DNA of 64,000 bases. It comes from Sulfurimonas sp. (lineage in GTDB: Bacteria > Campylobacterota > Campylobacteria > Campylobacterales > Sulfurimonadaceae). The notes below the pieces were generated by a model, which saw only the letters and a program-made list of their open reading frames with translations, did no database searches and had not been told where the DNA came from. Below are positions 1 to 64,000 of the stretch, piece after piece (position 1 is the stretch's first letter; the number at the start of each line of letters is the position of its first letter). Location: positions 2,963-66,962 of the forward strand of contig NZ_JAQVKA010000002.1 of assembly GCF_028694895.1 (NCBI RefSeq). The letters run 5' to 3'. A program made the position numbers and the translations under genes.

Positions 1-735
1 TTCGCTGTGGATATTCATGGTGGTGGAGCTGATCTGCTTTTTCCTCACCATGAAAACGAAGCGGCACAAACTAGATGTGGAACTAACCACGCATTAGCTG
101 CGTATTGGATGCATAACGGTTTTGTTAACATTGATGGTCAAAAAATGAGTAAGAGTTTAGGAAACAGTTTTTTTCTAAAGGACGCTCTAAAAATATATGA
201 TGGAGAGGTTTTACGTTTTTATCTCCTTAGCACTCACTATAGAAGTAACTTTAACTTTAACGAAGAAGATTTAGCAACTGCAAAAAAACGCCTTGATAAA
301 ATCTACCGACTTAAAAAAAGACTCTTTGATATGACTCATGAGGATGAAAAAACAGATTTTCAAGAAGAGTTACTAGCGGCTCTTAATGATGACCTTAATA
401 TCTCTGCATCACTAGCTCTCATTGATGAGATGATAACTCGTGCAAATGAGACACTAGATACTCCAGGCAAACATAAAGAGCTAAAACGCGAAACTCTCTC
501 AAACCTCGCTTATATAAAAAAGCTACTTGGTTTTGGCGTTAAAAATCCTTATGAGCACTTTCAATTTGGTGTTGATGAAGAGATAAAAGAAGAGATAAAA
601 GCACTTATACAAAAAAGAGATGAGGCAAAGAAAGTAAAGGATTTTGCAGCTTCTGATGCATTAAGAGATGAGATTTTAGCTTATGGAGTAAACCTTATGG
701 ATACTCCACATGGGAGTTTTTGGGAGAAGATATAA
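1..735 (+). CDS. cysS: cysteine--tRNA ligase, C-terminal part (5' end lies outside the window)
   Basis: Reading frame is open from the window edge. Has a class I aaRS KMSKS loop (QKMSKSLGN) preceded by FPHHENE, then an anticodon-binding-like C-terminal region. Confidence 0.9.
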   Translation, partial: FAVDIHGGGADLLFPHHENEAAQTRCGTNHALAAYWMHNGFVNIDGQKMSKSLGNSFFLKDALKIYDGEVLRFYLLSTHYRSNFNFNEEDLATAKKRLDKIYRLKKRLFDMTHEDEKTDFQEELLAALNDDLNISASLALIDEMITRANETLDTPGKHKELKRETLSNLAYIKKLLGFGVKNPYEHFQFGVDEEIKEEIKALIQKRDEAKKVKDFAASDALRDEILAYGVNLMDTPHGSFWEKI

Positions 736-739
736 AAAT

Positions 740-1996
740 TTATGGATTTTTTATCCTATTTTTATATCCCGTATTAATTCTAAGACGAAGCCCTAAATGG
801 TAAGCGTATGTTATAGCTTTTTTTAGCAGATACGCGCTATATCCTTTTACTTTTATCACACCAAAGAGTTCCCCACTTGCCCAGCGTCCTCCAAGAGCGA
901 TAAAGACTCCAAGAACTTTAGCGTCAAATGGTTTTATGCTTTTATTGTCAATTCTTTTACGGATAGATTCTGCGACATACTCAGCACTTCTCTCAGCAGT
1001 TTGAGCTGTTGGAGGTAGCATACAACCTGAACCATCACGTATCTCTACACAATCACCAATGGCAAATACATTCTTTTTTTCTCCAATATTTAGCATCTTG
1101 TCTGGAATGAATTGAGAAATTCTATTTTTTTGCACATCAACAGTATCATTCAAATCAGATGCCTTTATACCACCTGTAAATATCATAAAGTGGTACTTTA
1201 GAGCATCTTGATCTTTAAAATAGATAAAATCTTCATCCATTCTCTGTATAAAAGCGTTTGTTAAAATATTTACTCCCAAAGCTTCTAGTCTTTTGTGCGT
1301 ACTCTTTATCAAAAAGTCACTCATCCCCGGTAAGATAGTCTTGCTTGCGTCTATTAGATGTATCTTTATACTATTTACACTACAGCCTATCGTCTTTTTA
1401 TAGACCTCTAATACCTTTGCCATCTCAGCTGCAACTTCAACACCACTAAGCCCTGCTCCACCAATTGCAAGATTTATCTCTTGCATCTCTTCGTTTTGTA
1501 ATTTTTTATATATTAGGTTTGCAAACTCTACTCTAAAGTTATGCGCTCTATCAAGGCTTTTAACACCAAAACTATGTTCTCTTAATCCCTCTATAAAAGA
1601 GAAAAAGTTTGTTTTAGCACCTGTTGCTATTATGAGATAATCATAAGATATTACTCCATTACACACTTCAACACTTTGTGATTCAAAATCAATATTTTTT
1701 GCACTATCGCAAACAAATGTAACCTTTTTCTTAAAACCACCACACCAATCTTGCAAATCAATAACAACATCATGCAGATCAAATCTACCAGCTATATACC
1801 CATAGGCTTCGGTTTGTAGGTAGTGATATGGGTGTTTATCAATCAGTGTTACATCAATGTCACTCTGCTGCGCTAAAAACTCTATAGCGCGAAGTCCACC
1901 ATAACCACCGCCAATAACAACTACTCTTTTGTTCAAATTTTGCCTTTTATTCAATAAATAGTTAAAATTATACAATTTATAAGAGTTATTAATCAA
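740..1996 (-). CDS. ndh: type II NADH:quinone oxidoreductase / FAD-dependent pyridine nucleotide-disulfide oxidoreductase
   Basis: 418 aa. N-terminal dinucleotide-binding motif VVVIGGGYGG and a second Rossmann motif IGGAGLSGVE. Length and layout match NDH-2. Confidence 0.75.
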   Translation of the reverse strand: MINNSYKLYNFNYLLNKRQNLNKRVVVIGGGYGGLRAIEFLAQQSDIDVTLIDKHPYHYLQTEAYGYIAGRFDLHDVVIDLQDWCGGFKKKVTFVCDSAKNIDFESQSVEVCNGVISYDYLIIATGAKTNFFSFIEGLREHSFGVKSLDRAHNFRVEFANLIYKKLQNEEMQEINLAIGGAGLSGVEVAAEMAKVLEVYKKTIGCSVNSIKIHLIDASKTILPGMSDFLIKSTHKRLEALGVNILTNAFIQRMDEDFIYFKDQDALKYHFMIFTGGIKASDLNDTVDVQKNRISQFIPDKMLNIGEKKNVFAIGDCVEIRDGSGCMLPPTAQTAERSAEYVAESIRKRIDNKSIKPFDAKVLGVFIALGGRWASGELFGVIKVKGYSAYLLKKAITYAYHLGLRLRINTGYKNRIKNP

Positions 1997-2012
1997 AAAC
2001 TATTGGATAAAA

Positions 2013-2924
2013 ATGAGTATTGAAGAGTTAAGAATTTTACTAAGAGAAAGCTCAAAAGATGTGAGTGAGGAGTTTAAGAGACTTTTTCATGGCAGAGGTG
2101 GAATTTATGATGGGTTTAAGTACCTAACAATCGACTCTATTGATGAAGTACTAAGTGTTGCTCTTTTTATTAAAGATGAGGCTGAAGAAGAACTTCTTTT
2201 GATGCTAAAAGAATTTATAACCACCTCCAGATATAAAACTTTGGTAGTGCAAAGACGTTATGAAAAAGGCTCTGTTGGTGAGGTTTTAATAGGTGAACTT
2301 GATGAGAATCTTTATGCGCTTGAGAATGGAATGAAGTTCAAACTAAATCTTCTCTCAAATCAAAACAGTTACTACTTTGCAGATATGAAAAATGGCAGAG
2401 CATTTGTGAGAGAAAACGCTAAGGATAAAAAAGTGTTAAATCTCTTTAGTTATACATGCGCATTTAGCGTGGCAGCAAAACTAGGGGGCGCACAAAGCGT
2501 TTCAAACATAGACATGAGCAAAGCATCTTTATCCATCGGTGAAGCAAATCATCATCTAAATAAAATAGAGCCAAGAGGTGTTAGTTATCTACCACACAAC
2601 ATACTAAAATCATTCTCAAAAATAAAACAAAACTCTCCATACGACCTCATCATCATAGATCCACCGACCTTCCAGAGAGGCAGTTTTGAAGCGAGCAAAG
2701 ATTATGAAAAGATTGTAAAAAAACTCTCTCAAATCGCCTCAGATGATTGCTTGGTATTAGCATGCCTAAACTCAACTGAGCTAGATTGTGAGTTTGTTAT
2801 CAACCTCTTTAAAGAGTTCGCACCTGAGTTTAGCTTTGTAAGAAGGCTTGATAACGTAAAAGAATTTGCAAATTTTGATGAGCAAAAATCTCTTAAAAAC
2901 CTTCTATTTTATCATACACACTAA
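2013..2924 (+). CDS. class I SAM-dependent methyltransferase (RlmI/YwbD-like, COG1092 type)
   Basis: 303 aa. Has the DLIIIDPPTF motif typical of this methyltransferase group. The N-terminal half resembles the RNA-binding region of such enzymes. Confidence 0.7.
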   Translation: MSIEELRILLRESSKDVSEEFKRLFHGRGGIYDGFKYLTIDSIDEVLSVALFIKDEAEEELLLMLKEFITTSRYKTLVVQRRYEKGSVGEVLIGELDENLYALENGMKFKLNLLSNQNSYYFADMKNGRAFVRENAKDKKVLNLFSYTCAFSVAAKLGGAQSVSNIDMSKASLSIGEANHHLNKIEPRGVSYLPHNILKSFSKIKQNSPYDLIIIDPPTFQRGSFEASKDYEKIVKKLSQIASDDCLVLACLNSTELDCEFVINLFKEFAPEFSFVRRLDNVKEFANFDEQKSLKNLLFYHTH

Positions 2925-3001
2925 AACGAACTCGTCCGTTTTAGTGGGAGGGACAAATGTCCCTTCCAACCCCCTGAAGCTACGAAAAACTTTGTTTTTC
3001 G
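2921..3001. terminator. three consecutive hairpins in a convergent intergenic region
   Basis: CTAAAACG-n8-CGTTTTAG (2921-2944, includes the stop codon). GGGAGGGAC-loop-GTCCCTTCC (2946-2967, unusually GC-rich for this window). CGAAAAAC-ttt-GTTTTTCG (2983-3001). Confidence 0.5.
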
Positions 3002-3044
3002 AGAAATAAATTTACACTACTTTATACAAAAAAATAGCGTAAAT

Positions 3045-3602
3045 TTATTGACAGTAAGTTGCCAGAAGTCCGCTCTTTACCTCTTGATACTTCTCTTTGC
3101 CTGCAAGCTTTTTAACTATTTGCAGACCAAAACAGATAGCTGTAGCAGGTCCGCGTGATGTCATAACATTAGCATCTTCGACAACCATCTCTTTATCGCT
3201 AAAGCCATCTTCTCTTATCTCTTTTTCAATCGTTGGATAACATGTATAGTTATGCTTGAGAACTCCAGCACTGTGAAGTGCTAGCGGTGCTGCACAAATT
3301 GCACCTATTAATTTTTTATCCTTGTCCATAGTTTTGAGGATTTTTTGAACATTTTCATCATCTTTTAGGGCCAAAGTTCCCTCCCATCCTCCAGGAAGAA
3401 CTATCATATCAAGAGTAGATACATCAACACTCTTTATCTCTACATCAGCTAAAACGTTAACGCCGTGTGCACCCTTAACCTCTTTTTTGCTACCAAGGGA
3501 AGCCATGATAACTTCAATCCCGCCTCGTCTTAAAACATCTATGATATTAATCGCCTCTATCTCTTCAAATCCATCTGCTAGAGGTACTAAAACTTTACTC
3601 AT
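3045..3602 (-). CDS. DJ-1/PfpI family protein
   Basis: 185 aa. Nucleophile-elbow motif GAICAAP and the overall DJ-1/ThiJ pattern (LVPLADGFEEIEA...). Confidence 0.85.
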   Translation of the reverse strand: MSKVLVPLADGFEEIEAINIIDVLRRGGIEVIMASLGSKKEVKGAHGVNVLADVEIKSVDVSTLDMIVLPGGWEGTLALKDDENVQKILKTMDKDKKLIGAICAAPLALHSAGVLKHNYTCYPTIEKEIREDGFSDKEMVVEDANVMTSRGPATAICFGLQIVKKLAGKEKYQEVKSGLLATYCQ

Positions 3603-3616
3603 AATTTCTCCTTTTT

Positions 3617-4552
3617 TTATTTAAATATCTCTATAAATTTATTTATCAATTTAGAATCTAAATAATCCTTCATTTGAAGTTTCATCAGCTTTAGGGCATC
3701 AAAAGTAAGCATAGCATCTCTATATGTTCTTTTGCTTGTTATTGCGTTAAAAATGCTACATATGCTTATAATACGAGCATAAAGAGGAATATCTTCTTCT
3801 TTAAGTCCGCAAGGATAACCACTCCCATCAATCTTTTCATGATGATATATTATACCAGCTAGAATATTTTCATTTTTTATACCAATTTTTTTTGCCATCT
3901 CATACCCAAAGAGAGCGTGTTTCTTTACCTCTTCAAACTCTTTTTTTGTTAACTTTGTATTTTTATCTATAATATTAGAATCAATTTTAATTTTTCCTAT
4001 ATCATGCAACATTGCAGATTCACCAAGTTCATGAAGTTCATCTTTGCCAAGTCCAATGCAAGTACCTAGACACAAAGAGTAAATAGCCACATTTAAAGAG
4101 TGCGTATGGACATAGTATTCACTTGTTGCTTCACTCATCAACGACTTTACTCTAAACTTTTCATCTGCTACTGTTCCAACAATATCACCTACTATTTTTT
4201 TGATGCAATCATAGTTAGTAATGTCTTCTGGATTGTCAAAGAACTCAAGTAACTTTTCTGAAGCGTTCTTGTATAATATTTTAGATTCTGCTTCAAAACT
4301 AACGTTCTTACTTTTAACTATAGAATTAAGATATGTTTTATAGTATTTTTTATACTCAATATACTCAGAATCAACTACAAAGATCAATTCTGCATTTTGT
4401 AACTCTGTTTTGTTCTCGCAAGCTATAACAAAACCCTTACTTATACAACACTTTATATCTGTTTTAGACTCTAACGAAAAAAAGATATCAAAATCATAAT
4501 AAAGACCTTCTTTAATGATGTTTTTATCAATTGAAATATACTTACTTGACAT
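3617..4552 (-). CDS. HD-GYP domain protein (putative cyclic-di-GMP phosphodiesterase) with an uncharacterised N-terminal domain
   Basis: 311 aa. HDIGK and HHEKIDGSGYP motifs in the C-terminal half. Confidence 0.8.
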   Translation of the reverse strand: MSSKYISIDKNIIKEGLYYDFDIFFSLESKTDIKCCISKGFVIACENKTELQNAELIFVVDSEYIEYKKYYKTYLNSIVKSKNVSFEAESKILYKNASEKLLEFFDNPEDITNYDCIKKIVGDIVGTVADEKFRVKSLMSEATSEYYVHTHSLNVAIYSLCLGTCIGLGKDELHELGESAMLHDIGKIKIDSNIIDKNTKLTKKEFEEVKKHALFGYEMAKKIGIKNENILAGIIYHHEKIDGSGYPCGLKEEDIPLYARIISICSIFNAITSKRTYRDAMLTFDALKLMKLQMKDYLDSKLINKFIEIFK

Positions 4553-4681
4553 TATTATTTACCCAATTTATCATATAGATTTGTATTTTAAAAAATTATA
4601 CATTCCCTTACTTTAATAACTCTTTTATACAAGAGCCAATTATCTCACTTTATACTTTTTTGGTTACATTTATAACTAAAG

Positions 4682-4690
4682 TGTTATAAT
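4682..4690 (+). promoter_or_regulatory. extended -10 promoter candidate (TGTTATAAT) for the 4716-10035 operon
   Basis: TGnTATAAT match about 26 nt upstream of the TTG start. GGAG ribosome-binding site at 4706-4709. Confidence 0.4.
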
Positions 4691-4715
4691 TTGGCTTAAA
4701 TTAATAGGAGAAATT

Positions 4716-5582
4716 TTGGTAGAGATTTTTAAATTATTTAGAGTCCATCAATATATAAAGAACCTTTTTATATTTATGCCACTGCTCTTTTCGTTCTCTT
4801 ACATGGACGCTCACGACAACATCTATACTCTTATAACATTTGTTCTTTTTTCTCTTCTAGCAAGTAGCGTTTATATCTTTAACGACCTTATGGATATAAA
4901 TGAAGATAGAGCCCATCCAACTAAAAAATATCGCCCAATTGCAAGTGGAGCAGTCTCAACAAAGAGAGCAAAATCACTTATATTAGTATTATCACTCACA
5001 TCTTTATCTCTATCGCTTGTACTTAGTTTTAAGCTTTTTATTGTTCTTTTAATCTACTTTATTTTAAATATTTCATACTCAACAAAACTAAAACATATTG
5101 CTATTTTAGATATATTTATAATCGCTACAGGCTTTGTTTTGAGACTCTTTGCGGGTTCTGTTGTAACAGACATAAACCTCTCTATGTGGATTATCCTTAT
5201 GACTTTTCTTCTTGCTATATTTTTAGCTTTAGCAAAAAGAAGAGATGACGTGCTCCTTTCCCTTGAGGGTCAAGAGACTAGAAAAAACATAGATGGATAT
5301 AACCTTGAGTTTGTAAATGCGGCTATGGTTCTTATGGCTGGTGTTGTGGTTGTTAGCTACATACAGTACACAATTTCTCCTGAGGTAATTGAGCGAATCG
5401 GAACAGAGTATCTCTATCTAACCTCATTTTTTGTAGTCCTTGGCATACTTAGATATATGCAGATAACTTTTGTAGAACAAGATAGCGGTAGTCCGAGTAA
5501 AATCGTAATAAAAGATACTTTTTTAAAAGTCACTATACTCTTTTGGCTCATTAGCTTTTTGGTAGTTACAAAACTTATATGA
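4716..5582 (+). CDS. UbiA-family polyprenyl-phosphate phosphoribosyltransferase (decaprenyl-phosphate 5-phosphoribosyltransferase-like)
   Basis: 288 aa polytopic membrane protein with a TTG start. The Asp-rich motif NDLMDINEDRAHPTKKYRPIASG is characteristic of the DPPR synthase (Rv3806c-type) branch of the UbiA family. Confidence 0.8.
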   Translation: MVEIFKLFRVHQYIKNLFIFMPLLFSFSYMDAHDNIYTLITFVLFSLLASSVYIFNDLMDINEDRAHPTKKYRPIASGAVSTKRAKSLILVLSLTSLSLSLVLSFKLFIVLLIYFILNISYSTKLKHIAILDIFIIATGFVLRLFAGSVVTDINLSMWIILMTFLLAIFLALAKRRDDVLLSLEGQETRKNIDGYNLEFVNAAMVLMAGVVVVSYIQYTISPEVIERIGTEYLYLTSFFVVLGILRYMQITFVEQDSGSPSKIVIKDTFLKVTILFWLISFLVVTKLI

Positions 5583-5968
5583 TTGCACTTAGATATATAC
5601 TATTTGCAGTTCTCTCAACTGCGCTAAATATACTTTTTCAGTACCTTAGCTTTATGCTCTACGGTGGCTTTTTATCGCTCTATGTTGCAATGTTTATCGG
5701 TACTGTCGCTGGTTTAGTTTTAAAATATATATTAGATAAAAAGTACATCTTTTTTCACACACCAAAGAGCAAACGTGATGATGGACGGAAGTTTTTTCTA
5801 TACTCTTTGATGGGACTCTTTACAACTTTTATCTTTTGGGGTTTTGAGATCAGCTTTGATGCTCTGTTTGTGAATGAAAATGCAAAATACATAGGTGCTG
5901 TTATAGGCCTTAGCATCGGATACGTTGTAAAGTATTTTCTAGATAAAAAATTTGTCTTTAAGGATTAG
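5579..5968 (+). CDS. GtrA family membrane protein
   Basis: 129 aa with four predicted TM helices and the C-terminal KY(F/I)LDKK(F/Y)(V/I)F repeat typical of GtrA-like proteins. ATGA overlap with the upstream gene. Confidence 0.7.
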   Translation: MIALRYILFAVLSTALNILFQYLSFMLYGGFLSLYVAMFIGTVAGLVLKYILDKKYIFFHTPKSKRDDGRKFFLYSLMGLFTTFIFWGFEISFDALFVNENAKYIGAVIGLSIGYVVKYFLDKKFVFKD

Positions 5969-5970
5969 TT

Positions 5971-7263
5971 ATGAGTCTGCTTAGTTGGGGAATGTTTCCA
6001 AACATACAAAACAAAATATTTACTCTTCGAGATGAGAAAAGCCTCTCTTCATACATAAAAGAGACAGATGAGTTTATACCTTATGGAAATGGCAGAAGCT
6101 ATGGAGATAGTGCACTGAACGACAATATCATCTACGCAAAACCTTACAACAATTTTTTATCTTTTGATGATAAAAAAGGGATATTGCATGCTCAAGCTGG
6201 TGTACTTCTAAGCGAGATACTAGAAGCCTTTGTTAGTCGTGGATGGTTTTTAAAAGTAACTCCTGGAACAAAACTTATAACTTTAGGCGGAGCGATTGCT
6301 AGTGATGTTCATGGTAAAAATCATCATGTTGAAGGCTGTTTTAGTGAGTGCGTTGAAGAGTTTACTATCATGGGTGTTGATGGCAAAATAAAGAGCTGTA
6401 AAAGAGGCGATGAGCTGTTTTTAGCTACATGTGGCGGCATGGGTTTAACTGGCGTAATACTAAGTGCAAAGATATCGCTAAAGAAGATAAACTCTAAAAA
6501 TATAAATCAAACAACTATCAAGACAAAAAACTTAAAAGAGACATTTGAAGCGTTTGAAAATAATAAGGAAAAGCCCTATTCTGTGGCTTGGATAGACTGT
6601 TTAGCCAAGGATAAAGATATTGGAAAATGTCTGCTTATGGTTGGAGATTTTGCAGATGATGGCAACTTAGAGTATAAAAGTAAAAAGAAGCTAACCATTC
6701 CATTTAACTTCCCCTCATTTGCGCTAAATACACTAAGCGTAAAGGCGTTTAACTATCTTTACTACGCAAAGGCAAAAGATGGTATCTCAAAGCAAAAAGT
6801 AGATATCGATACTTTTTTCTATCCACTTGATGCCATTGGAGATTGGAATAAAATCTATGGAAGTGGTGGGTTTACACAGTATCAGTTTATACTTCCTAAA
6901 GAGCAGAGTTACAAGGGTTTAAAAGAGATACTTACTAAGATTTCCGCTTCAGGAAAAGGCTCATTTTTGGCTGTTTTAAAACTTTATGGCAAAGAGAATA
7001 AAAACTACCTCTCATTTCCTCTTGAAGGCTACTCTTTAGCACTTGATTTTAAGATAGAGCGCGGGCTATTTGAGCTTTTAGATGCGCTTGATGAAGTAGT
7101 TATAAGACACGGTGGAAGAATCTACCTCACAAAAGATGTGCGTGTAAGTAAAGAGACATTTGAGAAAGGTTATCCTCAAATAGAGAAGTTTAGAGCATAC
7201 AGAAAAGAGCATAAAATGGATAAAAAATTAAATTCACTACAATCAAAAAGGGTTCAAATATGA
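5971..7263 (+). CDS. FAD-binding oxidoreductase, DprE1-like (polyprenyl-phospho-ribose 2'-oxidase-like)
   Basis: 430 aa. FAD-linked oxidase motifs GNGRSYGDSAL and GGAIASDVHGKNHH. Sits in the operon between the UbiA-type transferase and an SDR. Confidence 0.75.
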   Translation: MSLLSWGMFPNIQNKIFTLRDEKSLSSYIKETDEFIPYGNGRSYGDSALNDNIIYAKPYNNFLSFDDKKGILHAQAGVLLSEILEAFVSRGWFLKVTPGTKLITLGGAIASDVHGKNHHVEGCFSECVEEFTIMGVDGKIKSCKRGDELFLATCGGMGLTGVILSAKISLKKINSKNINQTTIKTKNLKETFEAFENNKEKPYSVAWIDCLAKDKDIGKCLLMVGDFADDGNLEYKSKKKLTIPFNFPSFALNTLSVKAFNYLYYAKAKDGISKQKVDIDTFFYPLDAIGDWNKIYGSGGFTQYQFILPKEQSYKGLKEILTKISASGKGSFLAVLKLYGKENKNYLSFPLEGYSLALDFKIERGLFELLDALDEVVIRHGGRIYLTKDVRVSKETFEKGYPQIEKFRAYRKEHKMDKKLNSLQSKRVQI

Positions 7264-7991
7264 GTTATGTTTTAATACTAGGCGCAAAAGGCGACATGGC
7301 AAAAGAGTTAGCACGTGTATATGCAAAAAATGGTTACAACCTCTACTTAGCGGCAAGAGAGGCTTCAACCCTAGAGGATTTAAAACAAGACATTGAAGTA
7401 AGAAGTGGAGTTGATGTTGAGCTAGTAGAGTTTGATATAACTGCCTTTGAGACTCATGAGAAGTTTTACACTTCACTAAAGAAGAGACCTCTTGGCGTAA
7501 TAGTTGTAGCTGGTTTTATGTGTGAGCAAAAAGTAGCGCAAAATGACTGGAGCAAGACGCTACAAACCATAAACGTAAACTACACAGGCGCACTTAGTAT
7601 CTTAAATATAGTTGCAAATGATTTTGAAAAAGAGAGACACGGTTTTATAGTTGGAATCAGTTCAGTTGCAGGTGATAGAGGAAGAAAAACAAACTATATC
7701 TATGGAAGTGCAAAAGCTGGTTTTTCTGCGTATTTGAGTGGTTTAAGAAACAGACTTTATGAGAGTGGCGTGAGTGTTTTAACTGTAAAACCAGGATTTG
7801 TAAATACAAAAATGACTGAATCACTTGATTTGCCTAAAAACCTAACAGCACAGCCAGAGGACGTGGCTGAAGATATATTTAAAGCACAACAGCGTGGGCG
7901 AAACATCATATATACAAAGTCTATCTGGATGTTTATTATGCTCATAATCAAGCATATCCCAGAGTTCATATTTAAGAAAATGAGCATATGA
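7260..7991 (+). CDS. short-chain dehydrogenase/reductase, DprE2-like
   Basis: 243 aa. Glycine-rich cofactor site ILGAKGDMAKE and catalytic YGSAK (YxxxK). 4-nt overlap with the upstream DprE1-like gene. Confidence 0.7.
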   Translation: MSYVLILGAKGDMAKELARVYAKNGYNLYLAAREASTLEDLKQDIEVRSGVDVELVEFDITAFETHEKFYTSLKKRPLGVIVVAGFMCEQKVAQNDWSKTLQTINVNYTGALSILNIVANDFEKERHGFIVGISSVAGDRGRKTNYIYGSAKAGFSAYLSGLRNRLYESGVSVLTVKPGFVNTKMTESLDLPKNLTAQPEDVAEDIFKAQQRGRNIIYTKSIWMFIMLIIKHIPEFIFKKMSI

Positions 7992-9460
7992 TTAGAAGTT
8001 ATCAAAAAGAGCTCCTTTGGCTCTTTAGTATCTTTATCTTTAAGATAGCCATTCTTATCATGTTGCCTCTTACGGGCGATGAAGCCTACTTTATAAAGTG
8101 GGGTAACAATTTATCCTTTGGCTATTATGATCACCCTCCAATGGTTGGCTGGATAATATATCTGATGAGCTTCCTTAGCGATTCGCATATCTTCTTTAGA
8201 CTCTTTGCAGTCGTTACAACTTTTGTAACTGCTTATGTTATCTATAAAATAGCCCTACTCTACCATGTACAAAAGCATAAAGCCGCTCTTGTCTCATTTA
8301 TCTTCTTAGCTTCTCCTATCGATGTGCTGCTGGTACTTATGACAAACGATGTAGCCCTACTTTTCTTTAGCTCGCTTGGAACTCTTTTCTTTTTATACTC
8401 ACTAGAGAGAGGACGTTTATCTTACGCTATCTTGGCTGGTCTTTTTTTAGGAGCTGCATTTTTAAGTAAATATTTCGCTGTTTTTTTAATGATATCTCTA
8501 CTTCTTTTCTCGTTTTATATATATGGTCGCAAAGCCCTAAAGAGCGTACTTATCGTCGCATTTATCGTCTCTGTTTTCATTGCTCAAAACCTCTACTTTA
8601 ACTATAACAGTTGCTGGAATAACATACTCTTTAATTTCTTTGCAAGAACACAGAGTAGTAGCTATAACATCGGCTCTGTCTTAGGATATTTTGGACTTAT
8701 TTTATATATACTAACCCCTTGGGGACTCTACTATTTGTACAAAACAAAGTTTAGTAAAAACAATCTTTTAAAGCTTCTTATATCAATACTAAGCGTTGCA
8801 TTTTTTATCTTTTTTATAGTCTCTTTAAAGAACAATATAGGCCTTCACTGGTTTTTGATATTTGTACCATATATCTTTTTGCTCTTTACTTTTATGGATG
8901 ATAAGCATCTAAAAAAACTACTCAAATATAATGTTATATTTACCTCTGTTCATATTATTATCTTGATGAGTATTTTAAACACTCCTCCATCACTTCTTAG
9001 CGAGCATAAAAAATACTCTGACATTGTTATGTATACCCAGCCAGAGGTTTTATGTAAAAAGCTTGAAATCTTTGATGATGAGAAGATTTTTACACTTGGT
9101 TACTCAACTGCGTCTCTTCTTTCTCACTACTGCAAAAGAGAGGTATATACCATCTTTAACAACTCAAAATACGGACGTATGGATGATAAACTCTTAGATG
9201 TAAGAACTCTAGAGGGCAAAGATATCACCATCTTTAACAAAAGCCCTATAAAAAAAGAGCAACTACAAAGTGTATGTTCTTCATCTGAACTTAGCAGTTT
9301 CGAGCTAAATGATGCAACTTTTTACACTGCAAAATGTAGAGATTTCAACTATGATGAGTATAAAAAACTATATCTTGAGTATCAAAATAAGCACTTTTAC
9401 AACATCCCTTCGTGGCTTCCACTTGGGAAATGCTACTTTAAAGAGAGGTATTTTAATTGA
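7988..9460 (+). CDS. GT-C fold glycosyltransferase (ArnT/PMT family 39/83-like), polyprenyl-phosphate-sugar dependent
   Basis: 490 aa. About 10 or more TM helices followed by a soluble C-terminal domain. N-terminal loop motif GDEAYF, typical of the ArnT/PMT catalytic Asp-Glu. Confidence 0.7.
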   Translation: MIRSYQKELLWLFSIFIFKIAILIMLPLTGDEAYFIKWGNNLSFGYYDHPPMVGWIIYLMSFLSDSHIFFRLFAVVTTFVTAYVIYKIALLYHVQKHKAALVSFIFLASPIDVLLVLMTNDVALLFFSSLGTLFFLYSLERGRLSYAILAGLFLGAAFLSKYFAVFLMISLLLFSFYIYGRKALKSVLIVAFIVSVFIAQNLYFNYNSCWNNILFNFFARTQSSSYNIGSVLGYFGLILYILTPWGLYYLYKTKFSKNNLLKLLISILSVAFFIFFIVSLKNNIGLHWFLIFVPYIFLLFTFMDDKHLKKLLKYNVIFTSVHIIILMSILNTPPSLLSEHKKYSDIVMYTQPEVLCKKLEIFDDEKIFTLGYSTASLLSHYCKREVYTIFNNSKYGRMDDKLLDVRTLEGKDITIFNKSPIKKEQLQSVCSSSELSSFELNDATFYTAKCRDFNYDEYKKLYLEYQNKHFYNIPSWLPLGKCYFKERYFN

Positions 9461-10035
9461 ATCTAGCCTTATTTGATTTTGATGGAACACTAACTACAAA
9501 AGACTCTTTAGATGAGTTTTTAAGATACAGCGTTGGCAAAAATAGATACCTACTAAACATGCTCAAATTCATTCCTAATTTTGCTCTTTGGAAATTAAGA
9601 TTTATATCAAACTCAAAAGCAAAAGAACGTTTATTTGAGATATTTTTCAAAGGCATGGACGAGGCACTATTTCGAGCTAAAGCAAAAAGTTTTTCTCTAT
9701 ATAAACTTGACTCAATCATAAATGAGCAGAGAATGAACATCCTTAAAGAACATCAACAGAGCAACACAAGAGTAGTAATAGTCTCAGCTTCTATGAAGTG
9801 TTGGTTAGAGCCATGGTGTAGAAAAAATGATATTGAACTTCTATCCACTGAACTAAAGTTTGAAGATGGCAAATACAGTGGCAAATTTTTAACCCCAAAC
9901 TGCCATGGACAAGAGAAAACCAATCGCATAAAAGAGTATCTAAATCTTGATGAGTATGAGACTATTTATGCATACGGAGATAGCTCTGGAGATATGCAGA
10001 TGCTGGCTATGGCACACTTCCCAACAAAGTACTAA
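9457..10035 (+). CDS. HAD-IB family hydrolase/phosphatase
   Basis: 192 aa with a TTG start overlapping the upstream stop. HAD motif I DFDGTLT and motif IV GDSSGD. Confidence 0.8.
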   Translation: MNLALFDFDGTLTTKDSLDEFLRYSVGKNRYLLNMLKFIPNFALWKLRFISNSKAKERLFEIFFKGMDEALFRAKAKSFSLYKLDSIINEQRMNILKEHQQSNTRVVIVSASMKCWLEPWCRKNDIELLSTELKFEDGKYSGKFLTPNCHGQEKTNRIKEYLNLDEYETIYAYGDSSGDMQMLAMAHFPTKY

Positions 10036-10049
10036 TTAAAAATCTAATG

Positions 10050-10066
10050 GGCTAATAACTTTAGCC
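10050..10066 (+). terminator. hairpin after the HAD gene (GGCTAA-taact-TTAGCC) followed by a T-rich tract
   Basis: 6-bp perfect stem 15 nt after the stop codon. The downstream sequence ttgttaatcttatttgttt is T-rich. Confidence 0.4.
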
Positions 10067-10302
10067 TTGTTAATCTTATTTGTTTAAGCTACATCGTGTT
10101 TGTTATGTAGTTTTTTCAACAATTAACAAACACTTTTGTATGTTATTTCTCCATATGACATTTAACACACACTAAATATTTAAGAATAATAAGTATATTT
10201 TCTCCTAAAGTTAAAAAATATTGTAATTTGTCATATTTTTCATCAAATTTTAATAATTAACACACATTTAACATGTAAGTTATTTTTATTTTTTTAAGTT
10301 GG

Positions 10303-10314
10303 TGTGTATATAAT
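10303..10314 (+). promoter_or_regulatory. promoter-like element (TGTGTATATAAT) 16 nt upstream of the first cassette boundary
   Basis: TATAAT at 10309-10314 preceded by TG repeats. It is the only obvious -10 box upstream of cassettes 1 and 2, and neither cassette has a comparable box of its own. Confidence 0.35.
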
Positions 10315-10342
10315 GTGTTTGAATAAATAGTTATGTGAAGGA

Positions 10343-10846
10343 ATGAATATGCATGAAGAAAAATCTGTACAAGAAATGATGTCTGCTTTAGGAATGGCTA
10401 CATTTCAGGCACAAGCACTTGAATATTCACTTGTTACATTGCATGCAGTTACAGTCCGAAAGAATGAAAAACCAGAAAAGAATATCATTCAAGATCTAAT
10501 GGATACGCGATACAAGCAAACCTTAGGACGACTGATAACAGATGCGTTTAAAACGCTTGATATACCTATTTCATTACAAGAAAAATTAAAAAATGCCTTA
10601 GAAAAAAGAAACTGGGTTACACATCACTTTTTTCGTAAATATGGTGCGATTGTATTTAATGTAGAGCTTCAAAAAAAAGTAACGCAAGAACTTATTGATA
10701 TTTGGTTATTTTTAGAAACTGTATGTGACGCCATACATGAATTGTCAGTACAAAGACTAAAAGATACTGGAAAGTCAGAAGTTGAAATCAATAAAGGCAT
10801 AGAAGAAGCAGTAAACAAGTATCTAAATGAATTAGCAAACACATAA
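10343..10846 (+). CDS. hypothetical protein, cassette 1; HEPN-like candidate (Rx4H motif)
   Basis: 167 aa with a sequence pattern that looks all-helical. R89-N-W-V-T-H94 (nt 10607-10624) fits the HEPN Rx4-6H catalytic motif and follows a TLGRLI...L...L helix pattern. GAAGGA ribosome-binding site. The ORF starts 7 nt after the cassette boundary box. Confidence 0.35.
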   Translation: MNMHEEKSVQEMMSALGMATFQAQALEYSLVTLHAVTVRKNEKPEKNIIQDLMDTRYKQTLGRLITDAFKTLDIPISLQEKLKNALEKRNWVTHHFFRKYGAIVFNVELQKKVTQELIDIWLFLETVCDAIHELSVQRLKDTGKSEVEINKGIEEAVNKYLNELANT

Positions 10847-10910
10847 CAAGTACGAGGAGACCAATAATTTACCCTAGCGGGAAAATTATTGCTCACGACA
10901 AACGTTGTAC
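10841..10910 (+). repeat. attC-like recombination site 1 (70 bp)
   Basis: ACATAAC-15 nt-AATAATTTACCC-TAGC-GGGAAAATTATT-13 nt-GTTGTAC. The 5' box overlaps the stop codon (10844-10846). The 12-bp apical stem has one A/A mismatch. The flanking arms pair only with bulges. Confidence 0.6.
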
Positions 10911-10927
10911 TATAAAAGGAACACTAA

Positions 10928-12328
10928 ATGATAAATAATTTTTATAGTGATATATTTCAAGTAAAACCTTCAGATTTAAAAACATATGATGTTTTCAATG
11001 GCTTTATCAATAAAGATTCACTTTATTATATAGTTCCTAGTGAACTTGAAAATATTCAAATAACAGAATTTAAAAAATCTTATTCTAAATACAAATTATT
11101 TTTTGAAAACATTATTAAGTTATTAGACAACTCAAATGGAAATGATAGGCTATATAGACAAGTTGAAAAATTATTTAGATTACATGAAGTAGGACATATA
11201 GGTTTGGGCTATTCAGAAAATAGCAAAAAAGGTTCTGGTATTGGTCCAAAATTAGCAGAAAAATTAACTCAGACTGCTTATGAACTTGTAAAAGTTGGAA
11301 TCAAAGATCCTGAAGTATTTCATTTGGTTGGATTACTTGAAGAAGGAATAGGTGCAGATAGAATTAGCGATATAACAGTTGCTATATTATTAGATGATTT
11401 TTTAACTTATACACAAAATGTATCTTTAAAATTAAAAATTAAAACGAATAAGTTCTCGTATAATAAAATTGACTATGCAATCCCTTTTTATCAAGATAAT
11501 CCAATAATATTTTGTCCAAAATCACTATTAACAGATTTACCAGTTGCTCTTGATTCAGAAGATATAAGTACTGTATGTTCTCATAATGAAGACTTACGAA
11601 ATAAAGCAAATCAGATTATTGCAGATGGTTTTTCCCAAGGCACGGTTAACTCTAAATTATATAAACAAAATTTAAAGTCACTCATACTTGCTAATCCTAA
11701 ACTTGTTCAAGAAGCTATAGCTACATATAAAGATAAAAGTACTTTTTATGATTTTGATAAAGACCCAAATGGAGATTTTATTTGGAAAGAGATAGCAGAA
11801 AATAGTATCAACAAGTATCCTTTACAGTTAGACAATAATAAAAAGCCTATTGAAATAGTAAATGATATATGTAATAAATTTCAAGATATGGTTGAAAATA
11901 ATGGACTTTGGAAGTTTTTTCATAATAGTGATGGGACACATAAAAATGAAACATTTTCACAATTACTATTTTTTGCAATAGCTCATTCATATTGCGAAAC
12001 TAATAACTTAGACTTAAGTCCAGAATCAGATGCAGGGAGAGGTCCTGTTGACTTTAAAATCAGCCAAGGCTTTAATGATAAAATAAATGTTGAAATTAAA
12101 CTTTCCACTAACAGATTATTGCATGGATTTCAAACTCAATTACCAATATATGATAAAGCAGAAAAAACTAATAAAAGTATTTTTTTAATTATTCAACTAT
12201 ACGATAGGCATGACAAGCAAATAAAAAAGGTGTTTGACTATAAAAATAAACATGAAACAGTAGATAAAAAACTTCCAAACATAGTAGTTATTGACGCTAC
12301 AAAAAAGATGTCAGCAAGTAAGTCGTAA
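10928..12328 (+). CDS. hypothetical protein, cassette 2; C-terminal RecB/Cas4-type PD-(D/E)xK nuclease domain, with an N-terminal region of about 330 aa of unknown function
   Basis: 466 aa. Ordered motif set: E341, GPVD375F, VE389-I-K391 and Q404-LPI-Y408 (nt 11948-12151). This is the nuclease core D...(D/E)xK...QxxxY. I recognise no family for the N-terminal two thirds. Confidence 0.5.
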   Translation: MINNFYSDIFQVKPSDLKTYDVFNGFINKDSLYYIVPSELENIQITEFKKSYSKYKLFFENIIKLLDNSNGNDRLYRQVEKLFRLHEVGHIGLGYSENSKKGSGIGPKLAEKLTQTAYELVKVGIKDPEVFHLVGLLEEGIGADRISDITVAILLDDFLTYTQNVSLKLKIKTNKFSYNKIDYAIPFYQDNPIIFCPKSLLTDLPVALDSEDISTVCSHNEDLRNKANQIIADGFSQGTVNSKLYKQNLKSLILANPKLVQEAIATYKDKSTFYDFDKDPNGDFIWKEIAENSINKYPLQLDNNKKPIEIVNDICNKFQDMVENNGLWKFFHNSDGTHKNETFSQLLFFAIAHSYCETNNLDLSPESDAGRGPVDFKISQGFNDKINVEIKLSTNRLLHGFQTQLPIYDKAEKTNKSIFLIIQLYDRHDKQIKKVFDYKNKHETVDKKLPNIVVIDATKKMSASKS

Positions 12329-12330
12329 AA

Positions 12331-12398
12331 GTACAACAAAACATAGTAGTCAATAAATTACCTAGCGGCAATTTATTGACTATATTCAAACGTTATAC
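12331..12398 (+). repeat. attC-like recombination site 2 (68 bp)
   Basis: GTACAAC-9 nt-TAGTCAATAAATTACC-TAGC-GGCAATTTATTGACTA-9 nt-GTTATAC. Starts 3 nt after the stop codon. Shares with site 1 the CC-TAGC-GG apex, the unpaired A next to the apex and the CAAACGTT(G/A)TAC 3' end. One stem pair covaries relative to site 1. Confidence 0.6.
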
Positions 12399-12412
12399 CC
12401 AAAAAATAAATA

Positions 12413-12421
12413 TGCTATAAT
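12413..12421 (+). promoter_or_regulatory. extended -10 promoter candidate (TGCTATAAT) internal to cassette 3
   Basis: Perfect TGnTATAAT 21 nt upstream of the antitoxin ATG. GGAAAG ribosome-binding site. Confidence 0.45.
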
Positions 12422-12441
12422 ACAAGAAAAAAGGAAAGTGC

Positions 12442-12630
12442 ATGGTAGCTGTAAAACAAGAAGCACAAGATATGATTCAAAATCTTCCTGACAACTGTAC
12501 ATATGAAGATATTCAGTATCATCTTTATGTTGTAGAAAAAATCAAAAATGGCATTAATCGTGCAGAAAATGGTGAAGTCTCATCTCATCAAGACGCAAAA
12601 GAAAGAATGGCTAAATGGCTATCAAACTAG
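12442..12630 (+). CDS. putative antitoxin, partner of the downstream RelE/ParE toxin
   Basis: 62 aa acidic protein. Overlaps the toxin ORF by 16 nt, which is the classic type II TA arrangement. Confidence 0.6.
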   Translation: MVAVKQEAQDMIQNLPDNCTYEDIQYHLYVVEKIKNGINRAENGEVSSHQDAKERMAKWLSN

Positions 12631-12926
12631 AGTGGTCAGAAGAAGCTCTTGAAGATATCGAATCTATTGCTATTTACATAGAAAAAGATTCGCCTGCGTA
12701 TGCAAAGTCCGTTGTTTCAAAGTTTTTTGAAAAAGCGGAGATTTTAAAAAAATTTTCTTCCCTTGGACGCAAAGTTCCTGAACTTAATGATAATAACATT
12801 CGTGAAATATTTGTTTATAGCTATAGACTGATTTACAAAATAGATGAAAATGCAGTTTTATTTGTAGCCATAATACATGGTAAAAGACTTCTTGAAAATC
12901 ACCAAAATATATCTAACAAAACATAG
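12615..12926 (+). CDS. type II toxin-antitoxin system RelE/ParE family toxin
   Basis: 103 aa. Typical ParE/RelE pattern: WSEEALEDIESIAIYIEKDSPAYA...GRKVPEL...IREIFVYSYRLIYKI...VLFVAIIHGKR. Confidence 0.8.
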   Translation: MAIKLEWSEEALEDIESIAIYIEKDSPAYAKSVVSKFFEKAEILKKFSSLGRKVPELNDNNIREIFVYSYRLIYKIDENAVLFVAIIHGKRLLENHQNISNKT

Positions 12927-12929
12927 CAG
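12911..12929 (+). repeat. remnant of attC-like site 3 (5' box and spacer only)
   Basis: ATCTAAC fits RYYYAAC. The following AAAACATAGCAG matches the corresponding part of site 2 (AAAACATAGTAG). The stem, apex and 3' box are missing, and the sequence runs straight into a truncated antitoxin gene. Confidence 0.45.
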
Positions 12930-12934
12930 CTGAT

Positions 12935-13150
12935 GTGTTGAAGCATATAAACGAAACACACCGACCGATGATAATCACACAAAATGGTGAAGCCAAGGCT
13001 GTTATCCAAGATCCAAAAAGTTATGAAGACATGAAAAATGCAATTTCTATTTTAAAGCTTCTTTCTTTTGCAGAAGAAGATATTAAAAACGGAAACCTTC
13101 ATGATGAAGAAGATGTCTTTAGTTCTGTAGAAGAACTACTTAAAAAATGA
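12935..13150 (+). pseudogene. Phd/YefM family antitoxin, N-terminally truncated (about 15-20 aa missing)
   Basis: 71 aa from a GTG codon. INETHRPMIITQNGEAKAVIQDPKSYEDM aligns with the middle of YefM/Phd proteins. The usual N-terminal beta-strand and helix are absent, and the break coincides with the attC remnant. Confidence 0.6.
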
Positions 13151-13371
13151 ATAAAACGTATAAACTTCAATGGACTATAAATGCAAAAAATGACCTTTTA
13201 AATATTGTTGATTACATTAAAAAAGATAGCCCTCATATAGCTAATGAGATTTATTTAAAAATTAGAGCTAAAGCCAAATCGAGCAATTTTTTCCCTTTAA
13301 AAAGTCGTATTGTACCTGAACTTCAAAAAGATAGTTATTGAGCATATCAAAAATATAGACTCATTTCGTAG
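13147..13371 (+). pseudogene. RelE/ParE family toxin remnant (premature stop, C-terminal part lost)
   Basis: The 64-aa ORF resembles the N-terminal 60% of the intact toxin at 12615 (KKDSPHIANEIY...SRIVPELQ). A TGA falls at 13339-13341. The same frame continues as AYQKYRLIS, which recalls the conserved YRLIY strand, and then hits TAG. Confidence 0.6.
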
Positions 13372-13420
13372 TGTAGATAACAAATCAAAAACGGGCTAAT
13401 CAAACTCTTTACATTTTTTT

Positions 13421-13428
13421 TGTATAAT
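13421..13428 (+). promoter_or_regulatory. extended -10 promoter candidate (TGTATAAT) for pyrD
   Basis: TGnTATAAT-like box 36 nt upstream of the pyrD ATG. AGAGG ribosome-binding site. Confidence 0.45.
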
Positions 13429-13463
13429 CACTAAATTTTTATAAAAGGTAAGAGGCAAAATAA

Positions 13464-14522
13464 ATGATAAGTTATCAAAGCATAAAACCTTGGCTGTTTA
13501 AACTTGATCCTGAAAATGCTCACATGTTAGCAGAGGTAGCACTCAGAGTGCCAAATATTTGTCAAGTAGCCTTTAACCCATTTTTAGAGTCTCACTTCAT
13601 AACAAACCCTATCCTAAAACAAGAGCTTTTTGGTCGTACATTTTTTAACCCAATCGGCCTTGGCGCTGGTTTTGACAAAAATGCAACCATGATTCGTGGT
13701 ATTCAGATTTTAGGTTTTGGCTTTACTGAGGTTGGAACTATCACACCAAAAGCTCAAGCTGGAAACCCAAAACCTAGAATGTTTCGTCATATTGAAGAGC
13801 AAAGTATCCAAAATGCGATGGGCTTTAACAATGAGGGACTTATAAGTGCTCAAAAAAGGTTAAAAAAAAGATTTCCATTTACTACTCCTATTGGCATAAA
13901 CATTGGAAAAAATAAACTCACTCCAGATGCTCAAGCTATAAATGACTACACAACTCTTATTAAATCACTTCATGAGTTAGGAGATTATTTAGTCATAAAC
14001 ATCTCATCTCCTAACACTCCCGGTCTTCGTGATTTGCAAAATGAGGAGTTTATTACGAAACTTTTTAAAGAGGCAAAAGCACTAACTTCAAAGCCAATTT
14101 TGTTAAAAATAGCGCCTGATATGAGTAAAGAAGATGCCGTTACACTAGCAAAACTTGCAGTTAAAAATGGTGCTGATGGTATTATCGCAACAAACACTAC
14201 TGTTGATTACTCGCTTGTAAAAGAGCCAAAGAGTTTTGGTGGTTTAAGCGGAGCGGTTTTAAGTGAGAAAAGTTTTGAGATCTTTGAAGCAATAGCAAAA
14301 GAGCTTTATGGCAAAACAACTCTTATCTCTGTAGGTGGCGTATCATCTGCCGCGGAGGCTTATAGACGCATCAAGGCTGGAGCATCACTCATCCAGATAT
14401 ATAGCGCGCTTATCTTTGGCGGCCCAGATTTAGTAAAAAACATAAACAACGAGCTTACAGAGCTTATCAAAGCTGATGGATATACAAATATCACTGAGGC
14501 TATAGGTGCAGATAGAAAATAG
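13464..14522 (+). CDS. pyrD: dihydroorotate dehydrogenase (quinone), class 2
   Basis: 352 aa. Motifs GLGAGFDKN, NISSPNTPGLR and GGVSS, plus the N-terminal extension typical of membrane-associated class 2 enzymes. Confidence 0.95.
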   Translation: MISYQSIKPWLFKLDPENAHMLAEVALRVPNICQVAFNPFLESHFITNPILKQELFGRTFFNPIGLGAGFDKNATMIRGIQILGFGFTEVGTITPKAQAGNPKPRMFRHIEEQSIQNAMGFNNEGLISAQKRLKKRFPFTTPIGINIGKNKLTPDAQAINDYTTLIKSLHELGDYLVINISSPNTPGLRDLQNEEFITKLFKEAKALTSKPILLKIAPDMSKEDAVTLAKLAVKNGADGIIATNTTVDYSLVKEPKSFGGLSGAVLSEKSFEIFEAIAKELYGKTTLISVGGVSSAAEAYRRIKAGASLIQIYSALIFGGPDLVKNINNELTELIKADGYTNITEAIGADRK

Positions 14523-14523
14523 T

Positions 14524-15822
14524 ATGAAAATATTTTTAGCACTTACATTTATTTTAGGAACTTTAATGGCATCATCACTACCAAAATATGAGACACAAAC
14601 TCTAAGTAATGGACTTCAAATTGTGGTTATTCCACTTAAAAACTCTACTAAGGTTATTAGTACAGATATTTTTTATAAAGTAGGAAGTAGAAACGAAGTA
14701 ATGGGTAAAACAGGTATCGCTCATATGCTTGAACACATGAATTTCAAATCAACAAAAAATCTTCCAGCTGGTGTGTTTGATAAAGAAGTAAAGAGCATAG
14801 GAGGCGTAAATAACGCTTCAACTAGCTTTGACTATACTCACTACTACATAAAATCAAGCACACAAAACCTAGAAAAATCTCTTGACCTTTATGCAGAACT
14901 TATGCAAAATCTTCTTCTAAAAGACAAAGAGTTTCAGCCAGAGCGCGACGTTGTAGCTGAGGAGAGACGATGGAGAACAGAGAACTCTCCGATGGGTTAC
15001 TTGTACTTTGCTCTTTTTAACAACGCTTATGTTTACCATCCATACCACTGGACACCGATTGGATTTATGAATGATATTCAGACATGGGATATTAAAGATA
15101 TAAAAGATTTTCATAAAACTTACTATCAGCCAAGCAACGCTATCTTGATGGTTACTGGTGATGTTGAGCCTAAAGATGTATTTAAAATTGCAAAAGAAAA
15201 ATTTGGTCATATAATAAACAAAGTAAAAATCCCAGAGTTTAAGTTTGTAGAACCTGAGCAAAATGGAGCAAAAAGAGTAATTATTCACAAAGAGAGCGAA
15301 GTAGAGATGTTAGCTATGACGTTTCATATCCCAAACTTTCAACATGAAGACCAAATAGTTCTGAGCATGATTTCAGAGATACTCTACTCTGGTAAAAGTT
15401 CAAGACTTTATAAAAAACTAGTTGAAGAAAAAGAGCTAGTAAACAGCGTATACGCTTACAATATGGAAAACATCGATCCAGGCCTTTTCATCTTCATAGC
15501 TACATGTAACCCAGATGTAAAAGCTGAAGATGTAGAAAAAGAGCTTCTTGAGCAGATAGAACTTATAAAAAATACAAAAGTTGACAAAAAAGAGATACAA
15601 AAGATAAAAATCAACACTAAAGCTGATTTCATCTACTCACTAGAGAGCTCTACTTCAGTTGCAAACCTCTTTGGAAGCTACCTTGTTAGAGGCGATTTAA
15701 CGCCTCTTTTAACATATGAACAAAACATTGAGAAAATCACTCAAGAGAGAGTTCAAGAAGTTGCACAAAAATATTTCAACTTTAACAAATCAACAACACT
15801 TATTCTAAAAAAAGGTAACTAA
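14524..15822 (+). CDS. M16 family zinc metallopeptidase (pitrilysin/insulinase-like), secreted
   Basis: HxxEH zinc motif (HMLEHMNF). Signal peptide MKIFLALTFILGTLMA. I chose the start at ATG 14524, immediately after the pyrD stop, rather than the 14506 start on the ORF track. Confidence 0.8.
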   Translation: MKIFLALTFILGTLMASSLPKYETQTLSNGLQIVVIPLKNSTKVISTDIFYKVGSRNEVMGKTGIAHMLEHMNFKSTKNLPAGVFDKEVKSIGGVNNASTSFDYTHYYIKSSTQNLEKSLDLYAELMQNLLLKDKEFQPERDVVAEERRWRTENSPMGYLYFALFNNAYVYHPYHWTPIGFMNDIQTWDIKDIKDFHKTYYQPSNAILMVTGDVEPKDVFKIAKEKFGHIINKVKIPEFKFVEPEQNGAKRVIIHKESEVEMLAMTFHIPNFQHEDQIVLSMISEILYSGKSSRLYKKLVEEKELVNSVYAYNMENIDPGLFIFIATCNPDVKAEDVEKELLEQIELIKNTKVDKKEIQKIKINTKADFIYSLESSTSVANLFGSYLVRGDLTPLLTYEQNIEKITQERVQEVAQKYFNFNKSTTLILKKGN

Positions 15823-16716
15823 ATGGATATTGTAACTGGTTCAACTACTGCACTAATTACCCCTTTTAAAAATGGAAAACTTGATGAGAGCGCGTATGCA
15901 AATCTCATAAAAAGACAGATAAAAAATGGTATAAATGCCGTCTGTCCAGTTGGAACAACTGGCGAGAGTGCTACACTTAGTTATGCTGAAGATAAGAGAT
16001 GTATTGAGATAGCTGTTGAAATGTGCCGTGGGACTTCTACTAAGGTTTTAGCAGGTGCAGGGAGCAACTCAACTTCTGAAGCGATAGAAGCTGCAATCAC
16101 TGCTCAAAAATGCGGTGTTGATGCGATTTTCTCAGTTGCACCTTACTATGTAAAACCTTCTCAAGAGGGTCTTTATCAACACTATAAAGCTATTGCTGAG
16201 TCTGTAGCAGATACGCCTTTTATGCTCTATAACGTTCCGGGAAGAACTGTTGTTGATATATGCGCAGACACAGTTATAAGACTATTTGATGACGTTAAAA
16301 ATATCTATGGCATAAAAGAGGCAACAGGAAGCCTAGAGCGCACCGTAGAGCTTCTCTCACGCAGACCTGAACTTAAAGTATTTAGTGGTGATGACGCGAT
16401 TGATTATCCAATCCTAGCAAACGGAGGAGCAGGAATAACTTCTGTAACTTCAAACCTTCTTCCTGATTTAAAAAGTGAGTTAGTAAGAAAAGCATTAAGT
16501 GGTGATTTCAAAGGTGCAAAAGCTATAAATGATATGCTTTTTCCAATCAATAAAGCCTTGTTTATAGAGTCAAATCCAATCATGATAAAAGCTGCTATGT
16601 ATATAGCTGGGCTCATTGATACACTGGAATACAGACTTCCTCTTGTTGCTCCAAGTGTTGAAAATATGAAAAAACTCGAGAGTGTTATGAAAAATTATGA
16701 AATTAAGGGTCTATAA
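15823..16716 (+). CDS. dapA: 4-hydroxy-tetrahydrodipicolinate synthase
   Basis: 297 aa. GTTGESATL motif and the catalytic-lysine context GIKEATG. Confidence 0.95.
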   Translation: MDIVTGSTTALITPFKNGKLDESAYANLIKRQIKNGINAVCPVGTTGESATLSYAEDKRCIEIAVEMCRGTSTKVLAGAGSNSTSEAIEAAITAQKCGVDAIFSVAPYYVKPSQEGLYQHYKAIAESVADTPFMLYNVPGRTVVDICADTVIRLFDDVKNIYGIKEATGSLERTVELLSRRPELKVFSGDDAIDYPILANGGAGITSVTSNLLPDLKSELVRKALSGDFKGAKAINDMLFPINKALFIESNPIMIKAAMYIAGLIDTLEYRLPLVAPSVENMKKLESVMKNYEIKGL

Positions 16717-16717
16717 A

Positions 16718-17500
16718 ATGGTAGAAAAAAGTATGCAAGGTAAAACTTTATTTGTAAGTGGTGGAACTCGTGGAATCGGTAAAGCAATCGTATATGCGTT
16801 TGCTCAAAGAGGATGCGATGTAGCCTTTACTTACGCAACAAAAGCTGATGCAGCAGAAGAAATAATTGCTGATGTTACATCAAAATATGGTGTAAAAATA
16901 AAAGCTTATAAACTTGATATTTTAGAACCAGATACATATAGAGATGTTTACGCAGAGTTTGATAAGGATTTTGATAGATTAGACTTCTTTATCTCAAACG
17001 CTATCATCTCAGGACGCGCTGTTGTTGGTGGATTTGGTCCATTTATGAGACTAAAACCAAAAGGATTAAATAACATCTATACAGCAACAGTTGATGCATT
17101 TGTTGTTGGAGCTCAAGAAGCAGCTAAGAGAATGGAGCTTACAGGTGGTGGAAGCATCATAAGCATGAGTTCAACTGGTAATCTTGTATATACTCCAAAC
17201 TATGCAGGTCATGGTACAAACAAAGCTGCAGTTGAAGCAATGGTACGTTACGCAGCAGCTGAACTTGGCGAAAAAGGTATCCGTGTAAATGCCGTAAGTG
17301 GTGGACCAATTGATACTGACGCACTAAAAGCATTTCCAAACTATGAAGAGGTAAAGAGCGAAGTAGTAAGACGCTCTCCTCTCTCTCGTATGGGAGAAGC
17401 TGAGGATTTAACTGGTGCATGTCTTTTCTTGTGTTCAGAGGCGTCATCTTGGCTTACAGGACAAACAATCGTCATCGATGGCGGAACAACTTTTCAATAA
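16718..17500 (+). CDS. SDR family enoyl-[acyl-carrier-protein] reductase, FabL-like
   Basis: VSGGTRGIGKA cofactor motif. NAVSGGPIDTDALKAFPN closely parallels Bacillus FabL. I chose the start at ATG 16718, 2 nt after the dapA stop. Confidence 0.65.
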   Translation: MVEKSMQGKTLFVSGGTRGIGKAIVYAFAQRGCDVAFTYATKADAAEEIIADVTSKYGVKIKAYKLDILEPDTYRDVYAEFDKDFDRLDFFISNAIISGRAVVGGFGPFMRLKPKGLNNIYTATVDAFVVGAQEAAKRMELTGGGSIISMSSTGNLVYTPNYAGHGTNKAAVEAMVRYAAAELGEKGIRVNAVSGGPIDTDALKAFPNYEEVKSEVVRRSPLSRMGEAEDLTGACLFLCSEASSWLTGQTIVIDGGTTFQ

Positions 17501-17533
17501 AAAATATTAACTAAAAAATGGTACTATCATTAC

Positions 17534-18442
17534 ATGAAAAAGATTGAAAAATTATTTGAACACTTAAATCTTATCTATTATGAGTATGATGCGGCCACGC
17601 ACTCATTCATCCTTGATAGAAGCTACTCTAATGAGCATGTCTTTGAGGAACTTATAAAAATAACTTATATTTTAAGCAAATATAATATAAGTTTTTTTGT
17701 TGATGAGAACAAATCTTTGGTGCTTAATAAAAAAAATAGTTTTTCTTCAAAAATAAAAAGAATAATATGCTCTTTTACTGAAAACATAAAAAACAATTCT
17801 TTAAATATTTATGTATTAAATGATAAAAAAGTAAAATGGGCTAAAAACTTACCTGTTATCAAAATAGAGAGAATCAATACAACTCTTGATATCGCATCTT
17901 ATGATGCTTTAATCTTTACGTCAAAAAGTGCAGTTCATACACTAAACTCTTATAATAAAGAGTGGAAGAGTAAACCTCTTTATGTAATAGCTCCTCAGAC
18001 TGCTAAAGTAGCAAGCAATCTAGGCGGTAAAATAAAATTTGTTAGTAAAGAGAAACATGGAAATGAGTTTGCTGCTGAGTTAATTCCTCTTTTAAAAAAT
18101 AAAAAAGTCCTCTACATAAGAGGCTCTAAAGTTGTCTCAGATTTAGTAGAAACTTTAAATGCAAACGAAGTTGTATGTGATGAGGCTATAGTTTATCAAA
18201 CAGTCTGTGTTGAGTTCAAAAAAAAGATAAAACTCCCAAAAAAATCTGTAATCATTTTCTCTTCTCCTTCTACGATAGAGTGTTTTTTGAAAAATGCTAC
18301 TTGGGATGAGAGCTACAAAGCTGTATCTATAGGTAACACAACTCAAAAATACTTTCCCTCATATATAACTCCTATCGTTGCTGATACACCTTCTCTTGAT
18401 TCATGTGTTAAAAAAGCTATAGAGTTATTATCAAAAAAATAA
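17534..18442 (+). CDS. hemD: uroporphyrinogen-III synthase with an N-terminal extension of about 95 aa
   Basis: 302 aa. The C-terminal 200 aa show a HemD-like pattern (YDALIFTSKSAVHT..., VIIFSSPSTIECF). The N-terminal region is unassigned. Confidence 0.55.
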   Translation: MKKIEKLFEHLNLIYYEYDAATHSFILDRSYSNEHVFEELIKITYILSKYNISFFVDENKSLVLNKKNSFSSKIKRIICSFTENIKNNSLNIYVLNDKKVKWAKNLPVIKIERINTTLDIASYDALIFTSKSAVHTLNSYNKEWKSKPLYVIAPQTAKVASNLGGKIKFVSKEKHGNEFAAELIPLLKNKKVLYIRGSKVVSDLVETLNANEVVCDEAIVYQTVCVEFKKKIKLPKKSVIIFSSPSTIECFLKNATWDESYKAVSIGNTTQKYFPSYITPIVADTPSLDSCVKKAIELLSKK

Positions 18443-18511
18443 AACGTTAAGATTTTATTTCATATAGCACTGTATAATGTTTTACTATATAAATCAAAAA
18501 GGAAATCTTAT

Positions 18512-19045
18512 ATGCAAACTATAAAAATAAAGCTAGTCGCTCTATCTTGCTCTCTTCTGCTTAGCTCAAATGTGGTAGCTGATCCAACACTTCCTCCACC
18601 GATACAAGATATGGTAAAAATGGAAAAACTAGCTGGCCCAGCAGGAGCATTTACAACAAAAGAAAACTTTCCAAAAGATTACTTTTTGATGCCAAAAAAT
18701 CTTCCATACTTAGTTGGAATAACGCTTTATGATAGCTCAAGTGCAAAATTAAACCTATCAAAAGAACAAATTGAAGCAATACTTAAAATAAAAGATGAAC
18801 TAATGGCAAAGGCTGCAAAAAAAGCTCTTGTTGTTAAAAATTTAGAACTTGATATGATGAAAGAGATCTCTTTTACACAAAACTCTAAAAAAGCTACTGA
18901 GTTTTATCCAGCAGTTGATGAGATAGCAAAACTAAGAGCAGAGCTTACAAAAATACATCTTGATTGTATAGAAAAAGTAAAAGCAATCCTCACTCCTGAA
19001 CAGTTTGAGGAGATGCTTGATTATGGCGTTGTGAATATGTTCTAA
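18512..19045 (+). CDS. periplasmic protein with LTxxQ-type motifs (Spy/CpxP-like)
   Basis: 177 aa with a signal peptide. LSKEQIEAIL and LTPEQFEEML repeats. Confidence 0.4.
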   Translation: MQTIKIKLVALSCSLLLSSNVVADPTLPPPIQDMVKMEKLAGPAGAFTTKENFPKDYFLMPKNLPYLVGITLYDSSSAKLNLSKEQIEAILKIKDELMAKAAKKALVVKNLELDMMKEISFTQNSKKATEFYPAVDEIAKLRAELTKIHLDCIEKVKAILTPEQFEEMLDYGVVNMF

Positions 19046-19049
19046 AGTA

Positions 19050-19077
19050 TATCGCCTCTTGGCGGTATTTATTTTTT
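19050..19077 (+). terminator. rho-independent terminator candidate
   Basis: TATCGCC-tctt-GGCGGTA hairpin followed by TTTATTTTTT. Confidence 0.6.
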
Positions 19078-19348
19078 AAAAATCATAAAACCAATCTTTT
19101 GGCTTTTTTAAGAATGGATTTTGCTCATAAAATTCTTCTTCATCAAGCTTAAATCTAAAACTTTGTATATACGTACTTACTAGTTTATACGCCTCATTTA
19201 TCTCTTTAAACTTTATTGCATTTCCACTAGGCATATCTGGATGATGTTTCTTTGATAACTTCTGATACTTTTTTTTAAGTTCACTTTGCGTTATTTTTGA
19301 TGCTATCTCTAGTGTATCAACAGCTTCTTGGAACTTTTCAAAGTTCAT
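19076..19348 (-). CDS. J-domain (DnaJ-like) protein
   Basis: 90 aa. HPD tripeptide in the context KKYQKLSKKHHPDM...FKEINEAYKLV. Confidence 0.7.
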   Translation of the reverse strand: MNFEKFQEAVDTLEIASKITQSELKKKYQKLSKKHHPDMPSGNAIKFKEINEAYKLVSTYIQSFRFKLDEEEFYEQNPFLKKPKDWFYDF

Positions 19349-20118
19349 ACCTTATCCTTATACAAAGAGTCACTAAATATAAAATTAACACCTATCTCAA
19401 ATAGTTCACGTGAGCGCGCAGCACTATTTACTGTATAAACTCCTACAAAAAAACCAGCTTCTCTTAGCATCTCTACACTCTTCTTATCAACTAATTCATC
19501 ATTTAAACAATAACCATCAACTCCAAGCTCTCTTAGATATGAGAGTAACTCTTTTGGGTGAGAATCCTCTACCAAAGCTGCAGTTGGGATATGAAGTTTT
19601 GTCTTTATCATCTTTAGATACTCGTGTCTAAATGAAGATATCAAAATCCTATCACTACACTCAGTATCATTTATCTCTTTTATAACCGTATCAACTACCT
19701 CTTCATCACCAAATGCACCGCTCATATCTTTTATCTCTAGATTTAAAAAAAGGTTGTTCTCTTTTATAAACATGAGGGCATCATGCAGTGTTAAGAGTGG
19801 CTCTGTTTTGGCATTATTTTTATAAAACCAGCTTCCATAATCAAGACTCTTTAACTCATCAAATGTAAAATCACTTACTCTATATGGCTTTTTTGAATTA
19901 AATGCTTCTATCTTGGAGACGTTTGTAGTTCTTAGAAGTGTATCATCATGCATAATTATAGCAACACTATCTCTACTTAGTTGAGTATCTATCTCTATAA
20001 AATCAGCTCTACCAATACTCTTTTTAAGCGCGCTAAGTGTGTTCTCGGGTGAGAGTGAATTCGCTCCTCTATGAGCAGCGATAAGCGCAGGTTTACTCAG
20101 TAGTTCTAAAAAATTCAT
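19345..20118 (-). CDS. glycerophosphodiester phosphodiesterase family protein
   Basis: 257 aa. GDPD motifs AHRGAN..PENT, IEIDTQLSRD and IMHDDTL. Confidence 0.8.
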   Translation of the reverse strand: MNFLELLSKPALIAAHRGANSLSPENTLSALKKSIGRADFIEIDTQLSRDSVAIIMHDDTLLRTTNVSKIEAFNSKKPYRVSDFTFDELKSLDYGSWFYKNNAKTEPLLTLHDALMFIKENNLFLNLEIKDMSGAFGDEEVVDTVIKEINDTECSDRILISSFRHEYLKMIKTKLHIPTAALVEDSHPKELLSYLRELGVDGYCLNDELVDKKSVEMLREAGFFVGVYTVNSAARSRELFEIGVNFIFSDSLYKDKV

Positions 20119-20121
20119 ATC

Positions 20122-21330
20122 TTATTTTATCCTCTTTATTGAGAGTTTGTCTTTGATGCTCTCTTTAGTTAACCTAGTTATCTGCTCTACACTAAGATTA
20201 GCTGGATATATCGGCGCAGAAAAAGTCACTATTATCTTTTTAGGTTTTGGAAACACTTTACCAGTTTCTAGCGCTTCGTAACTTCCATCAATTGTGATAG
20301 GTACAACTGGAATGTTAAATATCTTTGAGAGCATCGCAAAGAAAGGTCTAAACTCTAAGAGCTCTCTATCACGAGTTCTAGCACCCTCTGGAAATATAAC
20401 AAGATTATTGCCCTCTCTTAGAGGAAGTGCGCAATACTGCATAGTATGTTTTAAATCTTGATTAGCATCAATAAGTATAGTTTGTCCATGCTTTGATATT
20501 GGACCCAAGAGTTTGGTCCCAAAAACCTGTTTGTAGGCAAGAAAAAAGCTCTTCTTTAAAACAGCGTAAGGCAAGATAGCCTCAATCAAAAAACCATCAA
20601 GCATACTTTGATGTGAGGGTGCTAAGATACATGGATAAGATGGAATATTCTCAGCGCCTTTTACTTCAAGTCTAAAGTAGAGTTTAAAAAGGGGAAACAA
20701 CACGCTCTTATACATGGACATAATGATCGGTGAGTAGTAGAGCTTCTCATCAATATCCTCTTTTAGTATCTCATCCCAATTTGGCATAGATGCTTCCATC
20801 GTAAGGCTATTTTTTTTGATATAAGCATGTAAAGCTCTCATGCTCATAATATTTGAAAATATAGCTTCATCAATCTTTACTCCAAAACTCTGCTCTATAA
20901 AGACAAAAAGCTCTACATAGTTAAGAGAATCAAGCCCTAAATCAAGCTCAAGATGAGAAGATGGATATATTTTTCTTTTAGTAATTGTTGATATATAACC
21001 TCTTAGTATTTTATAAATATCATCATCAATATCGTCCTCTTTTATATGTTCCTCTTTATCACTGAAGAGTTCATCAATAGTGCGTGAGCCAATAGGCGAG
21101 AGAAGGATTTTATAGCCCTTTATTTTATCCTCTGCCTTAGCATCAATGTTATAAAGTTCAACCCCATACCACCTTATCTCTTCTGTAATATTGATAATTT
21201 TTGCCTCTTTAAGGGCGTCAAAATCTGGATAGACAAATGCGAAGTAGTGGCCATCTCGCATAACTATAAGAGCTTCCTTTATATACGGGCTGTACGAGAG
21301 TAGTAGTTGCTCTTTGTTATTCAAATCCAT
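20122..21330 (-). CDS. fusion protein: acyl carrier (PP-binding) domain plus lysophospholipid acyltransferase (PlsC family)
   Basis: 402 aa. Phosphopantetheine attachment motif LGLDSLNYVELF. Acyltransferase motifs HQSMLD (HX4D) and FPEGARTRD. The N-terminal 100 aa or so resemble the C-terminal subdomain of acyl-AMP ligases. Confidence 0.65.
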   Translation of the reverse strand: MDLNNKEQLLLSYSPYIKEALIVMRDGHYFAFVYPDFDALKEAKIINITEEIRWYGVELYNIDAKAEDKIKGYKILLSPIGSRTIDELFSDKEEHIKEDDIDDDIYKILRGYISTITKRKIYPSSHLELDLGLDSLNYVELFVFIEQSFGVKIDEAIFSNIMSMRALHAYIKKNSLTMEASMPNWDEILKEDIDEKLYYSPIIMSMYKSVLFPLFKLYFRLEVKGAENIPSYPCILAPSHQSMLDGFLIEAILPYAVLKKSFFLAYKQVFGTKLLGPISKHGQTILIDANQDLKHTMQYCALPLREGNNLVIFPEGARTRDRELLEFRPFFAMLSKIFNIPVVPITIDGSYEALETGKVFPKPKKIIVTFSAPIYPANLSVEQITRLTKESIKDKLSIKRIK

Positions 21331-21431
21331 TTTTTTTCTTTAATATAAGATTTCTATTTATATCAAACTTAATGTCAAGCCTACCTTAAGAGCCAAAAGG
21401 TTAAAATACGCGAAAAAAAACAAGGCTTTTT

Positions 21432-21986
21432 TTGTTAAATCTTCCTAATTTATTAGCATCTTTGCGCATTCTTATAGCTCCAATTATGTTTTGGATAATC
21501 CTAAATCCATCTCTTTTTACTGATGCTGGTTATCACATCTCATGGAGCTACTTTGCGGCTTCACTTCTTTTTGTTTTAGCTAGCGTTACTGATTTTTTTG
21601 ATGGTTATATTGCAAGAGAGTGGAATCAGATGACCATGCTTGGAGCGATAATCGACCCCTTAGCTGATAAAATGCTTATTATTGCGGCATTTTTAGGGCT
21701 TATGATGATAGGAGAAGCTAGTGCTTGGGCTATTTATATCATCATTATTCGTGAACTCTTTATCACAGGAATTCGTACTGTTGCACTTAGTGAAGGGCTT
21801 GACATAAAAGCATCATTTGCTGGAAAGGTAAAGACTGTTGTACAGATGATTGCTATTGGATTTTTACTTATGCACTGGCCATTTGGGACTGAACTTTTAT
21901 GGCTTGCAGTTGCCCTTACACTATATTCTGGTTTTGAGTATCTTTGGGGATTTAGAAGAGCCCTTTTAGTGGAGCGTAGCAAATGA
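21432..21986 (+). CDS. pgsA: CDP-diacylglycerol--glycerol-3-phosphate 3-phosphatidyltransferase
   Basis: 184 aa with a TTG start. CDP-alcohol phosphatidyltransferase motif DFFDGYIAR...G...DPLADK. Confidence 0.85.
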   Translation: MLNLPNLLASLRILIAPIMFWIILNPSLFTDAGYHISWSYFAASLLFVLASVTDFFDGYIAREWNQMTMLGAIIDPLADKMLIIAAFLGLMMIGEASAWAIYIIIIRELFITGIRTVALSEGLDIKASFAGKVKTVVQMIAIGFLLMHWPFGTELLWLAVALTLYSGFEYLWGFRRALLVERSK

Positions 21987-23035
21987 GTTTTTTAGTATCT
22001 TTAGCGGTTTTATCTGCGCTTATATTTTTTCATGAGTTAGGCCACTACTTTGCAGCTCGCTTTATGGGCGTTCGCATAGAGGTTTTTAGTATTGGTTTTG
22101 GGAGAAAAATTGCTTCATTTAACAGATGGGGATGCGAGTGGAGACTGGCACTTATCCCTCTTGGCGGTTATGTAAGGATGAAAGGTCAAGATGATAGCGA
22201 CCCAACAAAGAAGAGCTACGATAGTGATAGCTACAATGTAAAGACTCCTTTACAAAAGATATTTATCCTTCTTGCTGGCCCTTTTGCAAACTTTGTTTTA
22301 GCATTTTTCCTCTACTTTATCATCGCGTTAGGCGGACCAAACATTCTCTCGGCAGTAATTGGAAAAGTGGTAGAGAACTCTCCTGCATATGTGGCTGGTT
22401 TAGAAACAAATGACACAATCCGCTCAATTAATGGCGTAGAGATAGCTACATGGGAAGAGATGGCGAAGTTCATAGAACTCTCAGATGGCTCATTAGAACT
22501 TGAAATCAAAAGAGGCGAGGCTATAAAGCAAATCGTTTTAACTCCTAAAACAACACAAACAACAAATATTTTCAATGAAGTGATTGAAAAAAAGATGATT
22601 GGAATTGGAAGTGCGGGAGTTACTCATAAACTAGATCTTGGCATCAGTGAGACTCTATCTTATGCAACAAACCAGACAATTTTTGCCTCAACTCTAATCT
22701 TTAGCGGACTAAAAAAACTACTCTTTGGTGAAGTCCCCGCTAATGAGCTTGGCGGCGTTATATCCATAGTTAAATTAACCTCTGATGCAAGTGAAGCTGG
22801 ATGGATGAGCGTGCTCTTTTTTGCAGCACTTATCTCTGTAAATCTAGGCGTTTTAAACCTCCTACCAATCCCCGCACTCGATGGCGGACATATCATGTTT
22901 AATCTTTATGAATTTCTCTTTAGACGAGAAGTAAATGAAGCTATTATGATAAAACTAACTATAGCTGGATGGGTGATACTTTTCTCACTTATGGGACTTG
23001 GGCTTTATAACGATATAAATAGACTTATAGGATAG
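21983..23035 (+). CDS. rseP: RIP metalloprotease RseP (site-2 protease)
   Basis: 350 aa. HELGH zinc motif, a central PDZ-like region and a C-terminal NLLPIPALDGG motif. Confidence 0.85.
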   Translation: MSFLVSLAVLSALIFFHELGHYFAARFMGVRIEVFSIGFGRKIASFNRWGCEWRLALIPLGGYVRMKGQDDSDPTKKSYDSDSYNVKTPLQKIFILLAGPFANFVLAFFLYFIIALGGPNILSAVIGKVVENSPAYVAGLETNDTIRSINGVEIATWEEMAKFIELSDGSLELEIKRGEAIKQIVLTPKTTQTTNIFNEVIEKKMIGIGSAGVTHKLDLGISETLSYATNQTIFASTLIFSGLKKLLFGEVPANELGGVISIVKLTSDASEAGWMSVLFFAALISVNLGVLNLLPIPALDGGHIMFNLYEFLFRREVNEAIMIKLTIAGWVILFSLMGLGLYNDINRLIG

Positions 23036-23038
23036 AAG

Positions 23039-23713
23039 ATGAATAAAGAAGAGTACAAATTATATATTGATAATGTTATAAGAAGAGTTGAGTTTGCAAG
23101 AGTTAGATTTGATGAAAAACATATCGTAAAGATTGTAGCAATTAGCAAATACTCAACCTCCGATGAGATAAAAGAGCTCTACGAGATAGGTCAAAGAGCC
23201 TTTGGAGAGAACAAAGTTCAAGACTTAAAAACAAAGAGTGATGAACTTGATGAGTTGCCTTTAGAGTGGCATTTTGTTGGAAACTTACAAAAAAACAAAA
23301 TCAACAATCTACTAGACATTAACCCTACTCTATTTCACTCTCTTGACTCACTAGAGTTAGCTTATGAGCTACAAAAAAAACTTCTATCACGAGATATGAC
23401 ACTTAATGCGCTTCTACAAATAAACTCCGCGAAAGAAGAGTCTAAACATGGTGTTATGCCAGAAGTTGCAGTGCAAATCTACAACCAAATAAAAAAAGAG
23501 TGTCCAAATATAACTCTTCGTGGTGTTATGAGCATAGGCGCACATACAGATGATAAAAAAGTAATCAAAAAAAGTTTTGATATAACTTATGGTATCTATA
23601 AAGAGCTAGATGGTGCGGATATATGTTCTATGGGAATGAGCGGAGATTTTGAACTTGCAATCGAGTGTGGTTCAAACATGATAAGACTCGGCTCTATCAT
23701 GTTTAACAAATAA
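23039..23713 (+). CDS. YggS family pyridoxal phosphate-binding protein
   Basis: 224 aa. AISKY (PLP lysine context), HFVGNLQKNK and MGMSGDFE motifs. Confidence 0.85.
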   Translation: MNKEEYKLYIDNVIRRVEFARVRFDEKHIVKIVAISKYSTSDEIKELYEIGQRAFGENKVQDLKTKSDELDELPLEWHFVGNLQKNKINNLLDINPTLFHSLDSLELAYELQKKLLSRDMTLNALLQINSAKEESKHGVMPEVAVQIYNQIKKECPNITLRGVMSIGAHTDDKKVIKKSFDITYGIYKELDGADICSMGMSGDFELAIECGSNMIRLGSIMFNK

Positions 23714-23720
23714 AGACACC

Positions 23721-23760
23721 TCATTAATAATTCATTAAACTTCAATTAAAACATCGTTAA
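23721..23760 (+). promoter_or_regulatory. four helically phased direct repeats (TCATTAA / TCATTAA / TCAATTAA / TCGTTAA)
   Basis: Repeat starts at 23721, 23732, 23742 and 23754 (spacing 10-12 bp), 45-85 nt upstream of the operon encoding the LTxxQ protein, an OmpR-type regulator and a kinase. Confidence 0.35.
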
Positions 23761-23804
23761 TGTGGTGAGTCTATACTTCTTTTATCTAAACAAAGGAGTT
23801 CATC

Positions 23805-24287
23805 ATGAACAAGAAGATAATTTTAGGCTTAACAACAGCGTTGTTTTTAACCACATCAGTCATGGCTTATAATAAAAATCAACAAATGCCTCAAGGCTGC
23901 GAAAAAAGCACTGTTTGTAATATGCAAAATGCTAATAAGCATAAAGGTTCTCACAAATTTGTGAATATGATAATGAAGCTAGATTTAACAGATGCACAAA
24001 GAGCTGAAGTTGTCTCTATTCTCAAAGAGAGCAGAAAAAACATGCCAAACCCTAGCAATGCATTTACAGATACATCTTTTGATAAACAAGCATTTACAAA
24101 GTTAGCAAAAGAGCAAAGAGAAGCTAGAATTGAACGTAAAGCAGATATGATTGAGAAGATTTATAAAGTTTTAAACCCTTCTCAAAAGAAAGATTTAAAG
24201 ACAATGTTTGAGATGAGTTCGATTATGAAAAAACAGATAGGTAAAGGTATGAATTGTAATGATAAAAGTTGCAATGGTAGAGGATGA
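23805..24287 (+). CDS. periplasmic LTxxQ-motif protein (Spy/CpxP/ZraP-like)
   Basis: 160 aa with a signal peptide. LTDAQRAEV and LNPSQKKDL motifs. First gene of a two-component operon. Confidence 0.5.
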   Translation: MNKKIILGLTTALFLTTSVMAYNKNQQMPQGCEKSTVCNMQNANKHKGSHKFVNMIMKLDLTDAQRAEVVSILKESRKNMPNPSNAFTDTSFDKQAFTKLAKEQREARIERKADMIEKIYKVLNPSQKKDLKTMFEMSSIMKKQIGKGMNCNDKSCNGRG

Positions 24288-24936
24288 TAGTGATTTAGCT
24301 GACGTTTTAACTCAGTATCTCTCAAAGTTCAATATCTCGGTTAAGAACTTTCAAGACCCATTTTTGGCACTAAGTGCAATTGCCCTAGAAGAGTTTGATC
24401 TTATAATTTTAGATCTTACTCTTCCAGGCATGGATGGGTTAGAAGTGTGCAAAGAGTTGCTTAAAAAGTATGATATACCCATCATAATATCTAGTGCAAG
24501 AAGTGATATTACAGATAAAGTTATAGCGCTTGAACTTGGTGCTGATGACTACCTCCCAAAACCCTACGATCCAAGAGAACTTGAAGTTAGGATAAAAACT
24601 ATACTAAGACGCTTAAACAAATCAATACCAAAAGACATAGAAGAAAGAGAAGAGATATTTAGTCTGGATGAAGAAAAACAAGAGATAAAGAAAAATGGTA
24701 AGTTCATAAAATTCACCCCAGCAGAGTTTGCCATCATGTCTTTAATGTGCAAAAGAAAAGGTTTTGTAGTTTCAAGATATGATATTTTAGAGAGTTGTAA
24801 TCTTTTTAGTAGCGATGAAGATAGTGGAAGCATAGCAGTAATAGTAAATAGAATAAGAAATAAAATAGAAGATAATCCTAAAAACTCACAACACTTCTTA
24901 ACCATCAGAGGCATTGGATATAAGTTAGTAGAATGA
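24259..24936 (+). CDS. OmpR-family response regulator
   Basis: 225 aa. Receiver domain (DLIILDLTLPGMDG) and a winged-helix C-terminus (LTIRGIGYKL). Confidence 0.85.
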   Translation: MIKVAMVEDDSDLADVLTQYLSKFNISVKNFQDPFLALSAIALEEFDLIILDLTLPGMDGLEVCKELLKKYDIPIIISSARSDITDKVIALELGADDYLPKPYDPRELEVRIKTILRRLNKSIPKDIEEREEIFSLDEEKQEIKKNGKFIKFTPAEFAIMSLMCKRKGFVVSRYDILESCNLFSSDEDSGSIAVIVNRIRNKIEDNPKNSQHFLTIRGIGYKLVE

Positions 24937-26159
24937 ATAAGAACTCAATAACTTTCTCAATAACCATAACATTTGTTATATCTATGCTTTTAATTTTCGT
25001 TAGCTTTAGCATATTTTATAAAGTTAGCCAAAAAAGAGAAGAGGTTTTTAATCTAAATAGAGAGATGCAAGCTGTACATATATTTCTAAAAGAGTTAAGA
25101 CATAATGGCATAACAGAAGAACTCAAAGAAGATTTAGCTCTTATAAACTACTCGATTTTAAGTGAAAATGAGCAAAAAAAGATACTTGAGAATCCAAACT
25201 TAAAATATAAAAAATCACACCCTAGAGTTAATAAAAATGCACATGTAAAACGACTAATACTTCATAATAAAGAGTATGTTTACATAGAGACTAAAAGAGG
25301 CAATACTCTTTTAGCCTCTAACAATCAAGTTCAAAGTTATAGCGAAATTATTATAGCTATTTTTATATTTATATTTTTTGTATTTGTTTTTCTATACTTC
25401 ATAACATTAAAAAAGTTAAAACCGTTAAAAAGCCTAAAAGAGAAGGTTAAAAACTTTGCAGATGAGGAGTTTGATATCTCATGTGCTAGTGATAAAAAAG
25501 ATGAAATATCGCTTCTCGCAAATGAGTTTGACAAATCAGCTAAAAAGCTAAAAAAACTAAAAGATTCTAGAAATATTTTTATTAGAAATATTATGCATGA
25601 ACTAAAAACACCAATCACAAAAGGAAAATTTTTAACTGAACTCCCATTTAGCGCACAGAACAACACTAAGATGCAAAAAGTTTTTTATAGACTTGAATCA
25701 CTTATAAATGAGTTTGCTTCTATTGAGGAGTTGATCTCCACTAAAAAAATTCTTCAAACAAAAGAGTATTACTTAGAAGACATCATAGATAATGCTATTG
25801 ATATTTTGATGTGTGATGAGACAAGTGTAGTCGCGGAATATGAAAATATAACTCTAAAAGTTGACTTTAAACTATTTAGTATAGCTATAAAAAACCTCAT
25901 TGATAACGCTATCAAATACTCACCTGATAAAAAAGTAACTATAAAAACAGAAGGTTCAAAGGTAATCTTTCAAAATAGAGGAAAAGCTCTAGCGCATGAG
26001 CTAGAGAGATACTACGAGCCATTTTTTAGCTCAGATACCACAGAGTCAAACCAAAGTTTTGGACTTGGTCTCTACATTGTACAAAACATACTTCAAGCAA
26101 GTGGATACAAACTAGAATATGAGTACAAAGATGAATTAAATATTTTTAGCTTGCAATAA
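24933..26159 (+). CDS. sensor histidine kinase
   Basis: 408 aa. Two TM segments, H-box FIRNIMHELKTPIT, and ATPase N and G boxes (DNAIKYS, GLGLYIV). Confidence 0.8.
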   Translation: MNKNSITFSITITFVISMLLIFVSFSIFYKVSQKREEVFNLNREMQAVHIFLKELRHNGITEELKEDLALINYSILSENEQKKILENPNLKYKKSHPRVNKNAHVKRLILHNKEYVYIETKRGNTLLASNNQVQSYSEIIIAIFIFIFFVFVFLYFITLKKLKPLKSLKEKVKNFADEEFDISCASDKKDEISLLANEFDKSAKKLKKLKDSRNIFIRNIMHELKTPITKGKFLTELPFSAQNNTKMQKVFYRLESLINEFASIEELISTKKILQTKEYYLEDIIDNAIDILMCDETSVVAEYENITLKVDFKLFSIAIKNLIDNAIKYSPDKKVTIKTEGSKVIFQNRGKALAHELERYYEPFFSSDTTESNQSFGLGLYIVQNILQASGYKLEYEYKDELNIFSLQ

Positions 26160-26184
26160 ATAGTTAATTATCTTTAATTTTTTG

Positions 26185-26940
26185 TTACTTCATCACTTTT
26201 CTAGCGTTTAGTGGCTGAGTTGGTCTGTTGTTCTCATGTCCAAAAACATCAAAAAACTCTTTTACCTGCTCTTTTGATATAGTTGCGTACTCTTTTAGTA
26301 CAAACCATCTAACACCTTCACTACAAGGCGGTGTTGTAAGTGAGCCATTAAATCTAAAGTATGATTTGTCTTTTGGAAGCATATCATTCATCGTGCTTGA
26401 TGGAAGTCCACATGTTACTTTATCGCCAGCAACATGAGGCATTTTATCCCAAATCTTGCCAAGAATTTTATTCTCTTTCCCTTCTTCAAACATAAGTGCA
26501 ACAACTGCTAACTCTGCATCTTTTGAAGCATGCACAAGGTGTAGTTCAAGAGGAAAACTTTTACCTTCAATCATATTTTCACTAGGTGTATGAAAATGAA
26601 ACTGCACAAGATTAAAGACAATCCCATCTATTTTTATACTGCTGCCTTCTTTAACGTTAACTTGAATTGTATGTCCATTATTTACAACCTCAGTCGCATT
26701 AGTTTTATAGTTAAACTCTATATTTTCAAGCCCATTTGTAGCTACAACACCATCTTTTGAGATGTTGATTGGCGATTGAGAACGTCCATCTTTACATGCA
26801 CTATAATCAGGAGACAACTCTCCCCAGTTTTGTGGAGCCTCGTGTCCAGTATATCCCCAATGAGTCTCACTCCCTGCAAATACAGAGCCCCCTAATAACA
26901 TTGTCACTACACAGCTCGATAAAATCTTGCTTAATTTCAT
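26185..26940 (-). CDS. alpha-class carbonic anhydrase, periplasmic
   Basis: 251 aa with a signal peptide. HWGY...QSPINI, the HFHTPSEN...HLVH zinc histidines and SLTTPPC. Confidence 0.85.
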   Translation of the reverse strand: MKLSKILSSCVVTMLLGGSVFAGSETHWGYTGHEAPQNWGELSPDYSACKDGRSQSPINISKDGVVATNGLENIEFNYKTNATEVVNNGHTIQVNVKEGSSIKIDGIVFNLVQFHFHTPSENMIEGKSFPLELHLVHASKDAELAVVALMFEEGKENKILGKIWDKMPHVAGDKVTCGLPSSTMNDMLPKDKSYFRFNGSLTTPPCSEGVRWFVLKEYATISKEQVKEFFDVFGHENNRPTQPLNARKVMK

Positions 26941-27059
26941 ATATAAACCTTTGTTATAAATTTTGTCACAAATTGTACCTTATAAATTTTAAAGCTAGTT
27001 TTGTCTATTAGTAAAGTTAAAAAATTGATAAAATAATAATATTTAGATTAAAATAGCGC

Positions 27060-28307
27060 ATGAATAATAAAGTATATGACCTCATTGTAATTGGTAGCGG
27101 AGCTGCTGGAATAATGGCTGCAATTACTGCTGCAAGAGATGAAAAAAGTGTTCTTTTGCTAGAGAAACTACCACAAATTGCTGCAAAGTTAAAAGCAACT
27201 GGTGGCGGAAGATGTAACCTTACAAACACGCTTGAGAATAAAGAGTTTATGCAAAGGTTTGGAAAAAATGGGCGTTTTATGCAAGATACACTCAACCTAT
27301 TTGATAACAAATCACTCGTAGATTTTTTTAAAGAGATTGGTGTGGATACTCACGCACCTGATGGATTTAGGGTTTTTCCAACATCACACTCCTCTTCTAC
27401 TATCATCGAGGCACTTCTTGGTGAGATGCAAAGGATTGGCGTAGAGATATTAAAATCCCAGAGAGTTCAGACACTACTACATAAAGATGGCAAAATAGTT
27501 GGAGCGATAACAGAGTCCCAAACATTTTATGCAAAAAACATCATAGTAGCAACAGGCGGACTTGGATATCCAACACTTGGAGCCGAGGGCGATGGGCATG
27601 AGATGGCAAAAGATGCAGGACATAAAGTTACAGATCTTCATCCTGCCATGATGCCACTAAAAGCAAAAGAGAGTTGGGTGGAGAATTGCCGCGCTGATAC
27701 AATTGCAAAAGTTGAACTTAGAGTTGATATTAAAAAACATGTAAAAATAAAAGCTTTTGGAGATTTGATTTTTACAAAAAATGGTATCAGAGGTCCTGTT
27801 GTGCTTGACGCTGCAAGGGATTTAACTCCACTTCTTGATAAGTATGGAGAGGTGCCAATCTTACTCAACCTTACAAAAGGGATGAATGAGGAGCAACTCA
27901 CAAAACACTTAAGAGACGAAGTAGCAAAAAATCAGAGTGCAACTATCTTAGAGCTCCTTGGCACCCTACTCCCAACTCCTCTCTTGGGCGAGTTATGTAA
28001 TCTCGCTGGCATTGAGCCAAACCTAACATATGGCAAAATCTCAGGCGAGAGTAGAGCAAAACTCATCAAACTTCTTGCATGGACACCACTTACTATAACA
28101 GGCCATGATGGCTTTAAAATGGCGATGATTACACGAGGTGGGATTGATTTAAAAGAGATAGAGCCAAAAACTATGCAAAGCAGAGTTATAGAAGGACTTT
28201 ACTTTTGTGGAGAGATTATGAACCTTGATGGCCCATGTGGCGGTTATAATCTACAATGGAGCTTTTCAAGCGGTTACTTAGCAGGAAAACTCAAAAAAAA
28301 TATCTGA
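27060..28307 (+). CDS. NAD(P)/FAD-dependent oxidoreductase, HI0933/BaiN family
   Basis: 415 aa. VIGSGAAG FAD motif, GGGRCNLTN and C-terminal GGYNLQWSFSSG motifs. Confidence 0.8.
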   Translation: MNNKVYDLIVIGSGAAGIMAAITAARDEKSVLLLEKLPQIAAKLKATGGGRCNLTNTLENKEFMQRFGKNGRFMQDTLNLFDNKSLVDFFKEIGVDTHAPDGFRVFPTSHSSSTIIEALLGEMQRIGVEILKSQRVQTLLHKDGKIVGAITESQTFYAKNIIVATGGLGYPTLGAEGDGHEMAKDAGHKVTDLHPAMMPLKAKESWVENCRADTIAKVELRVDIKKHVKIKAFGDLIFTKNGIRGPVVLDAARDLTPLLDKYGEVPILLNLTKGMNEEQLTKHLRDEVAKNQSATILELLGTLLPTPLLGELCNLAGIEPNLTYGKISGESRAKLIKLLAWTPLTITGHDGFKMAMITRGGIDLKEIEPKTMQSRVIEGLYFCGEIMNLDGPCGGYNLQWSFSSGYLAGKLKKNI

Positions 28308-28842
28308 TAGAAGCAAAACCATAAGCTTTAGTTTTTGCAATCATCTCGACCTGTTCGTTTGTGAGTATCCCGCCAAGAGCAAAAACTTTTATCTTATACT
28401 TGTAAAGAAGCTCCTCCAAGTCATCAACACCTTTTGGCTCTCCTTTATGTGGAGAGGCAAAAATCGGGCTATATGTCACAGCATCAGCGCCAAGTTTCTG
28501 TGCTTGAAGTACTTCATCATGAGTGTGCGCACTTATCATCACTTCAAGGTTTTTGCTCTTTGCATTTTGTATCTCTAAGAACTGTTTTGATGTAAGATGA
28601 ACACCATCTGCTCCAAGAGCCTTAGCTAGGGAAATATCTTGGTGAATAAAGGATTTGATACCACCAATCTCTTTACATGTAAGAGTGAAGATAGAAGCTA
28701 AATCTTTATAATTTGTAGCTGTTTTATCACGAAAAAGTGCATACTCTGGCTTGTGTTTTTTTAGTTGTTCATATAATGTTTTAGAAAAAATATCACTATC
28801 TTGCGTATAAAATTCTCTTGATGTTATAAGGTATTTTTGCAT
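28291..28842 (-). CDS. thiamine phosphate synthase-like (TMP-TENI family) protein
   Basis: 183 aa. TIM-barrel pattern with GADGVHL, GADAVTYSPIF and ALGGI motifs. Confidence 0.55.
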   Translation of the reverse strand: MQKYLITSREFYTQDSDIFSKTLYEQLKKHKPEYALFRDKTATNYKDLASIFTLTCKEIGGIKSFIHQDISLAKALGADGVHLTSKQFLEIQNAKSKNLEVMISAHTHDEVLQAQKLGADAVTYSPIFASPHKGEPKGVDDLEELLYKYKIKVFALGGILTNEQVEMIAKTKAYGFASIRYFF

Positions 28843-29016
28843 TTTTGCTACTTTAGTATAAATTTACTGTTTTTTAAAAAAAGTTCATATCTGAGAATTA
28901 TACCTCGTAGCAATTAATAGAGCTTTTAGTGACGCCAATATGACATTTTTCATTAGATACTTTTAACTTCATATCCTATAAACTATCAAACTTTCTATAA
29001 GCGACAGGAGAAAATT

Positions 29017-31113
29017 ATGGTTGAAAATATATTAAAAAGAGATGGCACAAATAAAGAGTTTTTACCTTTCAAAATTGAAGATGCAATTAAAAAAGCGTTT
29101 AAATCTCAAAATGTTATCTATGATAGTTCAATCTTTTTTAATGTCCTTGATGAGCTTAAAACTAGAAGAGTTGTTGCTGTTGAAGACATTCAAGACTTAA
29201 TAGAAAAAGAGCTTTACAAATCAAGATATTTTGATGTAATGCGCTCTTTTATGATCTATCGTCACACTCACAAGATGCAAAGAGATAGCCTTCTTAACGA
29301 AGACACAACATATATAAATTCTACTCAAACTATTGAAGAGTATATCCTTGGAACTGACTGGCGTATTAAAGCTAACTCAAACACAGGTTATTCAAACGCT
29401 GGGCTTGTAAACAACACAGCAGGTAAAGTAATAGCAAACTACTGGCTTGATAAAATCTACTCAAAAGAGGAAGGCTATGCTCACCGTAATGGCGACTATC
29501 ACATCCATGATTTGGACTGTTTAACAGGATATTGTGCTGGTTGGTCTCTGCGTGTTTTACTTGATGAGGGATTTAACGGAGTAAGAGGTAGAGTTGAGAG
29601 TGATGCTCCAAGACACTTCAGAGAAGCACTAGGTCAGATGGCTAACTTCTTAGGGATACTTCAAAGCGAATGGGCTGGAGCACAAGCATTTAGCTCATTT
29701 GACACATATTTGGCGCCTTATGTATTTAAAGATAAACTCCCATATAATGAAGTAAAAAAGGCTATTAGAAGCTTTATTTATAACCTAAATGTACCAGCGC
29801 GTTGGGGTCAATCTCCTTTTACGAACATTACTATTGACTGGACTGTACCTGAAGACTTAAAAGATCAGATACCAACATCTAAGCAAGTACACCTCTTTAA
29901 AAACTTACTTGATAAAGAACTACAAGAGATGGCTCAACAAAGAGGATGTAACTCTATTAGTGAGATGACATATAAGCATTTCCAACCAGAGATGAATCAG
30001 ATAAACAAAGCTTACTACGAGATTATGACTGAGGGTGATTTAACTGGTCAACCATTTACATTTCCAATCCCAACTGTAAATATAACAGAAGATTTTGACT
30101 GGTATGGAGAAAACACAGATATACTTTTTGAAAATACTGCAAAAATTGGTTCATCATATTTTCAAAACTTCATTGGCTCTCAATATAAGCGTGATGCATC
30201 TGGAAATCTAGTTCCAAATGAAGAGGCTTATAAACCAGGACATGTAAGAAGTATGTGTTGTCGTCTGCAACTAGACTTGCGCGAACTACTCAAGCGTGGC
30301 GGTGGTCTTTTTGGAAGTGCTGAGATGACTGGAAGTATCGGAGTTGTAACTATAAACATGGCAAGACTTGGCTTTTTATATAAGGGAAGCAAAGAAGCTC
30401 TTTATACTCGTCTTGATCAACTAATGGAACATGCAAAAGTTACTCTAGAGAAAAAGAGAGTATTTATCCAAGAGATGTACGATAGAGGGCTTTACCCATA
30501 TACTAAGCGTTATCTGCCAGGGTTTAGAAATCACTTCTCAACTATCGGTGTTAATGGTATAAATGAGATGATTAGAAACTTTACAAGTGATGCTTATGAT
30601 ATCAGTGATAAAAGAGGCGAAGAGTTTGCTATTGAAATCTTAGAGTATATCAGAGGTAGAATGGTTGAGTTTCAAGAAGCAACTGGAAACCTCTACAACC
30701 TTGAAGCAACGCCTGCTGAGGGAACTACTTATAGATTTGCTAAAGAAGATAAGAAACGTTATGGCGATTCTATACTTCAAGCTGGAATGGGTGAGAATAT
30801 CTACTATACAAACTCATCTCAAATACCAGTTGATTTAACAAATGACCCATTTGAAGCGTTAACGCTTCAAGATGATCTGCAGTGTAAATACACTGGCGGT
30901 ACAGTTCTACATCTTTATATGCAAGAGAAAATCAGCTCAACTGAAGCGTGTAGAAAATTAGTTAAAAATGTAATAACGAACTTTAGACTTCCTTACATTA
31001 CGGTAACTCCACTCTTCTCAGTATGTCCAAAGCATGGATATATTGCAGGTGAGCATGAGTATTGTCCAAAGTGTGATGAAGAATTACTTAGCGATGCTAC
31101 AATCGCATCTTAA
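29017..31113 (+). CDS. nrdD: anaerobic ribonucleoside-triphosphate reductase large polypeptide; ends after the Zn-ribbon and lacks the glycyl-radical loop
   Basis: 698 aa. N-terminal ATP-cone, class III RNR core with the conserved thiyl-radical region (MCCRL), and a C-terminal CPKHG...YCPKC metal site. Stop at 31111-31113. Confidence 0.9.
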   Translation: MVENILKRDGTNKEFLPFKIEDAIKKAFKSQNVIYDSSIFFNVLDELKTRRVVAVEDIQDLIEKELYKSRYFDVMRSFMIYRHTHKMQRDSLLNEDTTYINSTQTIEEYILGTDWRIKANSNTGYSNAGLVNNTAGKVIANYWLDKIYSKEEGYAHRNGDYHIHDLDCLTGYCAGWSLRVLLDEGFNGVRGRVESDAPRHFREALGQMANFLGILQSEWAGAQAFSSFDTYLAPYVFKDKLPYNEVKKAIRSFIYNLNVPARWGQSPFTNITIDWTVPEDLKDQIPTSKQVHLFKNLLDKELQEMAQQRGCNSISEMTYKHFQPEMNQINKAYYEIMTEGDLTGQPFTFPIPTVNITEDFDWYGENTDILFENTAKIGSSYFQNFIGSQYKRDASGNLVPNEEAYKPGHVRSMCCRLQLDLRELLKRGGGLFGSAEMTGSIGVVTINMARLGFLYKGSKEALYTRLDQLMEHAKVTLEKKRVFIQEMYDRGLYPYTKRYLPGFRNHFSTIGVNGINEMIRNFTSDAYDISDKRGEEFAIEILEYIRGRMVEFQEATGNLYNLEATPAEGTTYRFAKEDKKRYGDSILQAGMGENIYYTNSSQIPVDLTNDPFEALTLQDDLQCKYTGGTVLHLYMQEKISSTEACRKLVKNVITNFRLPYITVTPLFSVCPKHGYIAGEHEYCPKCDEELLSDATIAS

Positions 31114-31116
31114 AAA

Positions 31117-31122
31117 AGGAGG
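31117..31122 (+). promoter_or_regulatory. Shine-Dalgarno (AGGAGG) for the glycyl-radical mini-ORF
   Basis: Perfect AGGAGG 7 nt upstream of ATG 31130. Confidence 0.6.
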
Positions 31123-31129
31123 CACAAGT

Positions 31130-31282
31130 ATGAGTAAGAATGAAGCTTTAGCTATGTTAAATGACAAGAGACAAAAGTGTACAGTTTACACAAGAGTAAT
31201 GGGTTATCACAGACCTGTTGAGAGTTTTAATGTAGGAAAAACTGGTGAGCACAAACAGAGAAAACAATTCACTGAGTGCTAA
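31130..31282 (+). CDS. NrdD glycyl-radical domain encoded as a separate 50-aa polypeptide
   Basis: MSKNEALAMLNDKRQKCTVYTRVMGYHRPVESFNVGKTGEHKQRKQFTEC. RVMGY...N.GK..E...R is the C-terminal glycyl-radical motif of class III RNRs. It is in a different frame from nrdD and has its own ribosome-binding site and ATG. Confidence 0.7.
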   Translation: MSKNEALAMLNDKRQKCTVYTRVMGYHRPVESFNVGKTGEHKQRKQFTEC

Positions 31283-31946
31283 TGTAATATATGACTTAAC
31301 GTCATTCACCCACTTAGATTACCAAGACCACCTATCTTGTATAGTGTGGTTTAGTGGGTGCAATATGAGATGTGATTACTGCTACAACAAAGATATAGTT
31401 TTTGCCAAAGATGGCAAGTTCAGCTACAGAGACATCCTTGATTTTTTAAAAACTAGAGTAAATCTACTAGAAGCAGTTGTTTTATCTGGTGGCGAAGCAA
31501 GCTCGCATGAACTTGTGCCATTTTGCCTCAAGATAAAAGAACTCGGATTTAAAATCAAACTAGATACCAACGGAACAAACTTTGCAAATGTAAAAGAGTT
31601 AATTGAACTTAATCTCCTAGATTATATTGCACTTGATTATAAAGCCCCAAAGGCAAAATTCACTCAAATAACGCACTCAAATAAATTTGATGAATTTAGT
31701 AAAACCCTTGATTTTTTGATAAAGCAAAATTTTGATTTTGAAGCTAGAACTACGCTTCATAGTGATTTGCTGGATTATAATGATATAAATGAGATTATGA
31801 GTGATTTAACAGAGCGTGGATATGCAAAAGAGTACTATATTCAAGAATTTGTAGAAACAGATTCAAATATTGGAGATTTAAAAAGCCCAAAAAATGCATT
31901 TAACAAAGCATTTCTCAAAAGTGACCTTAAAATTATTTTTAGATGA
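31245..31946 (+). CDS. nrdG: anaerobic ribonucleoside-triphosphate reductase activating protein (radical SAM)
   Basis: CNMRCDYCYN (CxxxCxxC) cluster motif and GGE SAM-binding motif. The GTG start at 31245 is uncertain and overlaps the mini-ORF by 38 nt. Confidence 0.85.
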   Translation: MSTNRENNSLSANVIYDLTSFTHLDYQDHLSCIVWFSGCNMRCDYCYNKDIVFAKDGKFSYRDILDFLKTRVNLLEAVVLSGGEASSHELVPFCLKIKELGFKIKLDTNGTNFANVKELIELNLLDYIALDYKAPKAKFTQITHSNKFDEFSKTLDFLIKQNFDFEARTTLHSDLLDYNDINEIMSDLTERGYAKEYYIQEFVETDSNIGDLKSPKNAFNKAFLKSDLKIIFR

Positions 31947-31991
31947 CATATATCAATAGAATTTATTTTAATTATTTGATAGAATACACCT

Positions 31992-33695
31992 ATGGAAAAT
32001 AAACTCAATAAAAGAGAGCGATATAAAGCTCAATTAAAACCAATAGATTATTACAAAGATTTTGAAGATATTGACTTTGAGAGTCTAAATGAAGCAGATA
32101 GATTTTATCTTCAAGATTTTGGAATATTCAATACTAATTTTCTTGAAGATGAGTTTACCATTCGCATCCGAATTCCTGGTGGAAAAATCAGTGCTTCGAA
32201 CTTTAAAAAGATAGCAGATATTGTTGATGAGTATGATTTAACAATCATCTTAACTGCAAGAGGCGGGATTCAGCTTCATGATGTTGAGGCCGAGAATGTT
32301 TTAGAGATACACAAACGCATAAACGCTCTTGGCGTATCTACGTGGCAAAGCTTTGGTGATAACGTTAGAAACATCATTACAGATGCCTATGATGGGTGTG
32401 GAGAGTTCTCTGTAATAGAAACTTATCCTCTAGTTATGGCGATGCATGATTATATTATAGAAAATCCTCGCTATGTTGGAATGTTGCCTAGGCGTATCTC
32501 TGTTGGAATATCTGGCAATCGCTCAAACGTGAGCTCGTTTTTTGCAAATGATCTATATTTTGCACTTGCAAAAAAAGATGGCGTTTTTGGATTTAATGTA
32601 TATATGGGTGGTAAAAATACGGATGTAGCTCAAAATGCTGATATATTTTTAGTAGAGAGTGAAGTTTTTAATTTTTTCAAAGCATTTATAGAAACATTTT
32701 ACATACATGGATCTCGCTTTTCAAGAGCAAAAACACGAATCTTTCATATGATAGAAGAGATAGGAATTGATGCGATTAAATCTCTAATCATACACGAATA
32801 TAAAAGTAATTTCCAAAGTCAAGGTGAGACAATCTTTGAAAAGACAAAGTTTACAGAGTTTCATAAACTAAAGAATGGCAAGTATGGATTTTGTTATCAA
32901 ACAGATTTTTCAAGACTAAAGAGCGATGAGATTAAAAACATAGCTTCATACGCTACAGAGAACTCTTTGGAAATTCGTCTTGGGATGGATCAAAATATCT
33001 ATCTAATTGGTTTAGATGAACCATCAACTACATTAAAATCACAAGCATTAAGTAGTACAATCGTTGCATGCGCTGGAAACCTTTGCCCTTACGCTGTTTG
33101 GAGCATTAAAGATGAGACTTCATACCTTCCATTAGAGAAAATAAATGAGCATAGTATTCAAGTTGGCTTCTCTGGTTGTGCTAAGGGATGTGGAAGACAT
33201 AAGCATACAGATATTGGGTTAATAGGCCTAAAAACAAACAACTTTGGAGATACTGATGGCGGAGCTAGAATTTTTATAGGGGCAAGTCACTCAGATGGTG
33301 CTTCTGCTGGAAGACAACTCTTCTCAATGGTACCTTTTATACATTTAGATAGTGTTGTCTCTTTGGCGATTAAGTTCTTTGAACTTAGCTCATATAGTGA
33401 TTTTGAAGAGTTTGCTACAAAGATATTTAACAACTACTCTGAGGAGTTTGTATCTTTATGGTTTTTAGCAAATTTAGAGACAGACAAATCTATAAAACTT
33501 CTAAGAATGGACTCTGCAACAACATTTGAGTATGAAGTAAAGTTACTAAAAAAAGAGTTTAGTGAACTTGATTTTTGGGAACATGTAGGTGAAAACTTCC
33601 ATGATGCTATCAGCTACCTATCCAAAAAATTGTGGACCATTGAGGGTGAAGATCCTAGGTATACACCAAAGATAGATAGAGTTAACTTTCGTTAA
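31992..33695 (+). CDS. nitrite/sulfite reductase family hemoprotein (siroheme-[4Fe-4S] type)
   Basis: 567 aa. NiR/SiR ferredoxin-like half-domain repeats (RIRIPGGKISA...ARGGIQLH). Cluster-binding cysteines CAGNLCPYA ... GCAKGCG. Confidence 0.7.
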   Translation: MENKLNKRERYKAQLKPIDYYKDFEDIDFESLNEADRFYLQDFGIFNTNFLEDEFTIRIRIPGGKISASNFKKIADIVDEYDLTIILTARGGIQLHDVEAENVLEIHKRINALGVSTWQSFGDNVRNIITDAYDGCGEFSVIETYPLVMAMHDYIIENPRYVGMLPRRISVGISGNRSNVSSFFANDLYFALAKKDGVFGFNVYMGGKNTDVAQNADIFLVESEVFNFFKAFIETFYIHGSRFSRAKTRIFHMIEEIGIDAIKSLIIHEYKSNFQSQGETIFEKTKFTEFHKLKNGKYGFCYQTDFSRLKSDEIKNIASYATENSLEIRLGMDQNIYLIGLDEPSTTLKSQALSSTIVACAGNLCPYAVWSIKDETSYLPLEKINEHSIQVGFSGCAKGCGRHKHTDIGLIGLKTNNFGDTDGGARIFIGASHSDGASAGRQLFSMVPFIHLDSVVSLAIKFFELSSYSDFEEFATKIFNNYSEEFVSLWFLANLETDKSIKLLRMDSATTFEYEVKLLKKEFSELDFWEHVGENFHDAISYLSKKLWTIEGEDPRYTPKIDRVNFR

Positions 33696-34365
33696 GTAAA
33701 AGCTGATACCCAAAACCTTTTATATTTTTTATAAGAAGTTTTGAGGTTTTTTCTCTAAAGCGTTTGATGAAAGTTCTAAGCCTCTCATCACTCGCATCAG
33801 CACCCCAAAGAGCCTCTTTGATAGACATATCATCGACCGTTCTGTTTTTAGAGTCTAGCAAAAGAGATAAAAACTTTATATCGTTTTTTGCTAGAGCAAT
33901 ATACTTCTCATTTTTATAAAGAGAGTTTGTGTTTTTATTAAAGACATAACAATCACTCAGCTTTACTATCTTATTTTCTATCTTTGAAGTTATACTGCTT
34001 ATATATTCTAGTAGTTCTTCCGCGTCAAAAGGCTTTAAGAAGTATTTTGTCACTCCAACATCTATAGCACCAAAGAGCTTCTCTTTTTCACTAAAAGCGC
34101 TTAGTATAATGATAGGAATATTTGGATTGATTCTCTTTAGCTCTTTTGCCATCTTTAGCCCATCAAGATGAGGCATCATGATATCAGTGATGACAATATC
34201 TGGTCTTATTTTTTTAAAAAGCTCTATCCCCTCTAGACCATCTTTTGCAATTGTAAAGCTATGAAAATTATCTCCAATCGCCTCTTTTAGCAGACGTGCT
34301 AGATTTTCTTCATCTTCAACAAGAACTATTTTTAAATCTTTGAGTGCTCTATTTTTCATGTTCAT
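33682..34365 (-). CDS. response regulator with winged-helix DNA-binding domain
   Basis: 227 aa. Receiver domain (IVITDIMMPHLDG) plus an OmpR/PhoB-like C-terminus. Confidence 0.8.
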   Translation of the reverse strand: MNMKNRALKDLKIVLVEDEENLARLLKEAIGDNFHSFTIAKDGLEGIELFKKIRPDIVITDIMMPHLDGLKMAKELKRINPNIPIIILSAFSEKEKLFGAIDVGVTKYFLKPFDAEELLEYISSITSKIENKIVKLSDCYVFNKNTNSLYKNEKYIALAKNDIKFLSLLLDSKNRTVDDMSIKEALWGADASDERLRTFIKRFREKTSKLLIKNIKGFGYQLLLNES

Positions 34366-35560
34366 CCAATGGAATTTTTATACTAAATATTGTAGTCTTT
34401 TTTTTGCTTATAGCGTCAAGCGAACCACCAAGGCCCTGCTCACAAATCATCCTTGACATAAACAGTCCTAGCCCTGTTCCACGGCTTTTATGCTTTGTTG
34501 TAAAGTATGGTTCAAAGATTTTTTCTATATTTTCTTTTATTATTCCGCCTGCATTGTCCTCAAACTCTATAAGAGCAAAATCGCTCTTTTTTTTTATGCG
34601 TATTGAAATCTCTCTAAGAAGAATACTATTATGTATAAAAGCATCTTTAGAGTTGTTTATAAGATTAACTATAACCTGCGTTAACTCATTTGAAATACCA
34701 AGTACTTCTATATCTATAAGCTCTTTTTTAACACCTATCATCTGCTCATTTAGCATATTCTCCAAAAGCGAAACTGCCTCTTCAATACTATCTTTAATGT
34801 TGAAATAGTGTCTCTCTTTATCTGGAGAGAAGAAGTTTGTAAAATCATCAATAGTTTGAGACATGTTTTTTATAATATGTTTGCTCTCATTATAAAACTT
34901 TGAAGCGTCATCTTGATTTTGATTTTGCATAGCTTTTTTAATGTTAAACATTGCTAGACTAAGCTCTGTTAGAGGTTGCCTCCACTGATGAGCAATGTTT
35001 GCTAGCATCTGTCCTAAGCTTGCATGGCGAGATTGCCAAAACATAACACGTTGCTTCTCTTCGTTTTTTGCTATCTCATCACGCACACGAACTTCGAGTG
35101 TTTTATTTAACTCTTTTAACTCTTTAGTCTGCTCAGCTACTCTCTTCTCAAGACTTCTGTTTAGCTCTTCATACTCTGCTTCTTTTTTAAGAAGCTCCTC
35201 TTTTAGTAGAACCTCTTTAGTTACATCATAACGGATAGCTACATACTCTAGTATATTTTTATCTTCATCAAGAATAGGTATGATTGTGGTGTTTACATAA
35301 AAAGTAGAGCCATCTTTTGCTAGATTTTTGACCGTACCTTTATATACATGTTTTTGCGATATGCTCTGCCAAAGAAGTCTAAATTTCTCACTTGGCACAT
35401 CTGGATGGCGCACTATGTTGTGGTTTTTACCTAGAAGTTCTTCTTTTGTATATCCGCTAATCTTGCAAAATTCACTATTTACAAAAGTAATGATGCCATT
35501 AACGTCAGTTTTAGAGATGATATTGCTATTTTCAATAGCCTCTTTATACTGTTTTAACAT
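34349..35560 (-). CDS. PAS domain sensor histidine kinase (cytoplasmic)
   Basis: 403 aa. PAS domain (GIITFVNSEFCKISGYTKEELLGKNH), coiled coil, H-box IAHQWRQPL and ATPase G-box GTGLGLFMS. Confidence 0.8.
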   Translation of the reverse strand: MLKQYKEAIENSNIISKTDVNGIITFVNSEFCKISGYTKEELLGKNHNIVRHPDVPSEKFRLLWQSISQKHVYKGTVKNLAKDGSTFYVNTTIIPILDEDKNILEYVAIRYDVTKEVLLKEELLKKEAEYEELNRSLEKRVAEQTKELKELNKTLEVRVRDEIAKNEEKQRVMFWQSRHASLGQMLANIAHQWRQPLTELSLAMFNIKKAMQNQNQDDASKFYNESKHIIKNMSQTIDDFTNFFSPDKERHYFNIKDSIEEAVSLLENMLNEQMIGVKKELIDIEVLGISNELTQVIVNLINNSKDAFIHNSILLREISIRIKKKSDFALIEFEDNAGGIIKENIEKIFEPYFTTKHKSRGTGLGLFMSRMICEQGLGGSLDAISKKKTTIFSIKIPLDEHEK

Positions 35561-35564
35561 ATCG

Positions 35565-38285
35565 TTACTTTAACTCGCTCCATTTATCACCAATCTTCAT
35601 GCTGGCTTTTAGTGGAATATTTAATGGCATAATATTTTGCATTACCTCTTTAAACTTCTCACCTAGAACTTCTGCTTCAGAAGCATCTACCTCAAATATA
35701 AGTTCATCATGAATCTGCAATAACATCTTGGCGTTTAGTTTCTCATCTTCGATTAGTTTATGAATCTTATTCATGCTTAGTTTTATAAGATCACTAGCAC
35801 TTCCTTGAAATATGCTATTTACAGACTCTCTCTCATAAGCTGCCTTAAACATTGGTGCAGCATTTTCATAGTCAAAGTATCTACGTCTTTTTAGAAGTGT
35901 CTCAACATATCCTTTCTCTTTTGAAAAATCTACAATAGAGCGAAAGTATGACTTCACGCTTGGAAAACTGCTAAAGTATCTCTCAATGATTCCCTTAGCC
36001 TCTGCTGTGGTTATTTTTAGAGTCTCAGAGAGCTTTTTTTGTCCCATCCCATACAAAAGCCCAAAGTTAACTGTTTTAGCCACATTTCTCTTCATTGGAG
36101 CCTCTTCTTCGCCAAAAAGAGCAATCGCTGTTTGCATATGGATATCTTTATCTTGCATAAATGCATCAACAAGAACTTTATCTCGTGTAAAGTGTGCTAG
36201 AAGCCTAAGTTCAATTTGTGAGTAGTCTATACCTATGAGTTTTTTACCCTTTGGCGCGACAAAAGCTTCTCTTATTTTTGTGCCAAGAGCTGTTCTTGTA
36301 GGTATATTTTGAAGATTTGGATTTTTAGAGCTGAGTCTTCCCGTTGTAGTTCCAGTCTGAACAAAAGAGGTATGAATACGGCTCTCTTTATCCTGTTTGC
36401 TGAGCTTTAAGAGTGGTTCTATATATGTTGAGTATAGTTTATAAACCTCTCTGTACTCCAAAAGATATGGGATGATTTCATGCTCATCAATGAGAGAGTT
36501 TAAAACCTTCTCATCAGTTGAATATCCAGTTTTTGTCTTTTTTGAAGTAGGAAGTCCTAGTTTTTCAAAAAGCACGCCACCTAATTGTTGTGTTGAGTTT
36601 ATATTAAACTCCATCGAAGCCAAATCATAGATTTTTTTAGTAAGTTCTTCTAGAGACTCTTTTGCTTCTTGTAAAAACTGTTCTAAAAATGAGCTATTTA
36701 ACTCTATACCGTAAGTCTCCATCTTAAGAAGTGTTTTTATAAACGGAAACTCAACTTCTTTTGCCTCTTGTATAAGGTGCTCCGCTCCTTGCTGCTTTAA
36801 CATCTCTAAAAAAAGATAGTAAAGTCTTAAGGTTATGTAAGCATCTTCTGCCGCATACTCACATGCATCTTCTAGTGCAACGCTAGCAAATGTCTCGCCT
36901 TTTTTTACACTATCTTTAAATGTAATCATCTTATGCTCTAGCAGTTTTTCTGAGAGTTTATCAAGAGAGAGTGCACTCTCAGGATTTATTAGCCAAGCCA
37001 AAATCATAGAATCAGCAAATATATCAAGGTCGTTTTCACCCAAGAATCTTATGACAAAGTGGAGATCAAACTTTATATTATGCCCTACAACACGGGAGTT
37101 AAAGATTTTTTTAATAGCAATTTTTGCATCTTCTTTTGAGACTTGCTCGCCTACTCCAAGATAAAAGTGTGCGATAGGAACATAATACGCCTCATCTTCA
37201 TTAAAACAAAAACTAAAGCCTACAAGCGAATCATTTTCATAATCAAGGCCCGTTGTCTCCGTATCAAAAGCTACTATCGTATCTTCTTTTAATGCGGATA
37301 AAATTCTATGTAACTCTTGTGCATCATCAAGGAGCGTTGCTTTAAAGTTTACCTTTTTGTTATTTTGAACTTCTACTTCAACTTTTTTTAGAGCTTCTTC
37401 GTGAGTTTCTTGTGTAACCATACTCTTAGCAGCAAGAGATCTCAAAATACTGTTTTGTTCATACTTCACAAGCTCATCATAGATATTTAAAAATGGATTT
37501 TCTATATCCATCCTATACTCTTCAAAATCAAAATTATCAAAAACACTGTGACTAAGTGTTACAAGCTTTTTAGACATATAAGCTTGCTCTTTAGACTCTA
37601 AGAGTTTTTTTTGGATTCCAAGTGGTTTAATATCCTCTATATTTGCATAAATATTATCTAGAGATTGATACTCAACTAAGAGTTTCTCCGCTCCAACTTT
37701 TCCTATCCCTTTTACACCAGGGATATTATCTGCTGAATCCCCTAATATGGATTGATAGTCAATAAACTGTTTTGGAGATATTCCATATTTTTTTAAACAG
37801 CCATCCTCATCCATAATCTGTTTTTTTATAGCATCAACCAAAACAACGCTACCATCATCGATAAGTTGAAAAAGATCTTTATCATGCGATACAACTCTAA
37901 CGTTGTAACTCATCTCTTTTGCAAAGCGTACAACTGTTGCTATAACATCATCAGCCTCATAACCATCATAGCCCAGAGTTTTATATCCCATCTTATCAAT
38001 CCACTCAATTGCAATTGGAAGTTGCATAGTTAGCTCTTGTGGCGGTGGTTGTCTATTTGCTTTATAGTTTGGATCTATCTCTTTTCTAAAACTATCTCCC
38101 TTTGTATCTATAGCAAATACAATATAATCACTATCGTGCTGTTTTTGAAGAGTTGAGATAAAGTTAGTAAAGCCAGTTAAAAGGCCTGTAGGAAAGCCTT
38201 GAGAGTTTTTTAGATGTTGTGGTAGAGCGTAAAAACTGCGGAAAAAAAAGCCAAATGTATCGATGACAGTTACTGTTTTTTTCAT
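35565..38285 (-). CDS. polA: DNA polymerase I
   Basis: 906 aa. 5'-3' exonuclease, 3'-5' exonuclease and family A polymerase motifs (DYSQIELR, KTVNFGLLYG, QIHDE). Confidence 0.97.
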   Translation of the reverse strand: MKKTVTVIDTFGFFFRSFYALPQHLKNSQGFPTGLLTGFTNFISTLQKQHDSDYIVFAIDTKGDSFRKEIDPNYKANRQPPPQELTMQLPIAIEWIDKMGYKTLGYDGYEADDVIATVVRFAKEMSYNVRVVSHDKDLFQLIDDGSVVLVDAIKKQIMDEDGCLKKYGISPKQFIDYQSILGDSADNIPGVKGIGKVGAEKLLVEYQSLDNIYANIEDIKPLGIQKKLLESKEQAYMSKKLVTLSHSVFDNFDFEEYRMDIENPFLNIYDELVKYEQNSILRSLAAKSMVTQETHEEALKKVEVEVQNNKKVNFKATLLDDAQELHRILSALKEDTIVAFDTETTGLDYENDSLVGFSFCFNEDEAYYVPIAHFYLGVGEQVSKEDAKIAIKKIFNSRVVGHNIKFDLHFVIRFLGENDLDIFADSMILAWLINPESALSLDKLSEKLLEHKMITFKDSVKKGETFASVALEDACEYAAEDAYITLRLYYLFLEMLKQQGAEHLIQEAKEVEFPFIKTLLKMETYGIELNSSFLEQFLQEAKESLEELTKKIYDLASMEFNINSTQQLGGVLFEKLGLPTSKKTKTGYSTDEKVLNSLIDEHEIIPYLLEYREVYKLYSTYIEPLLKLSKQDKESRIHTSFVQTGTTTGRLSSKNPNLQNIPTRTALGTKIREAFVAPKGKKLIGIDYSQIELRLLAHFTRDKVLVDAFMQDKDIHMQTAIALFGEEEAPMKRNVAKTVNFGLLYGMGQKKLSETLKITTAEAKGIIERYFSSFPSVKSYFRSIVDFSKEKGYVETLLKRRRYFDYENAAPMFKAAYERESVNSIFQGSASDLIKLSMNKIHKLIEDEKLNAKMLLQIHDELIFEVDASEAEVLGEKFKEVMQNIMPLNIPLKASMKIGDKWSELK

Positions 38286-38286
38286 T

Positions 38287-39096
38287 TCAAAATGATTGAG
38301 TCATACTATCTATAGACTCTTCCAATAGTTTAACTTTATACCCTGCATCAAGAGCTTTTTTAAGTCCAAAATTTATGGCCATCTCTGAGAAAGGTTTATT
38401 GATAGGGATGATTGTTTTTACAATATTTAGAGCTGTTGCAAACTCTCTTATCTCATCTGGCGCACTTGAAGGAGTATCTGAGTATTTTATCATCTCAATG
38501 AATTCATTATCAAATCCCCAGTGCTTAAATACAAGTGCGGTAACTTCTCCACAACTTGCATTAACATAGGCCTTCTCAACTACTGCTAAGTTATTTGAGT
38601 CCTCTATTTCATTTGCAAATCTTATCGCTTCATCATTTTGAATAACTTCACTAGCGATTAGTATCTTTCCAGTTTCTTGCAAAAATGCTGCTAAATAGAG
38701 CTTTTCAGCCTTTTGTTTATCAATTTTTTTATACCAATTAAGCATCAAAGCAGCTTGTAGTGATGAAATATGAGCAAACTCATCTGATGTTACTCGGTAT
38801 GGTTGCATATCTACATTTAATAGCTTTCTTATTGAGTTTCCTATAGCAATCGAGCGAGTCATACTCATTCCAAAAAGACTTACTGCCTGAGAAGCATTTT
38901 TTATTTCACTACCAAATCCATAAAGAGGAGAGTTTGCAATCTTTAAAATATTTGCAATAATCATAGGGTCATTCTCTATAGCACTTGCCATATCTTTTAA
39001 AGTGGAGCTTTCCTCAGCGTATATCTTATTTATTTTTAGAATTGTAGATGAGAGTGGGGGTAGTGCTTTAATATTATCTATAATAGAGCTTTTCAA
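38287..39096 (-). CDS. HDOD domain-containing signalling protein
   Basis: 269 aa. HDOD pattern LPPLSSTILKI...IENDPMIIANILKIANSPLYGF...AVSLFG. Confidence 0.8.
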   Translation of the reverse strand: MKSSIIDNIKALPPLSSTILKINKIYAEESSTLKDMASAIENDPMIIANILKIANSPLYGFGSEIKNASQAVSLFGMSMTRSIAIGNSIRKLLNVDMQPYRVTSDEFAHISSLQAALMLNWYKKIDKQKAEKLYLAAFLQETGKILIASEVIQNDEAIRFANEIEDSNNLAVVEKAYVNASCGEVTALVFKHWGFDNEFIEMIKYSDTPSSAPDEIREFATALNIVKTIIPINKPFSEMAINFGLKKALDAGYKVKLLEESIDSMTQSF

Positions 39097-39141
39097 ATTT
39101 GCACCTTTTTTAAAATTATTATAGCAAGTTATATATTAAAA

Positions 39142-39855
39142 TTATTTGCTGTGGCACTCACTTAATGTCTTTTCAGCCCTTGTGAAATAATCATAACCAT
39201 TATAAATTGTATATACTCCATACAAAACCACTGCAAATGATGAAAGGCTCACCATCATGTTTCTAAAGCTTGTTGCACGTGAGAGAGATGCCAAGAAACC
39301 GAGTCCAAACATAGCTGGAATTGTACTAAGTCCAAATATCATCATCACAAAAGCTCCATAAAGAGGACTAGCAGTACTAGCTGCTGTAATAGCAAAGAAG
39401 TATACAAATCCACATGGCATAAGACCATTTAACATTCCAAGAGTGAAGAAACTAAAGTTTGATTTTGAATTTAATACTTTTCTAAATATATCTTTATATG
39501 CAGATGAAGATGAAAATGAGTGCTCTATAAGTGTTAAAAATTTTATTTTACCCATTAAAGAGAGACCAGCTAAAACCATAGCAACCCCAGCAACTACAAG
39601 AAGCACTCCATTTGCACTATTGCTAAAAATAACAACACCACCGAGTGTTCCAAAGATAGCACCAAGAGTTGAGTATGTAAAGACTCTCCCCAAAGAGTAA
39701 AGAAGATGGGCAGTACTTTGTGAAACCTTTGAGCTACTTGGTTCGATTTTTATAGATGAGTAAGCTAAGACTATACCTCCACACATTCCTATACAGTGTC
39801 CAAAAGAACCTAAAAAGGCTATGGTCATGATAGTTATTATGTTTACTGTTTCCAA
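39142..39855 (-). CDS. DsbD_2/TauE-like polytopic membrane protein (HCxGMCGG motif family)
   Basis: 237 aa with about 6 TM helices. N-terminal GHCIGMCGG motif, characteristic of COG2836-type membrane proteins often annotated as sulfite exporter or UreH-like. Confidence 0.5.
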   Translation of the reverse strand: METVNIITIMTIAFLGSFGHCIGMCGGIVLAYSSIKIEPSSSKVSQSTAHLLYSLGRVFTYSTLGAIFGTLGGVVIFSNSANGVLLVVAGVAMVLAGLSLMGKIKFLTLIEHSFSSSSAYKDIFRKVLNSKSNFSFFTLGMLNGLMPCGFVYFFAITAASTASPLYGAFVMMIFGLSTIPAMFGLGFLASLSRATSFRNMMVSLSSFAVVLYGVYTIYNGYDYFTRAEKTLSECHSK

Positions 39856-39857
39856 AT

Positions 39858-40367
39858 CTAGTTCTCTTTATTTAAAAGTTTTTTCCTAATTAGCGGATTG
39901 CGCAGAGTCTCTCCTCTTAGCATTCTAAGGCGCATTATATCAAAAGTTACAAGCCCATTAGAACTATGCTCATAAGCTCCAAAACCATATCCCATGGGGG
40001 TATCGTCTGTTAATGAATAAAAAGCATCTTTAGCATCTATCCATCTCTTTGTATCTCTACTCATTACCCAGATTTTAATGCTATTTTCAAGGTTTTTATC
40101 TTCTAACCATCTTATAAATCCACCATGATCATGAAAAAACCAGCTTTTACCATCTTTAGCGATTATCTGAGAAGCATCTCTTAAATCATCTATAACCATT
40201 CCACAATCACTATCTTGATAGATTCCAGCACTCATCTCAAGAGGAATTTGTGCAAAGTTACCCTCTTGAACAACAATCATTTTTTTACTAGAGGCTAAAA
40301 ATATAAAAATTAAAACAAGCGTACCAACAAAAAGAGCAAGAAAAAGAAACGGTAAAGTTTTTTTCAT
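39858..40367 (-). CDS. membrane-anchored NosL-like protein (putative metal chaperone)
   Basis: 169 aa with an N-terminal TM anchor. DCGMVIDD...ASQIIAKDGKSWFFHDHGG resembles the NosL family C-x-M metal-binding region. Confidence 0.4.
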   Translation of the reverse strand: MKKTLPFLFLALFVGTLVLIFIFLASSKKMIVVQEGNFAQIPLEMSAGIYQDSDCGMVIDDLRDASQIIAKDGKSWFFHDHGGFIRWLEDKNLENSIKIWVMSRDTKRWIDAKDAFYSLTDDTPMGYGFGAYEHSSNGLVTFDIMRLRMLRGETLRNPLIRKKLLNKEN

Positions 40368-40412
40368 TTTTTAAACCTTTATCAGCTTTGATAAATCATA
40401 TTTTATATATAT

Positions 40413-40438
40413 ATTCTATTTGATTTATCAAATAGAAT
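40413..40438. promoter_or_regulatory. perfect 12-bp inverted repeat ATTCTATTTGAT-tt-ATCAAATAGAAT (operator or terminator candidate)
   Basis: Seen directly, 46 nt upstream of the 39858-40367 gene start. A second palindrome, TTTATCA-gctt-TGATAAA, lies at 40378-40395. Confidence 0.35.
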
Positions 40439-40510
40439 GCATTAAACATTAATATTACGCTTCTTTTAAAACAAACATCATATTTTACATAAGTAAGCGT
40501 TACATTAGTA

Positions 40511-40990
40511 TTAGGTATCTCTTCGTTTCTTTCCTTTGGCAACATCATCATGAATCAAAAAAAGAGCTAAATCATCTTTTAACTCATCACTTAACTTATC
40601 CCATATCTTTTTTTTGCGTTCATATCTTTTTGGATTCTCTTTTATACTTTTACTCAAATCTCGTATAAGATAGTGGTAACGAACTATGCTCTTGGTATAT
40701 GAGCCTACAAAGTACCAATTTTTAATAATCTGGTAGCTTCTCTCTTCATGATCTGTAAAACTATATTCATTAAATTTTATATCTTCTTCATCTTTTTTAA
40801 AAGCTGCATATGGTTTTCCTATGTCATGTAGTAATGCTGCAGTAAAAAACCTAAACTCTCTGGCTTTAATAACATTATATACAACACGAAGAGTGTGAAC
40901 TAAAACTCCGTGTTGATGCCATTTATTTTGTGTAAAAAGAAGAGATTTCCAAAAAGCTTTTGATATCAGATTGTTTTTTACTCTACTCAT
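40511..40990 (-). CDS. HD domain phosphohydrolase
   Basis: HD motif LLHDIGKP. I prefer the start at ATG 40990 (MSRVKNN...), which forms an ATGA overlap with the upstream recombinase stop. The ORF track extends to 41017. Confidence 0.6.
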
Positions 40991-41813
40991 ATGCTCTCTT
41001 TTGCCATTGGATGACAAACCTCCAATGTCTCTTTTAAATCTTGTTTTTGTATATGCGTATATATTTGCGTACTTAGAAGTGAAGAGTGTCCTAGTAACTC
41101 TTGAACAACTCTTAAATCTGCTCCACCAGCAATTAACGCTGTAGCGTATGAATGCCTAAGAACATGAGGAGAGACTCCTAGTATTTTTGAGTTATCTTAT
41201 ATGCAGATATTCTACTAAGCCTATCGCCCTTGTAGTTCTGCCAAACATACTCTTTTGTTTTATCGAGTTCATTAAGATAAGCGTCAACAGCTACTTTAGC
41301 GATAGAAGCGATTGGAACGATACGCTCTTTCTCGCCCTTTGCATGTCTTATATAAAGCCACTCACCCTCAATATCTTCTTTGCTTAATGCTAGACATTCA
41401 CTAATCCTTGCTCCTGTTGCATATAAAAAAATTATTATAGCATAGTCTCTAAGGCCTATAATTGTGCTTCTATCAATCAAAGATAGAGCATTTTGTATCT
41501 CTTGATATGAAAGAAACTTTGGAAGCAGTTTTGAGATTTTAGAAAATTTTAGTTTTTTCTTCTCATCTACAAATTGATTTTTATAACAAAAATCAAAAAA
41601 AGCGTTTACTGAGGATAGTTTTCTATTGAGAGTTCTTTTGTTTTTGTATTGGCTTAAAAGATTAAAAAGGGTTTTTGAATCTAATGAAATCAGCGGCTTA
41701 TTTAGAGATAATTCTATCTGTTCTAAATCACTTCTATAAGCATCAACGCTTCTCTTACTAAGAGCTTTTATAACGCTTATATACTCTATAAAAGCCTCTA
41801 ACTCGTTTGACAT
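40987..41813 (-). pseudogene. Xer-type tyrosine recombinase interrupted by a 1-nt frameshift
   Basis: The N-terminal ORF (41178-41813) has the SAM-like core-binding domain and the ATGARISE Arg. The catalytic C-terminus ([13 protein letters not shown]...[14 protein letters not shown]) continues in another frame down to the stop at 40987-40989. The two frames meet at a T5 run at 41184-41188 (A5 on the coding strand). Confidence 0.75.
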
Positions 41814-41815
41814 CT

Positions 41816-42814
41816 CTACTCTACTGAAATATACTCATCATGAACAAAAAAGATTTTACCATCTATATAAACATATCCATCTTCAACATCTGCTTCATAG
41901 ATACTAGATGATGATAAATCTATTGGCATCTCGATAAGATATCCCTCTTTTTCTAAAGCATATAGTTTATTATTGTTTAAAATAAGTCCTAAAAAGTGTG
42001 CAAAAGCAAACTTAAGTCTTGCATTTTCTTTTAAGTCAGATGTTAAAGATACGATTTCGCCTTGTTTTGTAGCGATATAGATGTTTTTATCATCAGTTAC
42101 TACGCTTCTTATATCAAATGGCAATCTAATCTCATCTTGAGATAAAGAGAGTATTTTATTTCCGGTTGCTGCAATGATTTTATTATCTAGTAAATTAAAG
42201 AAGATAACATTATTAAAATGCTCTTCAGTGCTTACAATAATCGTTCTTAGTCTCTTTTTTGTCTCTTCATTTATGATTACTATTTTTCCATCTAATGTTG
42301 CAAAAATAACAAGTTCATCCCTAAAATAAGGCTTAATTATCTTTGAGTTTACAACTATCGGAGGATTTCCCTGCTCTTTTAAAAGTAGTGCTTTACTCTT
42401 TATCGAGTATAGCGCCATTTCATTATCTGAGAAAAGAACAGCTAGAGTATCTTTTTTAACACTAGCTGTAGCAATAGTCTTCTTTAAGTTAAATGTTTCA
42501 ATATTTTTTTTATCTGCAATACTTTGAAGAGTTAAGTTTCCATCAATGTTTGAGCTTAATATCCATCCATCACTCTCGCCTAAAAGTTTTTCATCCTCAG
42601 CAATAAAAACATTAACCACTTTTCCATTAGCAAGGATCTCTCTATCGTCAACTAATGCGGCATTTTGAGAAATACCTTTTATAGTTACATCACTGCTACC
42701 AGAGTAATCCCAACTATCAACTACATCTTTAGGTTTAAAAACTTCTTTTGAGCCACATGCGCTAAATAGTAAAGCAACTATTAATGGTATGAAAATAGTA
42801 TATAAAGTTCTCAA
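41816..42814 (-). CDS. lipoprotein, BamB-like beta-propeller candidate
   Basis: 332 aa. Lipobox LFSACGS. Repetitive beta-strand-rich sequence. Lies directly downstream of a YfgM-like gene, as in the proteobacterial yfgM-bamB arrangement. Confidence 0.4.
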   Translation of the reverse strand: MRTLYTIFIPLIVALLFSACGSKEVFKPKDVVDSWDYSGSSDVTIKGISQNAALVDDREILANGKVVNVFIAEDEKLLGESDGWILSSNIDGNLTLQSIADKKNIETFNLKKTIATASVKKDTLAVLFSDNEMALYSIKSKALLLKEQGNPPIVVNSKIIKPYFRDELVIFATLDGKIVIINEETKKRLRTIIVSTEEHFNNVIFFNLLDNKIIAATGNKILSLSQDEIRLPFDIRSVVTDDKNIYIATKQGEIVSLTSDLKENARLKFAFAHFLGLILNNNKLYALEKEGYLIEMPIDLSSSSIYEADVEDGYVYIDGKIFFVHDEYISVE

Positions 42815-42818
42815 AATA

Positions 42819-43460
42819 TTACTTTATTCCGTAGTGCATAAGTATTGCAACTAATTTTTCTAATGATGACTCTTTTGAAACTTTCTCAAGTGAATTTCTA
42901 GCTTCATCAATCTTATTTTCATTTAATAGCATAATCGCTCCTTGAACAAGTGCTAAATCTCTAAAGATTGCATCTTGCTTTGAAGCGTATTCTGCAAGCA
43001 TAGAGTTGTCTGTCGCCATCTCATACTCAGCCATATCACTAACAATAAGGGCTTTCGTATGTTTTAAACTTTTAAGTTTTTCTATGTCTTTATTTGCAAT
43101 AGCTTGTGAGAAAATCCAAGCGTCATGAAGATTTGGTGCTAAAGATTTAAGCTCACTTAGTGCTGCTGCATCACTTGGGTTTAATGCAAGTTTTGAAAAA
43201 GCAATATTTGCTTCTTTTGTTTTACTTTTTTCATTTGCTTCATAAGCGATATTTGCAGCTACAAGCACAACGATAGCAGCAATAGAAGCTATAATTGCTT
43301 TTTTGTATTTTTTAATAAATCTCTCAGTAACAACTGCTTTTTCAAAAAACTTCTCTTCGGAGTTTAACTCCTGTCTTATCATCTCAATATTATCTTTTAA
43401 ACTCAAAATATTCCTTAGTGTTTCTTTGTATGTATCATAAAGTTTAAAATAGTATCGCAT
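42819..43460 (-). CDS. membrane-anchored TPR-like protein (YfgM-like)
   Basis: 213 aa. A single TM helix after about 55 aa, followed by a helical-repeat periplasmic domain. Confidence 0.4.
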   Translation of the reverse strand: MRYYFKLYDTYKETLRNILSLKDNIEMIRQELNSEEKFFEKAVVTERFIKKYKKAIIASIAAIVVLVAANIAYEANEKSKTKEANIAFSKLALNPSDAAALSELKSLAPNLHDAWIFSQAIANKDIEKLKSLKHTKALIVSDMAEYEMATDNSMLAEYASKQDAIFRDLALVQGAIMLLNENKIDEARNSLEKVSKESSLEKLVAILMHYGIK

Positions 43461-43533
43461 ATTTTGTTAAACTTTCATCAAAGAGATAGATTTTTTTTGT
43501 TACAATCTTATAAATTAATACTAAGGTAATTAA

Positions 43534-43824
43534 ATGCAAGTAGATGATATGTTATTGAGTAAGTTAGAAAAATTATCTTTTTTAAAAATTGCTGATGATA
43601 AAAGGGACGAAATCATATCTCAACTCTCAGAGATTGTAAATTTTGTTGATAATTTAAGTCTCTTAGATACACAAAATGTTGATGAAAAATTTGCGATGAG
43701 TGATGATGCTACCCTCTTAAGAGAAGATGTTGCCTTTTGTGATACATCGATAAATGAAAGTATCATTCAACACGCACCTCTTAGCAGAGATAATTTCTTT
43801 GTTGTACCAAAGATTATAGAGTAA
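43534..43824 (+). CDS. gatC: Asp-tRNA(Asn)/Glu-tRNA(Gln) amidotransferase subunit C
   Basis: 96 aa. Typical GatC pattern (KLSFLKI......IVNFVDNL..LDT). Confidence 0.85.
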   Translation: MQVDDMLLSKLEKLSFLKIADDKRDEIISQLSEIVNFVDNLSLLDTQNVDEKFAMSDDATLLREDVAFCDTSINESIIQHAPLSRDNFFVVPKIIE

Positions 43825-43886
43825 GTACCTATTTAAAAAGTGTTAAACTTTAAAGCCCAAAATTTAAAAAACAGAGGTGCGTAATC

Positions 43887-44969
43887 ATGAGTCAAGAAAC
43901 AAACAAACCAATAGATATAAAAAAGTTACTTAAGAGTGTTTTGCATTTTGAATCTTCTGATTTACATCTAGTTCCTGGTAGTGAGCCACAGATTAGGATT
44001 GATAAATCTTTAAAACCACTTAATCTTCCTGTTTTAAACGCGAAAGAGATAGAAGAGATGGCTTATGCGCTTATAGTAGATAAGCAAAAAAAGATATTTG
44101 AAGATAAAAATGAACTTGACTTCTCATTTGAACTAGAAGAAGTTGGCCGTTTTCGTGCTAACTACTACCGTACTATTGCCGGAATTGCCTGCGCATTTCG
44201 TATGATTCCAATAGACGTACCTCCTCTTGAGAAATTTAACAATAACCCTATATTTAAAGAGCTTGTAAAAAAAGAAAAAGGGCTTATTTTAGTAACAGGA
44301 CCTACTGGTAGCGGTAAATCAACTACACTAGCTTCCATGCTTCATGAGATAAATTTAACTGCTAGCAAGCATATAATAACGATAGAAGACCCAGTTGAGT
44401 TTGTTCATACAAACATAAAATCTCTTTTTTCACAAAGAGAAGTAGGTTCAGACACTAGCTCATTTGCAACTGCTCTTAAATATGCTCTAAGACAAGACCC
44501 TGATGTTATCCTAGTTGGGGAGATGAGAGATAAAGAGACAATTTCTGCAGCTCTTACTGCGGCTGAGACTGGTCACATCGTTTTTGGAACACTTCATACA
44601 AACTCTGCGCCTTCGACAATAAACCGTATCATAGATGTTTTTGATGCAGGAGAGCAATCACAAGTTAGAGCACAACTTGCATCTTCGCTGATATCTGTTA
44701 TCTCTCAATCGCTTATGCCAAGAGTTGGCGGAGGAATTATCGCTACTCAAGAGGTTCTAATAGCAAATCCAGCTATTCAAAACCTAATCAGAGAAGATAA
44801 GGTTCATCAAATCTACTCTCAAATGCAGTTAAATCAAAATGAGACACATATGACTACACAAACAGATCAGCTAATCACTCTTTTGCGTAAAAAAGTTATC
44901 TCAAAAGAGACTGCAATAACAGCCTCAAATAGACCAGAAGAGATTATAAAAATTATAAATAACCTCTAA
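43887..44969 (+). CDS. pilT: type IV pilus retraction ATPase PilT family
   Basis: 360 aa. Walker A GPTGSGKSTT, Asp box, Walker B ILVGEMRD, and the GHIVFGTLHT His box. Confidence 0.8.
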   Translation: MSQETNKPIDIKKLLKSVLHFESSDLHLVPGSEPQIRIDKSLKPLNLPVLNAKEIEEMAYALIVDKQKKIFEDKNELDFSFELEEVGRFRANYYRTIAGIACAFRMIPIDVPPLEKFNNNPIFKELVKKEKGLILVTGPTGSGKSTTLASMLHEINLTASKHIITIEDPVEFVHTNIKSLFSQREVGSDTSSFATALKYALRQDPDVILVGEMRDKETISAALTAAETGHIVFGTLHTNSAPSTINRIIDVFDAGEQSQVRAQLASSLISVISQSLMPRVGGGIIATQEVLIANPAIQNLIREDKVHQIYSQMQLNQNETHMTTQTDQLITLLRKKVISKETAITASNRPEEIIKIINNL

Positions 44970-45003
44970 TTAACATTTTTGGCACTTTGTGCCAAAGTGT
45001 TAA
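44970..45003. terminator. bidirectional hairpin terminator between convergent genes
   Basis: TTAACAtTTTTGGCAC-ttt-GTGCCAAAgTGTTAA. Overlaps the stop codon of the minus-strand gene. Confidence 0.6.
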
Positions 45004-46007
45004 TTTTTTCTAAATCTTATCATCTTAAAACGCTCGCCTAAGAAGTTTGGCATTATTAAAATTTTAACTTTTTCTAGTTCTTGTTTGTATATCTTCTCAT
45101 CTACATTTTCTTTTAAAATTTCTAGTAGTTCTAATATTCCCATATTTACAAGTGCAACCATTTGAGCCTTTAGCTCTACAAATTCTACGCCTGCCTCTTT
45201 ATAAGCATCTTTTACATGCTCAAATGTCACATCATAAGTTATATCTGACTTAGCAAATAACTCATCTCTTTTTATATTTTCATCAAAAAAAGGAATCACT
45301 TCATGTTTTGAGTAAACTCTTATGGAGAAGTCTGGGCGCGCTTGCATCTCTCCATAGTCAAAACTCATAAATTCAAACTTATCACAACTGCTTGCCATGT
45401 CCAAAGCAAACTCTTCATATCCACGAGCTATCTCGCCCCTATCTTTATGATACTTTTTAGCTTTACTGCTAACCCACTCATCATCTATATCAAAGATTAT
45501 CTCGCCATTATCATCAACTCTTGCTATTTTGCCTTTAAAATAGAGCTCACACGCAAATGCGTCAAATATCTCATTTGCAACAAAAAAAGCATTTTTACAT
45601 TTTAGTTCTTGAAATGATTTATAGTGTGTAAGCTTTATAGCATCACCAAAGCTCTCTTTGAGATAATTTTTTTGAAACTCTTGCATAGCGTCAAATCGCT
45701 CTATTATCACAAACTCTAAACTCTTTAAGAGTTTTGGCCGGAGTGTATATATAAACTCAATAATATCTGCTAAAAAGTACCCATGATGTGCACCAATTTC
45801 ACAAATAACACTATCTTCTTTTAAAAACCCATCATCAACTAATGAGATGATATGTTTTGCAATTGTTCCACCAAAAAATTTACTCGAGCTAACAGATGTA
45901 TAAAAATCTCCCGCTTTACCAATACTTTTATATGTTGCATAGTAGCCATCATCAGAGTACAGCCACTCGCCCATATACTCACTAAATGTCATTTTTATAC
46001 ATCTCAT
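45000..46007 (-). CDS. SAM-dependent methyltransferase, MidA/DUF185 family
   Basis: 335 aa. N-terminal pattern GYYATYKSIGKAGDFYTSVSSSKFFG, typical of COG1565 proteins. Confidence 0.7.
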   Translation of the reverse strand: MRCIKMTFSEYMGEWLYSDDGYYATYKSIGKAGDFYTSVSSSKFFGGTIAKHIISLVDDGFLKEDSVICEIGAHHGYFLADIIEFIYTLRPKLLKSLEFVIIERFDAMQEFQKNYLKESFGDAIKLTHYKSFQELKCKNAFFVANEIFDAFACELYFKGKIARVDDNGEIIFDIDDEWVSSKAKKYHKDRGEIARGYEEFALDMASSCDKFEFMSFDYGEMQARPDFSIRVYSKHEVIPFFDENIKRDELFAKSDITYDVTFEHVKDAYKEAGVEFVELKAQMVALVNMGILELLEILKENVDEKIYKQELEKVKILIMPNFLGERFKMIRFRKN

Positions 46008-47208
46008 AAAGTGTTAAAAGTTCAAGTTGTCTATCAAGTTCATAAATATCTATATCGTTTTTTTGAACTTCAAGAGAGTTTCTAAGAAGCTCTACATCGT
46101 ACTTGGTTTTATAGCCAGCCTCATAAAGTTCTTGTGTCTCTGCTAAAAGTTCTCCATAAAGTTCCGTATTTTCAACACTCAAGATTCTTTTTCTCTCTAA
46201 ACTTTCTAAGTTTTGCATTACTTGCTCAAACAACGCGTTTATCTCTTTTTTCTTATCTAACTCTTCTATCTTTGATTCAAGATACTCAACTTTTGCACTC
46301 TGGATATCATCAAAAGTGCTTATGTTAAGAGGTATAGAAGCTTTGAGACCATAACTTACATAATCTGTTGCTCTAGAACCAGAAACGCTTCCTGCTTGAA
46401 ATGCAAAGTTTTCAGTTCTATCCCAGTTATATCCACCATAGATACTGACTTTTGGAAGATACTTTGAGATAGTCGTACTTTTAAAGTATCTATTTTTTTC
46501 ACTCAAACTTTGTGATTGTTTAAAAGAGAGGTTATTTGCCATAAACTCATCTTTTTGTATAATCTCTAAATGAGGTAAGATAGCGCTACCATGATCCAAA
46601 TCGCTAATAACGCGAAACTTTGATATAAGTCTCTCTTTATTTGTTTCTACATCATAAAGAGCTTGAATAACCACGTTTTTATCTATGATTGCGCTGTTTA
46701 AAAAACCAGAATCAAGTTGGCCATTTAAATAACTCTCTTTTTTTTGCGCCAAGTTTATTTCTGCATTTTCTATAAGTAGTTTTTGCTTCTGGATTCTCAT
46801 CTCACTCTGTTTTATCTGTATCAAAAGAGAGAGCGCATCTTTTATAATTTTTCTCTTTGCAACATCAACTGAATATTGTGAGTACAGCCTTGTCGCCTCA
46901 GCATACTTAATCCCAAAGTAGATGCCTCCACTTTGAAAAATCGGCTGATCGATAGTAATGGAGGTTTTTTTCGTAATTGATTCAGTATCATACGCCTCAC
47001 TAACTCCATAAGAGTAGTTAAGCATAACAGGAGATATCCAAGAGTCGCGTAAAACGTTACTGCTTGCGTCTACCTTATCTGATTCTAATTTATAAAACTC
47101 TTTTTTATTCCCCGATATATACTCTTCTAAAGAGTCTTGTTTATCTTGAGCACATAAGTAGTTACTATAAAGAGCTAATAGCGCGATTGAGAGACTTAAA
47201 GCCTTCAT
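45982..47208 (-). CDS. TolC family outer membrane efflux protein
   Basis: 408 aa with a signal peptide. Two-fold repeated OEP-type helical/beta pattern. The start overlaps the argD end by 44 nt. Confidence 0.7.
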   Translation of the reverse strand: MKALSLSIALLALYSNYLCAQDKQDSLEEYISGNKKEFYKLESDKVDASSNVLRDSWISPVMLNYSYGVSEAYDTESITKKTSITIDQPIFQSGGIYFGIKYAEATRLYSQYSVDVAKRKIIKDALSLLIQIKQSEMRIQKQKLLIENAEINLAQKKESYLNGQLDSGFLNSAIIDKNVVIQALYDVETNKERLISKFRVISDLDHGSAILPHLEIIQKDEFMANNLSFKQSQSLSEKNRYFKSTTISKYLPKVSIYGGYNWDRTENFAFQAGSVSGSRATDYVSYGLKASIPLNISTFDDIQSAKVEYLESKIEELDKKKEINALFEQVMQNLESLERKRILSVENTELYGELLAETQELYEAGYKTKYDVELLRNSLEVQKNDIDIYELDRQLELLTLYEMYKNDI

Positions 47209-48349
47209 CCATTTCCTCTTTTGTTATTGTTAAAGCTGGTAGTAGTCTTAGTGTATCTCGTCCAGCCTTTAGAACTATAACACCCTCTTCTCTTGCATTT
47301 GAGATAATTTTAGTTAAAGTATCACCATCTTTGACACGCAGACCACACATCATTCCAATACCTACTTTTGATGTAAAAATGCCTTTGTTTGCGTTATAAA
47401 ATTTTTCTAATTCACTATCAAAATAATCTATACCTCTTTGTAGCTCTTTACTCTCATACATCTCATTTAAAATATCTACAACTTCACATGCAGCAGTTGT
47501 GCTCAAATAGTTACCGCCAAATGTAGAGCCATGATCTCCTGCGCTAAAGACATCTTTTAGTGTTGTCATAACAACGCCTATTGGAACACCTCCGCCTAAA
47601 CCTTTTGCAAGTGTTACAACATCTGGCTCAATGTCATAATAGTTTGATGCTAAAAACTTCCCTGTTCTATAAACTCCAGTTTGAACCTCGTCAATTATAA
47701 GCAGAACATTTTTCTCTTTTAAAAATTTTGCTAGTTTTTGAACTGAGTCTCTCTCTAGAGGCTGAACCCCGCCCTCTCCTTGAACAAGTTCTATCATAAC
47801 AGCGCATGTGTGATCATCAACTAAACTTGCAACATGGTCTATGTTATCCGCATATACAAAACCATCAGGATATGGCCCAAAATAGTTATGCATCTTCTCT
47901 TGCCCAGTTGCTTTTACAGTAGTAATAGTTCTTCCGTGAAAAGAGTGTTGAAGTGTTATAACTTTGTAGCGCTTTAGCTCTCCATCTTTTTCACCAAACT
48001 TTCTTGCTATCTTTATAGCACCCTCATTTGCCTCTGCTCCGCTGTTTCCAAAGAAGCACATCATGTCATAGCCGCTCGCTTCAACAATCTTTTGAGCCGC
48101 AAGTGCTTGTGGTGCTATGTAGTATAGGTTTGAAGTGTGTGTTATCTTTGATATCTGTTTAGTGATAGCATCATTTACTCTTTTGTTTGCATGTCCTACA
48201 CTACAAACTGCGATACCTGAAGCAAAATCTATATATTTTTTTCCATTGGCATCGGTAAGTCTTGCGTTATCGCCACTTACAAACTCAACATCTGCTCTTG
48301 CATAAGTTGGTAAAACATATTTTTTATCTAATTCTTTTATACTATTCAT
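47165..48349 (-). CDS. argD: acetylornithine/aspartate aminotransferase family (class III PLP) enzyme
   Basis: 394 aa. DEVQTG and TLAKGLGGG (PLP lysine) motifs. Confidence 0.8.
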   Translation of the reverse strand: MNSIKELDKKYVLPTYARADVEFVSGDNARLTDANGKKYIDFASGIAVCSVGHANKRVNDAITKQISKITHTSNLYYIAPQALAAQKIVEASGYDMMCFFGNSGAEANEGAIKIARKFGEKDGELKRYKVITLQHSFHGRTITTVKATGQEKMHNYFGPYPDGFVYADNIDHVASLVDDHTCAVMIELVQGEGGVQPLERDSVQKLAKFLKEKNVLLIIDEVQTGVYRTGKFLASNYYDIEPDVVTLAKGLGGGVPIGVVMTTLKDVFSAGDHGSTFGGNYLSTTAACEVVDILNEMYESKELQRGIDYFDSELEKFYNANKGIFTSKVGIGMMCGLRVKDGDTLTKIISNAREEGVIVLKAGRDTLRLLPALTITKEEMDEGFKSLNRAISSL

Positions 48350-50079
48350 CTTTTGATTTCTACCTTATTTTCTTGAAATATTGCGCTTTTTGTACTTAAT
48401 GCGTGCTTTGAAGATGTTAGGTTATTTACACCTTTTGTGCCGCTATAAATCAAAACACAATCCGCTCTTAAATCATCATTATGCTTCACTGGTAACTCAA
48501 CACTTCCATTAATTGAACTAACAGTGACAATCTCGCCCTCACTGAAGCCTAAAGAGCTATGTAGATATACAGACTCTTCGCGATTAAACTGAGTGTTTAA
48601 ACTATTTTGGCTCTTAGACGTTATAAGATGCATGCCATCTTTTTCGCCTATCTTTGAGTTAAACTCATCAGGAAAGATAAACTCTTTATCTTCTGTATCA
48701 AAACCATCCTTATATGGTATCTCTTCTCTTTTATCTACATAAGAGAGTCCATCCATTTTCTTGATAGCAAAACTTTTAAAATACTTCAGATAAAACTCTT
48801 CACTCTCTATAGGCAGAGCATACTCTTTACATAGATATGCAGTGAGTTCATACTCACTTATACCTATATCACAAGAAACAACTTTTGACATTATAGAGAT
48901 TCTATTATGTGAATATGATGTTCTTACATCATCTTTGTATAAAAAGCTCTTCGCTGGAATAACCAAGTCTGCAATTTCGCTCGTCTCATTCTCATAAAGC
49001 CCAAAATAGACAACGTTCTCTACTTTACTAATTGACTCTCTAACTCTTATTGAATCGGGCATTTGAGAGAGTGGATTTGAGCCTTGAATAAAAACTGTCT
49101 TAAAGAGACTAAAGTCAGTGTTTACCTTTGAGACCTTTTTTGCATCTTTTTTAAATGGAGATGCAATGCCTTCTCTTGAAGAACCAAGATAACTAACTCC
49201 GCATCCCTCTTTGCCAAAAAGTCCAAGCATAGTTGCAAAAGCATCAATTGCTCGCATTACATCTACACCATCACTATATTTTTGAATTCCAACACCACAC
49301 ACTATAGCTACTCTCTTGCCCTTTACCTGCCTCAGTAAATCACCCAACTCTCCAAGTGAAACATCAATTTGTTCCAGCGTAGCTTTTATTCTTAGATTTT
49401 GAGTTAGTTCGTAATACTCTTCATAACCACTCGCATACTTATCTAAAAACTCCTCATCGCAACCATTTTCTATGTGTAAAAAACGACTAAGTAACATCGC
49501 CAAGAAGAGATCAGTATGTGGCTTTAGTTGAATATGTAAATCTGCAGCTTTAGCTATTTTAGTCTTTATAGGGTCTATGACAATTATAGTTTTACCTTTT
49601 ATAAGCGGTAAAATATGACTAGAAGTTACATGTGGATTTCTACCCCAAAAAATGACTACCTCAGATTTAGCCACTTCATGAATAGGCATATTTTTATTAC
49701 TGCCTCTACCTTGAATAATTCCTTCTTCGCCAGCTCCATCACATAAATTTCCATCAGTTAAAGTCGCTCCATAAGAGGAGAAAAAATGATCACCAACCTC
49801 TTGCATAAGAGCAAAATTACCAGTCCCTCTATAATAAAGAATCTCATCATTTTTAGAGGAGTTTATCATCTCTTTCAACTTTAAAAGTGCTTGATCAATG
49901 GTTATCTCAGAGCCCTTGTATCTTGGGACGTGTATAGTTTCGTGCTTTTCATAATGGTTTAAATGTTGACACAAAAAACCATTCGTATGCCCTTCTTTTA
50001 AGCCTTTTATAGTTCCTTGTTCAAAGAGTATCTCGCATGCATCATAACAATCTAGCGGACATGCCGTAATATTACTCAT
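48346..50079 (-). CDS. molybdopterin-dependent oxidoreductase (cytoplasmic, no Tat signal)
   Basis: 577 aa. N-terminal Cys cluster CPLDCYDAC...C and the bis-MGD family domain order. Substrate unknown. Confidence 0.65.
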   Translation of the reverse strand: MSNITACPLDCYDACEILFEQGTIKGLKEGHTNGFLCQHLNHYEKHETIHVPRYKGSEITIDQALLKLKEMINSSKNDEILYYRGTGNFALMQEVGDHFFSSYGATLTDGNLCDGAGEEGIIQGRGSNKNMPIHEVAKSEVVIFWGRNPHVTSSHILPLIKGKTIIVIDPIKTKIAKAADLHIQLKPHTDLFLAMLLSRFLHIENGCDEEFLDKYASGYEEYYELTQNLRIKATLEQIDVSLGELGDLLRQVKGKRVAIVCGVGIQKYSDGVDVMRAIDAFATMLGLFGKEGCGVSYLGSSREGIASPFKKDAKKVSKVNTDFSLFKTVFIQGSNPLSQMPDSIRVRESISKVENVVYFGLYENETSEIADLVIPAKSFLYKDDVRTSYSHNRISIMSKVVSCDIGISEYELTAYLCKEYALPIESEEFYLKYFKSFAIKKMDGLSYVDKREEIPYKDGFDTEDKEFIFPDEFNSKIGEKDGMHLITSKSQNSLNTQFNREESVYLHSSLGFSEGEIVTVSSINGSVELPVKHNDDLRADCVLIYSGTKGVNNLTSSKHALSTKSAIFQENKVEIKR

Positions 50080-50869
50080 CCTTTAACTCAAGTTTTACTA
50101 ATTTTGAAAACAGCTCTGGAGAGTCTATAATCACTTGAGCCATATACTTAGAGATATTTTTACTATCAGCAATATTTAAAAGTCTTGAAATTTTGTTACT
50201 ACTTTTTTGGCCATCTATATAGATAACTTTTTTTTGTGCATTTATTGCGTCTGATTCATCAAGATAGATAGTTAATTTAGCCTTTGAGACATCTGCAACT
50301 TTTGCCAAAGGCGTTGAAATTCCTACAACTTGACCACTCTTTACAAGCATCTCATACAAAACAAAATCTTTAGCAACAAGGTTTTTATCTGAAATAGTTC
50401 TTTGTAGTTGTGCATCTCTTAATTTCAAGTCTGAAGCCTGAATTTTTAAGTTTTGAATCTCTTTTTTTGTATTTAGATATAGATTTTCACTTGAGATCAA
50501 GTCATAAAATTCTCTATCTTTTTCCACAGAAGATTTAAATTTAAGTGGTTCTATCTTTTTATAATTTTCTCTCTTTTTAGCAAGTGATTCATTGAGATTA
50601 ATCAGTTCTGCTTCATTTATTTTAATGATATTTTCTATATATTTTAATTTTTCGCGTACAGCTATTTGCTCTTTTTCATCAAGCTCAGAATCTATCTCTA
50701 TATATGGCTTTTGTGATAGTTTCTTACCTACAAGACTCTCATCTGCGCTAATAACTAATCCGGAGACATTAGAGGAGATATCTCTTATTTCATATGGCTC
50801 AACTTTTGCATAATAAACTTTTGCGTCTAAATAAGCAAGCAAAAATAATAGTGCTATTAAAAATCTCAT
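50072..50869 (-). CDS. secreted coiled-coil protein, HlyD-like periplasmic adaptor candidate
   Basis: 265 aa with a signal peptide, a central coiled coil and flanking beta-rich segments (barrel-sandwich-like). Confidence 0.35.
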   Translation of the reverse strand: MRFLIALLFLLAYLDAKVYYAKVEPYEIRDISSNVSGLVISADESLVGKKLSQKPYIEIDSELDEKEQIAVREKLKYIENIIKINEAELINLNESLAKKRENYKKIEPLKFKSSVEKDREFYDLISSENLYLNTKKEIQNLKIQASDLKLRDAQLQRTISDKNLVAKDFVLYEMLVKSGQVVGISTPLAKVADVSKAKLTIYLDESDAINAQKKVIYIDGQKSSNKISRLLNIADSKNISKYMAQVIIDSPELFSKLVKLELKDE

Positions 50870-50993
50870 AAACTGAACCTTTAGTTGTATCTTCCCTAGA
50901 TAATGGGAGATATTTTACCATTTCATTATTAATATTCAAGCATAATTCATCATATTTTTGGTACTATCTTACAATATAACTCAAGGGAGAGAT

Positions 50994-51944
50994 ATGTCTG
51001 TTTTAGATAATGTTGATGCAGCTACCAATCTAGCAAAAAACAATGAAGTCCAACTTTTAGTATTTAGAGTTAGTGATAAATTAGACTCTGCATATTATGC
51101 AATCAACGTATTTAAAACACGTGAGGTAGTAGAGTCAAAAAATCACTATATAACTCAGCTCCCTTCATCACATTGGCTTTTAGAGGGCACTATAGTTCTT
51201 CGTGGCCTTCAAATCCCAATACTAAATCTTCCTCTATGGCTAGGTGTAACGCTAAGTAAAGAAGATATAAAAAAATCAAACATATTAGTCTGTGATTTTA
51301 ATGGAGTCGTTATTGGGCTTAGAATTATGTCTGCATTTAGAGTTGTAAAAAAGAATTGGAATGAAATGCACGCACCAGATAGTTATAGAATTGGCAGTGA
51401 TAATGTAGTTATTAATGATACTAGACTTGAAGATGGTAGCTTGTGCCTTGTTTTAGATTATGAAAAACTTTTAGCAGATGTAATTCCACAAGCAATGGTT
51501 GATGTAACTGAATCTCCTGTAAACCTATTGAGTCTAACTATTCCTAATAAACTAAAAAATGGAACTGTCTTAATCGCAGAAGACTCTAAAACAGCACAAA
51601 AACATCTAAGACAGATTTTTGAAAATGCAAACCTCTCTATGAAGCTTTTTGATAATGGAAAACTTCTAGTAGAGTATGTAAATTCGCTTGGAGAAGAGAT
51701 AGCAAACATTCCAGCTATCATTACAGATATAGAGATGCCAGAGATGTCTGGTTTTACGGTTGTTAAACTCTTAAAGAGCAATCCATTAACAAAAAATATA
51801 CCAATAATTGTAAATAGTTCAATGACTGGACAAAATAATAAAAGAGAGGCAGAAGTTTTAGGAGCCAATGGCTTTGTAGATAAAACAAAGAGCCAAAATA
51901 TAATTCCACTTATTGTAGAAATCATGGTGCAAGAGCAGATATAA
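50994..51944 (+). CDS. cheV: chemotaxis protein CheV (CheW-like plus receiver domain)
   Basis: CheW-like N-terminal domain and a C-terminal receiver (IITDIEMPEMSG). I chose the start at ATG 50994, which has a GGGAGAG ribosome-binding site. Confidence 0.85.
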   Translation: MSVLDNVDAATNLAKNNEVQLLVFRVSDKLDSAYYAINVFKTREVVESKNHYITQLPSSHWLLEGTIVLRGLQIPILNLPLWLGVTLSKEDIKKSNILVCDFNGVVIGLRIMSAFRVVKKNWNEMHAPDSYRIGSDNVVINDTRLEDGSLCLVLDYEKLLADVIPQAMVDVTESPVNLLSLTIPNKLKNGTVLIAEDSKTAQKHLRQIFENANLSMKLFDNGKLLVEYVNSLGEEIANIPAIITDIEMPEMSGFTVVKLLKSNPLTKNIPIIVNSSMTGQNNKREAEVLGANGFVDKTKSQNIIPLIVEIMVQEQI

Positions 51945-51988
51945 AAAAACTTATACTCCTTTAAAGAAGGAGTATATTTATAGTTTAA

Positions 51989-53320
51989 TTATTTAAAGAT
52001 AGATATAAGAACACCAGCTGCTACAGCTGAACCAATAACACCCGCAACATTTGGGCCCATTGCATGCATCAGAAGCATATTTGTTCTATCATACTCCATA
52101 CCAACTTTATTTGATACACGAGCAGCCATAGGAACAGCGGAAACACCAGCTGAACCAATTAGCGGATTAACCTTGCTTCCAGGGAAGAGATTCATAATCT
52201 TAGCCATAATTACACCCGCTGCTGTTCCAGCAGAAAATGCAACGATTCCAAGAGCCAAAATAGCTAATGTATCTGCAACTAAGAACTGATCAGATGCTAG
52301 TTTTGAACCAACAGCAAGCCCTAAAAATATAGTTACTATATTGATAAGAGCATTTTGCATAGTATCTGAGAGTCTATCAACAACACCACTCTCTTTTAAG
52401 AAGTTACCAAACATAAATGCACCAATTAGAGGCGTTGAATCTGGAAGAACTAAAATAGCAAGAACAAGTACCATAATAGGAAAAACAAGCTTCTCTAAGC
52501 GAGATACGTGTCTCATTGTACTCATTCTAATTCGTCTCTCAGCGTCAGTTGTAAGCGCTTTCATAATTGGAGGCTGTATTATAGGAACCATAGCCATATA
52601 TGAATAAGATGCAACTGCGATTGCTCCTAAGAGTTCAGGAGCTAACTGTGTGGCTATAAATATAGAAGTTGGACCATCTGCACCACCAATTATAGAGATT
52701 GCTGAAGCTTGTTGAAGTGTGAAATCAAAAAATGGTGTGTACTCTGCTAGAGCAACAGCGCCAACAAGTGTTCCAAAGATTCCAAACTGAGCAGCACCGC
52801 CGAGGAATGCTGTTTTTGGGTTTGATAGCAGTGGACCAAAGTCAGTCATAGCTCCAACACCCATAAATATCAGAATTGGAAAGAGCTGATTTGCTAATCC
52901 CATATGATAAATTATGCCCAAGAAACCATCTGGTCCAGCCATATTTGCTACTGGAATATTTGCCAAAAGTCCACCAAAGCCTATAGGAAGAAGCAGTAAT
53001 GGCTCAAAACCTTTTACGATAGCTAGGTAGAAGAGAAGAAATGTAATTAAGATCATAATTACTCTACCCCAACCTTTATGAAAGTCACTCATAGCTTCGC
53101 CATGTGCATTCATTTCATTTGGATTTGGGTTTACAAGAGCATTAATACCAGTTGACGTTAAAAATCCACCAATCATATCACTAAAAGGTTGTGTTTTATA
53201 AGTCTCTTCTTTATGCGTAGAAGCCTTTTGTGGAGCTTCAACTGGAGCTGCATCATCTGCATAAACAGTTGCACTAAGAAGCATTAAAAATGTAAGTAGT
53301 TTTATTATCATAAATCTCAT
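51989..53320 (-). CDS. oadB: sodium ion-translocating decarboxylase beta subunit
   Basis: 443 aa polytopic membrane protein with the OadB-family pattern (GGADGPT, NLFPGS...[14 protein letters not shown]). Confidence 0.85.
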
Positions 53321-53324
53321 ACTA

Positions 53325-55142
53325 CTAACCTAATACTGCTACGACTTGACCTTCAACTACTTTATCATTTGTAGCAACATTAATAGATTTAATCACACCG
53401 CCTTTTGGTGCTACTATATCTATCTCCATTTTCATAGATTCTAAAATTAAAATCACATCACCTTCGTTTACACTTTGGCCTGGATTAGCAACTATTTTCC
53501 AAACACTACCTGGAAGGAGCGCTTTGATATCTAACTGAGTACCTGAAGTTGTTATAGCTTTTGGCTTTATAGGAGCTGACTCAACAACTTCGCCATTAAC
53601 TTCTGTTACTAAAATATTAACATCGCCCTCAGCGACCTGAACACTAAACTTTTGGCCATCTACTACTACAGTGTAATTTCCACTTCCCATACTCGAACTC
53701 CCGTGTGATTTATTTTCTTCTTCTTTTTTCATCGTTGATATTTTACGAACGTTTAACTCGCCTTTTCCTTGTAAAAATGCGATACCTTTGTCATGACAAG
53801 CAGCTGCAATAAAAATATTTTCTTCTGTAATTTCAATATTTTCTTCTTTTAGTCTGTTTATCCAAGTAGCCAAAGATTTACTCTCATCAGCATTTGCTAA
53901 ATCAAGTGCTTTTTCTGTTGTTGGAGGAAGGCCTAGTTTTTCAGATGCAATCCTTACTATTTCAGGATCAGGTGCAACTGGAGTTTTTCCAAAATAACCA
54001 AGAACCATTTTTCCATAACCTGGAGCTATTGCATTCCATGGACCTTGCATTACATTGTTAAGTGCTTGTTGAAAATAAAATTGTGATACTGGAGTAACTG
54101 ATGTTCCATATCCACCTTTTTCTACAACTTCAGTCATAGCAGCAATCACATCTGGAAATTTATCCATAAGACCATTATCACGCATCATTTGAGTATTTGC
54201 TGTAAGCGCACCACCTGGCATTGGTGAGAATGGAATTATAGGAGAAACCATAGTAGCTTCTGGTGGCATAAAGTAGTCAGATAAACAGTTTTGAAGCTCT
54301 TTTTCATAAGATAAAACTTTACTAATTTCTAATCCACCAAGATCATAGTTCATACCTTTTGTAGCATGAAGCATTGTAAGTATATCTGGCTGACTTGTTC
54401 CACCACTAACAGGCGAAGCCGCCATATCTATACCATCAACACCAGCTTCAAGTGCAGCCATATAAGCAGCAACAGAAACACCAGCTGTTTCATGAGTATG
54501 AAGTCTTAAGTGTGTTCCCTCAGGGATAAGTTGTCTTGCCATTTGTATAGTTTCAAATACTTTTTGTGGGTTAGATGTTCCAGAAGCATCTTTAAAACAG
54601 ATACTACTATAAGGGATTCCGCTATCTAAGATTTCGCGAAGTGTTTTTTCATAAAACTCAACAGTGTGTGCACCAAAACATCCTGGAGGAAGATCCATCA
54701 TAGTTACAACTATTTCATGCTTTAGTCCGTGATGAGTTATTCTCTCACCTGAGTATTTTAGGTTTTCTACATCATTAAGTGCATCAAAGTTTCTAATTGT
54801 TGTAGCGCCATGTTTTTTGAACATTTTTGCATGTAGGTCGATTAACTCTTTTGAGCCAGTATCTAACATAACTGTATTTACGCCACGAGCTAATGTTTGA
54901 AGATTTGCTTCTGGGCCTACAATTTTACGAAACCTGTCCATCATTTCAAAAGCATCTTCTCTTAAGTAAAAGTAGAGTGATTGAAATCTAGCCCCACCTG
55001 CAAATTCAAAGTGGGTTATTCCAGCTGTTTTCGCTGCTTCTACAGCTGGAAAAAAGTCATCCATTAATACGCGACCACCAAAGACAGATTGAAAGCCATC
55101 CCTAAATGTCGTATCCATTACATCTATAAATTTCTTAGCCAT
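53325..55142 (-). CDS. oadA: oxaloacetate decarboxylase alpha subunit / pyruvate carboxylase subunit B (biotinylated)
   Basis: 605 aa. Carboxyltransferase TIM barrel ([10 protein letters not shown]) and a C-terminal biotinyl-lysine motif ESMKME. Confidence 0.85.
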
Positions 55143-55150
55143 TGTATTCC

Positions 55151-55396
55151 TTAACTTTCTCTATGATGTTTAATTGCAGCCGTTATGGCCGCAACTACTT
55201 TTTGTTCTTGTTCTTGATTGTTACTTTGAACACTTTTAGATGAAGAGCCTAGATTTGGCTTAACTTCAGGGAAAAATTTATGAACCGTCTTTGACATAAC
55301 ACCCATAAAAAATATCAAAACTGCAAGAAATAAAAATACAGCGCCCATTCCAATGCCCATAAATTTAACGCCTTCAAATACAAGGTTAGTTTCCAT
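55151..55396 (-). CDS. oadG: oxaloacetate decarboxylase gamma subunit
   Basis: Small single-TM protein immediately upstream of oadA. I chose the start at the internal Met (METNLVFEG...). Confidence 0.55.
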   Translation of the reverse strand: METNLVFEGVKFMGIGMGAVFLFLAVLIFFMGVMSKTVHKFFPEVKPNLGSSSKSVQSNNQEQEQKVVAAITAAIKHHRES

Positions 55397-55547
55397 GTAA
55401 TATGCCTTTTTTAACAAGTTTCGCGCCATTGTATAACATCAAAGTTTAAAAAGAGTTTGTGATTACCCTTTATGTTTCAACTAAGAACTAAGTTGTTACT
55501 TTTAGATTATATAATCCGCAAATCAATAATAATGAGTAGGATATAAA

Positions 55548-55853
55548 ATGAAAAATGAGAGTGTTGTAAAATTTGGACTAATAAATACTATTGAAGGATA
55601 TTCATATTTGGCGCTTGTGCTTATTGCAATGCCTATGAAATATCTTCTTGGGATTGCAATGGCTGTAAAAATAGTAGGAATGATTCATGGAATACTTTTT
55701 ATAATATTTTGTCTTCTTCTGTTTTATGCATGGCAAGAGGCAAAATGGTCATATAAAGAAAGTATAATATTTTTTGTAGCATCACTTATCCCTTTTGGAA
55801 CATTTTTTACAAAAAATAGAATAAAAACTTATGAATTAAAAAGTTTTATTTAG
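55548..55853 (+). CDS. small integral membrane protein (DUF3817-like)
   Basis: 101 aa with three to four TM helices. Confidence 0.4.
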   Translation: MKNESVVKFGLINTIEGYSYLALVLIAMPMKYLLGIAMAVKIVGMIHGILFIIFCLLLFYAWQEAKWSYKESIIFFVASLIPFGTFFTKNRIKTYELKSFI

Positions 55854-55904
55854 TTAAAATATTTTTCGATTTTAAAAAATAAAAATATATGATTGGAGCG
55901 CGTT

Positions 55905-56213
55905 ATGATTGCTGGAATGCATGAACAAGATTTTATGGCTTACATGATATTTGGATTAATTTTAAACTTTATTTTTTCAATATTTTTTGGGTTATATCTT
56001 AGTAAAAACATAGGTATGCAGGAGATGATAAGCTCAAAAGGAGACAAAGAACAACCTCTTTTTGTTAGCCTTTCTCTTTTTATACCTTTTGCAAAAATGA
56101 TAATAACACTTTATAGAGTTGTTATTTTGCAAATTTTCTTTTTAAATAGAGGCTATACGCATAAAGAGTTTTGGATTTATATGACTTCAAATAGCTTAAA
56201 TAAGGTAGACTGA
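55905..56213 (+). CDS. small membrane protein, hypothetical
   Basis: About 102 aa from ATG 55905, with two TM helices. No recognisable motif. Confidence 0.35.
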   Translation: MIAGMHEQDFMAYMIFGLILNFIFSIFFGLYLSKNIGMQEMISSKGDKEQPLFVSLSLFIPFAKMIITLYRVVILQIFFLNRGYTHKEFWIYMTSNSLNKVD

Positions 56214-56219
56214 GTTTTT

Positions 56220-56387
56220 ATGAATGATCATAAATTAAAAATAGTTCTTACTATATTAGTAGGTGTTATATTTTCTTTTATTTTTATCATACTTGCTTTT
56301 GTCTTACCAACTAAAAACGATGAGATAACAATAATAAAAAAACCATCTAATTTGCTTGAAGAAGTTTCAAAATCAATTAGAAATTAA
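56220..56387 (+). CDS. small single-TM protein, hypothetical (below the ORF-track cutoff)
   Basis: 55-aa ORF MNDHKLKIVLTILVGVIFSFIFIILAFVLPTKND... It starts 7 nt after the previous stop. Confidence 0.3.
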   Translation: MNDHKLKIVLTILVGVIFSFIFIILAFVLPTKNDEITIIKKPSNLLEEVSKSIRN

Positions 56388-56902
56388 AGAGAGTTTTTTA
56401 CAGCTATAAGGTTTAATGTCTCATAAGCGCAAAGAGGATTTAGTTTTGTTGCAGAAATTTCTAAGGCTTTAACACATAATCTTAAATAATCTAAATCTTC
56501 TGCTACCATTATTGCCTCAAGAAGTATTTCGGCATCTTTGATACGTAAATTTCTTACAACACCTAGATTTTTATGTGCAAGATTTCTAATCTCTGTATAA
56601 TCTAGAGTTTTTCCATCTAATAAATCTTTTTTTAGTTCATGTATATATTTATAAAATGTAATTTTTGATTTTAATATTTGTATAACATAATCTTCTATAA
56701 GCTGAAGAACTATCTCTTTTTCTAGAGATAGTTCTTCAACCGCTTCTTTTGCATCATATTTATAATTTAAAATATTTAAATGCATAAGATTTTTTTCTAT
56801 AAAAAGACCTCCATCATTCATCATCACATCTATTTTGTGACGTAAATGGGCATTTTCTGGACGCCTTTTATCAGTAATATTTTCAGTAATTGTATAATTC
56901 AT
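56384..56902 (-). CDS. hypothetical protein, possible HPt-like four-helix domain
   Basis: 172 aa. The C-terminal half shows a loose HPt-like pattern around IRNLAHKNLGVVRNLRI. Confidence 0.3.
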   Translation of the reverse strand: MNYTITENITDKRRPENAHLRHKIDVMMNDGGLFIEKNLMHLNILNYKYDAKEAVEELSLEKEIVLQLIEDYVIQILKSKITFYKYIHELKKDLLDGKTLDYTEIRNLAHKNLGVVRNLRIKDAEILLEAIMVAEDLDYLRLCVKALEISATKLNPLCAYETLNLIAVKNSL

Positions 56903-57000
56903 AAGGGTAAAATATCATACTTTCTTATTTTATAATTTTAAAAGGGTCTAAAAAAACATAGATAGAGAGTGAGTGCTACAAAAGCACTCATAAAAGTAAC

Positions 57001-58893
57001 TTATATTGCTTTAGCAATAACTCTGTTTAATCTTAAGATAAATCCAGCAGTATCCTCTAGTTGAAGCCCATCAAAAAGCTTTGCTTGGTCTAAGAGTAAG
57101 TGTGCTGCATCATTTATCAAGTTTATATCAGCAGAGTTTTTTAATTTTATAATTAACTCATGTTTTGGATTTATTTGGAGTATAGGAGATGGTGTTGGTG
57201 TATCGCCACCTTGCCCCATTTGCTTCATTATCTGCGCCATCATAAATGCTGGATCTTCTTTATCCTCTTTAAGTTTTACAGGCGAGTCAACTAAATCAAA
57301 TGTAACTTCAACACTCTTTACGCTATCTCCTAAAGACTCTTTTAGCTCTTTTATAACTCCTTCAAACTCTTTTGAAGTATCTTCGTGAGCTTTTTTATCA
57401 TCATCACTCTCTTGAAATTTTGCATCATTAACATGAACTAATTTATACTCTTTATACTCTGTAACCATTGGAAAGATTATTGTATCTATCTCTTCATTTA
57501 AGACTAAAACATCAATACCACGAGACTTAAATCTCTCTAAGGCAGGAGAGTTTTTAAGCATTGTTAATGAAGTTTTTCCAGTTATATAGTAGATCTCTTT
57601 TGTTGTTTCATCCACATTTTTTATAAACTCTTCAAGCATTACTTTTTCATCTGAGTTAATTGTGTTGAACTGTAGAAGCTCTAATATCTTCTCACGATTG
57701 CCATAGTCATTATATAATCCCTCTTTTAAAACATTTCCAAATTGTGTAAAGAACTCATCATACTTTTTAGCATCGTTCTTTGCCATCTTAGCTAGTTCAG
57801 AGAGAACCTTTTTCACAGAAGCATTTTTGATTTTTGCCATAACTGCATTTGACTGTAAAATCTCACGAGAGACGTTTAGAGGTAAATCTTTTGAGTCAAT
57901 TACACCACGTAAAAATCTAAGATACGTTGGCATAAGCTCTTTTTCATCATCAGTAATAAATACACGGTTTATATAAAGTTTGATACCTGTTTGATAATCC
58001 ATTCTATATAAGTCCATAGGTGCTTTACTTGGAATATAAAAGAGTGTTGTGTACTCTATAGCGCCTTCTGCTTTGTTGTGCATCCAAGCAAGAGGCTCTT
58101 CTGAAGAGTGTGCAATTGAGCTGTAAAAATCTTTATACTCTTCATCGCTTATCTCACTTTTTGGTATTGTCCAAAGAGCGTTCGCACGGTTTATCTGAAC
58201 ATTTTCTATCTCAGTTTTTGAAGGTTCTATCTCTTTGCCTTCTTCATCTTTTTTTGCTGCAATATAGTTTTCTTTATCCATAAAAATCGCAAATGGAATA
58301 TGGTTTGAGTATTTTTTAATAATACTCTCAATTCTATAACTATCTAAAAACTCGCTCTCATCATCATTTAAATACATAACTATAGTTGTACCATGAGAAT
58401 CTCTAGTAGTTTTTTCTATCTCAAACTCACCATCACCCTTGCTCGTCCAAAGATATGCTTGCTCCTCGGCAGCTTTTTTAGTTGTAACTTCTACTTTGTG
58501 TGCGACCATAAAAGAAGCATAAAAACCTACTCCAAATTGGCCAATAAGATGAGAATCTTTCTTTTGATCCCCACTTAAGTTCTCTAAAAATGCTTTTGTA
58601 CCTGACTTTGCAATCGTTCCTAGATTGTTCATCAAATCCTCTTCATTCATACCGATACCACTATCTTTAATAGTTAAGGTTTTTGCTTCTTTATCTGCGA
58701 TAATATCAATGCGAGGAGAAAAGTTTACACCTTTGTACTCATCATTTGTTAAAACAAGCATATTTAACTTATCAAGTGCATCTGAAGCATTTGAAACTAA
58801 CTCGCGAATAAATATCTCTTTGTTTGAATATAATGAATGAATCATAAGGTTTAGTATTTGATTTGCTTCGGTTTGAAATTGATGTTTTGCCAT
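57001..58893 (-). CDS. htpG: molecular chaperone HtpG (Hsp90)
   Basis: 630 aa. N-terminal GHKL ATPase motifs (IFIRELVSNASDA, IGQFGVGFYS-like). Confidence 0.95.
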   Translation of the reverse strand: MAKHQFQTEANQILNLMIHSLYSNKEIFIRELVSNASDALDKLNMLVLTNDEYKGVNFSPRIDIIADKEAKTLTIKDSGIGMNEEDLMNNLGTIAKSGTKAFLENLSGDQKKDSHLIGQFGVGFYASFMVAHKVEVTTKKAAEEQAYLWTSKGDGEFEIEKTTRDSHGTTIVMYLNDDESEFLDSYRIESIIKKYSNHIPFAIFMDKENYIAAKKDEEGKEIEPSKTEIENVQINRANALWTIPKSEISDEEYKDFYSSIAHSSEEPLAWMHNKAEGAIEYTTLFYIPSKAPMDLYRMDYQTGIKLYINRVFITDDEKELMPTYLRFLRGVIDSKDLPLNVSREILQSNAVMAKIKNASVKKVLSELAKMAKNDAKKYDEFFTQFGNVLKEGLYNDYGNREKILELLQFNTINSDEKVMLEEFIKNVDETTKEIYYITGKTSLTMLKNSPALERFKSRGIDVLVLNEEIDTIIFPMVTEYKEYKLVHVNDAKFQESDDDKKAHEDTSKEFEGVIKELKESLGDSVKSVEVTFDLVDSPVKLKEDKEDPAFMMAQIMKQMGQGGDTPTPSPILQINPKHELIIKLKNSADINLINDAAHLLLDQAKLFDGLQLEDTAGFILRLNRVIAKAI

Positions 58894-59152
58894 CTTTTAA
58901 ATCCTTCTAGTAAATAATTTAAGGAATAATAGCAAAAAAAGCTAATAAATGCAAATCAAATCAAGAAACTTTAGTCTAAGTGGCTAAAGAACATTTACTT
59001 TATAGCAAACAACTTATGACTTTATGTTTAAAGATTCTATTTTAACACTCAAATAGAGCACATATAAGTTCAAAGATAATTTAAATGAGTTATAATCACA
59101 CAATATAGCCTTTATGCTTTTGTATTAAAGATAATTTAAATTAGGAGTTTTT

Positions 59153-59980
59153 ATGAAAAAATTTACGGTACTTGTGGCAATTGACTTCTCAAAAAGTAGT
59201 TATGTTGTGTTAGAAAAAGCACTTGGTTTTACAAATCTTATGAAGGCTGACTTGCATGTTGTACATGTTATAGAAGGTTCATTTTTCTCAAAAAAAGTAG
59301 ATTTAGAGAGTGCAAAAGAGAGTGGATTTTTAAAACTTAGCGAAAAATTTAGTTCAATAAAAAAAGATAATTATCACTGCGTAAGTGGCAAAGTAAAAGT
59401 TGAAGTAGCAAATACAGCAAATATTTTATGCGCTGATATGATAATCATGGGTAACAGCGGTGAGACAAACTTCTTAGATTCTTTTATTATGGGTTCACAC
59501 ACAAAAGAGATTATAAAGTATGCACAAACTCCTATTTTGGTTATGAAAAAAGAGCATGATATAAAATATAATAATATTTTAATCCTTACAGATATGTCTA
59601 AAGAGTCTGCACACGCTATTAAATATACGGCAGAGCTTTTTGCTAACTCTTCTATAACATTGGTAAATCTTTTTTATATGCCTCTTGGTAGTACTATGAG
59701 TCTTTATGGAATGGATCCAAAGAGCCTAGCAGTTTATCAACAAGAGATACAAGACGAATCACAAAAAGAGTTAGAACTATTTTTAAAATCTCTATCTTTA
59801 GCAAAAGAGATGAATGTAACTGCACGTTCTATTAAAAGTTCTCTAAGCGCTAAAACGTTTAATCAAGAAGTAGAAGAGATTAAACATGATCTACTTGTAA
59901 TCCACGCAACACAAAACGTTAGCTTCTTTGCTTTTGATATTTTAGAGCAATCTTTAGCTGATGTAATGGTAGTAAAATAA
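59153..59980 (+). CDS. tandem universal stress protein (UspA) domain protein
   Basis: 275 aa. Two Usp-like halves (LVAIDFS...IIMGNSG and ILILTDMS...). Confidence 0.65.
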   Translation: MKKFTVLVAIDFSKSSYVVLEKALGFTNLMKADLHVVHVIEGSFFSKKVDLESAKESGFLKLSEKFSSIKKDNYHCVSGKVKVEVANTANILCADMIIMGNSGETNFLDSFIMGSHTKEIIKYAQTPILVMKKEHDIKYNNILILTDMSKESAHAIKYTAELFANSSITLVNLFYMPLGSTMSLYGMDPKSLAVYQQEIQDESQKELELFLKSLSLAKEMNVTARSIKSSLSAKTFNQEVEEIKHDLLVIHATQNVSFFAFDILEQSLADVMVVK

Positions 59981-59993
59981 TCTGGTATCAGAT

Positions 59994-60320
59994 TTGTATC
60001 AAGAGCCTATCGATAATAATCAAATCATAGAGCAGATAGAGCCTACTCCTAGGCTTTATCTCAAGAAATGCAGAGTTATTGCACTAATTTTAAAACTGTT
60101 TTTACAATACGCTACAGTTTTATTATCTGTTGTTGTATGGTATTTTTATGATTTTTTCATAGCTCTTCTCGCACTAGTTCTAACATTTATAATCATGGGC
60201 ATAATCCGCTCAAAACTCAGAAACAGCTCTATTCCTTTTACACAAAGAGAGCATCATTATGATGATGCGGCCATAGCTACTTGGTACACAGCCAAGACGC
60301 TATGCGATAGAGAGCTCTAA
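59994..60320 (+). CDS. small membrane protein, hypothetical
   Basis: 108 aa with a TTG start and two TM helices. Confidence 0.35.
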   Translation: MYQEPIDNNQIIEQIEPTPRLYLKKCRVIALILKLFLQYATVLLSVVVWYFYDFFIALLALVLTFIIMGIIRSKLRNSSIPFTQREHHYDDAAIATWYTAKTLCDREL

Positions 60321-61714
60321 AGCTTTATACTTATCCCATGTTCTACTATTTTTGACTCATATCCCAACTCTTTTTTAATTGCATCTGAGAAAATTTCCAT
60401 TTTATCTGTTTCTCCATGAATCAAAAATAGATTTTTCAACCCTTCTATTGGACGCATCCAGTCAATTAGTTCTTTTTGATCGGCGTGAGCTGAGAAACCG
60501 TTAATAGTATAAACATTTGCTTTTACAAATATATCTTCTCCATAGATTTTTATATGTTTATCCCCATCGACTATTCTTCGCCCTAGAGTTCCTCTAACTT
60601 GATATCCAACAAATATAATTGCATTTCTTGCGCTCCACAGTCTATGTTTTAGATGATGCATAATACGTCCTCCAGTACACATTCCGCTTCCTGCAATGAT
60701 GATGGCGCGCTCTTTTACTTTGTTTATTGCAATTGATTGATTACTTGATGTACTTGTTTTAAGCCATGAAAAAGAGAACGGATCCCCTCCACTCCCAGGT
60801 GTGTATCTAAGTTCATCACTCAGATATACTGGATAACGGTTGTAAAGTTTTGTTGCTTTGATTGCTAGTGGGCTATCTAAATAGATAGAGCATTTTGGTA
60901 ACTCACCATTATCATGCATCAAATGAAGCAGCCAAAGTATCTCTTGTGTTCTCTCTAGTGCAAATGATGGAATTATGACATTTCCATTTTGTTTAAGCGT
61001 AGAGCGAATAGCATTTTTAAACTCATCTATACTCTCATCCAATGGTTTATGTCTGCGGTCTCCATATGTTGACTCTATAAAAAGATGATCAACTTCGCCA
61101 ACATTGTCTGGGTTATCAATAATGAGTCTCTCAGGTGAGCCTAAATCGCCAGAAAAAACAATACGCTTTGTTTTGTTATCCTCTTGATAATCAAGCATAA
61201 CAAAGGCGCTCCCTAAGATATGCCCAGCATTACCTAAAGATACTTTTATACGGTTTTTTAGTTTATGTTCCTCAAAATACTCTAAAGTTGTCCACTTTTT
61301 TTCAAAAACGCTCTTTACATCATCTTTGGTATATAAAGGCTCTAAAATAGTCTCTTCTTCGCCACGTCTTCTAGCTTTTCTTCTTAGAGTTCTATACTCT
61401 TCTTGAAGTATGTTTGCACTATCTAGGAGCATAATTCTTGCAATATCTTTTGTCGCTTTTGTTGCAATGATTTTGCCACTAAAACCATCTTTTATAAGTT
61501 TTGGAACTCTTCCTATATGATCTAGATGTGCGTGCGTTAAAATGAGATAGTTAATTTTTGAGATATCAAACTCAAAATCTTCATAATTTTTACTGCTATC
61601 TCCATTACCTTGAAACATTCCGCAATCAATTAATATACTACTAGAGCCTATCTTTACAAGGTGGCACGAACCAGTAACATTACGAGCGGCTCCATAAGAT
61701 GTAACACTTACCAT
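60317..61714 (-). CDS. MBL-fold metallo-hydrolase of the beta-CASP (RNA-metabolising) family
   Basis: 465 aa. HAHLDH motif and beta-CASP motifs, ending in a SAHAD-type motif C. Confidence 0.8.
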   Translation of the reverse strand: MVSVTSYGAARNVTGSCHLVKIGSSSILIDCGMFQGNGDSSKNYEDFEFDISKINYLILTHAHLDHIGRVPKLIKDGFSGKIIATKATKDIARIMLLDSANILQEEYRTLRRKARRRGEEETILEPLYTKDDVKSVFEKKWTTLEYFEEHKLKNRIKVSLGNAGHILGSAFVMLDYQEDNKTKRIVFSGDLGSPERLIIDNPDNVGEVDHLFIESTYGDRRHKPLDESIDEFKNAIRSTLKQNGNVIIPSFALERTQEILWLLHLMHDNGELPKCSIYLDSPLAIKATKLYNRYPVYLSDELRYTPGSGGDPFSFSWLKTSTSSNQSIAINKVKERAIIIAGSGMCTGGRIMHHLKHRLWSARNAIIFVGYQVRGTLGRRIVDGDKHIKIYGEDIFVKANVYTINGFSAHADQKELIDWMRPIEGLKNLFLIHGETDKMEIFSDAIKKELGYESKIVEHGISIKL

Positions 61715-61856
61715 TTAACTCTCCTTTTGCCAAAGCAAATACTTTTTCTATTATATTTAAACTTAGTGTAATAATTGTGAAAAGTGAAAAAGAAGAATGA
61801 GGGGAAAAAGTCTTTTGCTCCATCTACTGAGAAATAGAGCAAAGAAGATATTTATA

Positions 61857-62342
61857 CTAAATAAAGAGGCTTAAATAGACTAAATAGTTATCAGTTTTAC
61901 CTAAAACTGTATCCGTATCTATCATCTTATAGCCAACACCAGCACCAAAGTTTTTATAAAGCTTTACCTCTAAGTTAGTGCCGTATTGATATCCCCAATA
62001 ATTTTCTTTATAAAATCTTGTAACACCATAACCAACATCAGCTTTTAAAATCACTGGCAAATCTATCAGAGATTTAAGTGAATAAGCGACTTTAAGTTGT
62101 CCACCAAGAGTGTAGTTTCCATAAGTGTCTGTACTTCCACCTCCACCATCAAGGCCTACTATGTCAAATCCTACTCCAAAAGAAAAATCATTTGAAGGTA
62201 TTATGAAATCAGCCCCAAAATATAGATTTGTTGATTGATGCTGTGAACTAACAGCACCCATTTTGATATTACTTAGACTGTTTTCATTTGCTAAAATAAC
62301 AAATGGTAGTAGTAATAATAATGCAAGTATATATCTCTTCAT
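61857..62342 (-). CDS. small outer-membrane beta-barrel protein
   Basis: 161 aa with a signal peptide. Alternating hydrophobic beta-strand pattern and a C-terminal aromatic residue (LSLFI). Confidence 0.5.
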   Translation of the reverse strand: MKRYILALLLLLPFVILANENSLSNIKMGAVSSQHQSTNLYFGADFIIPSNDFSFGVGFDIVGLDGGGGSTDTYGNYTLGGQLKVAYSLKSLIDLPVILKADVGYGVTRFYKENYWGYQYGTNLEVKLYKNFGAGVGYKMIDTDTVLGKTDNYLVYLSLFI

Positions 62343-62577
62343 GACACCTCTTTTTTAGGCAATTGTACAAAATAAAATCTTTATTATACTTTTTTGCATT
62401 TTGCACTACAAAAGTTTCATCTTAAATGCTCTTAAACTTATATACACTCATAAAATATGTATTTAAAACGACAAGCTCTTTATAACCATTTTAACGATAA
62501 ACTCACGAAAATGAAATAAAAATATTTCAACATATATCCTCAATAAAACCCTAATATGGGCGGAGCTAAAAACATAG

Positions 62578-64000
62578 ATGGCACTAATAGACCTACTGAA
62601 CGTATCAAAACATTATGAAGCACAAAAGATTTTAATAGATATAAATTTTCATGTTGATGAGGGCGAGAGAATCGTCATCATTGGTAAAAATGGAAGTGGA
62701 AAATCTACTCTTATGAAGATTGTAAATGGAACTCTAGAACAAGATAGTGGTGAGCGTATCTCCAGACAAAATTTAGATGTAAAAATGCTTGATCAAAGAC
62801 CAGAGTTTAAAGAAGGTGCTACTGTTAGAGAAGCTGTTGAAGCCGGCCTTGATGAGCTTAACCGTGCTAAAGAGAGATATGAGAAACTCTCACTTCTCTT
62901 AGCGGAGAACTTTGAGAACAAAGCGTTTATTGATGAGCATGAGATGCTCTCTAGGTATATTGAGCATCATAATGCTTGGAATTTAGATGATAAGATAGAC
63001 CGTATAATAGAGCATTTTGATCTTAAACAATACGAAGAAAAACCAGTTGCAATGCTTAGCGGAGGAGAGCAAAGAAGAGTTGCTCTTGCTTCACTGCTTC
63101 TGCAAAAACCAGATGTTTTACTGCTTGATGAGCCTACAAACCACCTCGATGTTTACATGGTAGAATTTTTAGAAGAGCTACTCTTACGAGAAAAATTTAC
63201 TCTTGTTTTTATATCTCACGATAGATATTTCATAGATAGAATTGCAACTAAGAGTGTTGAAGTCGAAGATTGCTCTATTAGAGAGTATAGTGGTGGATAC
63301 AGCAACTACTTAAGCCAAAAAGAGGAGTACATGAAGAGTCTTGAGAAGCAACATGAGACTCTTCTAACCATACTTAGAAAAGAAAATGAGTGGTTTGCAC
63401 GTGGTGTTAGAGCAAGGTTAAAGAGAAATGAAGGGCGAAAAGAGAGACTTATGGGTCTTAGAGAAGATGCAAAAATAAACCCCTCTAAAATCAAAAAAAT
63501 GACACTTGAGCTTGAGCGTGAAGCAAAACATTTTAACCGAGATAAAAGCGTAAATAAGCAAAAAATGCTTTTTGAAGTGGAAAATTTGGGTTTAACCATA
63601 GGCGATAAAGAGCTCTTTAAAAACTTTACAACTAGAATACTTCAAAAAGATACTATTGCCATAGTTGGACCAAACGGAAGTGGTAAATCGACCCTATTAA
63701 AAGCTCTTCTTGGGCGCATTGAGCCAACAGAGGGGAAAATTAAAAGAGGCGAATTTAAGATAGGCTATTTTGATCAACACCGAGAGATGCTTGATGATGA
63801 TAAAAATCTTATAGAGACTTTTTGCCCACATGGTGGAGATAGAGTTAGTGTGCGTGGACGTGATATGCATGTTTATGGATACTTGAAAAACTTTCTATTT
63901 CCTAGAGAATTTTTAGATAAAAAGATAGGGATACTTAGTGGTGGAGAGAAAAATCGTATCGCCCTAGCCCTGCTCTTTACAAAAAACGTAGATATTCTCA
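62578..64000 (+). CDS. ABC-F family ATPase (two ABC domains), 3' end lies outside the window
   Basis: Not on the ORF track because it has no stop within the window. Walker A GKNGSGKST and GPNGSGKST. Signatures LSGGEQRR and LSGGEKNR. A charged inter-domain linker separates the two ABC domains. Confidence 0.85.
   Translation, partial: MALIDLLNVSKHYEAQKILIDINFHVDEGERIVIIGKNGSGKSTLMKIVNGTLEQDSGERISRQNLDVKMLDQRPEFKEGATVREAVEAGLDELNRAKERYEKLSLLLAENFENKAFIDEHEMLSRYIEHHNAWNLDDKIDRIIEHFDLKQYEEKPVAMLSGGEQRRVALASLLLQKPDVLLLDEPTNHLDVYMVEFLEELLLREKFTLVFISHDRYFIDRIATKSVEVEDCSIREYSGGYSNYLSQKEEYMKSLEKQHETLLTILRKENEWFARGVRARLKRNEGRKERLMGLREDAKINPSKIKKMTLELEREAKHFNRDKSVNKQKMLFEVENLGLTIGDKELFKNFTTRILQKDTIAIVGPNGSGKSTLLKALLGRIEPTEGKIKRGEFKIGYFDQHREMLDDDKNLIETFCPHGGDRVSVRGRDMHVYGYLKNFLFPREFLDKKIGILSGGEKNRIALALLFTKNVDIL

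Follow-up and report, generated by a model that had tools for sequence, protein, structure and literature searches.

Sedentary chromosomal integrons such as the Vibrio cholerae superintegron, with its VCR sites, combine a chromosomal platform in which intI is divergent from attI with a homogeneous, host-specific attC family and with many ORFan and toxin-antitoxin cassettes, and insertion takes place at attI, so that distal cassettes are common to different arrays and proximal ones differ. The attC sites of mobile integrons, for example attCaadA7, have RYYYAAC...GTTRRRY boxes, a 5/6-nt unpaired spacer, a G|TT crossover, an L box with extrahelical position 16 on the L'' arm and a variable terminal structure (PMC5027507). 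From the same source we took the attC layout and the extrahelical positions used here, including bottom-strand G16 and T23/24, which are "usually" found in attC sites and are typical rather than strictly defining. Clusters of attC sites lacking an integron integrase form the CALIN class of IntegronFinder and have been proposed to arise by integrase loss (Cury et al. 2016, PMC4889954). Integrons with a 322-aa IntI are already annotated in Sulfurimonas, Sulfurospirillum and Sulfurovum (Ca. S. marisnigri, CP054493; Sulfurimonas sp. CVO, CP033720; S. arcachonense). IntegronFinder results published for S. autotrophica comprise an In0 together with a separate CALIN (PMC10295459). The statement of an earlier note on this DNA, made from the sequence alone, that integrons are rarely described in such genomes is right for the literature, where they are scarce, but NCBI records of Sulfurimonas species, Sulfurospirillum arcachonense and other genomes already carry the annotation "integron integrase".

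We analysed a 64-kb stretch of a Sulfurimonas genome, hereafter the window, in which a block of about 3.3 kb lies at the junction between a HAD gene and pyrD. This block is very probably a remnant chromosomal integron that has retained its cassettes and lost nearly all of intI, and the integron-cassette interpretation of the earlier note is supported. The kind of element is already known, and the block is a clean, fairly ordinary example of a gene-capture system rarely described in this bacterial group. It has the same attC family, attI core (AATAAATAG|TT) and IntI family as the annotated integrons of Sulfurimonas, Sulfurospirillum and Sulfurovum, but these have intact intI genes and longer arrays, whereas the window carries a deletion derivative. 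Of the four cassettes in the array, two are intact, a toxin-antitoxin cassette has a truncated attC, and a Phd-ParE cassette is decayed. Like a CALIN, in which at least two attC sites fall within 4 kb of each other and no intI is near, the array holds two complete attC sites 1.49 kb apart, plus one truncated site, without intI. It differs from a typical CALIN in that its origin is directly visible from the attI region, a 41-nt intI remnant and an intact intI at the orthologous locus L019. The locus resembles the V. cholerae superintegron in the features named above, but the array is tiny (four cassettes), intI is deleted, the attC sites are about 69 nt long against about 130 nt for the VCR, and the Sulfurimonas platform is found at different loci in different species.

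The earlier note placed the start of the element at 10330. We moved it to 10036, so as to include an intI remnant and the attI/promoter region upstream of that point, both of which had been missed in that first reading. The remnant (10036-10076, minus strand) directly follows the stop codon of the HAD gene and comprises the last 12 codons and stop of intI (..INKAKVISPLDF*). In local alignments with the reverse complement of the intact intI 3' ends of L019, L020 and L018, 33-36 of about 40 positions are identical. The stretch from the former intI start to attI (10077-10336, plus strand) has counterparts between intI and attI in five other Sulfurimonas integrons, with which it aligns and in which the block AATAAATAGTT is invariant, and ends in the putative attI core TTGAATAAATAG|TTATGT, where the G at 10330 marks the crossover. 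Its identity is 97.6% to L013, 87.4% to Sulfurimonas sp. CVO and 54% to L019. Homology and the junction rule described below thus both point to an attI site in the window. The same region contains candidate Pint/Pc promoters and a conserved TATAAT 12 nt before the crossover. Promoter-like hexamers are present at 10162-10190 and 10228-10257 but are no commoner than chance would give, a point against the integron reading; the cassettes may be expressed from a promoter in the attI region.

A complete integron has an adjacent integron integrase with an IntI-specific domain, and of this the window retains only the 41-nt 3' remnant. The search of the 64 kb for IntI returned no match, so that the claim of an array without adjacent integrase stands, except that attI and the intI 3' end have been kept and its origin can be traced. 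The orthologous locus L019, in another Sulfurimonas genome, carries a complete integron whose intact intI lies directly next to this HAD gene, and its neighbours (HAD-PMT_2-adh_short-FAD_binding_4-GtrA-UbiA) reproduce the synteny of the window. Another locus, L006, has an intI pseudogene scoring 207.5 + 111.7 bits on TIGR02249 "integron integrase" (cut-off 265), with the IntI-specific insert present; as it carries a stop codon and a frameshift, it is not functional evidence. Since the window does contain a tyrosine recombinase gene, the Xer-like gene at 40996-41813, one could imagine that some other site-specific recombinase, perhaps this one, built the block by acting on the palindromes. The best match of that gene is XerD (129 bits), its score with the integron integrase model is no more than 38 bits, the IntI insert is missing from it, it lies 28 kb away and is frameshifted, and the attC family co-occurs with true IntI genes elsewhere, all of which makes such an origin highly improbable.

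The two complete sites of the remnant integron, both on the plus strand, read out exactly as the earlier note had described their layouts at 10841-10910 and 12331-12398, and both conform to the AAC...GTT boxes (RYYYAAC...GTTRRRY). The first, attC1 (10841-10910, 70 nt), is made up of R'' ACATAAC, spacer AAGTA, an L''/stem with extrahelical G16 and AC at positions 20-21, apex TAGC, spacer ACAAAC and R' GTTGTAC, and scores 88.4 bits (E = 4e-18) with the family covariance model. The second, attC2 (12331-12398, 68 nt), has R'' GTACAAC, spacer AAAAC, ATA-G-TAG, a 10-bp stem, apex TAGC, spacer TCAAAC and R' GTTATAC (76.7 bits, E = 3e-15). Both of the sites originally proposed are therefore real, but a third, truncated one had been overlooked: attC3 (12911-12929, plus strand), ATCTAAC AAAAC ATA G CAG, which retains the 5' box, the spacer and the first helices only and matches the first 19 nt of the attC model. 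The family covariance model gave no match in the 64 kb beyond attC1 and attC2, and Rfam at gathering thresholds gave none in the window, with no attC-like family detected. The motif CCTAGCGG occurs twice in the 64 kb (0.22 expected), both times at a site apex, and in the window search exact matches to CAAACGTTRTAC were confined to attC1 and attC2. Both strands of both sites fold strongly (z = -4.4 to -6.5; 0/200 shuffles as good). The unpaired A reported next to the apex turned out to be a mismatch and not a bulge (A.A in site 1, A.C in site 2), while in both sites it is G16, on the 5' arm, that is truly extrahelical.

By pattern scan, profile and covariance model over Campylobacterota loci, we gathered 49 copies of this attC family of about 69 nt, all of them within co-oriented arrays; the genomes concerned belong to Sulfurimonas, Sulfurospirillum and Arcobacter. 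In three genomes (L018, L019 and L020) the arrays adjoin an intact 322-aa integron integrase. AAC and GTT are conserved in at least 46 of the 49 sites and are invariant in the 14 sites aligned by hand. Standard pairs occupy 87.2% of pair cells, whereas shuffles reach 70.1% and slid registers 33-46%; compensatory double changes were found in 152 cells, a number that 0/500 shuffles attained (54.5 in shuffles), and 16 of the 22 pairs covary. In all aligned sites the central spacer is unpaired, with 5 nt (AAnnn) opposite 6 nt (nCAAnC), and it is followed by a 3-bp helix, the unpaired G at top-strand position 16 (48/49 sites) and a second 3-bp helix; about half of the sites then have additional bases at positions 20-21. 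The extrahelical bases are all on the 5' arm (L''), whose top strand carries the 5'-AAC. Because the apex varies, the sites range in length from 53 to 136 nt. The expectation of bottom-strand folding with canonical extrahelical bases was accordingly borne out for the strong folds and the unpaired position 16, but the identity of the base is non-canonical: on the bottom strand position 16 is C and not G, unlike in both attCaadA7 and the V. cholerae superintegron, and there is no extrahelical base or T at 23/24, the second extrahelical position being 20-21 instead; these departures count against the integron reading. Like the mobile-integron sites, the family has the boxes, spacer, L-box position 16, variable terminal structure and G|TT crossover described above, and it also differs from them in the high sequence similarity among its members.

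Hairpins that stand immediately 3' of stop codons, one of which (site 2, minus strand) scores as terminator-like, could also be REP-like or terminator repeats, and the block would then be an ordinary islet of toxin-antitoxin and accessory genes. There are no extra copies in the 64 kb, those found elsewhere are bound to arrays, three of them beside intact intI and attI, and no T-run follows the stem on the coding strand. Such repeats would also leave unexplained the complementarity of the cassette boundaries and the exact G|TT edges of cassette 2 in three contexts. The earlier note had named dispersal behind housekeeping genes as the sign of such a repeat family, and when this was checked the hairpins were confined to co-oriented arrays. 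With 49/49 copies in arrays and no dispersed copies behind unrelated genes in the loci covered, the repeat reading is effectively refuted, and we give it hardly any weight.

The boundaries give further information on the remnant integron. As noted earlier, GTTATGT (10330-10336) is complementary to ACATAAC (10841-10847), and GTTGTAC (10904-10910) to GTACAAC (12331-12337), so that cassettes 1 and 2 both follow a rule by which the 7-mer that opens a cassette complements the 5' box of that cassette's own site. Across the family, the complement is exact in 28 of 36 adjacent pairs (scored on the 4 variable nt of the preceding GTTNNNN), against a mean of 3.4 and a maximum of 12 in 10,000 shuffles, and the rule is kept at all six attI junctions. 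Self-complementarity of the variable 4 nt within a site is seen in only 2 of the 49 sites. These patterns support the view that boundary complementarity marks recombination at G|TT. Cassette 3 breaks the rule, its box ATCTAAC matching the start GTTATAC at 2/4 variable positions, and this counts against the integron reading.

All four cassettes are on the plus strand. Cassette 1 (10331-10904) starts with TTATGT, the complement of its own 5' box, and consists of an ORF (10343-10846) for a 167-aa protein of no known family, followed by attC1; among 5.8 billion sequences only 15 are related to this protein, and a homologue at 89% with the same attC type is present at another locus (L034). Cassette 2 (10905-12392), which opens with TTGTAC, likewise complementary to its own box, contains an ORF (10928-12328) for a 466-aa DUF8370/DUF8371 protein, which weakly matches the defence candidate PDC-M36A, and attC2. 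It recurs at 91-92% identity in two other arrays (L021 and L022), with different neighbours and always starting G|TTGTAC. Together with the occurrence of cassette 1 elsewhere, this supports the idea that the cassettes are mobile. Cassette 3 (12393-12929) carries a toxin-antitoxin pair and the truncated attC3. Its 103-aa ParE/RelE toxin (12615-12926) matches ParE_toxin (E = 1.3e-17) and RelE_StbE, while the 62-aa ORF (12442-12630), for which a family search gave no match, is taken as a putative antitoxin from its position and overlap only. Cassette 4 (12930-13358) is decayed: its Phd/YefM antitoxin (ORF 12935-13150) lacks about 18 N-terminal codons and its ParE (13147-13341) is truncated at the C-terminus. 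The respective Pfam matches cover only part of each profile (positions 17-64 of 74 and 2-53 of 89). An intact counterpart (90+109 aa) with 94% DNA identity is found in L013. Through two deletions, the terminal attC and the 3' part of attC3 are gone. The array end and upstream region of pyrD (13359-13463, plus strand) are common to L013 (96% identical to L013 13036-13141).

We propose that IntI was once encoded tail-to-tail with the HAD gene at this junction, and that promoterless cassettes would have been inserted singly by IntI at attI, with the crossover at G|TT (10330/10331), through recombination that pairs the folded bottom strand of the cassette's attC hairpin with attI; the newest cassettes would therefore lie nearest attI. 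A later deletion of about 0.94 kb presumably took intI, sparing its last 12 codons and leaving in place the attI/promoter region and four cassettes. Cassettes 1 and 2 have kept complete attC sites, cassette 3 has lost the 3' part of its own and cassette 4 has decayed through the two deletions. The array should now be unable to rearrange unless an integrase is supplied from elsewhere.

In relatives, the HAD-pyrD junction varies, as the earlier note had suggested should be looked for: L016 has nothing there, L015 a single unrelated gene (Wzz), L013 a different set of cassettes and L019 a complete integron with intI. L013 has the same intI remnant and attI, followed by HNH and CxxCxxCC cassettes and then an intact Phd-ParE cassette, so that all attI-proximal cassettes differ from those of the window and the distal Phd-ParE alone is in common. 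It is thus conceivable, if doubtful, that IntI from another platform of the same genome still acts in trans on the orphan attI and on both intact attC sites, and that cassette turnover continues. Consistent with this, the window and L013 share the intI deletion remnant and an attI region that is 97.6% identical, yet differ in their proximal cassettes, L022 carries cassette 2 directly before Phd-ParE without cassette 3, intI occurs at three or more different loci in Sulfurimonas genomes, and S. autotrophica has its In0 and separate CALIN. Against it, the 64 kb contain no intI and the array is decaying, with attC3 truncated and the terminal cassette deleted. In addition, the integron segments of the window and L013 are 94-98% identical compared with 85-89% for the flanking genes, and therefore replacement of the whole locus by homologous recombination could explain the differences without local integrase activity. 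A broader proposal, which we regard as more speculative still, is that in multi-platform Sulfurimonas integrons an integrase-less attI keeps working via IntI in trans and that this IntI clade has shifted to attC sites with C, not G, as the first extrahelical base on the recombined strand.

The remnant integron provides a base-by-base record of the way in which internal deletion of intI turns a complete chromosomal integron into an attC cluster without integrase, and the common intI deletion with differing attI-proximal cassettes offers a concrete, testable case for the trans-mobilisation of orphan arrays. It belongs to a coherent integron lineage, with a 322-aa IntI, a conserved attI core and attC sites of about 69 nt, that is widespread in sulfur-oxidising Campylobacterota, a group in which integrons are scarce in the literature though databases annotate their integrases. 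Its cargo comprises two ORFans, one with a weak match to a candidate family of phage defence, and two ParE-type toxin-antitoxin pairs, in keeping with the idea that chromosomal integrons store accessory and defence genes.

Site 1 (10841-10910) and site 2 (12331-12398) both read exactly as the earlier note had described them, and the genes of the block are indeed co-directional and lie between the HAD hydrolase gene and pyrD, according to ORF and domain calls. All on the forward strand, they comprise ORFs of 167 aa (10343-10846), 466 aa (10928-12328) and 62 aa (12442-12630), a ParE ORF of 103 aa (12615-12926), a Phd/YefM ORF without its N-terminus (12935-13150) and a ParE ORF without its C-terminus (13147-13341). 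The apex motif CCTAGCGG occurs twice in the 64 kb, both times at a site apex, where 0.22 occurrences are expected, and exact matches to the 3' consensus CAAACGTTRTAC are found in the window only at sites 1 and 2. Folding is far more stable for each strand of the two sites than for shuffled sequences (z = -4.4 to -6.5). A truncated third site (12911-12929) matches model positions 2-20, and an Rfam scan of the window returned nothing at gathering thresholds. The presence of two attC-like sites is confirmed, and their interpretation as a cassette array of the IntegronFinder class CALIN (PMC4889954), into which the array falls, is supported by attC anatomy, a cassette-boundary rule, association with IntI and variation of the junction.

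When we scanned the pattern CCTAGCGG-N15-30-CAAACGTTRTAC once over 185,579 species-representative genomes, we found matches in Sulfurimonas, Sulfurospirillum arcachonense, Arcobacter and two marine biofilm MAGs; two further matches, in Rhizobium (L003) and Legionella (L010), lie inside unrelated sequence and were set aside as chance. A profile and then a covariance model, both built from 14 sites, were run on the collected loci and together yielded 49 family sites, all of them in co-oriented arrays of 2 to 9 sites each; in the window, sites 1 and 2 are the only members. Since all 49 family sites of the collected loci occur in arrays and only two are present in the window, a dispersed REP or terminator repeat family, a rival explanation for such hairpins, is ruled out.

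MAFFT and RNAalifold gave a poor consensus for the 14 sites (-1.76 kcal/mol) because indels misaligned the 3' arm, and were replaced by a hand alignment (14 sites) and a model-guided one. Family sites open with a 5' box whose last bases are AAC (conserved in at least 46/49). An unpaired spacer of 5 nt and a 3-bp helix lead to position 16, where a G is unpaired (48/49); next come a second 3-bp helix, optional extra bases at positions 20-21 and a 9-10-bp stem. The apex region begins with a mismatch, after which a clamp, CC(C)/GG(G), is closed by a short loop, and the return arm carries a 6-nt spacer before a 3' box beginning with GTT. Some members keep the outer parts around a much shorter or longer apex, and the resulting range of 53-136 nt fits a variable terminal structure. 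Of the pair cells in the alignment, 87.2% are paired, versus 70.1% in shuffles and 33-46% in slid registers, and compensatory changes occur in 152 cells versus 54.5 in shuffles, a value that none of 500 shuffles reached. With 16 of 22 pairs covarying in the model-guided alignment, the pairing is strongly supported. Published attC sites have R and L boxes, a central spacer that is unpaired, and an L'' arm with extrahelical bases beginning at position 16 (PMC5027507), and the family agrees with this layout in all these respects. However, position 16 of published attC sites is usually G on the recombined (bottom) strand, where this family would have C, and their extrahelical T at 23/24 has no counterpart in the family (PMC5027507).

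Recombination at G|TT would assign to each cassette the six bases that follow the G of the site before it, and these bases should therefore complement the cassette's own 5' box. This complement is perfect at the four variable positions in 28 of the 36 adjacent pairs across all arrays, whereas 10,000 trials with shuffled pairings averaged 3.4 and never exceeded 12, and the same complement within a site was found in only 2/49 sites. The claim that the 7-mer opening a cassette complements that cassette's own 5' box is upheld, also at the attI junctions, which obey the rule in six cases out of six (GTTATGT/ACATAAC of the window among them). Two of the eight failures, both in the Candidatus Sulfurimonas kebritensis locus (L006), are explained by interposed ORF-less cassettes. 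Within the window, cassette 3 (12393-12929) breaks the rule, with the start GTTATAC against the 5' box ATCTAAC, a box that sits within ParE coding sequence. The L006 array holds three copies of an ORF-less cassette, of about 185 nt (1732-1915, 2725-2905 and 5298-5480), laid out as TTGTAC-19 nt-GTACAAC, a long GGCAGGGGCTGAGCTC...GAGCTCAGCCCCTGCC hairpin and GTTAxxx; each directly follows an ordinary cassette and obeys the boundary rule. These cassettes might encode a small RNA, or might be selfish empty cassettes.

The same L006 array has an intI pseudogene divergently upstream; the NCBIfam model TIGR02249 ('integron integrase') matches its fragments with 207.5 and 111.7 bits, and the IntI-specific insert is present. 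With a protein search we retrieved over a hundred clusters of integron integrases (322 aa, 72-83% identity) from Sulfurimonas (including Ca. S. marisnigri and sp. CVO), Sulfurospirillum arcachonense and Sulfurovum, named 'integron integrase' or 'integrase' where their sources give a name. Three genomes (L018, L019 and L020) carry an intact intI, located at 10001-10969 of each locus, with the attI-side array filled with the same attC family. The platform occupies different loci among Sulfurimonas genomes, namely HAD-pyrD, MurJ-cysS and beside CitMHS/LeuS; in two relatives (L015 and L016), toxin-antitoxin genes between MurJ and cysS may be decayed arrays. Vibrio and many other groups have the same kind of chromosomal integron. 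The earlier note had taken integron cassettes to be rarely described in AT-rich, Campylobacterota-like genomes, but Sulfurimonas integron integrases are already annotated, and IntegronFinder has reported an In0 plus one CALIN for S. autotrophica and a pair of CALINs for Sulfurovum sp. NBC37-1 (PMC10295459). Our literature search found no paper on this attC/attI family or on the HAD-pyrD platform.

In the Sulfurimonas MAG GCA_026196735.1 (L019), intI abuts HAD, which is followed by PMT_2, adh_short, FAD_binding_4, GtrA and UbiA, and from HAD on the gene order is exactly that of the window. Positions 10077-10336 of the window can be aligned to the stretch between intI and attI in five other integrons and end in the invariant AATAAATAG|TT. 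In reverse complement, 10036-10076 match the final 12 codons of intI and its stop, with the reading INKAKVISPLDF plus stop. Synteny, attI homology and this 3' remnant together indicate that about 0.94 kb of intI was lost by internal deletion, and the window is the same platform as L019, with intI deleted. A 'CAT' at about 10095 was rejected as the remnant start of intI, since a six-way alignment puts the true start further left, in the deleted part, and the remnant is the 3' end of the gene. The attI region is 97.6% identical to that of L013, another relative, 87.4% to sp. CVO and 54% to L019, and so is closer to sp. CVO at another locus than to L019 at the same locus. Inside the remnant lies a GC-containing hairpin GGGCTAATAACTTTAGCCT (10049-10067) that intact intI genes share; it could terminate transcription in both directions where HAD and intI converge. 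Apart from the remnant, the window has no intI beside the array, in line with the earlier note: its sole other recombinase gene, on the minus strand at 40996-41813, is a frameshifted XerD-like gene rather than an IntI, and a tblastn match to IntI1 at 40996-41172 was discarded as part of it. This gene is split by a frameshift near 41175, its C-terminal catalytic part (HxxR...Y) lying in another frame and continuing into an HD-domain ORF (40511-41017), and is either a pseudogene or an assembly error.

When we compared the HAD-pyrD junction in relatives, we found that it is not invariant. In L016 (HAD 72% identical) pyrD follows 63 nt after HAD, L015 has one Wzz gene and no family sites, and L019 has intI. 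L013 (HAD 86% identical) shares the intI remnant and attI of the window and differs in attI-proximal content, with a mini-cassette of 37 nt and cassettes for HNH and CxxCxxCC proteins preceding a Phd(90)-ParE(109) cassette that is intact there and truncated in the window. Insertion at attI predicts just this pattern, in which the distal cassette is common and the proximal ones differ. The mini-cassette (L013, 10864-10905) reads GTTGTCT-15 nt-AGACAAC-GGGCGCGCGG-GTTGAAC, its attC being two boxes and 10 nt only. Relative to L013, the window has one deletion from the middle of attC3 into Phd codon ~19 (junction 12929/12930), and another in which 177 nt, with the C-terminal end of ParE and the 5' portion of the last attC, are replaced by 19 nt at 13340-13358.

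That the intI deletion is common to the window and L013, yet their proximal cassettes differ, suggests turnover after integrase loss, by IntI acting in trans on the orphan array; the occurrence of intI at three or more different loci among Sulfurimonas genomes also speaks for it. We nevertheless hold such turnover to be rather doubtful, as the window array shows decay and as locus replacement by homologous recombination would explain why window-L013 identity is higher in the integron segments (94-98%) than in the flanking genes (85-89%). Those segments are the non-coding attI region (10036-10336) and the decayed distal cassette (12930-13463), against flanking core genes, which suggests that the integron segment either has a later common ancestor or is under constraint.

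With 15 relatives among 5.8 billion sequences, the protein of cassette 1 (10331-10904) comes close to being an ORFan, and that of cassette 2 (10905-12392) carries DUF8370/DUF8371 and weakly matches the PADLOC candidate PDC-M36A. Profile search found no family sites around cassette 2 homologues at 60-64% identity (L023-L030), nor did the covariance model in L023 and L025, and none were found with a 56% homologue of cassette 1 (L032, L033); lacking such sites, these distant homologues were rejected as members of the integron lineage. Closer ones behave differently. For cassette 1, an 89% homologue that carries this attC type stands alone at another locus, beside a gene with a CBS domain (L034, 856-926). 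The 3' box of its attC is degenerate (GTC for GTT), the upstream sequence resembles attI only loosely (AATAAATGCTTATAT), and the homologue may have been inserted there as a cassette, away from any integron. Copies of cassette 2 with 91-92% identity occur in two further contexts, starting at G|TTGTAC in both: after a 201-aa cassette and before Phd-ParE in L022, and after another toxin-antitoxin cassette in L021. This recurrence marks the window's own cassettes as mobile units.

Follow-up and report, generated by a model that had tools for sequence, protein, structure and literature searches.

Adjacent nuclease-like genes of a Sulfurimonas chromosome as probable independent integron-type cassettes

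Two nuclease-like genes on the forward strand of a Sulfurimonas chromosome, gene A (10343-10846) and gene B (10928-12328), lie head to tail with an 81-nt spacer in the 64-kb stretch of DNA analysed here (the window), at coordinates that agree with those of the original prediction. Our results indicate that they are, with high probability, two independent integron-type single-gene cassettes that have become neighbors by chance in a small integrase-less array. Such a chance juxtaposition was one of the two readings originally proposed, and it is borne out in that each gene has its own attC and occurs in differing neighborhoods. Each cassette would comprise a single ORF with a short leader before it and its own attC behind it, and would be promoterless, while the adjacency of A and B would reflect site-specific cassette insertion or shuffling at G|TT cores and not selection for a joint function. 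The array as a whole would be a small, partly decayed one of the CALIN type, a cluster of attC sites that lacks an integron integrase, residing in a variable gap between a HAD-hydrolase gene and pyrD of the Sulfurimonas chromosome.

Layout of the array and its upstream module

The array opens with the promoter/attI-like module, which is followed by cassettes A and B, then by a ParE toxin-antitoxin cassette and finally by a truncated Phd-ParE remnant. Homology to S. denitrificans stops near 10042 and restarts at 13395, with the HAD-pyrD gap of strain DSM 1251 holding a hydrolase and a P-type ATPase in place of the array seen here. The edges of the island carry an 8-bp direct repeat, GGGCTAAT, whose left copy (10049-10056) is part of a hairpin 3' of the HAD gene and whose right copy is at 13393-13400; it is present nowhere else in the window. 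A joint of 10002 to 13395 in one metagenome (X1) hints at the right edge. A look-up of the HAD protein found no other genomic context on record. Within the array, the GC content of gene A is 0.32 versus 0.27 for gene B.

The toxin-antitoxin cassette (12442-12926) has a TATAAT of its own at 12416 and couples an antitoxin candidate of 62 aa (12442-12630) to an overlapping ParE toxin (12615-12926), with no attC between the two. The decayed cassette that follows (12935-13341) is recognizable by profile matches to a Phd/YefM truncated at its N-terminus (profile positions 17-64 of 74) and a ParE truncated at its C-terminus (positions 2-53 of 89).

Upstream of cassette A, identity with other contexts begins at the GTT of GTTTAAGC (10082-10084), a putative recombination point before which contigs from three libraries (X3, X4 and X25) carry unrelated sequence at 10082/10084. 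The module itself (10085-10336) is non-coding and repeated: it contains direct repeats (D13/D15) of the AATTAACAcACA type at about 10120, 10160 and 10255, ends in a core-like GTTATGT (10330-10336) and reaches a metagenome depth of 55-216 against about 10 in its flanks. Past 10334/10335, unrelated sequence again follows in X4 and X25. The stretch 10260-10332 recurs upstream of a B homolog at another locus (L009), where it is followed by GTTGTAC.

The promoter-like element that had been predicted at 10303-10314, TGTGTATATAAT, fared less uniformly. The sequence is present; a T-rich tract precedes its -10-like TATAAT (10309-10314), and the L009 copy of the module conserves this hexamer together with its flanking sequence. 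However, a consensus promoter scan of this AT-rich region found 24 sites versus 21.2 in shuffled sequences, i.e. no excess. The RNA runs contained relatives of B only. The 5' leader of cassette B, TTGTACTATAAAAGGAACACTAA (10905-10927), with its AAGGAA ribosome site, spans just 23 nt, which leaves too little space for a promoter specific to gene B. It is plausible that A and B are co-transcribed from the TATAAT at 10309 in a generic fashion: both would probably be reached from the module by read-through of the first attC, as would any first and second cassette. A shared promoter is a generic trait of cassette arrays and offers no evidence of coupling between A and B.

The attC-type repeats and the integrase

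An attC site is an imperfect palindrome of about 55-140 nt that directly follows an ORF and is bounded by the boxes R'' (RYYYAAC) and R' (GTTRRRY). On its bottom strand the R boxes pair, the central spacer stays unpaired and the L-box/stem carries extrahelical bases. Cassettes recombine with a crossover at the G|TT of R', beyond which neighbors differ.

The attC-like site predicted at 10841-10910 stands up well in this light. This repeat, attC1, is 70 nt long and extends from an R'' of ACATAAC (10841), within which lies the stop codon of gene A, to an R' of GTTGTAC (10904). Between these boxes are an unpaired spacer, a GAG/CTC pairing with a 2-nt bulge and an imperfect hairpin of 9+3 bp. Its homolog attC2 behind gene B (12331-12398, 68 nt) combines an R'' of GTACAAC, a 13+2-bp hairpin and an R' of GTTATAC. 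A third, truncated copy, AACAAAACATAGCAGC (12915-12932), is joined to the middle of the next gene; the segment AACAAAACATAG is found in the window only at 12335 and 12915. In both complete copies the AAC and GTT cores are exact, with one or two deviations from RYYYAAC/GTTRRRY at degenerate positions.

Folding of the bottom strand as DNA gives z = -5.4 to -5.8 for attC1 and -6.6 to -7.1 for attC2, and the hairpin repeat of attC1 is real beyond chance. When folded singly, all six copies of the family that we examined are structured (z = -3.8 to -6.6), with the R boxes paired in the centroid folds of two of them, attC2 and a copy from locus L029. Differences between the stems of copies are changed on both sides (A-T to T-A, A-T to G-C). 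We relied on these individual folds and on direct reading of the sequences, as RNAalifold on a MAFFT alignment returned a poor consensus because the hairpin arms were misaligned by one column. On the minus strand, one repeat arm also scored as terminator-like.

Metagenomes offered a further view of these boundaries. In four of them, the attC sites show a 3- to 27-fold increase in depth and contigs end there, with unrelated sequence taking over from 10843/44, 10906, 12335 and 12395, which are R'' starts or positions just past the GTT of R'. The depth at attC1 spikes to 273 versus about 10, with breakpoints at 10843/44 and 10904/06, and that at attC2 reaches 182 in X1, with breakpoints at 12335 and 12395. 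A contig from an RNA library (X26), which carries a relative of B, diverges exactly at 10904. Certain joints in the metagenomes (e.g. 10335 to 10841, or 10906 to 12335) have sides of 30-39 nt with the intervening sequence unspecified and serve as hints only. Together, the anatomy and the breakpoints support the identification of the repeats as attC sites.

A tblastn search with a bona fide IntI, from locus L006, found no integron integrase in the 64-kb window, and hence we class the array as CALIN-type rather than as a complete integron. The only tyrosine recombinase in the window is a frameshifted Xer-like gene (41020-41813) that lies 30 kb off and is without the IntI insert. Likewise, no IntI was found near the copies of the attC family in the Campylobacterota loci that we fetched. 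To our knowledge, few integrons have been described in Campylobacterota (Sulfurimonas).

These integrase searches, the imperfect core boxes, the negative Rfam search of the island and the terminator-like score of one arm would all sit well with a different view, wherein the repeats are a lineage-specific palindrome (REP-like or a terminator) in an ordinary defense island, with A and B still independent. We consider this unlikely. Such a palindrome would not be expected to show inverted R''...AAC and GTT...R' cores that enclose a bulged stem and an unpaired spacer, R boxes that pair in some centroid folds, one site for each co-oriented gene with a stop codon inside R'', or breakpoints of identity at GTT. 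Also against it are a homolog of A that is a bona fide first cassette beside an IntI (see below), the presence of toxin-antitoxin cassettes, as in chromosomal integrons, and the In0 and CALIN elements reported by IntegronFinder in Sulfurimonas autotrophica (PMC10295459, Table 1).

Neighborhoods and predicted activities of A and B

When 23 further A loci and 83 further B loci were scanned with HMMs, the two genes were recovered together only in the window, even with a broad profile of the A superfamily at E<=1; the A loci represent about 11 distinct contexts that extend at least 370 nt downstream, the sample of the A family being small. Four additional B loci (87 in all) had no A either. The genuine two-gene system entertained in the original prediction was thus not supported by the co-occurrence check (0/23 A loci, 0/87 B loci).

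The closest relatives are equally telling. The closest A (89% identical, L010/L011) retains a homolog of attC1, with compensatory changes in the stem, followed by an antisense CBS gene. A B at 91% identity (L110/L111) keeps the attC2 homolog and is preceded by a PDC-S14 cassette, one at 85% (L008) is preceded by a PDC-S32/AbiJ-like cassette, and one at 74% (L009) keeps attC2 while its upstream region has neither an attC nor an A. The leader of B after GTTGTAC is identical in L008 and L110-L112, that is, in four arrays with differing upstream cassettes. Another A homolog (L005/L006) is the first cassette beside a divergent integron integrase, which has the IntI-specific ALERKY...W.W insert, with canonical GCCTAAC / GTT core sites. 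Since hhalign found A and the AbiJ-like protein of L008 to be unrelated (probability 1.7%), a HEPN gene before B was rejected as a recurring theme. A 475-aa neighbor of B recurs in three loci (L008, L027 and L032); it has no PADLOC match and is not in the window.

In light of these contexts, we weighed the possibility that A and B are after all a co-transcribed two-component RNase/DNase defense module, with the hairpin as a mere intercistronic regulatory or terminator element. Their common orientation and close spacing, the promoterless state of gene B behind its short leader and the nuclease-type motifs in both genes speak for it, as does the similar depth of A and B contigs in four metagenomes, which indicates that the pair is stable in this lineage. 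Nevertheless, this alternative is very improbable: A and B co-occur in 0/110 other loci, the nearest homologs of each adjoin other genes, and the hairpin, one of a family of repeats with breakpoints at GTT, moves with the gene upstream of it. Moreover, true two-gene units in the same arrays have no internal repeat, as is seen in the antitoxin-ParE pair described above and in a pair of a 380-aa protein and PycTM in L110 (spacer 3 nt). Genomics alone leaves room for a functional interplay of A and B that evolved recently.

Gene A is a 167-aa ORF encoding a small all-helical protein. Its true start is likely the second ATG at 10349, which is preceded by GAAGGAA at 10337 and yields 165 aa, the length seen in homologs. 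The HEPN-like character assigned to it earlier holds at the level of motifs: R89-N90-W-V-T-H94 conforms to R-N-x3-H, with a polar residue after R as is typical of HEPN, and across 66 diverse relatives (20-41% identical to A) the R and N are invariant and the H is at least 90% conserved. Gene A itself has no match among Pfam, NCBIfam and PADLOC models; among the 66 relatives there are matches to the HEPN clan, all of them weak (HepT-like in five, best 5.4e-5; DUF4145 in three; HEPN_LA2681 and HEPN_Apea in one each), and three weakly match Cas13-ApeA in PADLOC. The predicted structure has six helices (pLDDT 81). A Foldseek search of the PDB did not confirm the fold, in that no match had E<=0.001 and the HEPN-MNT entry 7bxo_F came at E=1 (TM 0.23-0.28). 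PDB sequence searches with the profiles of A and B retrieved nothing beyond designed helical repeats and noise. With 15 clusters, the A family is small; a scan of viral contigs found no member of it, and one relative occurs as a fusion with a SEFIR/TIR domain. Going by its motifs, gene A most likely codes for a self-contained effector of the HEPN RNase type.

Gene B encodes a 466-aa protein with DUF8370 (PF28123) and DUF8371 (PF28130). Both are precomputed Pfam matches on a 100%-identical protein (P0016) and are also present on 120/120 homologs among the matches listed, while a Pfam copy without these two models gave no match. C-terminal to these are RecB-like PD-(D/E)xK motifs, namely E341, D375, E389-x-K391 and Q404xxxY408, on a predicted alpha-beta-beta-alpha-beta core. 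In the model these residues fall on a helix (341-358), two strands (374-378 and 384-392) and a second helix (397-411), and all six (E341, D375, E389, K391, Q404 and Y408) are unchanged across 20 sequences with identities as low as 41%. The PD-(D/E)xK assignment of the original prediction is therefore upheld by motifs and secondary structure, and was not confirmed by the fold search: with the whole chain as query, Foldseek against the PDB gave Kpn2I (E=0.27), Nt.BspD6I (0.48) and MspJI (2.1), none significant. The N-terminal region is matched by the PADLOC candidate PDC-M36A in 18/20 members of the family, the match to gene B being partial (residues 66-202). The family is widespread, with at least 607 clusters and 400 matches in species-representative genomes of many phyla. 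About 10 of the 83 B loci are type I R-M loci, where B lies between or beside hsdM, hsdS and hsdR; no conserved partner of gene B emerged from the 83 loci. These features suggest that gene B is most likely a self-contained nuclease combining an N-terminal sensing or binding region with a C-terminal RecB-like PD-(D/E)xK domain and, again to judge from the motifs, the kind of nuclease found in defense islands.

Implications and comparison with known systems

It follows that the A-B pair should be neither annotated nor studied as a two-component system, and that each gene can be assayed alone. Three leads arise: an unmodelled HEPN-type family, comprising about 1,360 cluster representatives, that is found in the form of integron cassettes, also beside a genuine integrase; a first hypothesis on the function of the widespread DUF8370/DUF8371 proteins, as putative RecB-like nucleases, often in type I R-M loci; and a defined attC family with a promoter module by which further cassettes can be found in Sulfurimonas and its relatives. 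More speculatively, Sulfurimonas-like Campylobacterota may keep a lineage-specific, integron-type "defense cassette bank" built on the 68-70-nt attC family, with a portable module and the integrase acting in trans, and A and B as new single-gene defense effectors. We put this forward as a tentative proposal that may well not hold. If it does, the candidate anti-phage cargo would comprise A (as a new HEPN family), B, PDC-S14, PDC-S32, PDC-S05 and the PycTM pair, and the promoter/attI-like module would be found at several places in the chromosome with no integrase next to it.

Among known nucleases, gene A resembles the HEPN RNases (HepT-like, Apea-like, LA2681-like and DUF4145) in being small and all-helical with an invariant R-N-x3-H, but unlike the HEPN toxins paired with MNT, it has no MNT-type antitoxin or other conserved partner alongside. 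The C-terminus of gene B is like that of the RecB/Cas4-like PD-(D/E)xK enzymes in presenting GxxD, ExK and QxxxY in the right order on the predicted core, and differs from them in its large N-terminal region of about 330 aa with DUF8370/DUF8371. Unlike in the PDC-M36A system, no second PDC-M36 component was seen with gene B. PrrC combines anticodon RNase activity with an ABC-ATPase domain. Gene B recalls PrrC/RloC-type nucleases by its placement inside type I R-M loci in a subset of genomes; however, it has no sequence relation to them, has DNase-type motifs and, in the window, is not beside an R-M system.

Small defense-type genes are known as individual integron cassettes, the BRiCs, which can be combined in arrays and also occur outside integrons (Kieffer et al., bioRxiv 10.1101/2024.07.02.601719). 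The original claim that either outcome for this pair would be new biology was too generous, because it is already established that integron arrays carry independent defense-type cassettes (10.1101/2024.07.02.601719). A and B are like the BRiCs in being small candidate defense-type genes in individual cassettes, and unlike those of mobile class 1 integrons in being chromosomal and environmental.

As for the array, it departs from typical CALIN or sedentary arrays in having just two complete attC sites and a stump, with no intI within 64 kb, and from known arrays in beginning with a repeated promoter module of about 250 nt that ends in GTT and is also present elsewhere (L009) without an integrase. 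In its other features it matches CALIN and sedentary chromosomal integrons: its cassettes are co-oriented, mostly promoterless and of single ORFs, each followed by a 68-70-nt attC-type palindrome with AAC/GTT. It further shares with chromosomal integron arrays a toxin-antitoxin cassette with its own promoter, varying neighbors and a decayed far end, and its attC sites resemble one another within the lineage in the way that the Vibrio repeats of sedentary chromosomal integrons do.

Cassette anatomy of the island between the HAD-hydrolase gene and pyrD

The AT-rich window (GC 0.34) comes from a Sulfurimonas, as shown by a pyrD product sharing 91% identity with the S. denitrificans DSM 1251 counterpart and by conserved synteny of the flanking genes with the same genome. 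A 3.4-kb island of lower GC (0.28) separates a HAD-hydrolase gene (9457-10035) from pyrD (13464-14522). All its genes are on the forward strand: gene A (10343-10846; 167 aa), gene B (10928-12328; 466 aa), an antitoxin-ParE pair (12442-12630 and 12615-12926), and a truncated Phd/YefM (12935-13150) with a truncated ParE (13147-13341). The last two form a decayed toxin-antitoxin cassette, the Phd/YefM gene having lost its N-terminus and being joined to a truncated attC, and ParE having lost its C-terminal third. The ORF coordinates confirm the head-to-tail arrangement of A and B with an 81-nt spacer. The second ATG (10349) is the probable start codon of A, since it gives 165 aa, as in the homologues, and a good distance from GAAGGAA.

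The attC-like site predicted between the two genes was borne out by its boxed hairpin anatomy, by comparison with shuffled sequences and by homologous copies. This 70-nt repeat (attC1, 10841-10910) opens with ACATAAC and an unpaired stretch, continues through a GAG/CTC box bulged by 2 nt and a hairpin of 9+3 bp, and closes with GTTGTAC. Its 68-nt homologue 3' of B (attC2, 12331-12398) has the ends GTACAAC ... GTTATAC, while a third copy 3' of ParE (12915-12932) retains only the first 16-18 nt and is joined to the Phd gene partway along its length. In both A and ParE the stop codon falls within the first box of the respective repeat. The folds beat those of shuffles by a wide margin on either strand (z = -4.1 to -7.1), and the stems vary on both sides among copies, for example from CAATAATTT/AAATTATTG to CAATATTTT/AAAATATTG or AAATAGTTT/AAACTATT. 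Judged by sequence, the anatomy is that of an attC site. Rfam contains no such repeat family and returned no match; a profile search recovered further copies only beside relatives of A or B, in the homologue loci L008, L009, L010/L011, L029 and L110-L113.

Logan contigs from four unrelated metagenomes, landfill and soil among them, delimit the cassettes. In these, the genes are covered at a depth of about 10, against 28-273 for attC1, up to 182 for attC2 (dataset X1) and 55-216 for 10016-10323. Contig breaks fall at 10306 and 10870-10877. Unrelated sequence takes over ahead of 10843/10844 and 12335 and beyond 10906 and 12395, positions that correspond to where the first box opens and to the point immediately 3' of the GTT in the last box. 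A 702-nt contig from a wastewater metatranscriptome encoding a 92%-identical B departs exactly at 10904. These divergence positions are those expected of the integron G|TT crossover, and the two cassettes are independently mobile.

No integron integrase is encoded in the 64-kb window, and the array is therefore of the CALIN type (an attC cluster lacking the integrase). The sole tyrosine recombinase is a frameshifted XerC/D-like gene on the reverse strand (41020-41813), with a 211-aa N-terminal ORF (41178-41813) and the catalytic HxLRH...Y in another frame (41041-41178); it lacks the IntI-specific insert and reflects a pseudogene or else an error of assembly. We compared window positions 10036-13463 with the equivalent S. 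denitrificans locus (L108; DSM 1251, CP000153.1, 1285006-1300064). Instead of the cassette array, the same gap there holds an alpha/beta hydrolase and a heavy-metal P-type ATPase. Homology restarts at window position 13395, and S. denitrificans carries AAAACATAGTAG, the stump of an attC2-like site, immediately ahead of the stretch upstream of pyrD that the two genomes share. By this comparison the gap is a hotspot of variable content. Within the window, GGGCTAAT is confined to one copy at each island edge (10049-10056 and 13393-13400), perhaps as a target duplication or as a scar of recombination.

Separate distribution of A and B

The original prediction had left it to co-occurrence to decide between a genuine two-gene system and a chance juxtaposition of two single-gene cassettes. 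Close homologues of A form only 15 clusters; those of B form more than 607, with 400 further matches in species-representative genomes from many phyla. We scanned all ORFs of 23 other A loci and 87 other B loci with both family HMMs, adding a broad profile of the A superfamily at E<=1. The two genes were found together in none of these loci, being adjacent in the window only. By that criterion the two-gene system is not borne out, and two cassettes have come to lie side by side by chance. As a control, genuine two-gene units of these arrays lack an internal attC, as seen in the antitoxin-ParE pair of the window and in a 380-aa protein paired with a PycTM-type effector in L110.

A possibly portable module upstream of A

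A non-coding module of about 250 nt (10085-10336) lies 5' of A. It starts directly after a GTT (10082-10084), where other contigs depart, and terminates in GTTATGT (10330), where they depart too. It holds internal direct repeats and a TATAAT (10309-10314) preceded by a T-rich tract, and its metagenomic depth is 5-20 times that of the flanks. Metagenome contigs hint at length variants (joints 10185>10278 and 10191>10265, the joints being hints only), and its last 75 nt are found again 5' of B in L009, where GTTGTAC comes next. Together, these features suggest that the module could be a portable promoter or attI-like platform. The module gives partial support to the promoter-like element proposed to serve both genes, but a consensus scan does not separate promoters from background in this region. 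With a leader of just 23 nt, B must, like cassettes in general, be transcribed from upstream. We infer that an integron integrase acting in trans inserts the cassettes and that the module promoter drives both genes, with attenuation at attC1.

Predicted nucleases and their genomic contexts

A is predicted to be all-helical (6 helices, pLDDT 81). In 66 diverse members of its superfamily (1,364 representatives at E<=0.001), G17, R89 and N90 are invariant and Q24, E27, T60, G62, L86, H94 and G143 nearly so; hence R-N-x3-H is the family signature. Some relatives weakly match the HepT-like, DUF4145, HEPN_LA2681, HEPN_Apea and Cas13-ApeA models, whereas Foldseek with the A model found nothing significant. 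A is therefore best described as HEPN-like by motif and transitive profile evidence, its membership being unproven. Members fused to other domains include proteins of 468 and 331 aa; one relative is a SEFIR/TIR fusion (PADLOC bSEFIR, 5.8e-48), which puts the A domain into a known defence architecture.

B combines DUF8370 and DUF8371, and in 18 of 20 family members the N-terminal part matches PADLOC candidate PDC-M36A. Its C-terminal domain has invariant E341, D375, E389-x-K391 and Q404xxxY408 on a helix-strand-strand-helix in a confident model region; these are the RecB/Cas4-type motifs described by Aravind and colleagues. The motif set favours the predicted PD-(D/E)xK fold, but the top Foldseek matches, though restriction enzymes, are not significant.

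Homologues of A occur in varied settings. One is the first cassette beside a divergent integrase with the IntI-specific insert and canonical GCCTAAC and GTT cores in L005/L006, and A lies in cassette-like arrays with APH, methyltransferase, Gp49/HTH and DUF4440 genes in L004. Elsewhere A lies 3' of mutS (L017-L019) or adjoins an IS3-type transposase (L016) or an RHH/PemK pair (L015). The closest A (89%) is followed by an attC1 homologue and an antisense CBS gene.

In L110/L111 a 91%-identical B shares the leader that follows GTTGTAC, has an attC2 homologue and is preceded by a PDC-S14 (DUF4357) cassette; the two-gene cassette of the 380-aa protein and PycTM-type effector lies downstream. The L110 array (224-4460) shows this order with the same attC family, and the unrecognised 380-aa protein with its 2TM partner may be a variant cyclic-nucleotide signalling system. 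In L009 a 74% B is solitary between a rhodanese gene and other genes, with attC2 retained. In L008 an 85% B follows a PDC-S32/AbiJ-like cassette, whose product was ruled out as a relative of A, being unrelated. A protein of about 475 aa without family match, absent from the window, adjoins B in three Campylobacterota loci (downstream at L008:3088-4512; upstream and abutting as two split ORFs at L032:6341-8001; L027:1-228), and may be a lineage-specific partner.

A would be a stand-alone RNase effector and B a stand-alone DNase with an N-terminal sensor. A defence role is suggested for both because the neighbours include PDC-S14, PDC-S32, PDC-S05, PycTM, type I R-M and toxin-antitoxin genes. 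The A-B pair in itself is ordinary; what interest remains lies in the by-products: a family resembling HEPN, a nuclease hypothesis for DUF8370/8371 and a promoter module that is proposed to be portable. Single-gene phage-defence functions on integron cassettes are established (Kieffer et al., bioRxiv 10.1101/2024.07.02.601719), and IntegronFinder reported In0 and CALIN elements in Sulfurimonas autotrophica (PMC10295459, Table 1). More distant B genes have no conserved partner but in about 10 of 83 cases lie in or beside type I R-M loci, next to or between hsdM, hsdS and hsdR (L028, L030, L033, L040, L042, L088, L092, L095, L096 and L102), a position resembling that of the PrrC/RloC-type accessory nucleases.

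Follow-up and report, generated by a model that had tools for sequence, protein, structure and literature searches.

A single-gene integron cassette of Sulfurimonas encodes a candidate nuclease-based defence protein of the DUF8370+DUF8371 family

Introduction

Integron cassettes are known to store compact defence systems in which one gene encodes a nuclease fusion, as well as Shedu and ParE-type toxin–antitoxin modules; in chromosomal integrons, Shedu is one of the defence systems most often carried by cassettes (bioRxiv 10.1101/2024.07.02.601686). The chromosomal integron of Vibrio cholerae carries the nuclease-fusion single-gene systems Epona, Divona, Damona, Sirona and Nemetona (Darracq et al. 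2024, bioRxiv 10.1101/2024.07.02.601686). Here we analyze a stretch of 64,000 nucleotides from a Sulfurimonas sp., in the following called the window, which contains a cassette with a gene for a protein of 466 amino acids. As in the V. cholerae systems, this is a one-ORF cassette encoding a predicted nuclease effector fused to another domain, and it lies alongside ParE/RelB-type toxin–antitoxin cassettes. The V. cholerae proteins, however, are built from Mrr_cat, DUF4365, DUF6602/RmuC-like and HNH domains, none of which matches the 466-aa protein, and the host here is a Sulfurimonas whose array has no adjacent integrase. Arrays of this kind are known as CALINs, clusters of attC sites lacking an integron integrase. 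In Sulfurimonas autotrophica IntegronFinder reported CALINs together with a separate In0; in Sulfurovum it likewise reported CALINs (PMC10295459). Our array resembles a CALIN in its two intact attC sites, its co-oriented promoterless cassettes and the lack of an integrase among the ORFs tested in the 64-kb window; unlike a CALIN it keeps a conserved attI-like platform.

Among the defence proteins, Shedu (SduA, DUF4263/SduA_C, PF14082) has a comparable layout, as it is a single gene for an N-terminal region followed by a C-terminal PD-(D/E)xK nuclease and occurs in defence islands. An earlier note on this DNA had likened the protein to Shedu. The analogy stands and extends to the nuclease module, which at the superfamily level also combines with several unrelated N-termini, but membership does not: the protein has no PF14082 match at E ≤ 1 and no PADLOC Shedu match. 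The same searches do find SduA_C in three neighbouring genes of homologs, that is, true SduA is a separate neighbour in three loci. Moreover, the nuclease described here has a RecB-type QxxxY motif, and the N-terminus of Shedu is hypervariable whereas that of the DUF8370+DUF8371 family is conserved.

Closer in sequence is the PADLOC candidate PDC-M36A (PDLC04597/PDLC04598). The PDCs are proteins recurrently embedded in known defence loci, and four of eight randomly tested candidates were protective (PMC12881386). Our protein shares with PDC-M36A a homologous N-terminal domain (E = 5e-10, for remote relatives down to 3.5e-25) and a similar length (the profile has 457 positions). The window protein aligns, however, at positions 63–211 of 457 and its relatives at most at about 8–269; the C-terminal half of PDC-M36A is unmatched by the DUF8370+DUF8371 family, and thus only the N-terminal domain is common. 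No PDC-M36 partner was present among the best 25 PADLOC families found in 139 neighbours.

The order of motifs in the nuclease module, with E in helix 1, D in strand 2, ExK in strand 3 and QxxxY in helix 2, is that of RecB/AddB nuclease domains, Cas4, lambda Exo, NucS/EndoMS and SfsA. The predicted core topology is also the same, and the weak fold matches include EndoMS and SfsA. Our protein has neither significant sequence or structure similarity to these nucleases nor a helicase partner or cas genes. The earlier note had called the motif set RecB/Cas4-type. The RecB-like label is borne out by motifs and predicted topology. The protein is not a Cas4: only C217, C315 and C356 are conserved, which is not the four-cysteine Fe–S pattern, and there are no cas genes among the neighbours. 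From Type IV enzymes (Mrr, McrBC, MspJI, GmrSD) the protein differs in that no family-specific domain was matched in Pfam, PADLOC, NCBIfam or an N-terminal fold search. The 466-aa protein is not a Shedu, a Cas4 or a full PDC-M36A member.

Results

The protein and its nuclease module

The reading frame at 10928..12328 of the plus strand starts with ATG and encodes the 466-aa protein exactly as first described; the catalytic residues that had been named are where they were placed, from E341 (nt 11948–11950) through Y408 (nt 12149–12151). Judged by its Pfam matches, the protein is a member of a large family which is catalogued only as DUF8370 (PF28123) plus DUF8371 (PF28130). These precomputed matches were taken from a 100%-identical protein, P0001, and both models match P0001 as well as 120 of the 120 homologs listed. 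An older Pfam release gave no match because the two models are newer. The literature search for PF28123, PF28130, DUF8370, DUF8371, PDC-M36 and antiphage EruA found no paper. The region was also rightly described as AT-rich: the GC content of the ORF is 26.8% against a window mean of 33.6%, and with a standard deviation of 2.6% among 1.4-kb windows, 1.1% of these are as low.

The C-terminal PD-(D/E)xK (RecB-like) module comprises residues 335–466 (11930..12325, +) and is delimited by predicted topology, invariant residues and weak Foldseek matches to the restriction endonuclease (REase) fold; it ends with a conserved SASK tail (S462–K465). The catalytic motifs were taken from homolog conservation and span 11948..12151 (+) with E341, E366, D375-F-K377, E389-x-K391 and Q404-xxx-Y408. 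In 117 full-length homologs D375, E389, K391, Q404 and Y408 are conserved to 100% and E341 to 99%. In 42 highly diverse C-terminal modules, whose identities go down to 28% and some of which belong to proteins that have unrelated N-termini, D375, F376, K377, E389, K391, Q404 and Y408 are strictly invariant, and the invariance extends to homologs of 24–28% identity. Since it is kept in both sets, the D...(D/E)xK...QxxxY motif set noticed before is real and not a chance occurrence. The note had named homologs devoid of these residues as a point against its reading; the residues are retained.

In the AlphaFold2 model (pLDDT 83.6, pTM 0.80) the core has the canonical alpha-beta-beta-beta-alpha-beta order, with helix 341–358, strands 362–365, 376–379 and 386–392, helix 397–411 and strand 416–423. 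E341 opens the first helix, D375 directly precedes strand 376–379, E389 and K391 are held by strand 386–392, and Q404 and Y408 by helix 397–411. When the full model was compared with PDB and BFVD by Foldseek, nothing scored below E = 0.03. The weak matches are mostly of the REase fold (Kpn2I, SfsA, OkrAI, BamHI, EndoMS, BbvCI, Cdn1), the best of them with E values of 0.2–3 and probabilities of at most 0.41. Characterised nucleases were not matched significantly in Pfam, NCBIfam or PDB, be it with the single protein, a full-length profile or a nuclease-only profile, and no housekeeping nuclease family, the other point that might have counted against the earlier reading, was matched; a match to SLFN12 (E = 0.74) in these sequence searches was discarded as noise. 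The fold assignment is therefore based on the motifs, on the predicted topology and on matches below the threshold. On these models the C-terminal 130 or so residues very probably adopt a RecB-like PD-(D/E)xK nuclease fold, and the nuclease is likely to be catalytically active.

Proteins with at least three unrelated kinds of N-terminus share this nuclease module; Pfam scans of these alternative N-termini were empty. The B. thuringiensis member has a weak match to the NACHT antiphage protein EruA, at the C-terminal end of the latter. The N-terminus had been expected to be variable. This is so at the superfamily level and not within the family, where it is nearly as conserved as the nuclease.

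The N-terminal domain

The DUF8370-type domain covers residues 1–330 (10928..11917, +) and is homologous to about the first 250 positions of PDC-M36A. In the predicted models it is mostly helical with a beta-hairpin at 173–188. The early statement that these 330 residues match no named family was upheld, as sequence searches of Pfam, NCBIfam and PDB were empty; the fold search proposed at that time was empty as well, the isolated domain giving in PDB a best Foldseek E value of 0.25 with probabilities of at most 0.08. Modification-reading domains (SRA, YTH, Mrr_N, DUF3427 and others) were not matched by Pfam, PADLOC or Foldseek. On the basis of the predicted structure we regard the N-terminal domain as a new fold.

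The top motifs by homolog conservation are located at 11204..11377 (+), namely L93-G-Y-S96, a glycine-rich loop with G102 and G106, and G142-x-D144-R145-x-S147-D148. Residues 121–150 are the most conserved 30-residue block of the protein. Between distant pairs the N-terminal domain has 41% identity and the nuclease 45%. Fourteen polar or aromatic residues are invariant (D30, Y95, D144, R145, S147, D148, N220, R224, N228, K246, Y274, D279, W286, E323), and the conserved cysteines of the protein are C217, C315 and C356. We note that a conserved rather than fast-evolving domain is unusual for a phage sensor, which speaks against a role in defence. Remote relatives from Janthinobacterium, Calothrix and Legionella have kept the N-terminal motifs and lost the equivalents of D375 and E389. 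As the nuclease motifs are degenerate in some remote relatives with N-terminal motifs kept, the function may have had an ancestral core other than the nuclease.

The cassette array

Upstream of the array, on the same strand, lie genes for an ArnT/PMT_2-like glycosyltransferase and a HAD hydrolase. They are followed by an attI-like platform (10036..10330, +) which was delimited by comparison with the loci L120 and L088: it is nearly identical in the sister strain (L120) and has about 60% identity in L088. A terminator-like hairpin is present at 10049–10067, 3′ of the HAD gene, promoter-like sites of the plus strand cluster at 10162–10286, and a TATAAT box directly precedes the junction ...AATAAATAG/TT at 10330/10331. 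Since the count of promoter-like sites is not above background, a promoter role of the platform can only be inferred. In the loci compared, the platform is followed by three different first cassettes, and the joint is at one and the same nucleotide. Sister Sulfurimonas strains have different cassettes at this junction, and the 466-aa gene is absent there; their arrays hold toxin–antitoxin modules and HNH nucleases.

Cassette 1 (10331..10904, +) extends from the attI-like junction to the cut between the G and the TT of the attC R′ box. It contains an ORF for 167 aa (10343–10846), which has no family match and whose exact sequence is absent from a collection of 15 billion proteins, and an attC-like site at 10841..10910 (+) with R″ ACATAAC, an imperfect hairpin and R′ GTTGTAC at 10904–10910. 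This site was identified by folding and by a covariance model. The bottom strand folds as single-stranded DNA with −14 kcal/mol (z = −6.0; none of 200 shuffles was as good), and the covariance model, for which this site belonged to the training set, gives 63 bits (E = 4e-15).

Cassette 2 (10905..12392, +) is 1,488 bp long, and its single gene is the 466-aa ORF. It begins with TTGTAC, which is exactly complementary to GTACAA in the R″ box at its own 3′ end. A Shine–Dalgarno-like AAAGGAA (10915..10921, +), conserved in L088, L089 and L090, precedes the ATG by 7 nt; in the 81-nt gap 5′ of the gene the promoter scan found no promoter-like site. The attC-like site of this cassette (12331..12398, +; by fold, covariance model and alignment) consists of R″ GTACAAC at 12331–12337, a 16-bp imperfect stem and R′ GTTATAC at 12392–12398, with the crossover between G12392 and T12393. 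Its bottom strand folds with z = −5.5, and the covariance model scores 89 bits (E = 9e-23). Seven attC-like sites align in register with a consensus stem of 14 pairs, 4 of them compensatory, and with the covariance model at least 14 sites outside the training set were found in related arrays, each directly 3′ of a stop codon. The strand selectivity of attC sites is ascribed to extrahelical bases and an unpaired central spacer (PMC2727003, PMC5027507). In the predicted fold the R-box stem and the long stem are separated by an unpaired spacer, and extrahelical bases were not assigned with confidence. The complete unit, from TTGTAC through the AAAGGAA leader to the 3′ attC, recurs in four unrelated contexts (L088–L091). 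Thus the gene moves alone between attC sites.

Two toxin–antitoxin cassettes follow, in agreement with the description of the gene as part of a mobile cassette next to such modules. Cassette 3 (12442..12926, +) encodes a putative 62-aa antitoxin and a ParE toxin of 103 aa (12615–12926; Pfam ParE_toxin, E = 1.3e-17), and the same pair lies 3′ of the gene in L001. Cassette 4 (12935..13341, +) is decayed and was recognised by partial Pfam matches: it retains a 5′-truncated Phd/YefM antitoxin, whose match starts at profile position 17, and a truncated ParE of 64 aa, whose match stops at position 53 of 89. The third and fourth inter-cassette regions (12915–12960 and 13335–13420) gave no fold signal and no covariance model match, and they are treated here as decayed attC sites.

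No integron integrase was found near the array; ten window ORFs of integrase size were tested and are housekeeping genes, and no recombinase family is among the best 25 of 83 families in the window. For this reason the array is classified as CALIN-type. The conserved attI-like junction with three different first cassettes suggests ongoing integration in trans and not a decayed remnant. A Nitrosospira multiformis plasmid with a divergent tyrosine recombinase, a homolog and toxin–antitoxin pairs was considered as a complete integron and rejected: its recombinase is Xer-like (64 bits with the integron-integrase model against a cut-off of 265 bits), and no attC follows the homolog.

Distribution and genomic neighbourhoods

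The family comprises at least 607 clusters, and about 1,050 clusters at 50% identity (1,052 representative clusters). Homologs were located at 507 genome loci from many phyla, including CPR bacteria and one archaeal MAG; they are distributed patchily and across phylum borders, and the complete 466-aa architecture is kept throughout many phyla. Most by far of the representatives listed have both domains together, a length of about 465–490 aa and intact nuclease motifs. Family members also occur on conjugative plasmids. The phage family phrog_30194 matches the protein over its full length; a phage origin was nevertheless rejected, as 50,697 phage genome records contained no homolog and 2.9 million viral contigs no more than 21 loci. 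The viral-contig loci are probably prophages or defence cargo.

The survey of homolog neighbourhoods, which had been proposed as a check, revealed a richness in defence genes. At least 17 of 139 immediate neighbours (at least 12%) are recognisable as such: AAA_15/AbiL/AriA/PtuA-like proteins (four), Type I S subunits (three), SduA_C (three), HsdR (two), N6_Mtase/Eco57I, a C5-methyltransferase, DpnI and PIN_8. They represent Type I R-M systems, Shedu and ATPases of the AbiL/PARIS/Septu type. According to a review, the predicted share of anti-phage genes among bacterial genes is about 1.5% (PMC13434031). Of the close relatives, L089 adjoins AbiJ-like and RhuM genes and L090 a Pycsar-like cassette of a 380-aa protein and PycTM. 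Annotated plasmid contexts include SIR2, DUF3427, GIY-YIG, AbiEi/AbiEii, an operon of methyltransferase and helicase, and PtuA. Homologs are often part of an R-M operon or adjoin one, and in some cases start and stop codons overlap; in L009, L014 and L057 the genes for proteins of about 800–1050, 480–495 and 350–515 aa are consistent with HsdR, HsdM and HsdS. Overall, defence-gene neighbours outnumber plasmid-maintenance genes.

No conserved partner gene or neighbour cluster was found. A tight, operon-like arrangement of genes for a 533-aa, the 466-aa and a 235-aa protein in Sulfurimonas (L002–L007) was considered as a general feature and dismissed, as its flanking genes recur nowhere else and have no family match. 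We also note two features that sit uneasily with a defence role: there is no methyltransferase or immunity partner to account for the sparing of self-DNA, and some neighbourhoods are plainly housekeeping, as in L088 and next to aconitase, nitrogenase and BipA genes.

Discussion

We suggest, with moderate confidence, that the 466-aa protein is an autonomous single-protein nuclease-based factor for defence or for the exclusion of mobile genetic elements, which belongs to a widespread family and is carried in a single-gene cassette. The role in defence or exclusion, drawn from genomic context, is to us the rather more probable one. It is supported by the motif invariance, the AlphaFold2 topology, the patchy distribution, the defence genes among the neighbours, the PDC-M36A homology, the mobility as a single-gene cassette, the presence of the nuclease module on unrelated N-termini and the lack of a conserved neighbour.

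The following steps could be envisaged. The promoterless cassette 2, in second position of an integrase-less array, would be transcribed from the platform 5′ of cassette 1. The N-terminal domain might recognise a feature of invading DNA, or it might keep the nuclease inactive until triggered. D375, E389 and K391 would then bind Mg2+ and cleave DNA, while Q404 and Y408 would position the strand. The QxxxY motif is commoner in end- and flap-processing enzymes of the RecB family than in Type IV enzymes, and because of this the activity is predicted to require free DNA ends or single-stranded regions, as in linear phage genomes and replication intermediates, and not to be site-specific restriction. 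End-dependent cleavage is a tentative and somewhat doubtful part of this proposal.

Alternatively, the N-terminal domain could detect a modified base or some other mark of foreign DNA and have the nuclease cut there, which would make the protein a solitary Type IV-like modification-dependent restriction endonuclease. A DNA-reading N-terminus joined to a C-terminal PD-(D/E)xK domain is the layout of Mrr/MspJI-type enzymes, and our protein would be laid out in the same way. Because the host DNA would not carry the mark, no methyltransferase is needed, and indeed there is a single gene and no methyltransferase partner. The frequent location within or beside R-M operons (L009, L014, L057) and the highly conserved pocket-like N-terminal motifs, which would suit a fixed ligand, point the same way. 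No known modification-reading domain was matched, however, and QxxxY is more typical of end- and flap-processing enzymes. We consider this mode of action unlikely; it is a sub-type of the defence reading and not a true alternative to it. Quite unlikely, in our view, is a selfish or addiction-type nuclease, or a factor in the competition of mobile elements, whose main role would be to stabilise the array or to exclude rival plasmids and elements rather than phages, as has been suggested for the adjacent toxin–antitoxin cassettes. The array otherwise consists of ParE-type modules, the sister arrays hold toxin–antitoxin genes and HNH nucleases, and homologs reside on conjugative plasmids and are rare in phage genomes; cassette 2, however, with its one ORF in 1,488 bp leaves no cognate antitoxin or immunity gene, and defence genes dominate over plasmid-maintenance genes in the neighbourhoods.

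RecB-family nucleases of repair and recombination are characterised by the E...D...ExK...QxxxY set, so that the protein could be a housekeeping or accessory enzyme of end processing (RecB/AddB/Cas4/NucS-like) which is found in variable regions by chance. EndoMS/NucS and SfsA among the weak fold matches and the housekeeping neighbours at some loci would fit. Such a function is nevertheless highly improbable, considering the patchy and strain-variable occurrence with absence from this site in sister strains, the mobility and low GC content of the cassette, the lack of a helicase or recombinase partner and of a match to any repair-nuclease family, and the three cysteines which do not form a Cas4-type Fe–S pattern. 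Very unlikely is also that the DUF8370 domain is the primary module, a new-fold enzyme or small-ligand receptor, with the nuclease as an accessory and sometimes dispensable output; the system would then work by a new principle and not as a sensor joined to a nuclease. The most conserved block and the 14 invariant residues are N-terminal, the N-terminal motifs persist in the Janthinobacterium, Calothrix and Legionella relatives, and PDC-M36A has only this domain in common. Yet the great majority of representatives listed keep both domains with intact nuclease motifs, and no catalytic or ligand-binding fold was recognised.

The gene is therefore best described as a good candidate for a new one-gene phage-defence system. 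If validated, the family would be a compact (1.4-kb, one-gene) and unusually widespread defence family, present in more than 500 species-level genomes from Campylobacterota to CPR, and it would carry a domain without structural precedent. The idea of integrons as defence biobanks would extend from Vibrio to Campylobacterota, and the locus would be a natural example of an integrase-less array with cassette turnover at a conserved attI-like junction. As the family is already flagged by Pfam as DUFs and indirectly by PADLOC, the value lies in its prioritisation for experiments and not in a conceptual surprise.

A bolder version of the defence reading is rather unlikely, namely that DUF8370+DUF8371 constitutes a new autonomous immune system of one protein, which integron cassettes and other mobile elements have carried into most bacterial phyla including CPR, with the new-fold N-terminal domain as receptor or enzyme, and thus not just a passive sensor, and as ancestral core. 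The ancestral position would follow from its persistence in PDC-M36A-like relatives with degenerate nuclease motifs. The domain could, for example, sense a particular DNA structure or a molecule derived from phages, or be an enzyme. In such a system those copies which lie within Type I R-M operons and are translationally coupled to them (L009, L014, L057) might act as PrrC-like guards.

The predicted nuclease module

The open reading frame at 10928-12328 (+) starts with ATG and codes for 466 aa, as the earlier note had stated, and its C-terminal module (aa 335-466) very probably adopts a nuclease fold. The putative catalytic residues named in that note proved to be conserved far above chance, and the D/ExK/QxxxY set is kept in the homologs. 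Among 117 full-length homologs conservation is 100% for D375, E389, K391, Q404 and Y408 and 99% for E341. When 42 highly diverse C-terminal modules are aligned, with identities down to 28% and some of them on unrelated N-termini, E366, D375, F376, K377, E389, K391, Q404 and Y408 prove strictly invariant. An AlphaFold2 model computed with 69 homologs as input (mean pLDDT 83.6, pTM 0.80) predicts a canonical PD-(D/E)xK core. Helix 341-358 begins at E341, strand 376-379 directly follows D375, strand 386-392 holds E389 and K391, and helix 397-411, holding Q404 and Y408, is followed by strand 416-423. With Foldseek the whole model gave no significant match (best E 0.03-0.2); the weak matches are mostly of restriction-endonuclease fold (Kpn2I, SfsA, OkrAI, BamHI, EndoMS, BbvCI, Cdn1). 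Motifs and predicted topology place the protein in the RecB-like branch of the PD-(D/E)xK nucleases.

The module is found on at least three unrelated N-termini: the DUF8370-type N-terminus of the window protein, that of a 392-aa Bacillus thuringiensis plasmid protein (39% identical across aa 311-465, with every motif retained) and that of 476-484-aa proteins from two viral contigs (39-46% identity). Proteins sharing the nuclease module alone are encoded at L092 3341-4519, L114 5041-6471 and L115 5023-6477, and Pfam recognises nothing in their unrelated N-termini. Between the B. thuringiensis protein and the C-terminal end of EruA, a NACHT antiphage protein (NCBIfam NF058535), there is a weak match (E 4.7e-6). 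In alignment A7 every architecture bearing the module terminates in an almost invariant tail, (I/V)DA..K.SASK; in the window it corresponds to 12311-12325 (aa 462-466) and has low pLDDT.

The N-terminal domain and named systems

Profile HMMs of the local Pfam and NCBIfam libraries and sequence searches of the PDB gave no match to the window protein. It is a member of Pfam DUF8370/DUF8371; both domains (PF28123 and PF28130) are pre-annotated on all listed relatives, including a 100%-identical protein, and our literature search found neither name in any paper. Full-length relatives form at least 607 clusters in a large protein database. Our genome scan found 507 loci, patchily distributed over Campylobacterota, Cyanobacteria, Bacteroidota, Acidobacteriota, Chloroflexota, Firmicutes, Beta- and Gammaproteobacteria, several CPR lineages and one archaeal MAG. 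With the N-terminal 335 aa alone as query, an exhaustive HMMER search gave 1,052 representatives at 50% clustering, 233 of them with E <= 1e-30. Of the 150 representatives listed, most by far are 460-490 aa long, and the two-domain architecture is therefore very stable.

The isolated N-terminal domain is modelled with pLDDT 84.4 and pTM 0.81. Foldseek found no structural counterpart in the PDB (best E 0.25, probability <=0.08, TM <=0.19), the matches being generic helical bundles only. The homology of the domain with PDC-M36A, protein A of a PADLOC candidate defence system, covers the first ~250 profile positions (E 5e-10 for the window protein, as low as 3.5e-25 for remote relatives). In none of these proteins does the match reach the C-terminal half of the 457-position profile, and full-length membership of PDC-M36A is not given. 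The earlier view of a variable N-terminus does not hold within the family: identity among distant pairs is 41% in the N-terminal domain versus 45% in the nuclease, and the most conserved 30-residue block of the entire protein is N-terminal (aa 121-150, with G142-x-D-R-x-S-D148). The proposed Shedu-type layout stands in part. The protein would resemble Shedu-type and other single-gene nuclease fusions in its way of working, but it lacks an SduA_C domain and is not a Shedu. Nor is it a Cas4, since it has neither Fe-S cysteines nor cas genes.

An integron cassette

The gene had been described as lying in an AT-rich mobile cassette, and both points are borne out. At 26.8% GC the ORF lies below the window mean of 33.6% (sd 2.6% for 1.4-kb windows, only 1.1% of which are as low). 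We are confident that the gene is an integron cassette. Two attC-like elements of ~70 nt flank it, at 10841-10910 (5′, inverse core sites ACATAAC...GTTGTAC) and 12331-12398 (3′, GTACAAC...GTTATAC). In the predicted fold of each bottom strand, an unpaired spacer separates an outer R-box stem from a long imperfect stem (z = -6.0 for the 5′ and -5.5 for the 3′ element; 0 of 200 shuffles as good). TTGTAC at the cassette start is the complement of the GTACAA at its 3′ end, as expected if the crossover point is G|TT. The whole unit of leader, AAAGGAA ribosome-binding site, ORF and attC recurs in four unrelated contexts (L088-L091; protein identity 74-91%). Seven attC-like sites can be aligned in register, and their stems show compensatory changes. 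A covariance model trained on six such sites found at least 14 others, all on the coding strand and each directly 3′ of a stop codon: seven in L122, two in L120, one in L090 after a Pycsar-like two-gene cassette, and others in L089. In the 64-kb window it matches the two expected sites only, and it finds none at the non-cassette homolog loci.

Upstream of the array lies a non-coding platform of ~300 bp with a TATAAT box (10036-10330). It is nearly identical in the sister strain L120 (4439-4745) and recognisably conserved in L088 (7790-8025), a more distant relative with different flanking genes. Three different first cassettes join the platform at one identical nucleotide, ...TATAATGTGTTT(G)AATAAA(T/G)AG|TT, and the platform has the appearance of an active attI on which an integrase acts in trans. 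No integrase adjoins the array, and the window ORFs of integrase size that were tested are housekeeping genes; the array is therefore of the CALIN type, an attC cluster lacking an integron integrase. IntegronFinder results for Sulfurimonas autotrophica (an In0 and a separate CALIN) and Sulfurovum (two CALINs) are consistent with an integrase acting in trans (PMC10295459). The host is a Sulfurimonas sp., and its sister strains (PyrD identity of at least 90%) have other genes at the same junction between the HAD-hydrolase gene and pyrD, namely HNH, CxxCxxCC and Phd+ParE in L120 (4785-6855) and at least 11 genes in L122 (356-6807).

Genomic neighbourhoods

Across 73 non-redundant loci no neighbour gene is conserved, and since the gene also stands alone in its cassette, autonomous action is to be expected. 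Defence genes were indeed found around the homologs: at least 17 of 139 immediate neighbours are recognisable as such, among them ATPases of the AAA_15/AbiL/AriA/PtuA type (four), Type I specificity subunits (three), Shedu SduA (three), HsdR (two), N6-MTase/Eco57I-type enzymes, a C5-MTase, DpnI and PIN_8. This share of at least 12%, a lower bound, compares informally with a figure of ~1.5% of bacterial genes predicted as anti-phage that is quoted from PMC13434031. An HsdR-like protein of ~800-1050 aa lies at most three genes away in six loci, and close relatives adjoin AbiJ-like and RhuM genes or a 380-aa+PycTM pair. The homologs at L009, L014 and L057 (about 4400-7400) lie within apparent Type I R-M operons. 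Each start overlaps the stop codon of the preceding gene, whose size is that of an R-M subunit (HsdS/HsdM), an arrangement reminiscent of prrC within the EcoprrI locus. Homologs on annotated plasmids are accompanied by SIR2, DUF3427 and GIY-YIG in Rhodobacter, by an Eco57I-type MTase with helicase plus AbiEi/AbiEii in Legionella, by an MTase-helicase-GIY-YIG operon in Paenarthrobacter and by Septu PtuA in Janthinobacterium. In phage genomes the family is all but missing.

In another Sulfurimonas lineage (L002-L007 and L013, about 6400-10112) a 61%-identical homolog sits tightly between a 533-aa and a 235-aa gene, neither with a family match; in some strains the former is split into 275+271 aa with an overlapping start codon. 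This locus is non-cassette (no attC match) and lies near GmrSD, nSTAND3 and PemK genes.

Possible function

We regard the window protein as a solid and widespread defence candidate whose N-terminal domain is structurally novel, and a role in defence as reasonably probable. The integron-cassette and PDC literature supports this premise. Chromosomal-integron cassettes carry many compact one-gene defence systems, several of which are nuclease fusions, and likewise ParE/RelB TAs and Shedu (bioRxiv 10.1101/2024.07.02.601686). What defines PADLOC's candidate class (PDC) is a position within loci already known for defence, and four of eight randomly tested PDCs gave protection (PMC12881386).

Transcription of the promoterless cassette would probably begin in the platform that precedes cassette 1, which has a cluster of promoter-like sites at 10162-10286, in numbers not above background. 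Most likely the N-terminal domain would recognise a feature of invading nucleic acid or gate the nuclease, in which D375, E389 and K391 would serve as Mg2+ ligands while Q404/Y408 would position the strand. Since QxxxY marks end- and flap-processing RecB-family enzymes, cleavage is predicted to depend on DNA ends or single-stranded regions.

Less probable readings make the protein a Type IV-like modification-dependent enzyme, a selfish or element-competition nuclease, or a repair nuclease, or take the N-terminal domain as its primary functional module. Relatives in Janthinobacterium, Calothrix and Legionella have lost the D375/E389 equivalents and retain the N-terminal motifs.

Other cassettes and low-GC regions

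The L122 and L120 arrays contain HNH nucleases, an ankyrin-repeat protein, an RDD protein, CxxCxxCC and Zn-ribbon proteins and several Phd/ParE pairs, an attC model match bounding each cassette. At L090 2706-4460 a 380-aa protein and a PycTM-domain protein, a Pycsar-like pair, lie between two attC sites as one two-gene cassette directly downstream of a 91%-identical homolog. Searches of Pfam, NCBIfam, PADLOC and PHROGs gave no match for the cassette-1 ORF of the window (10343-10846, 167 aa), and a collection of 15 billion proteins does not contain its exact sequence. The last TA cassette (12935-13341) is decayed: its Phd antitoxin has a GTG start and matches Pfam from profile position 17, its ParE toxin, which matches profile positions 2-53 of 89, is shortened to 64 aa, and an intact attC is missing downstream. 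Further low-GC patches (26-31% GC) at 25001-26000, 40001-44000 and 55001-57000, the last with several small ORFs (101, 106 and 172 aa), may be additional horizontally acquired islands.
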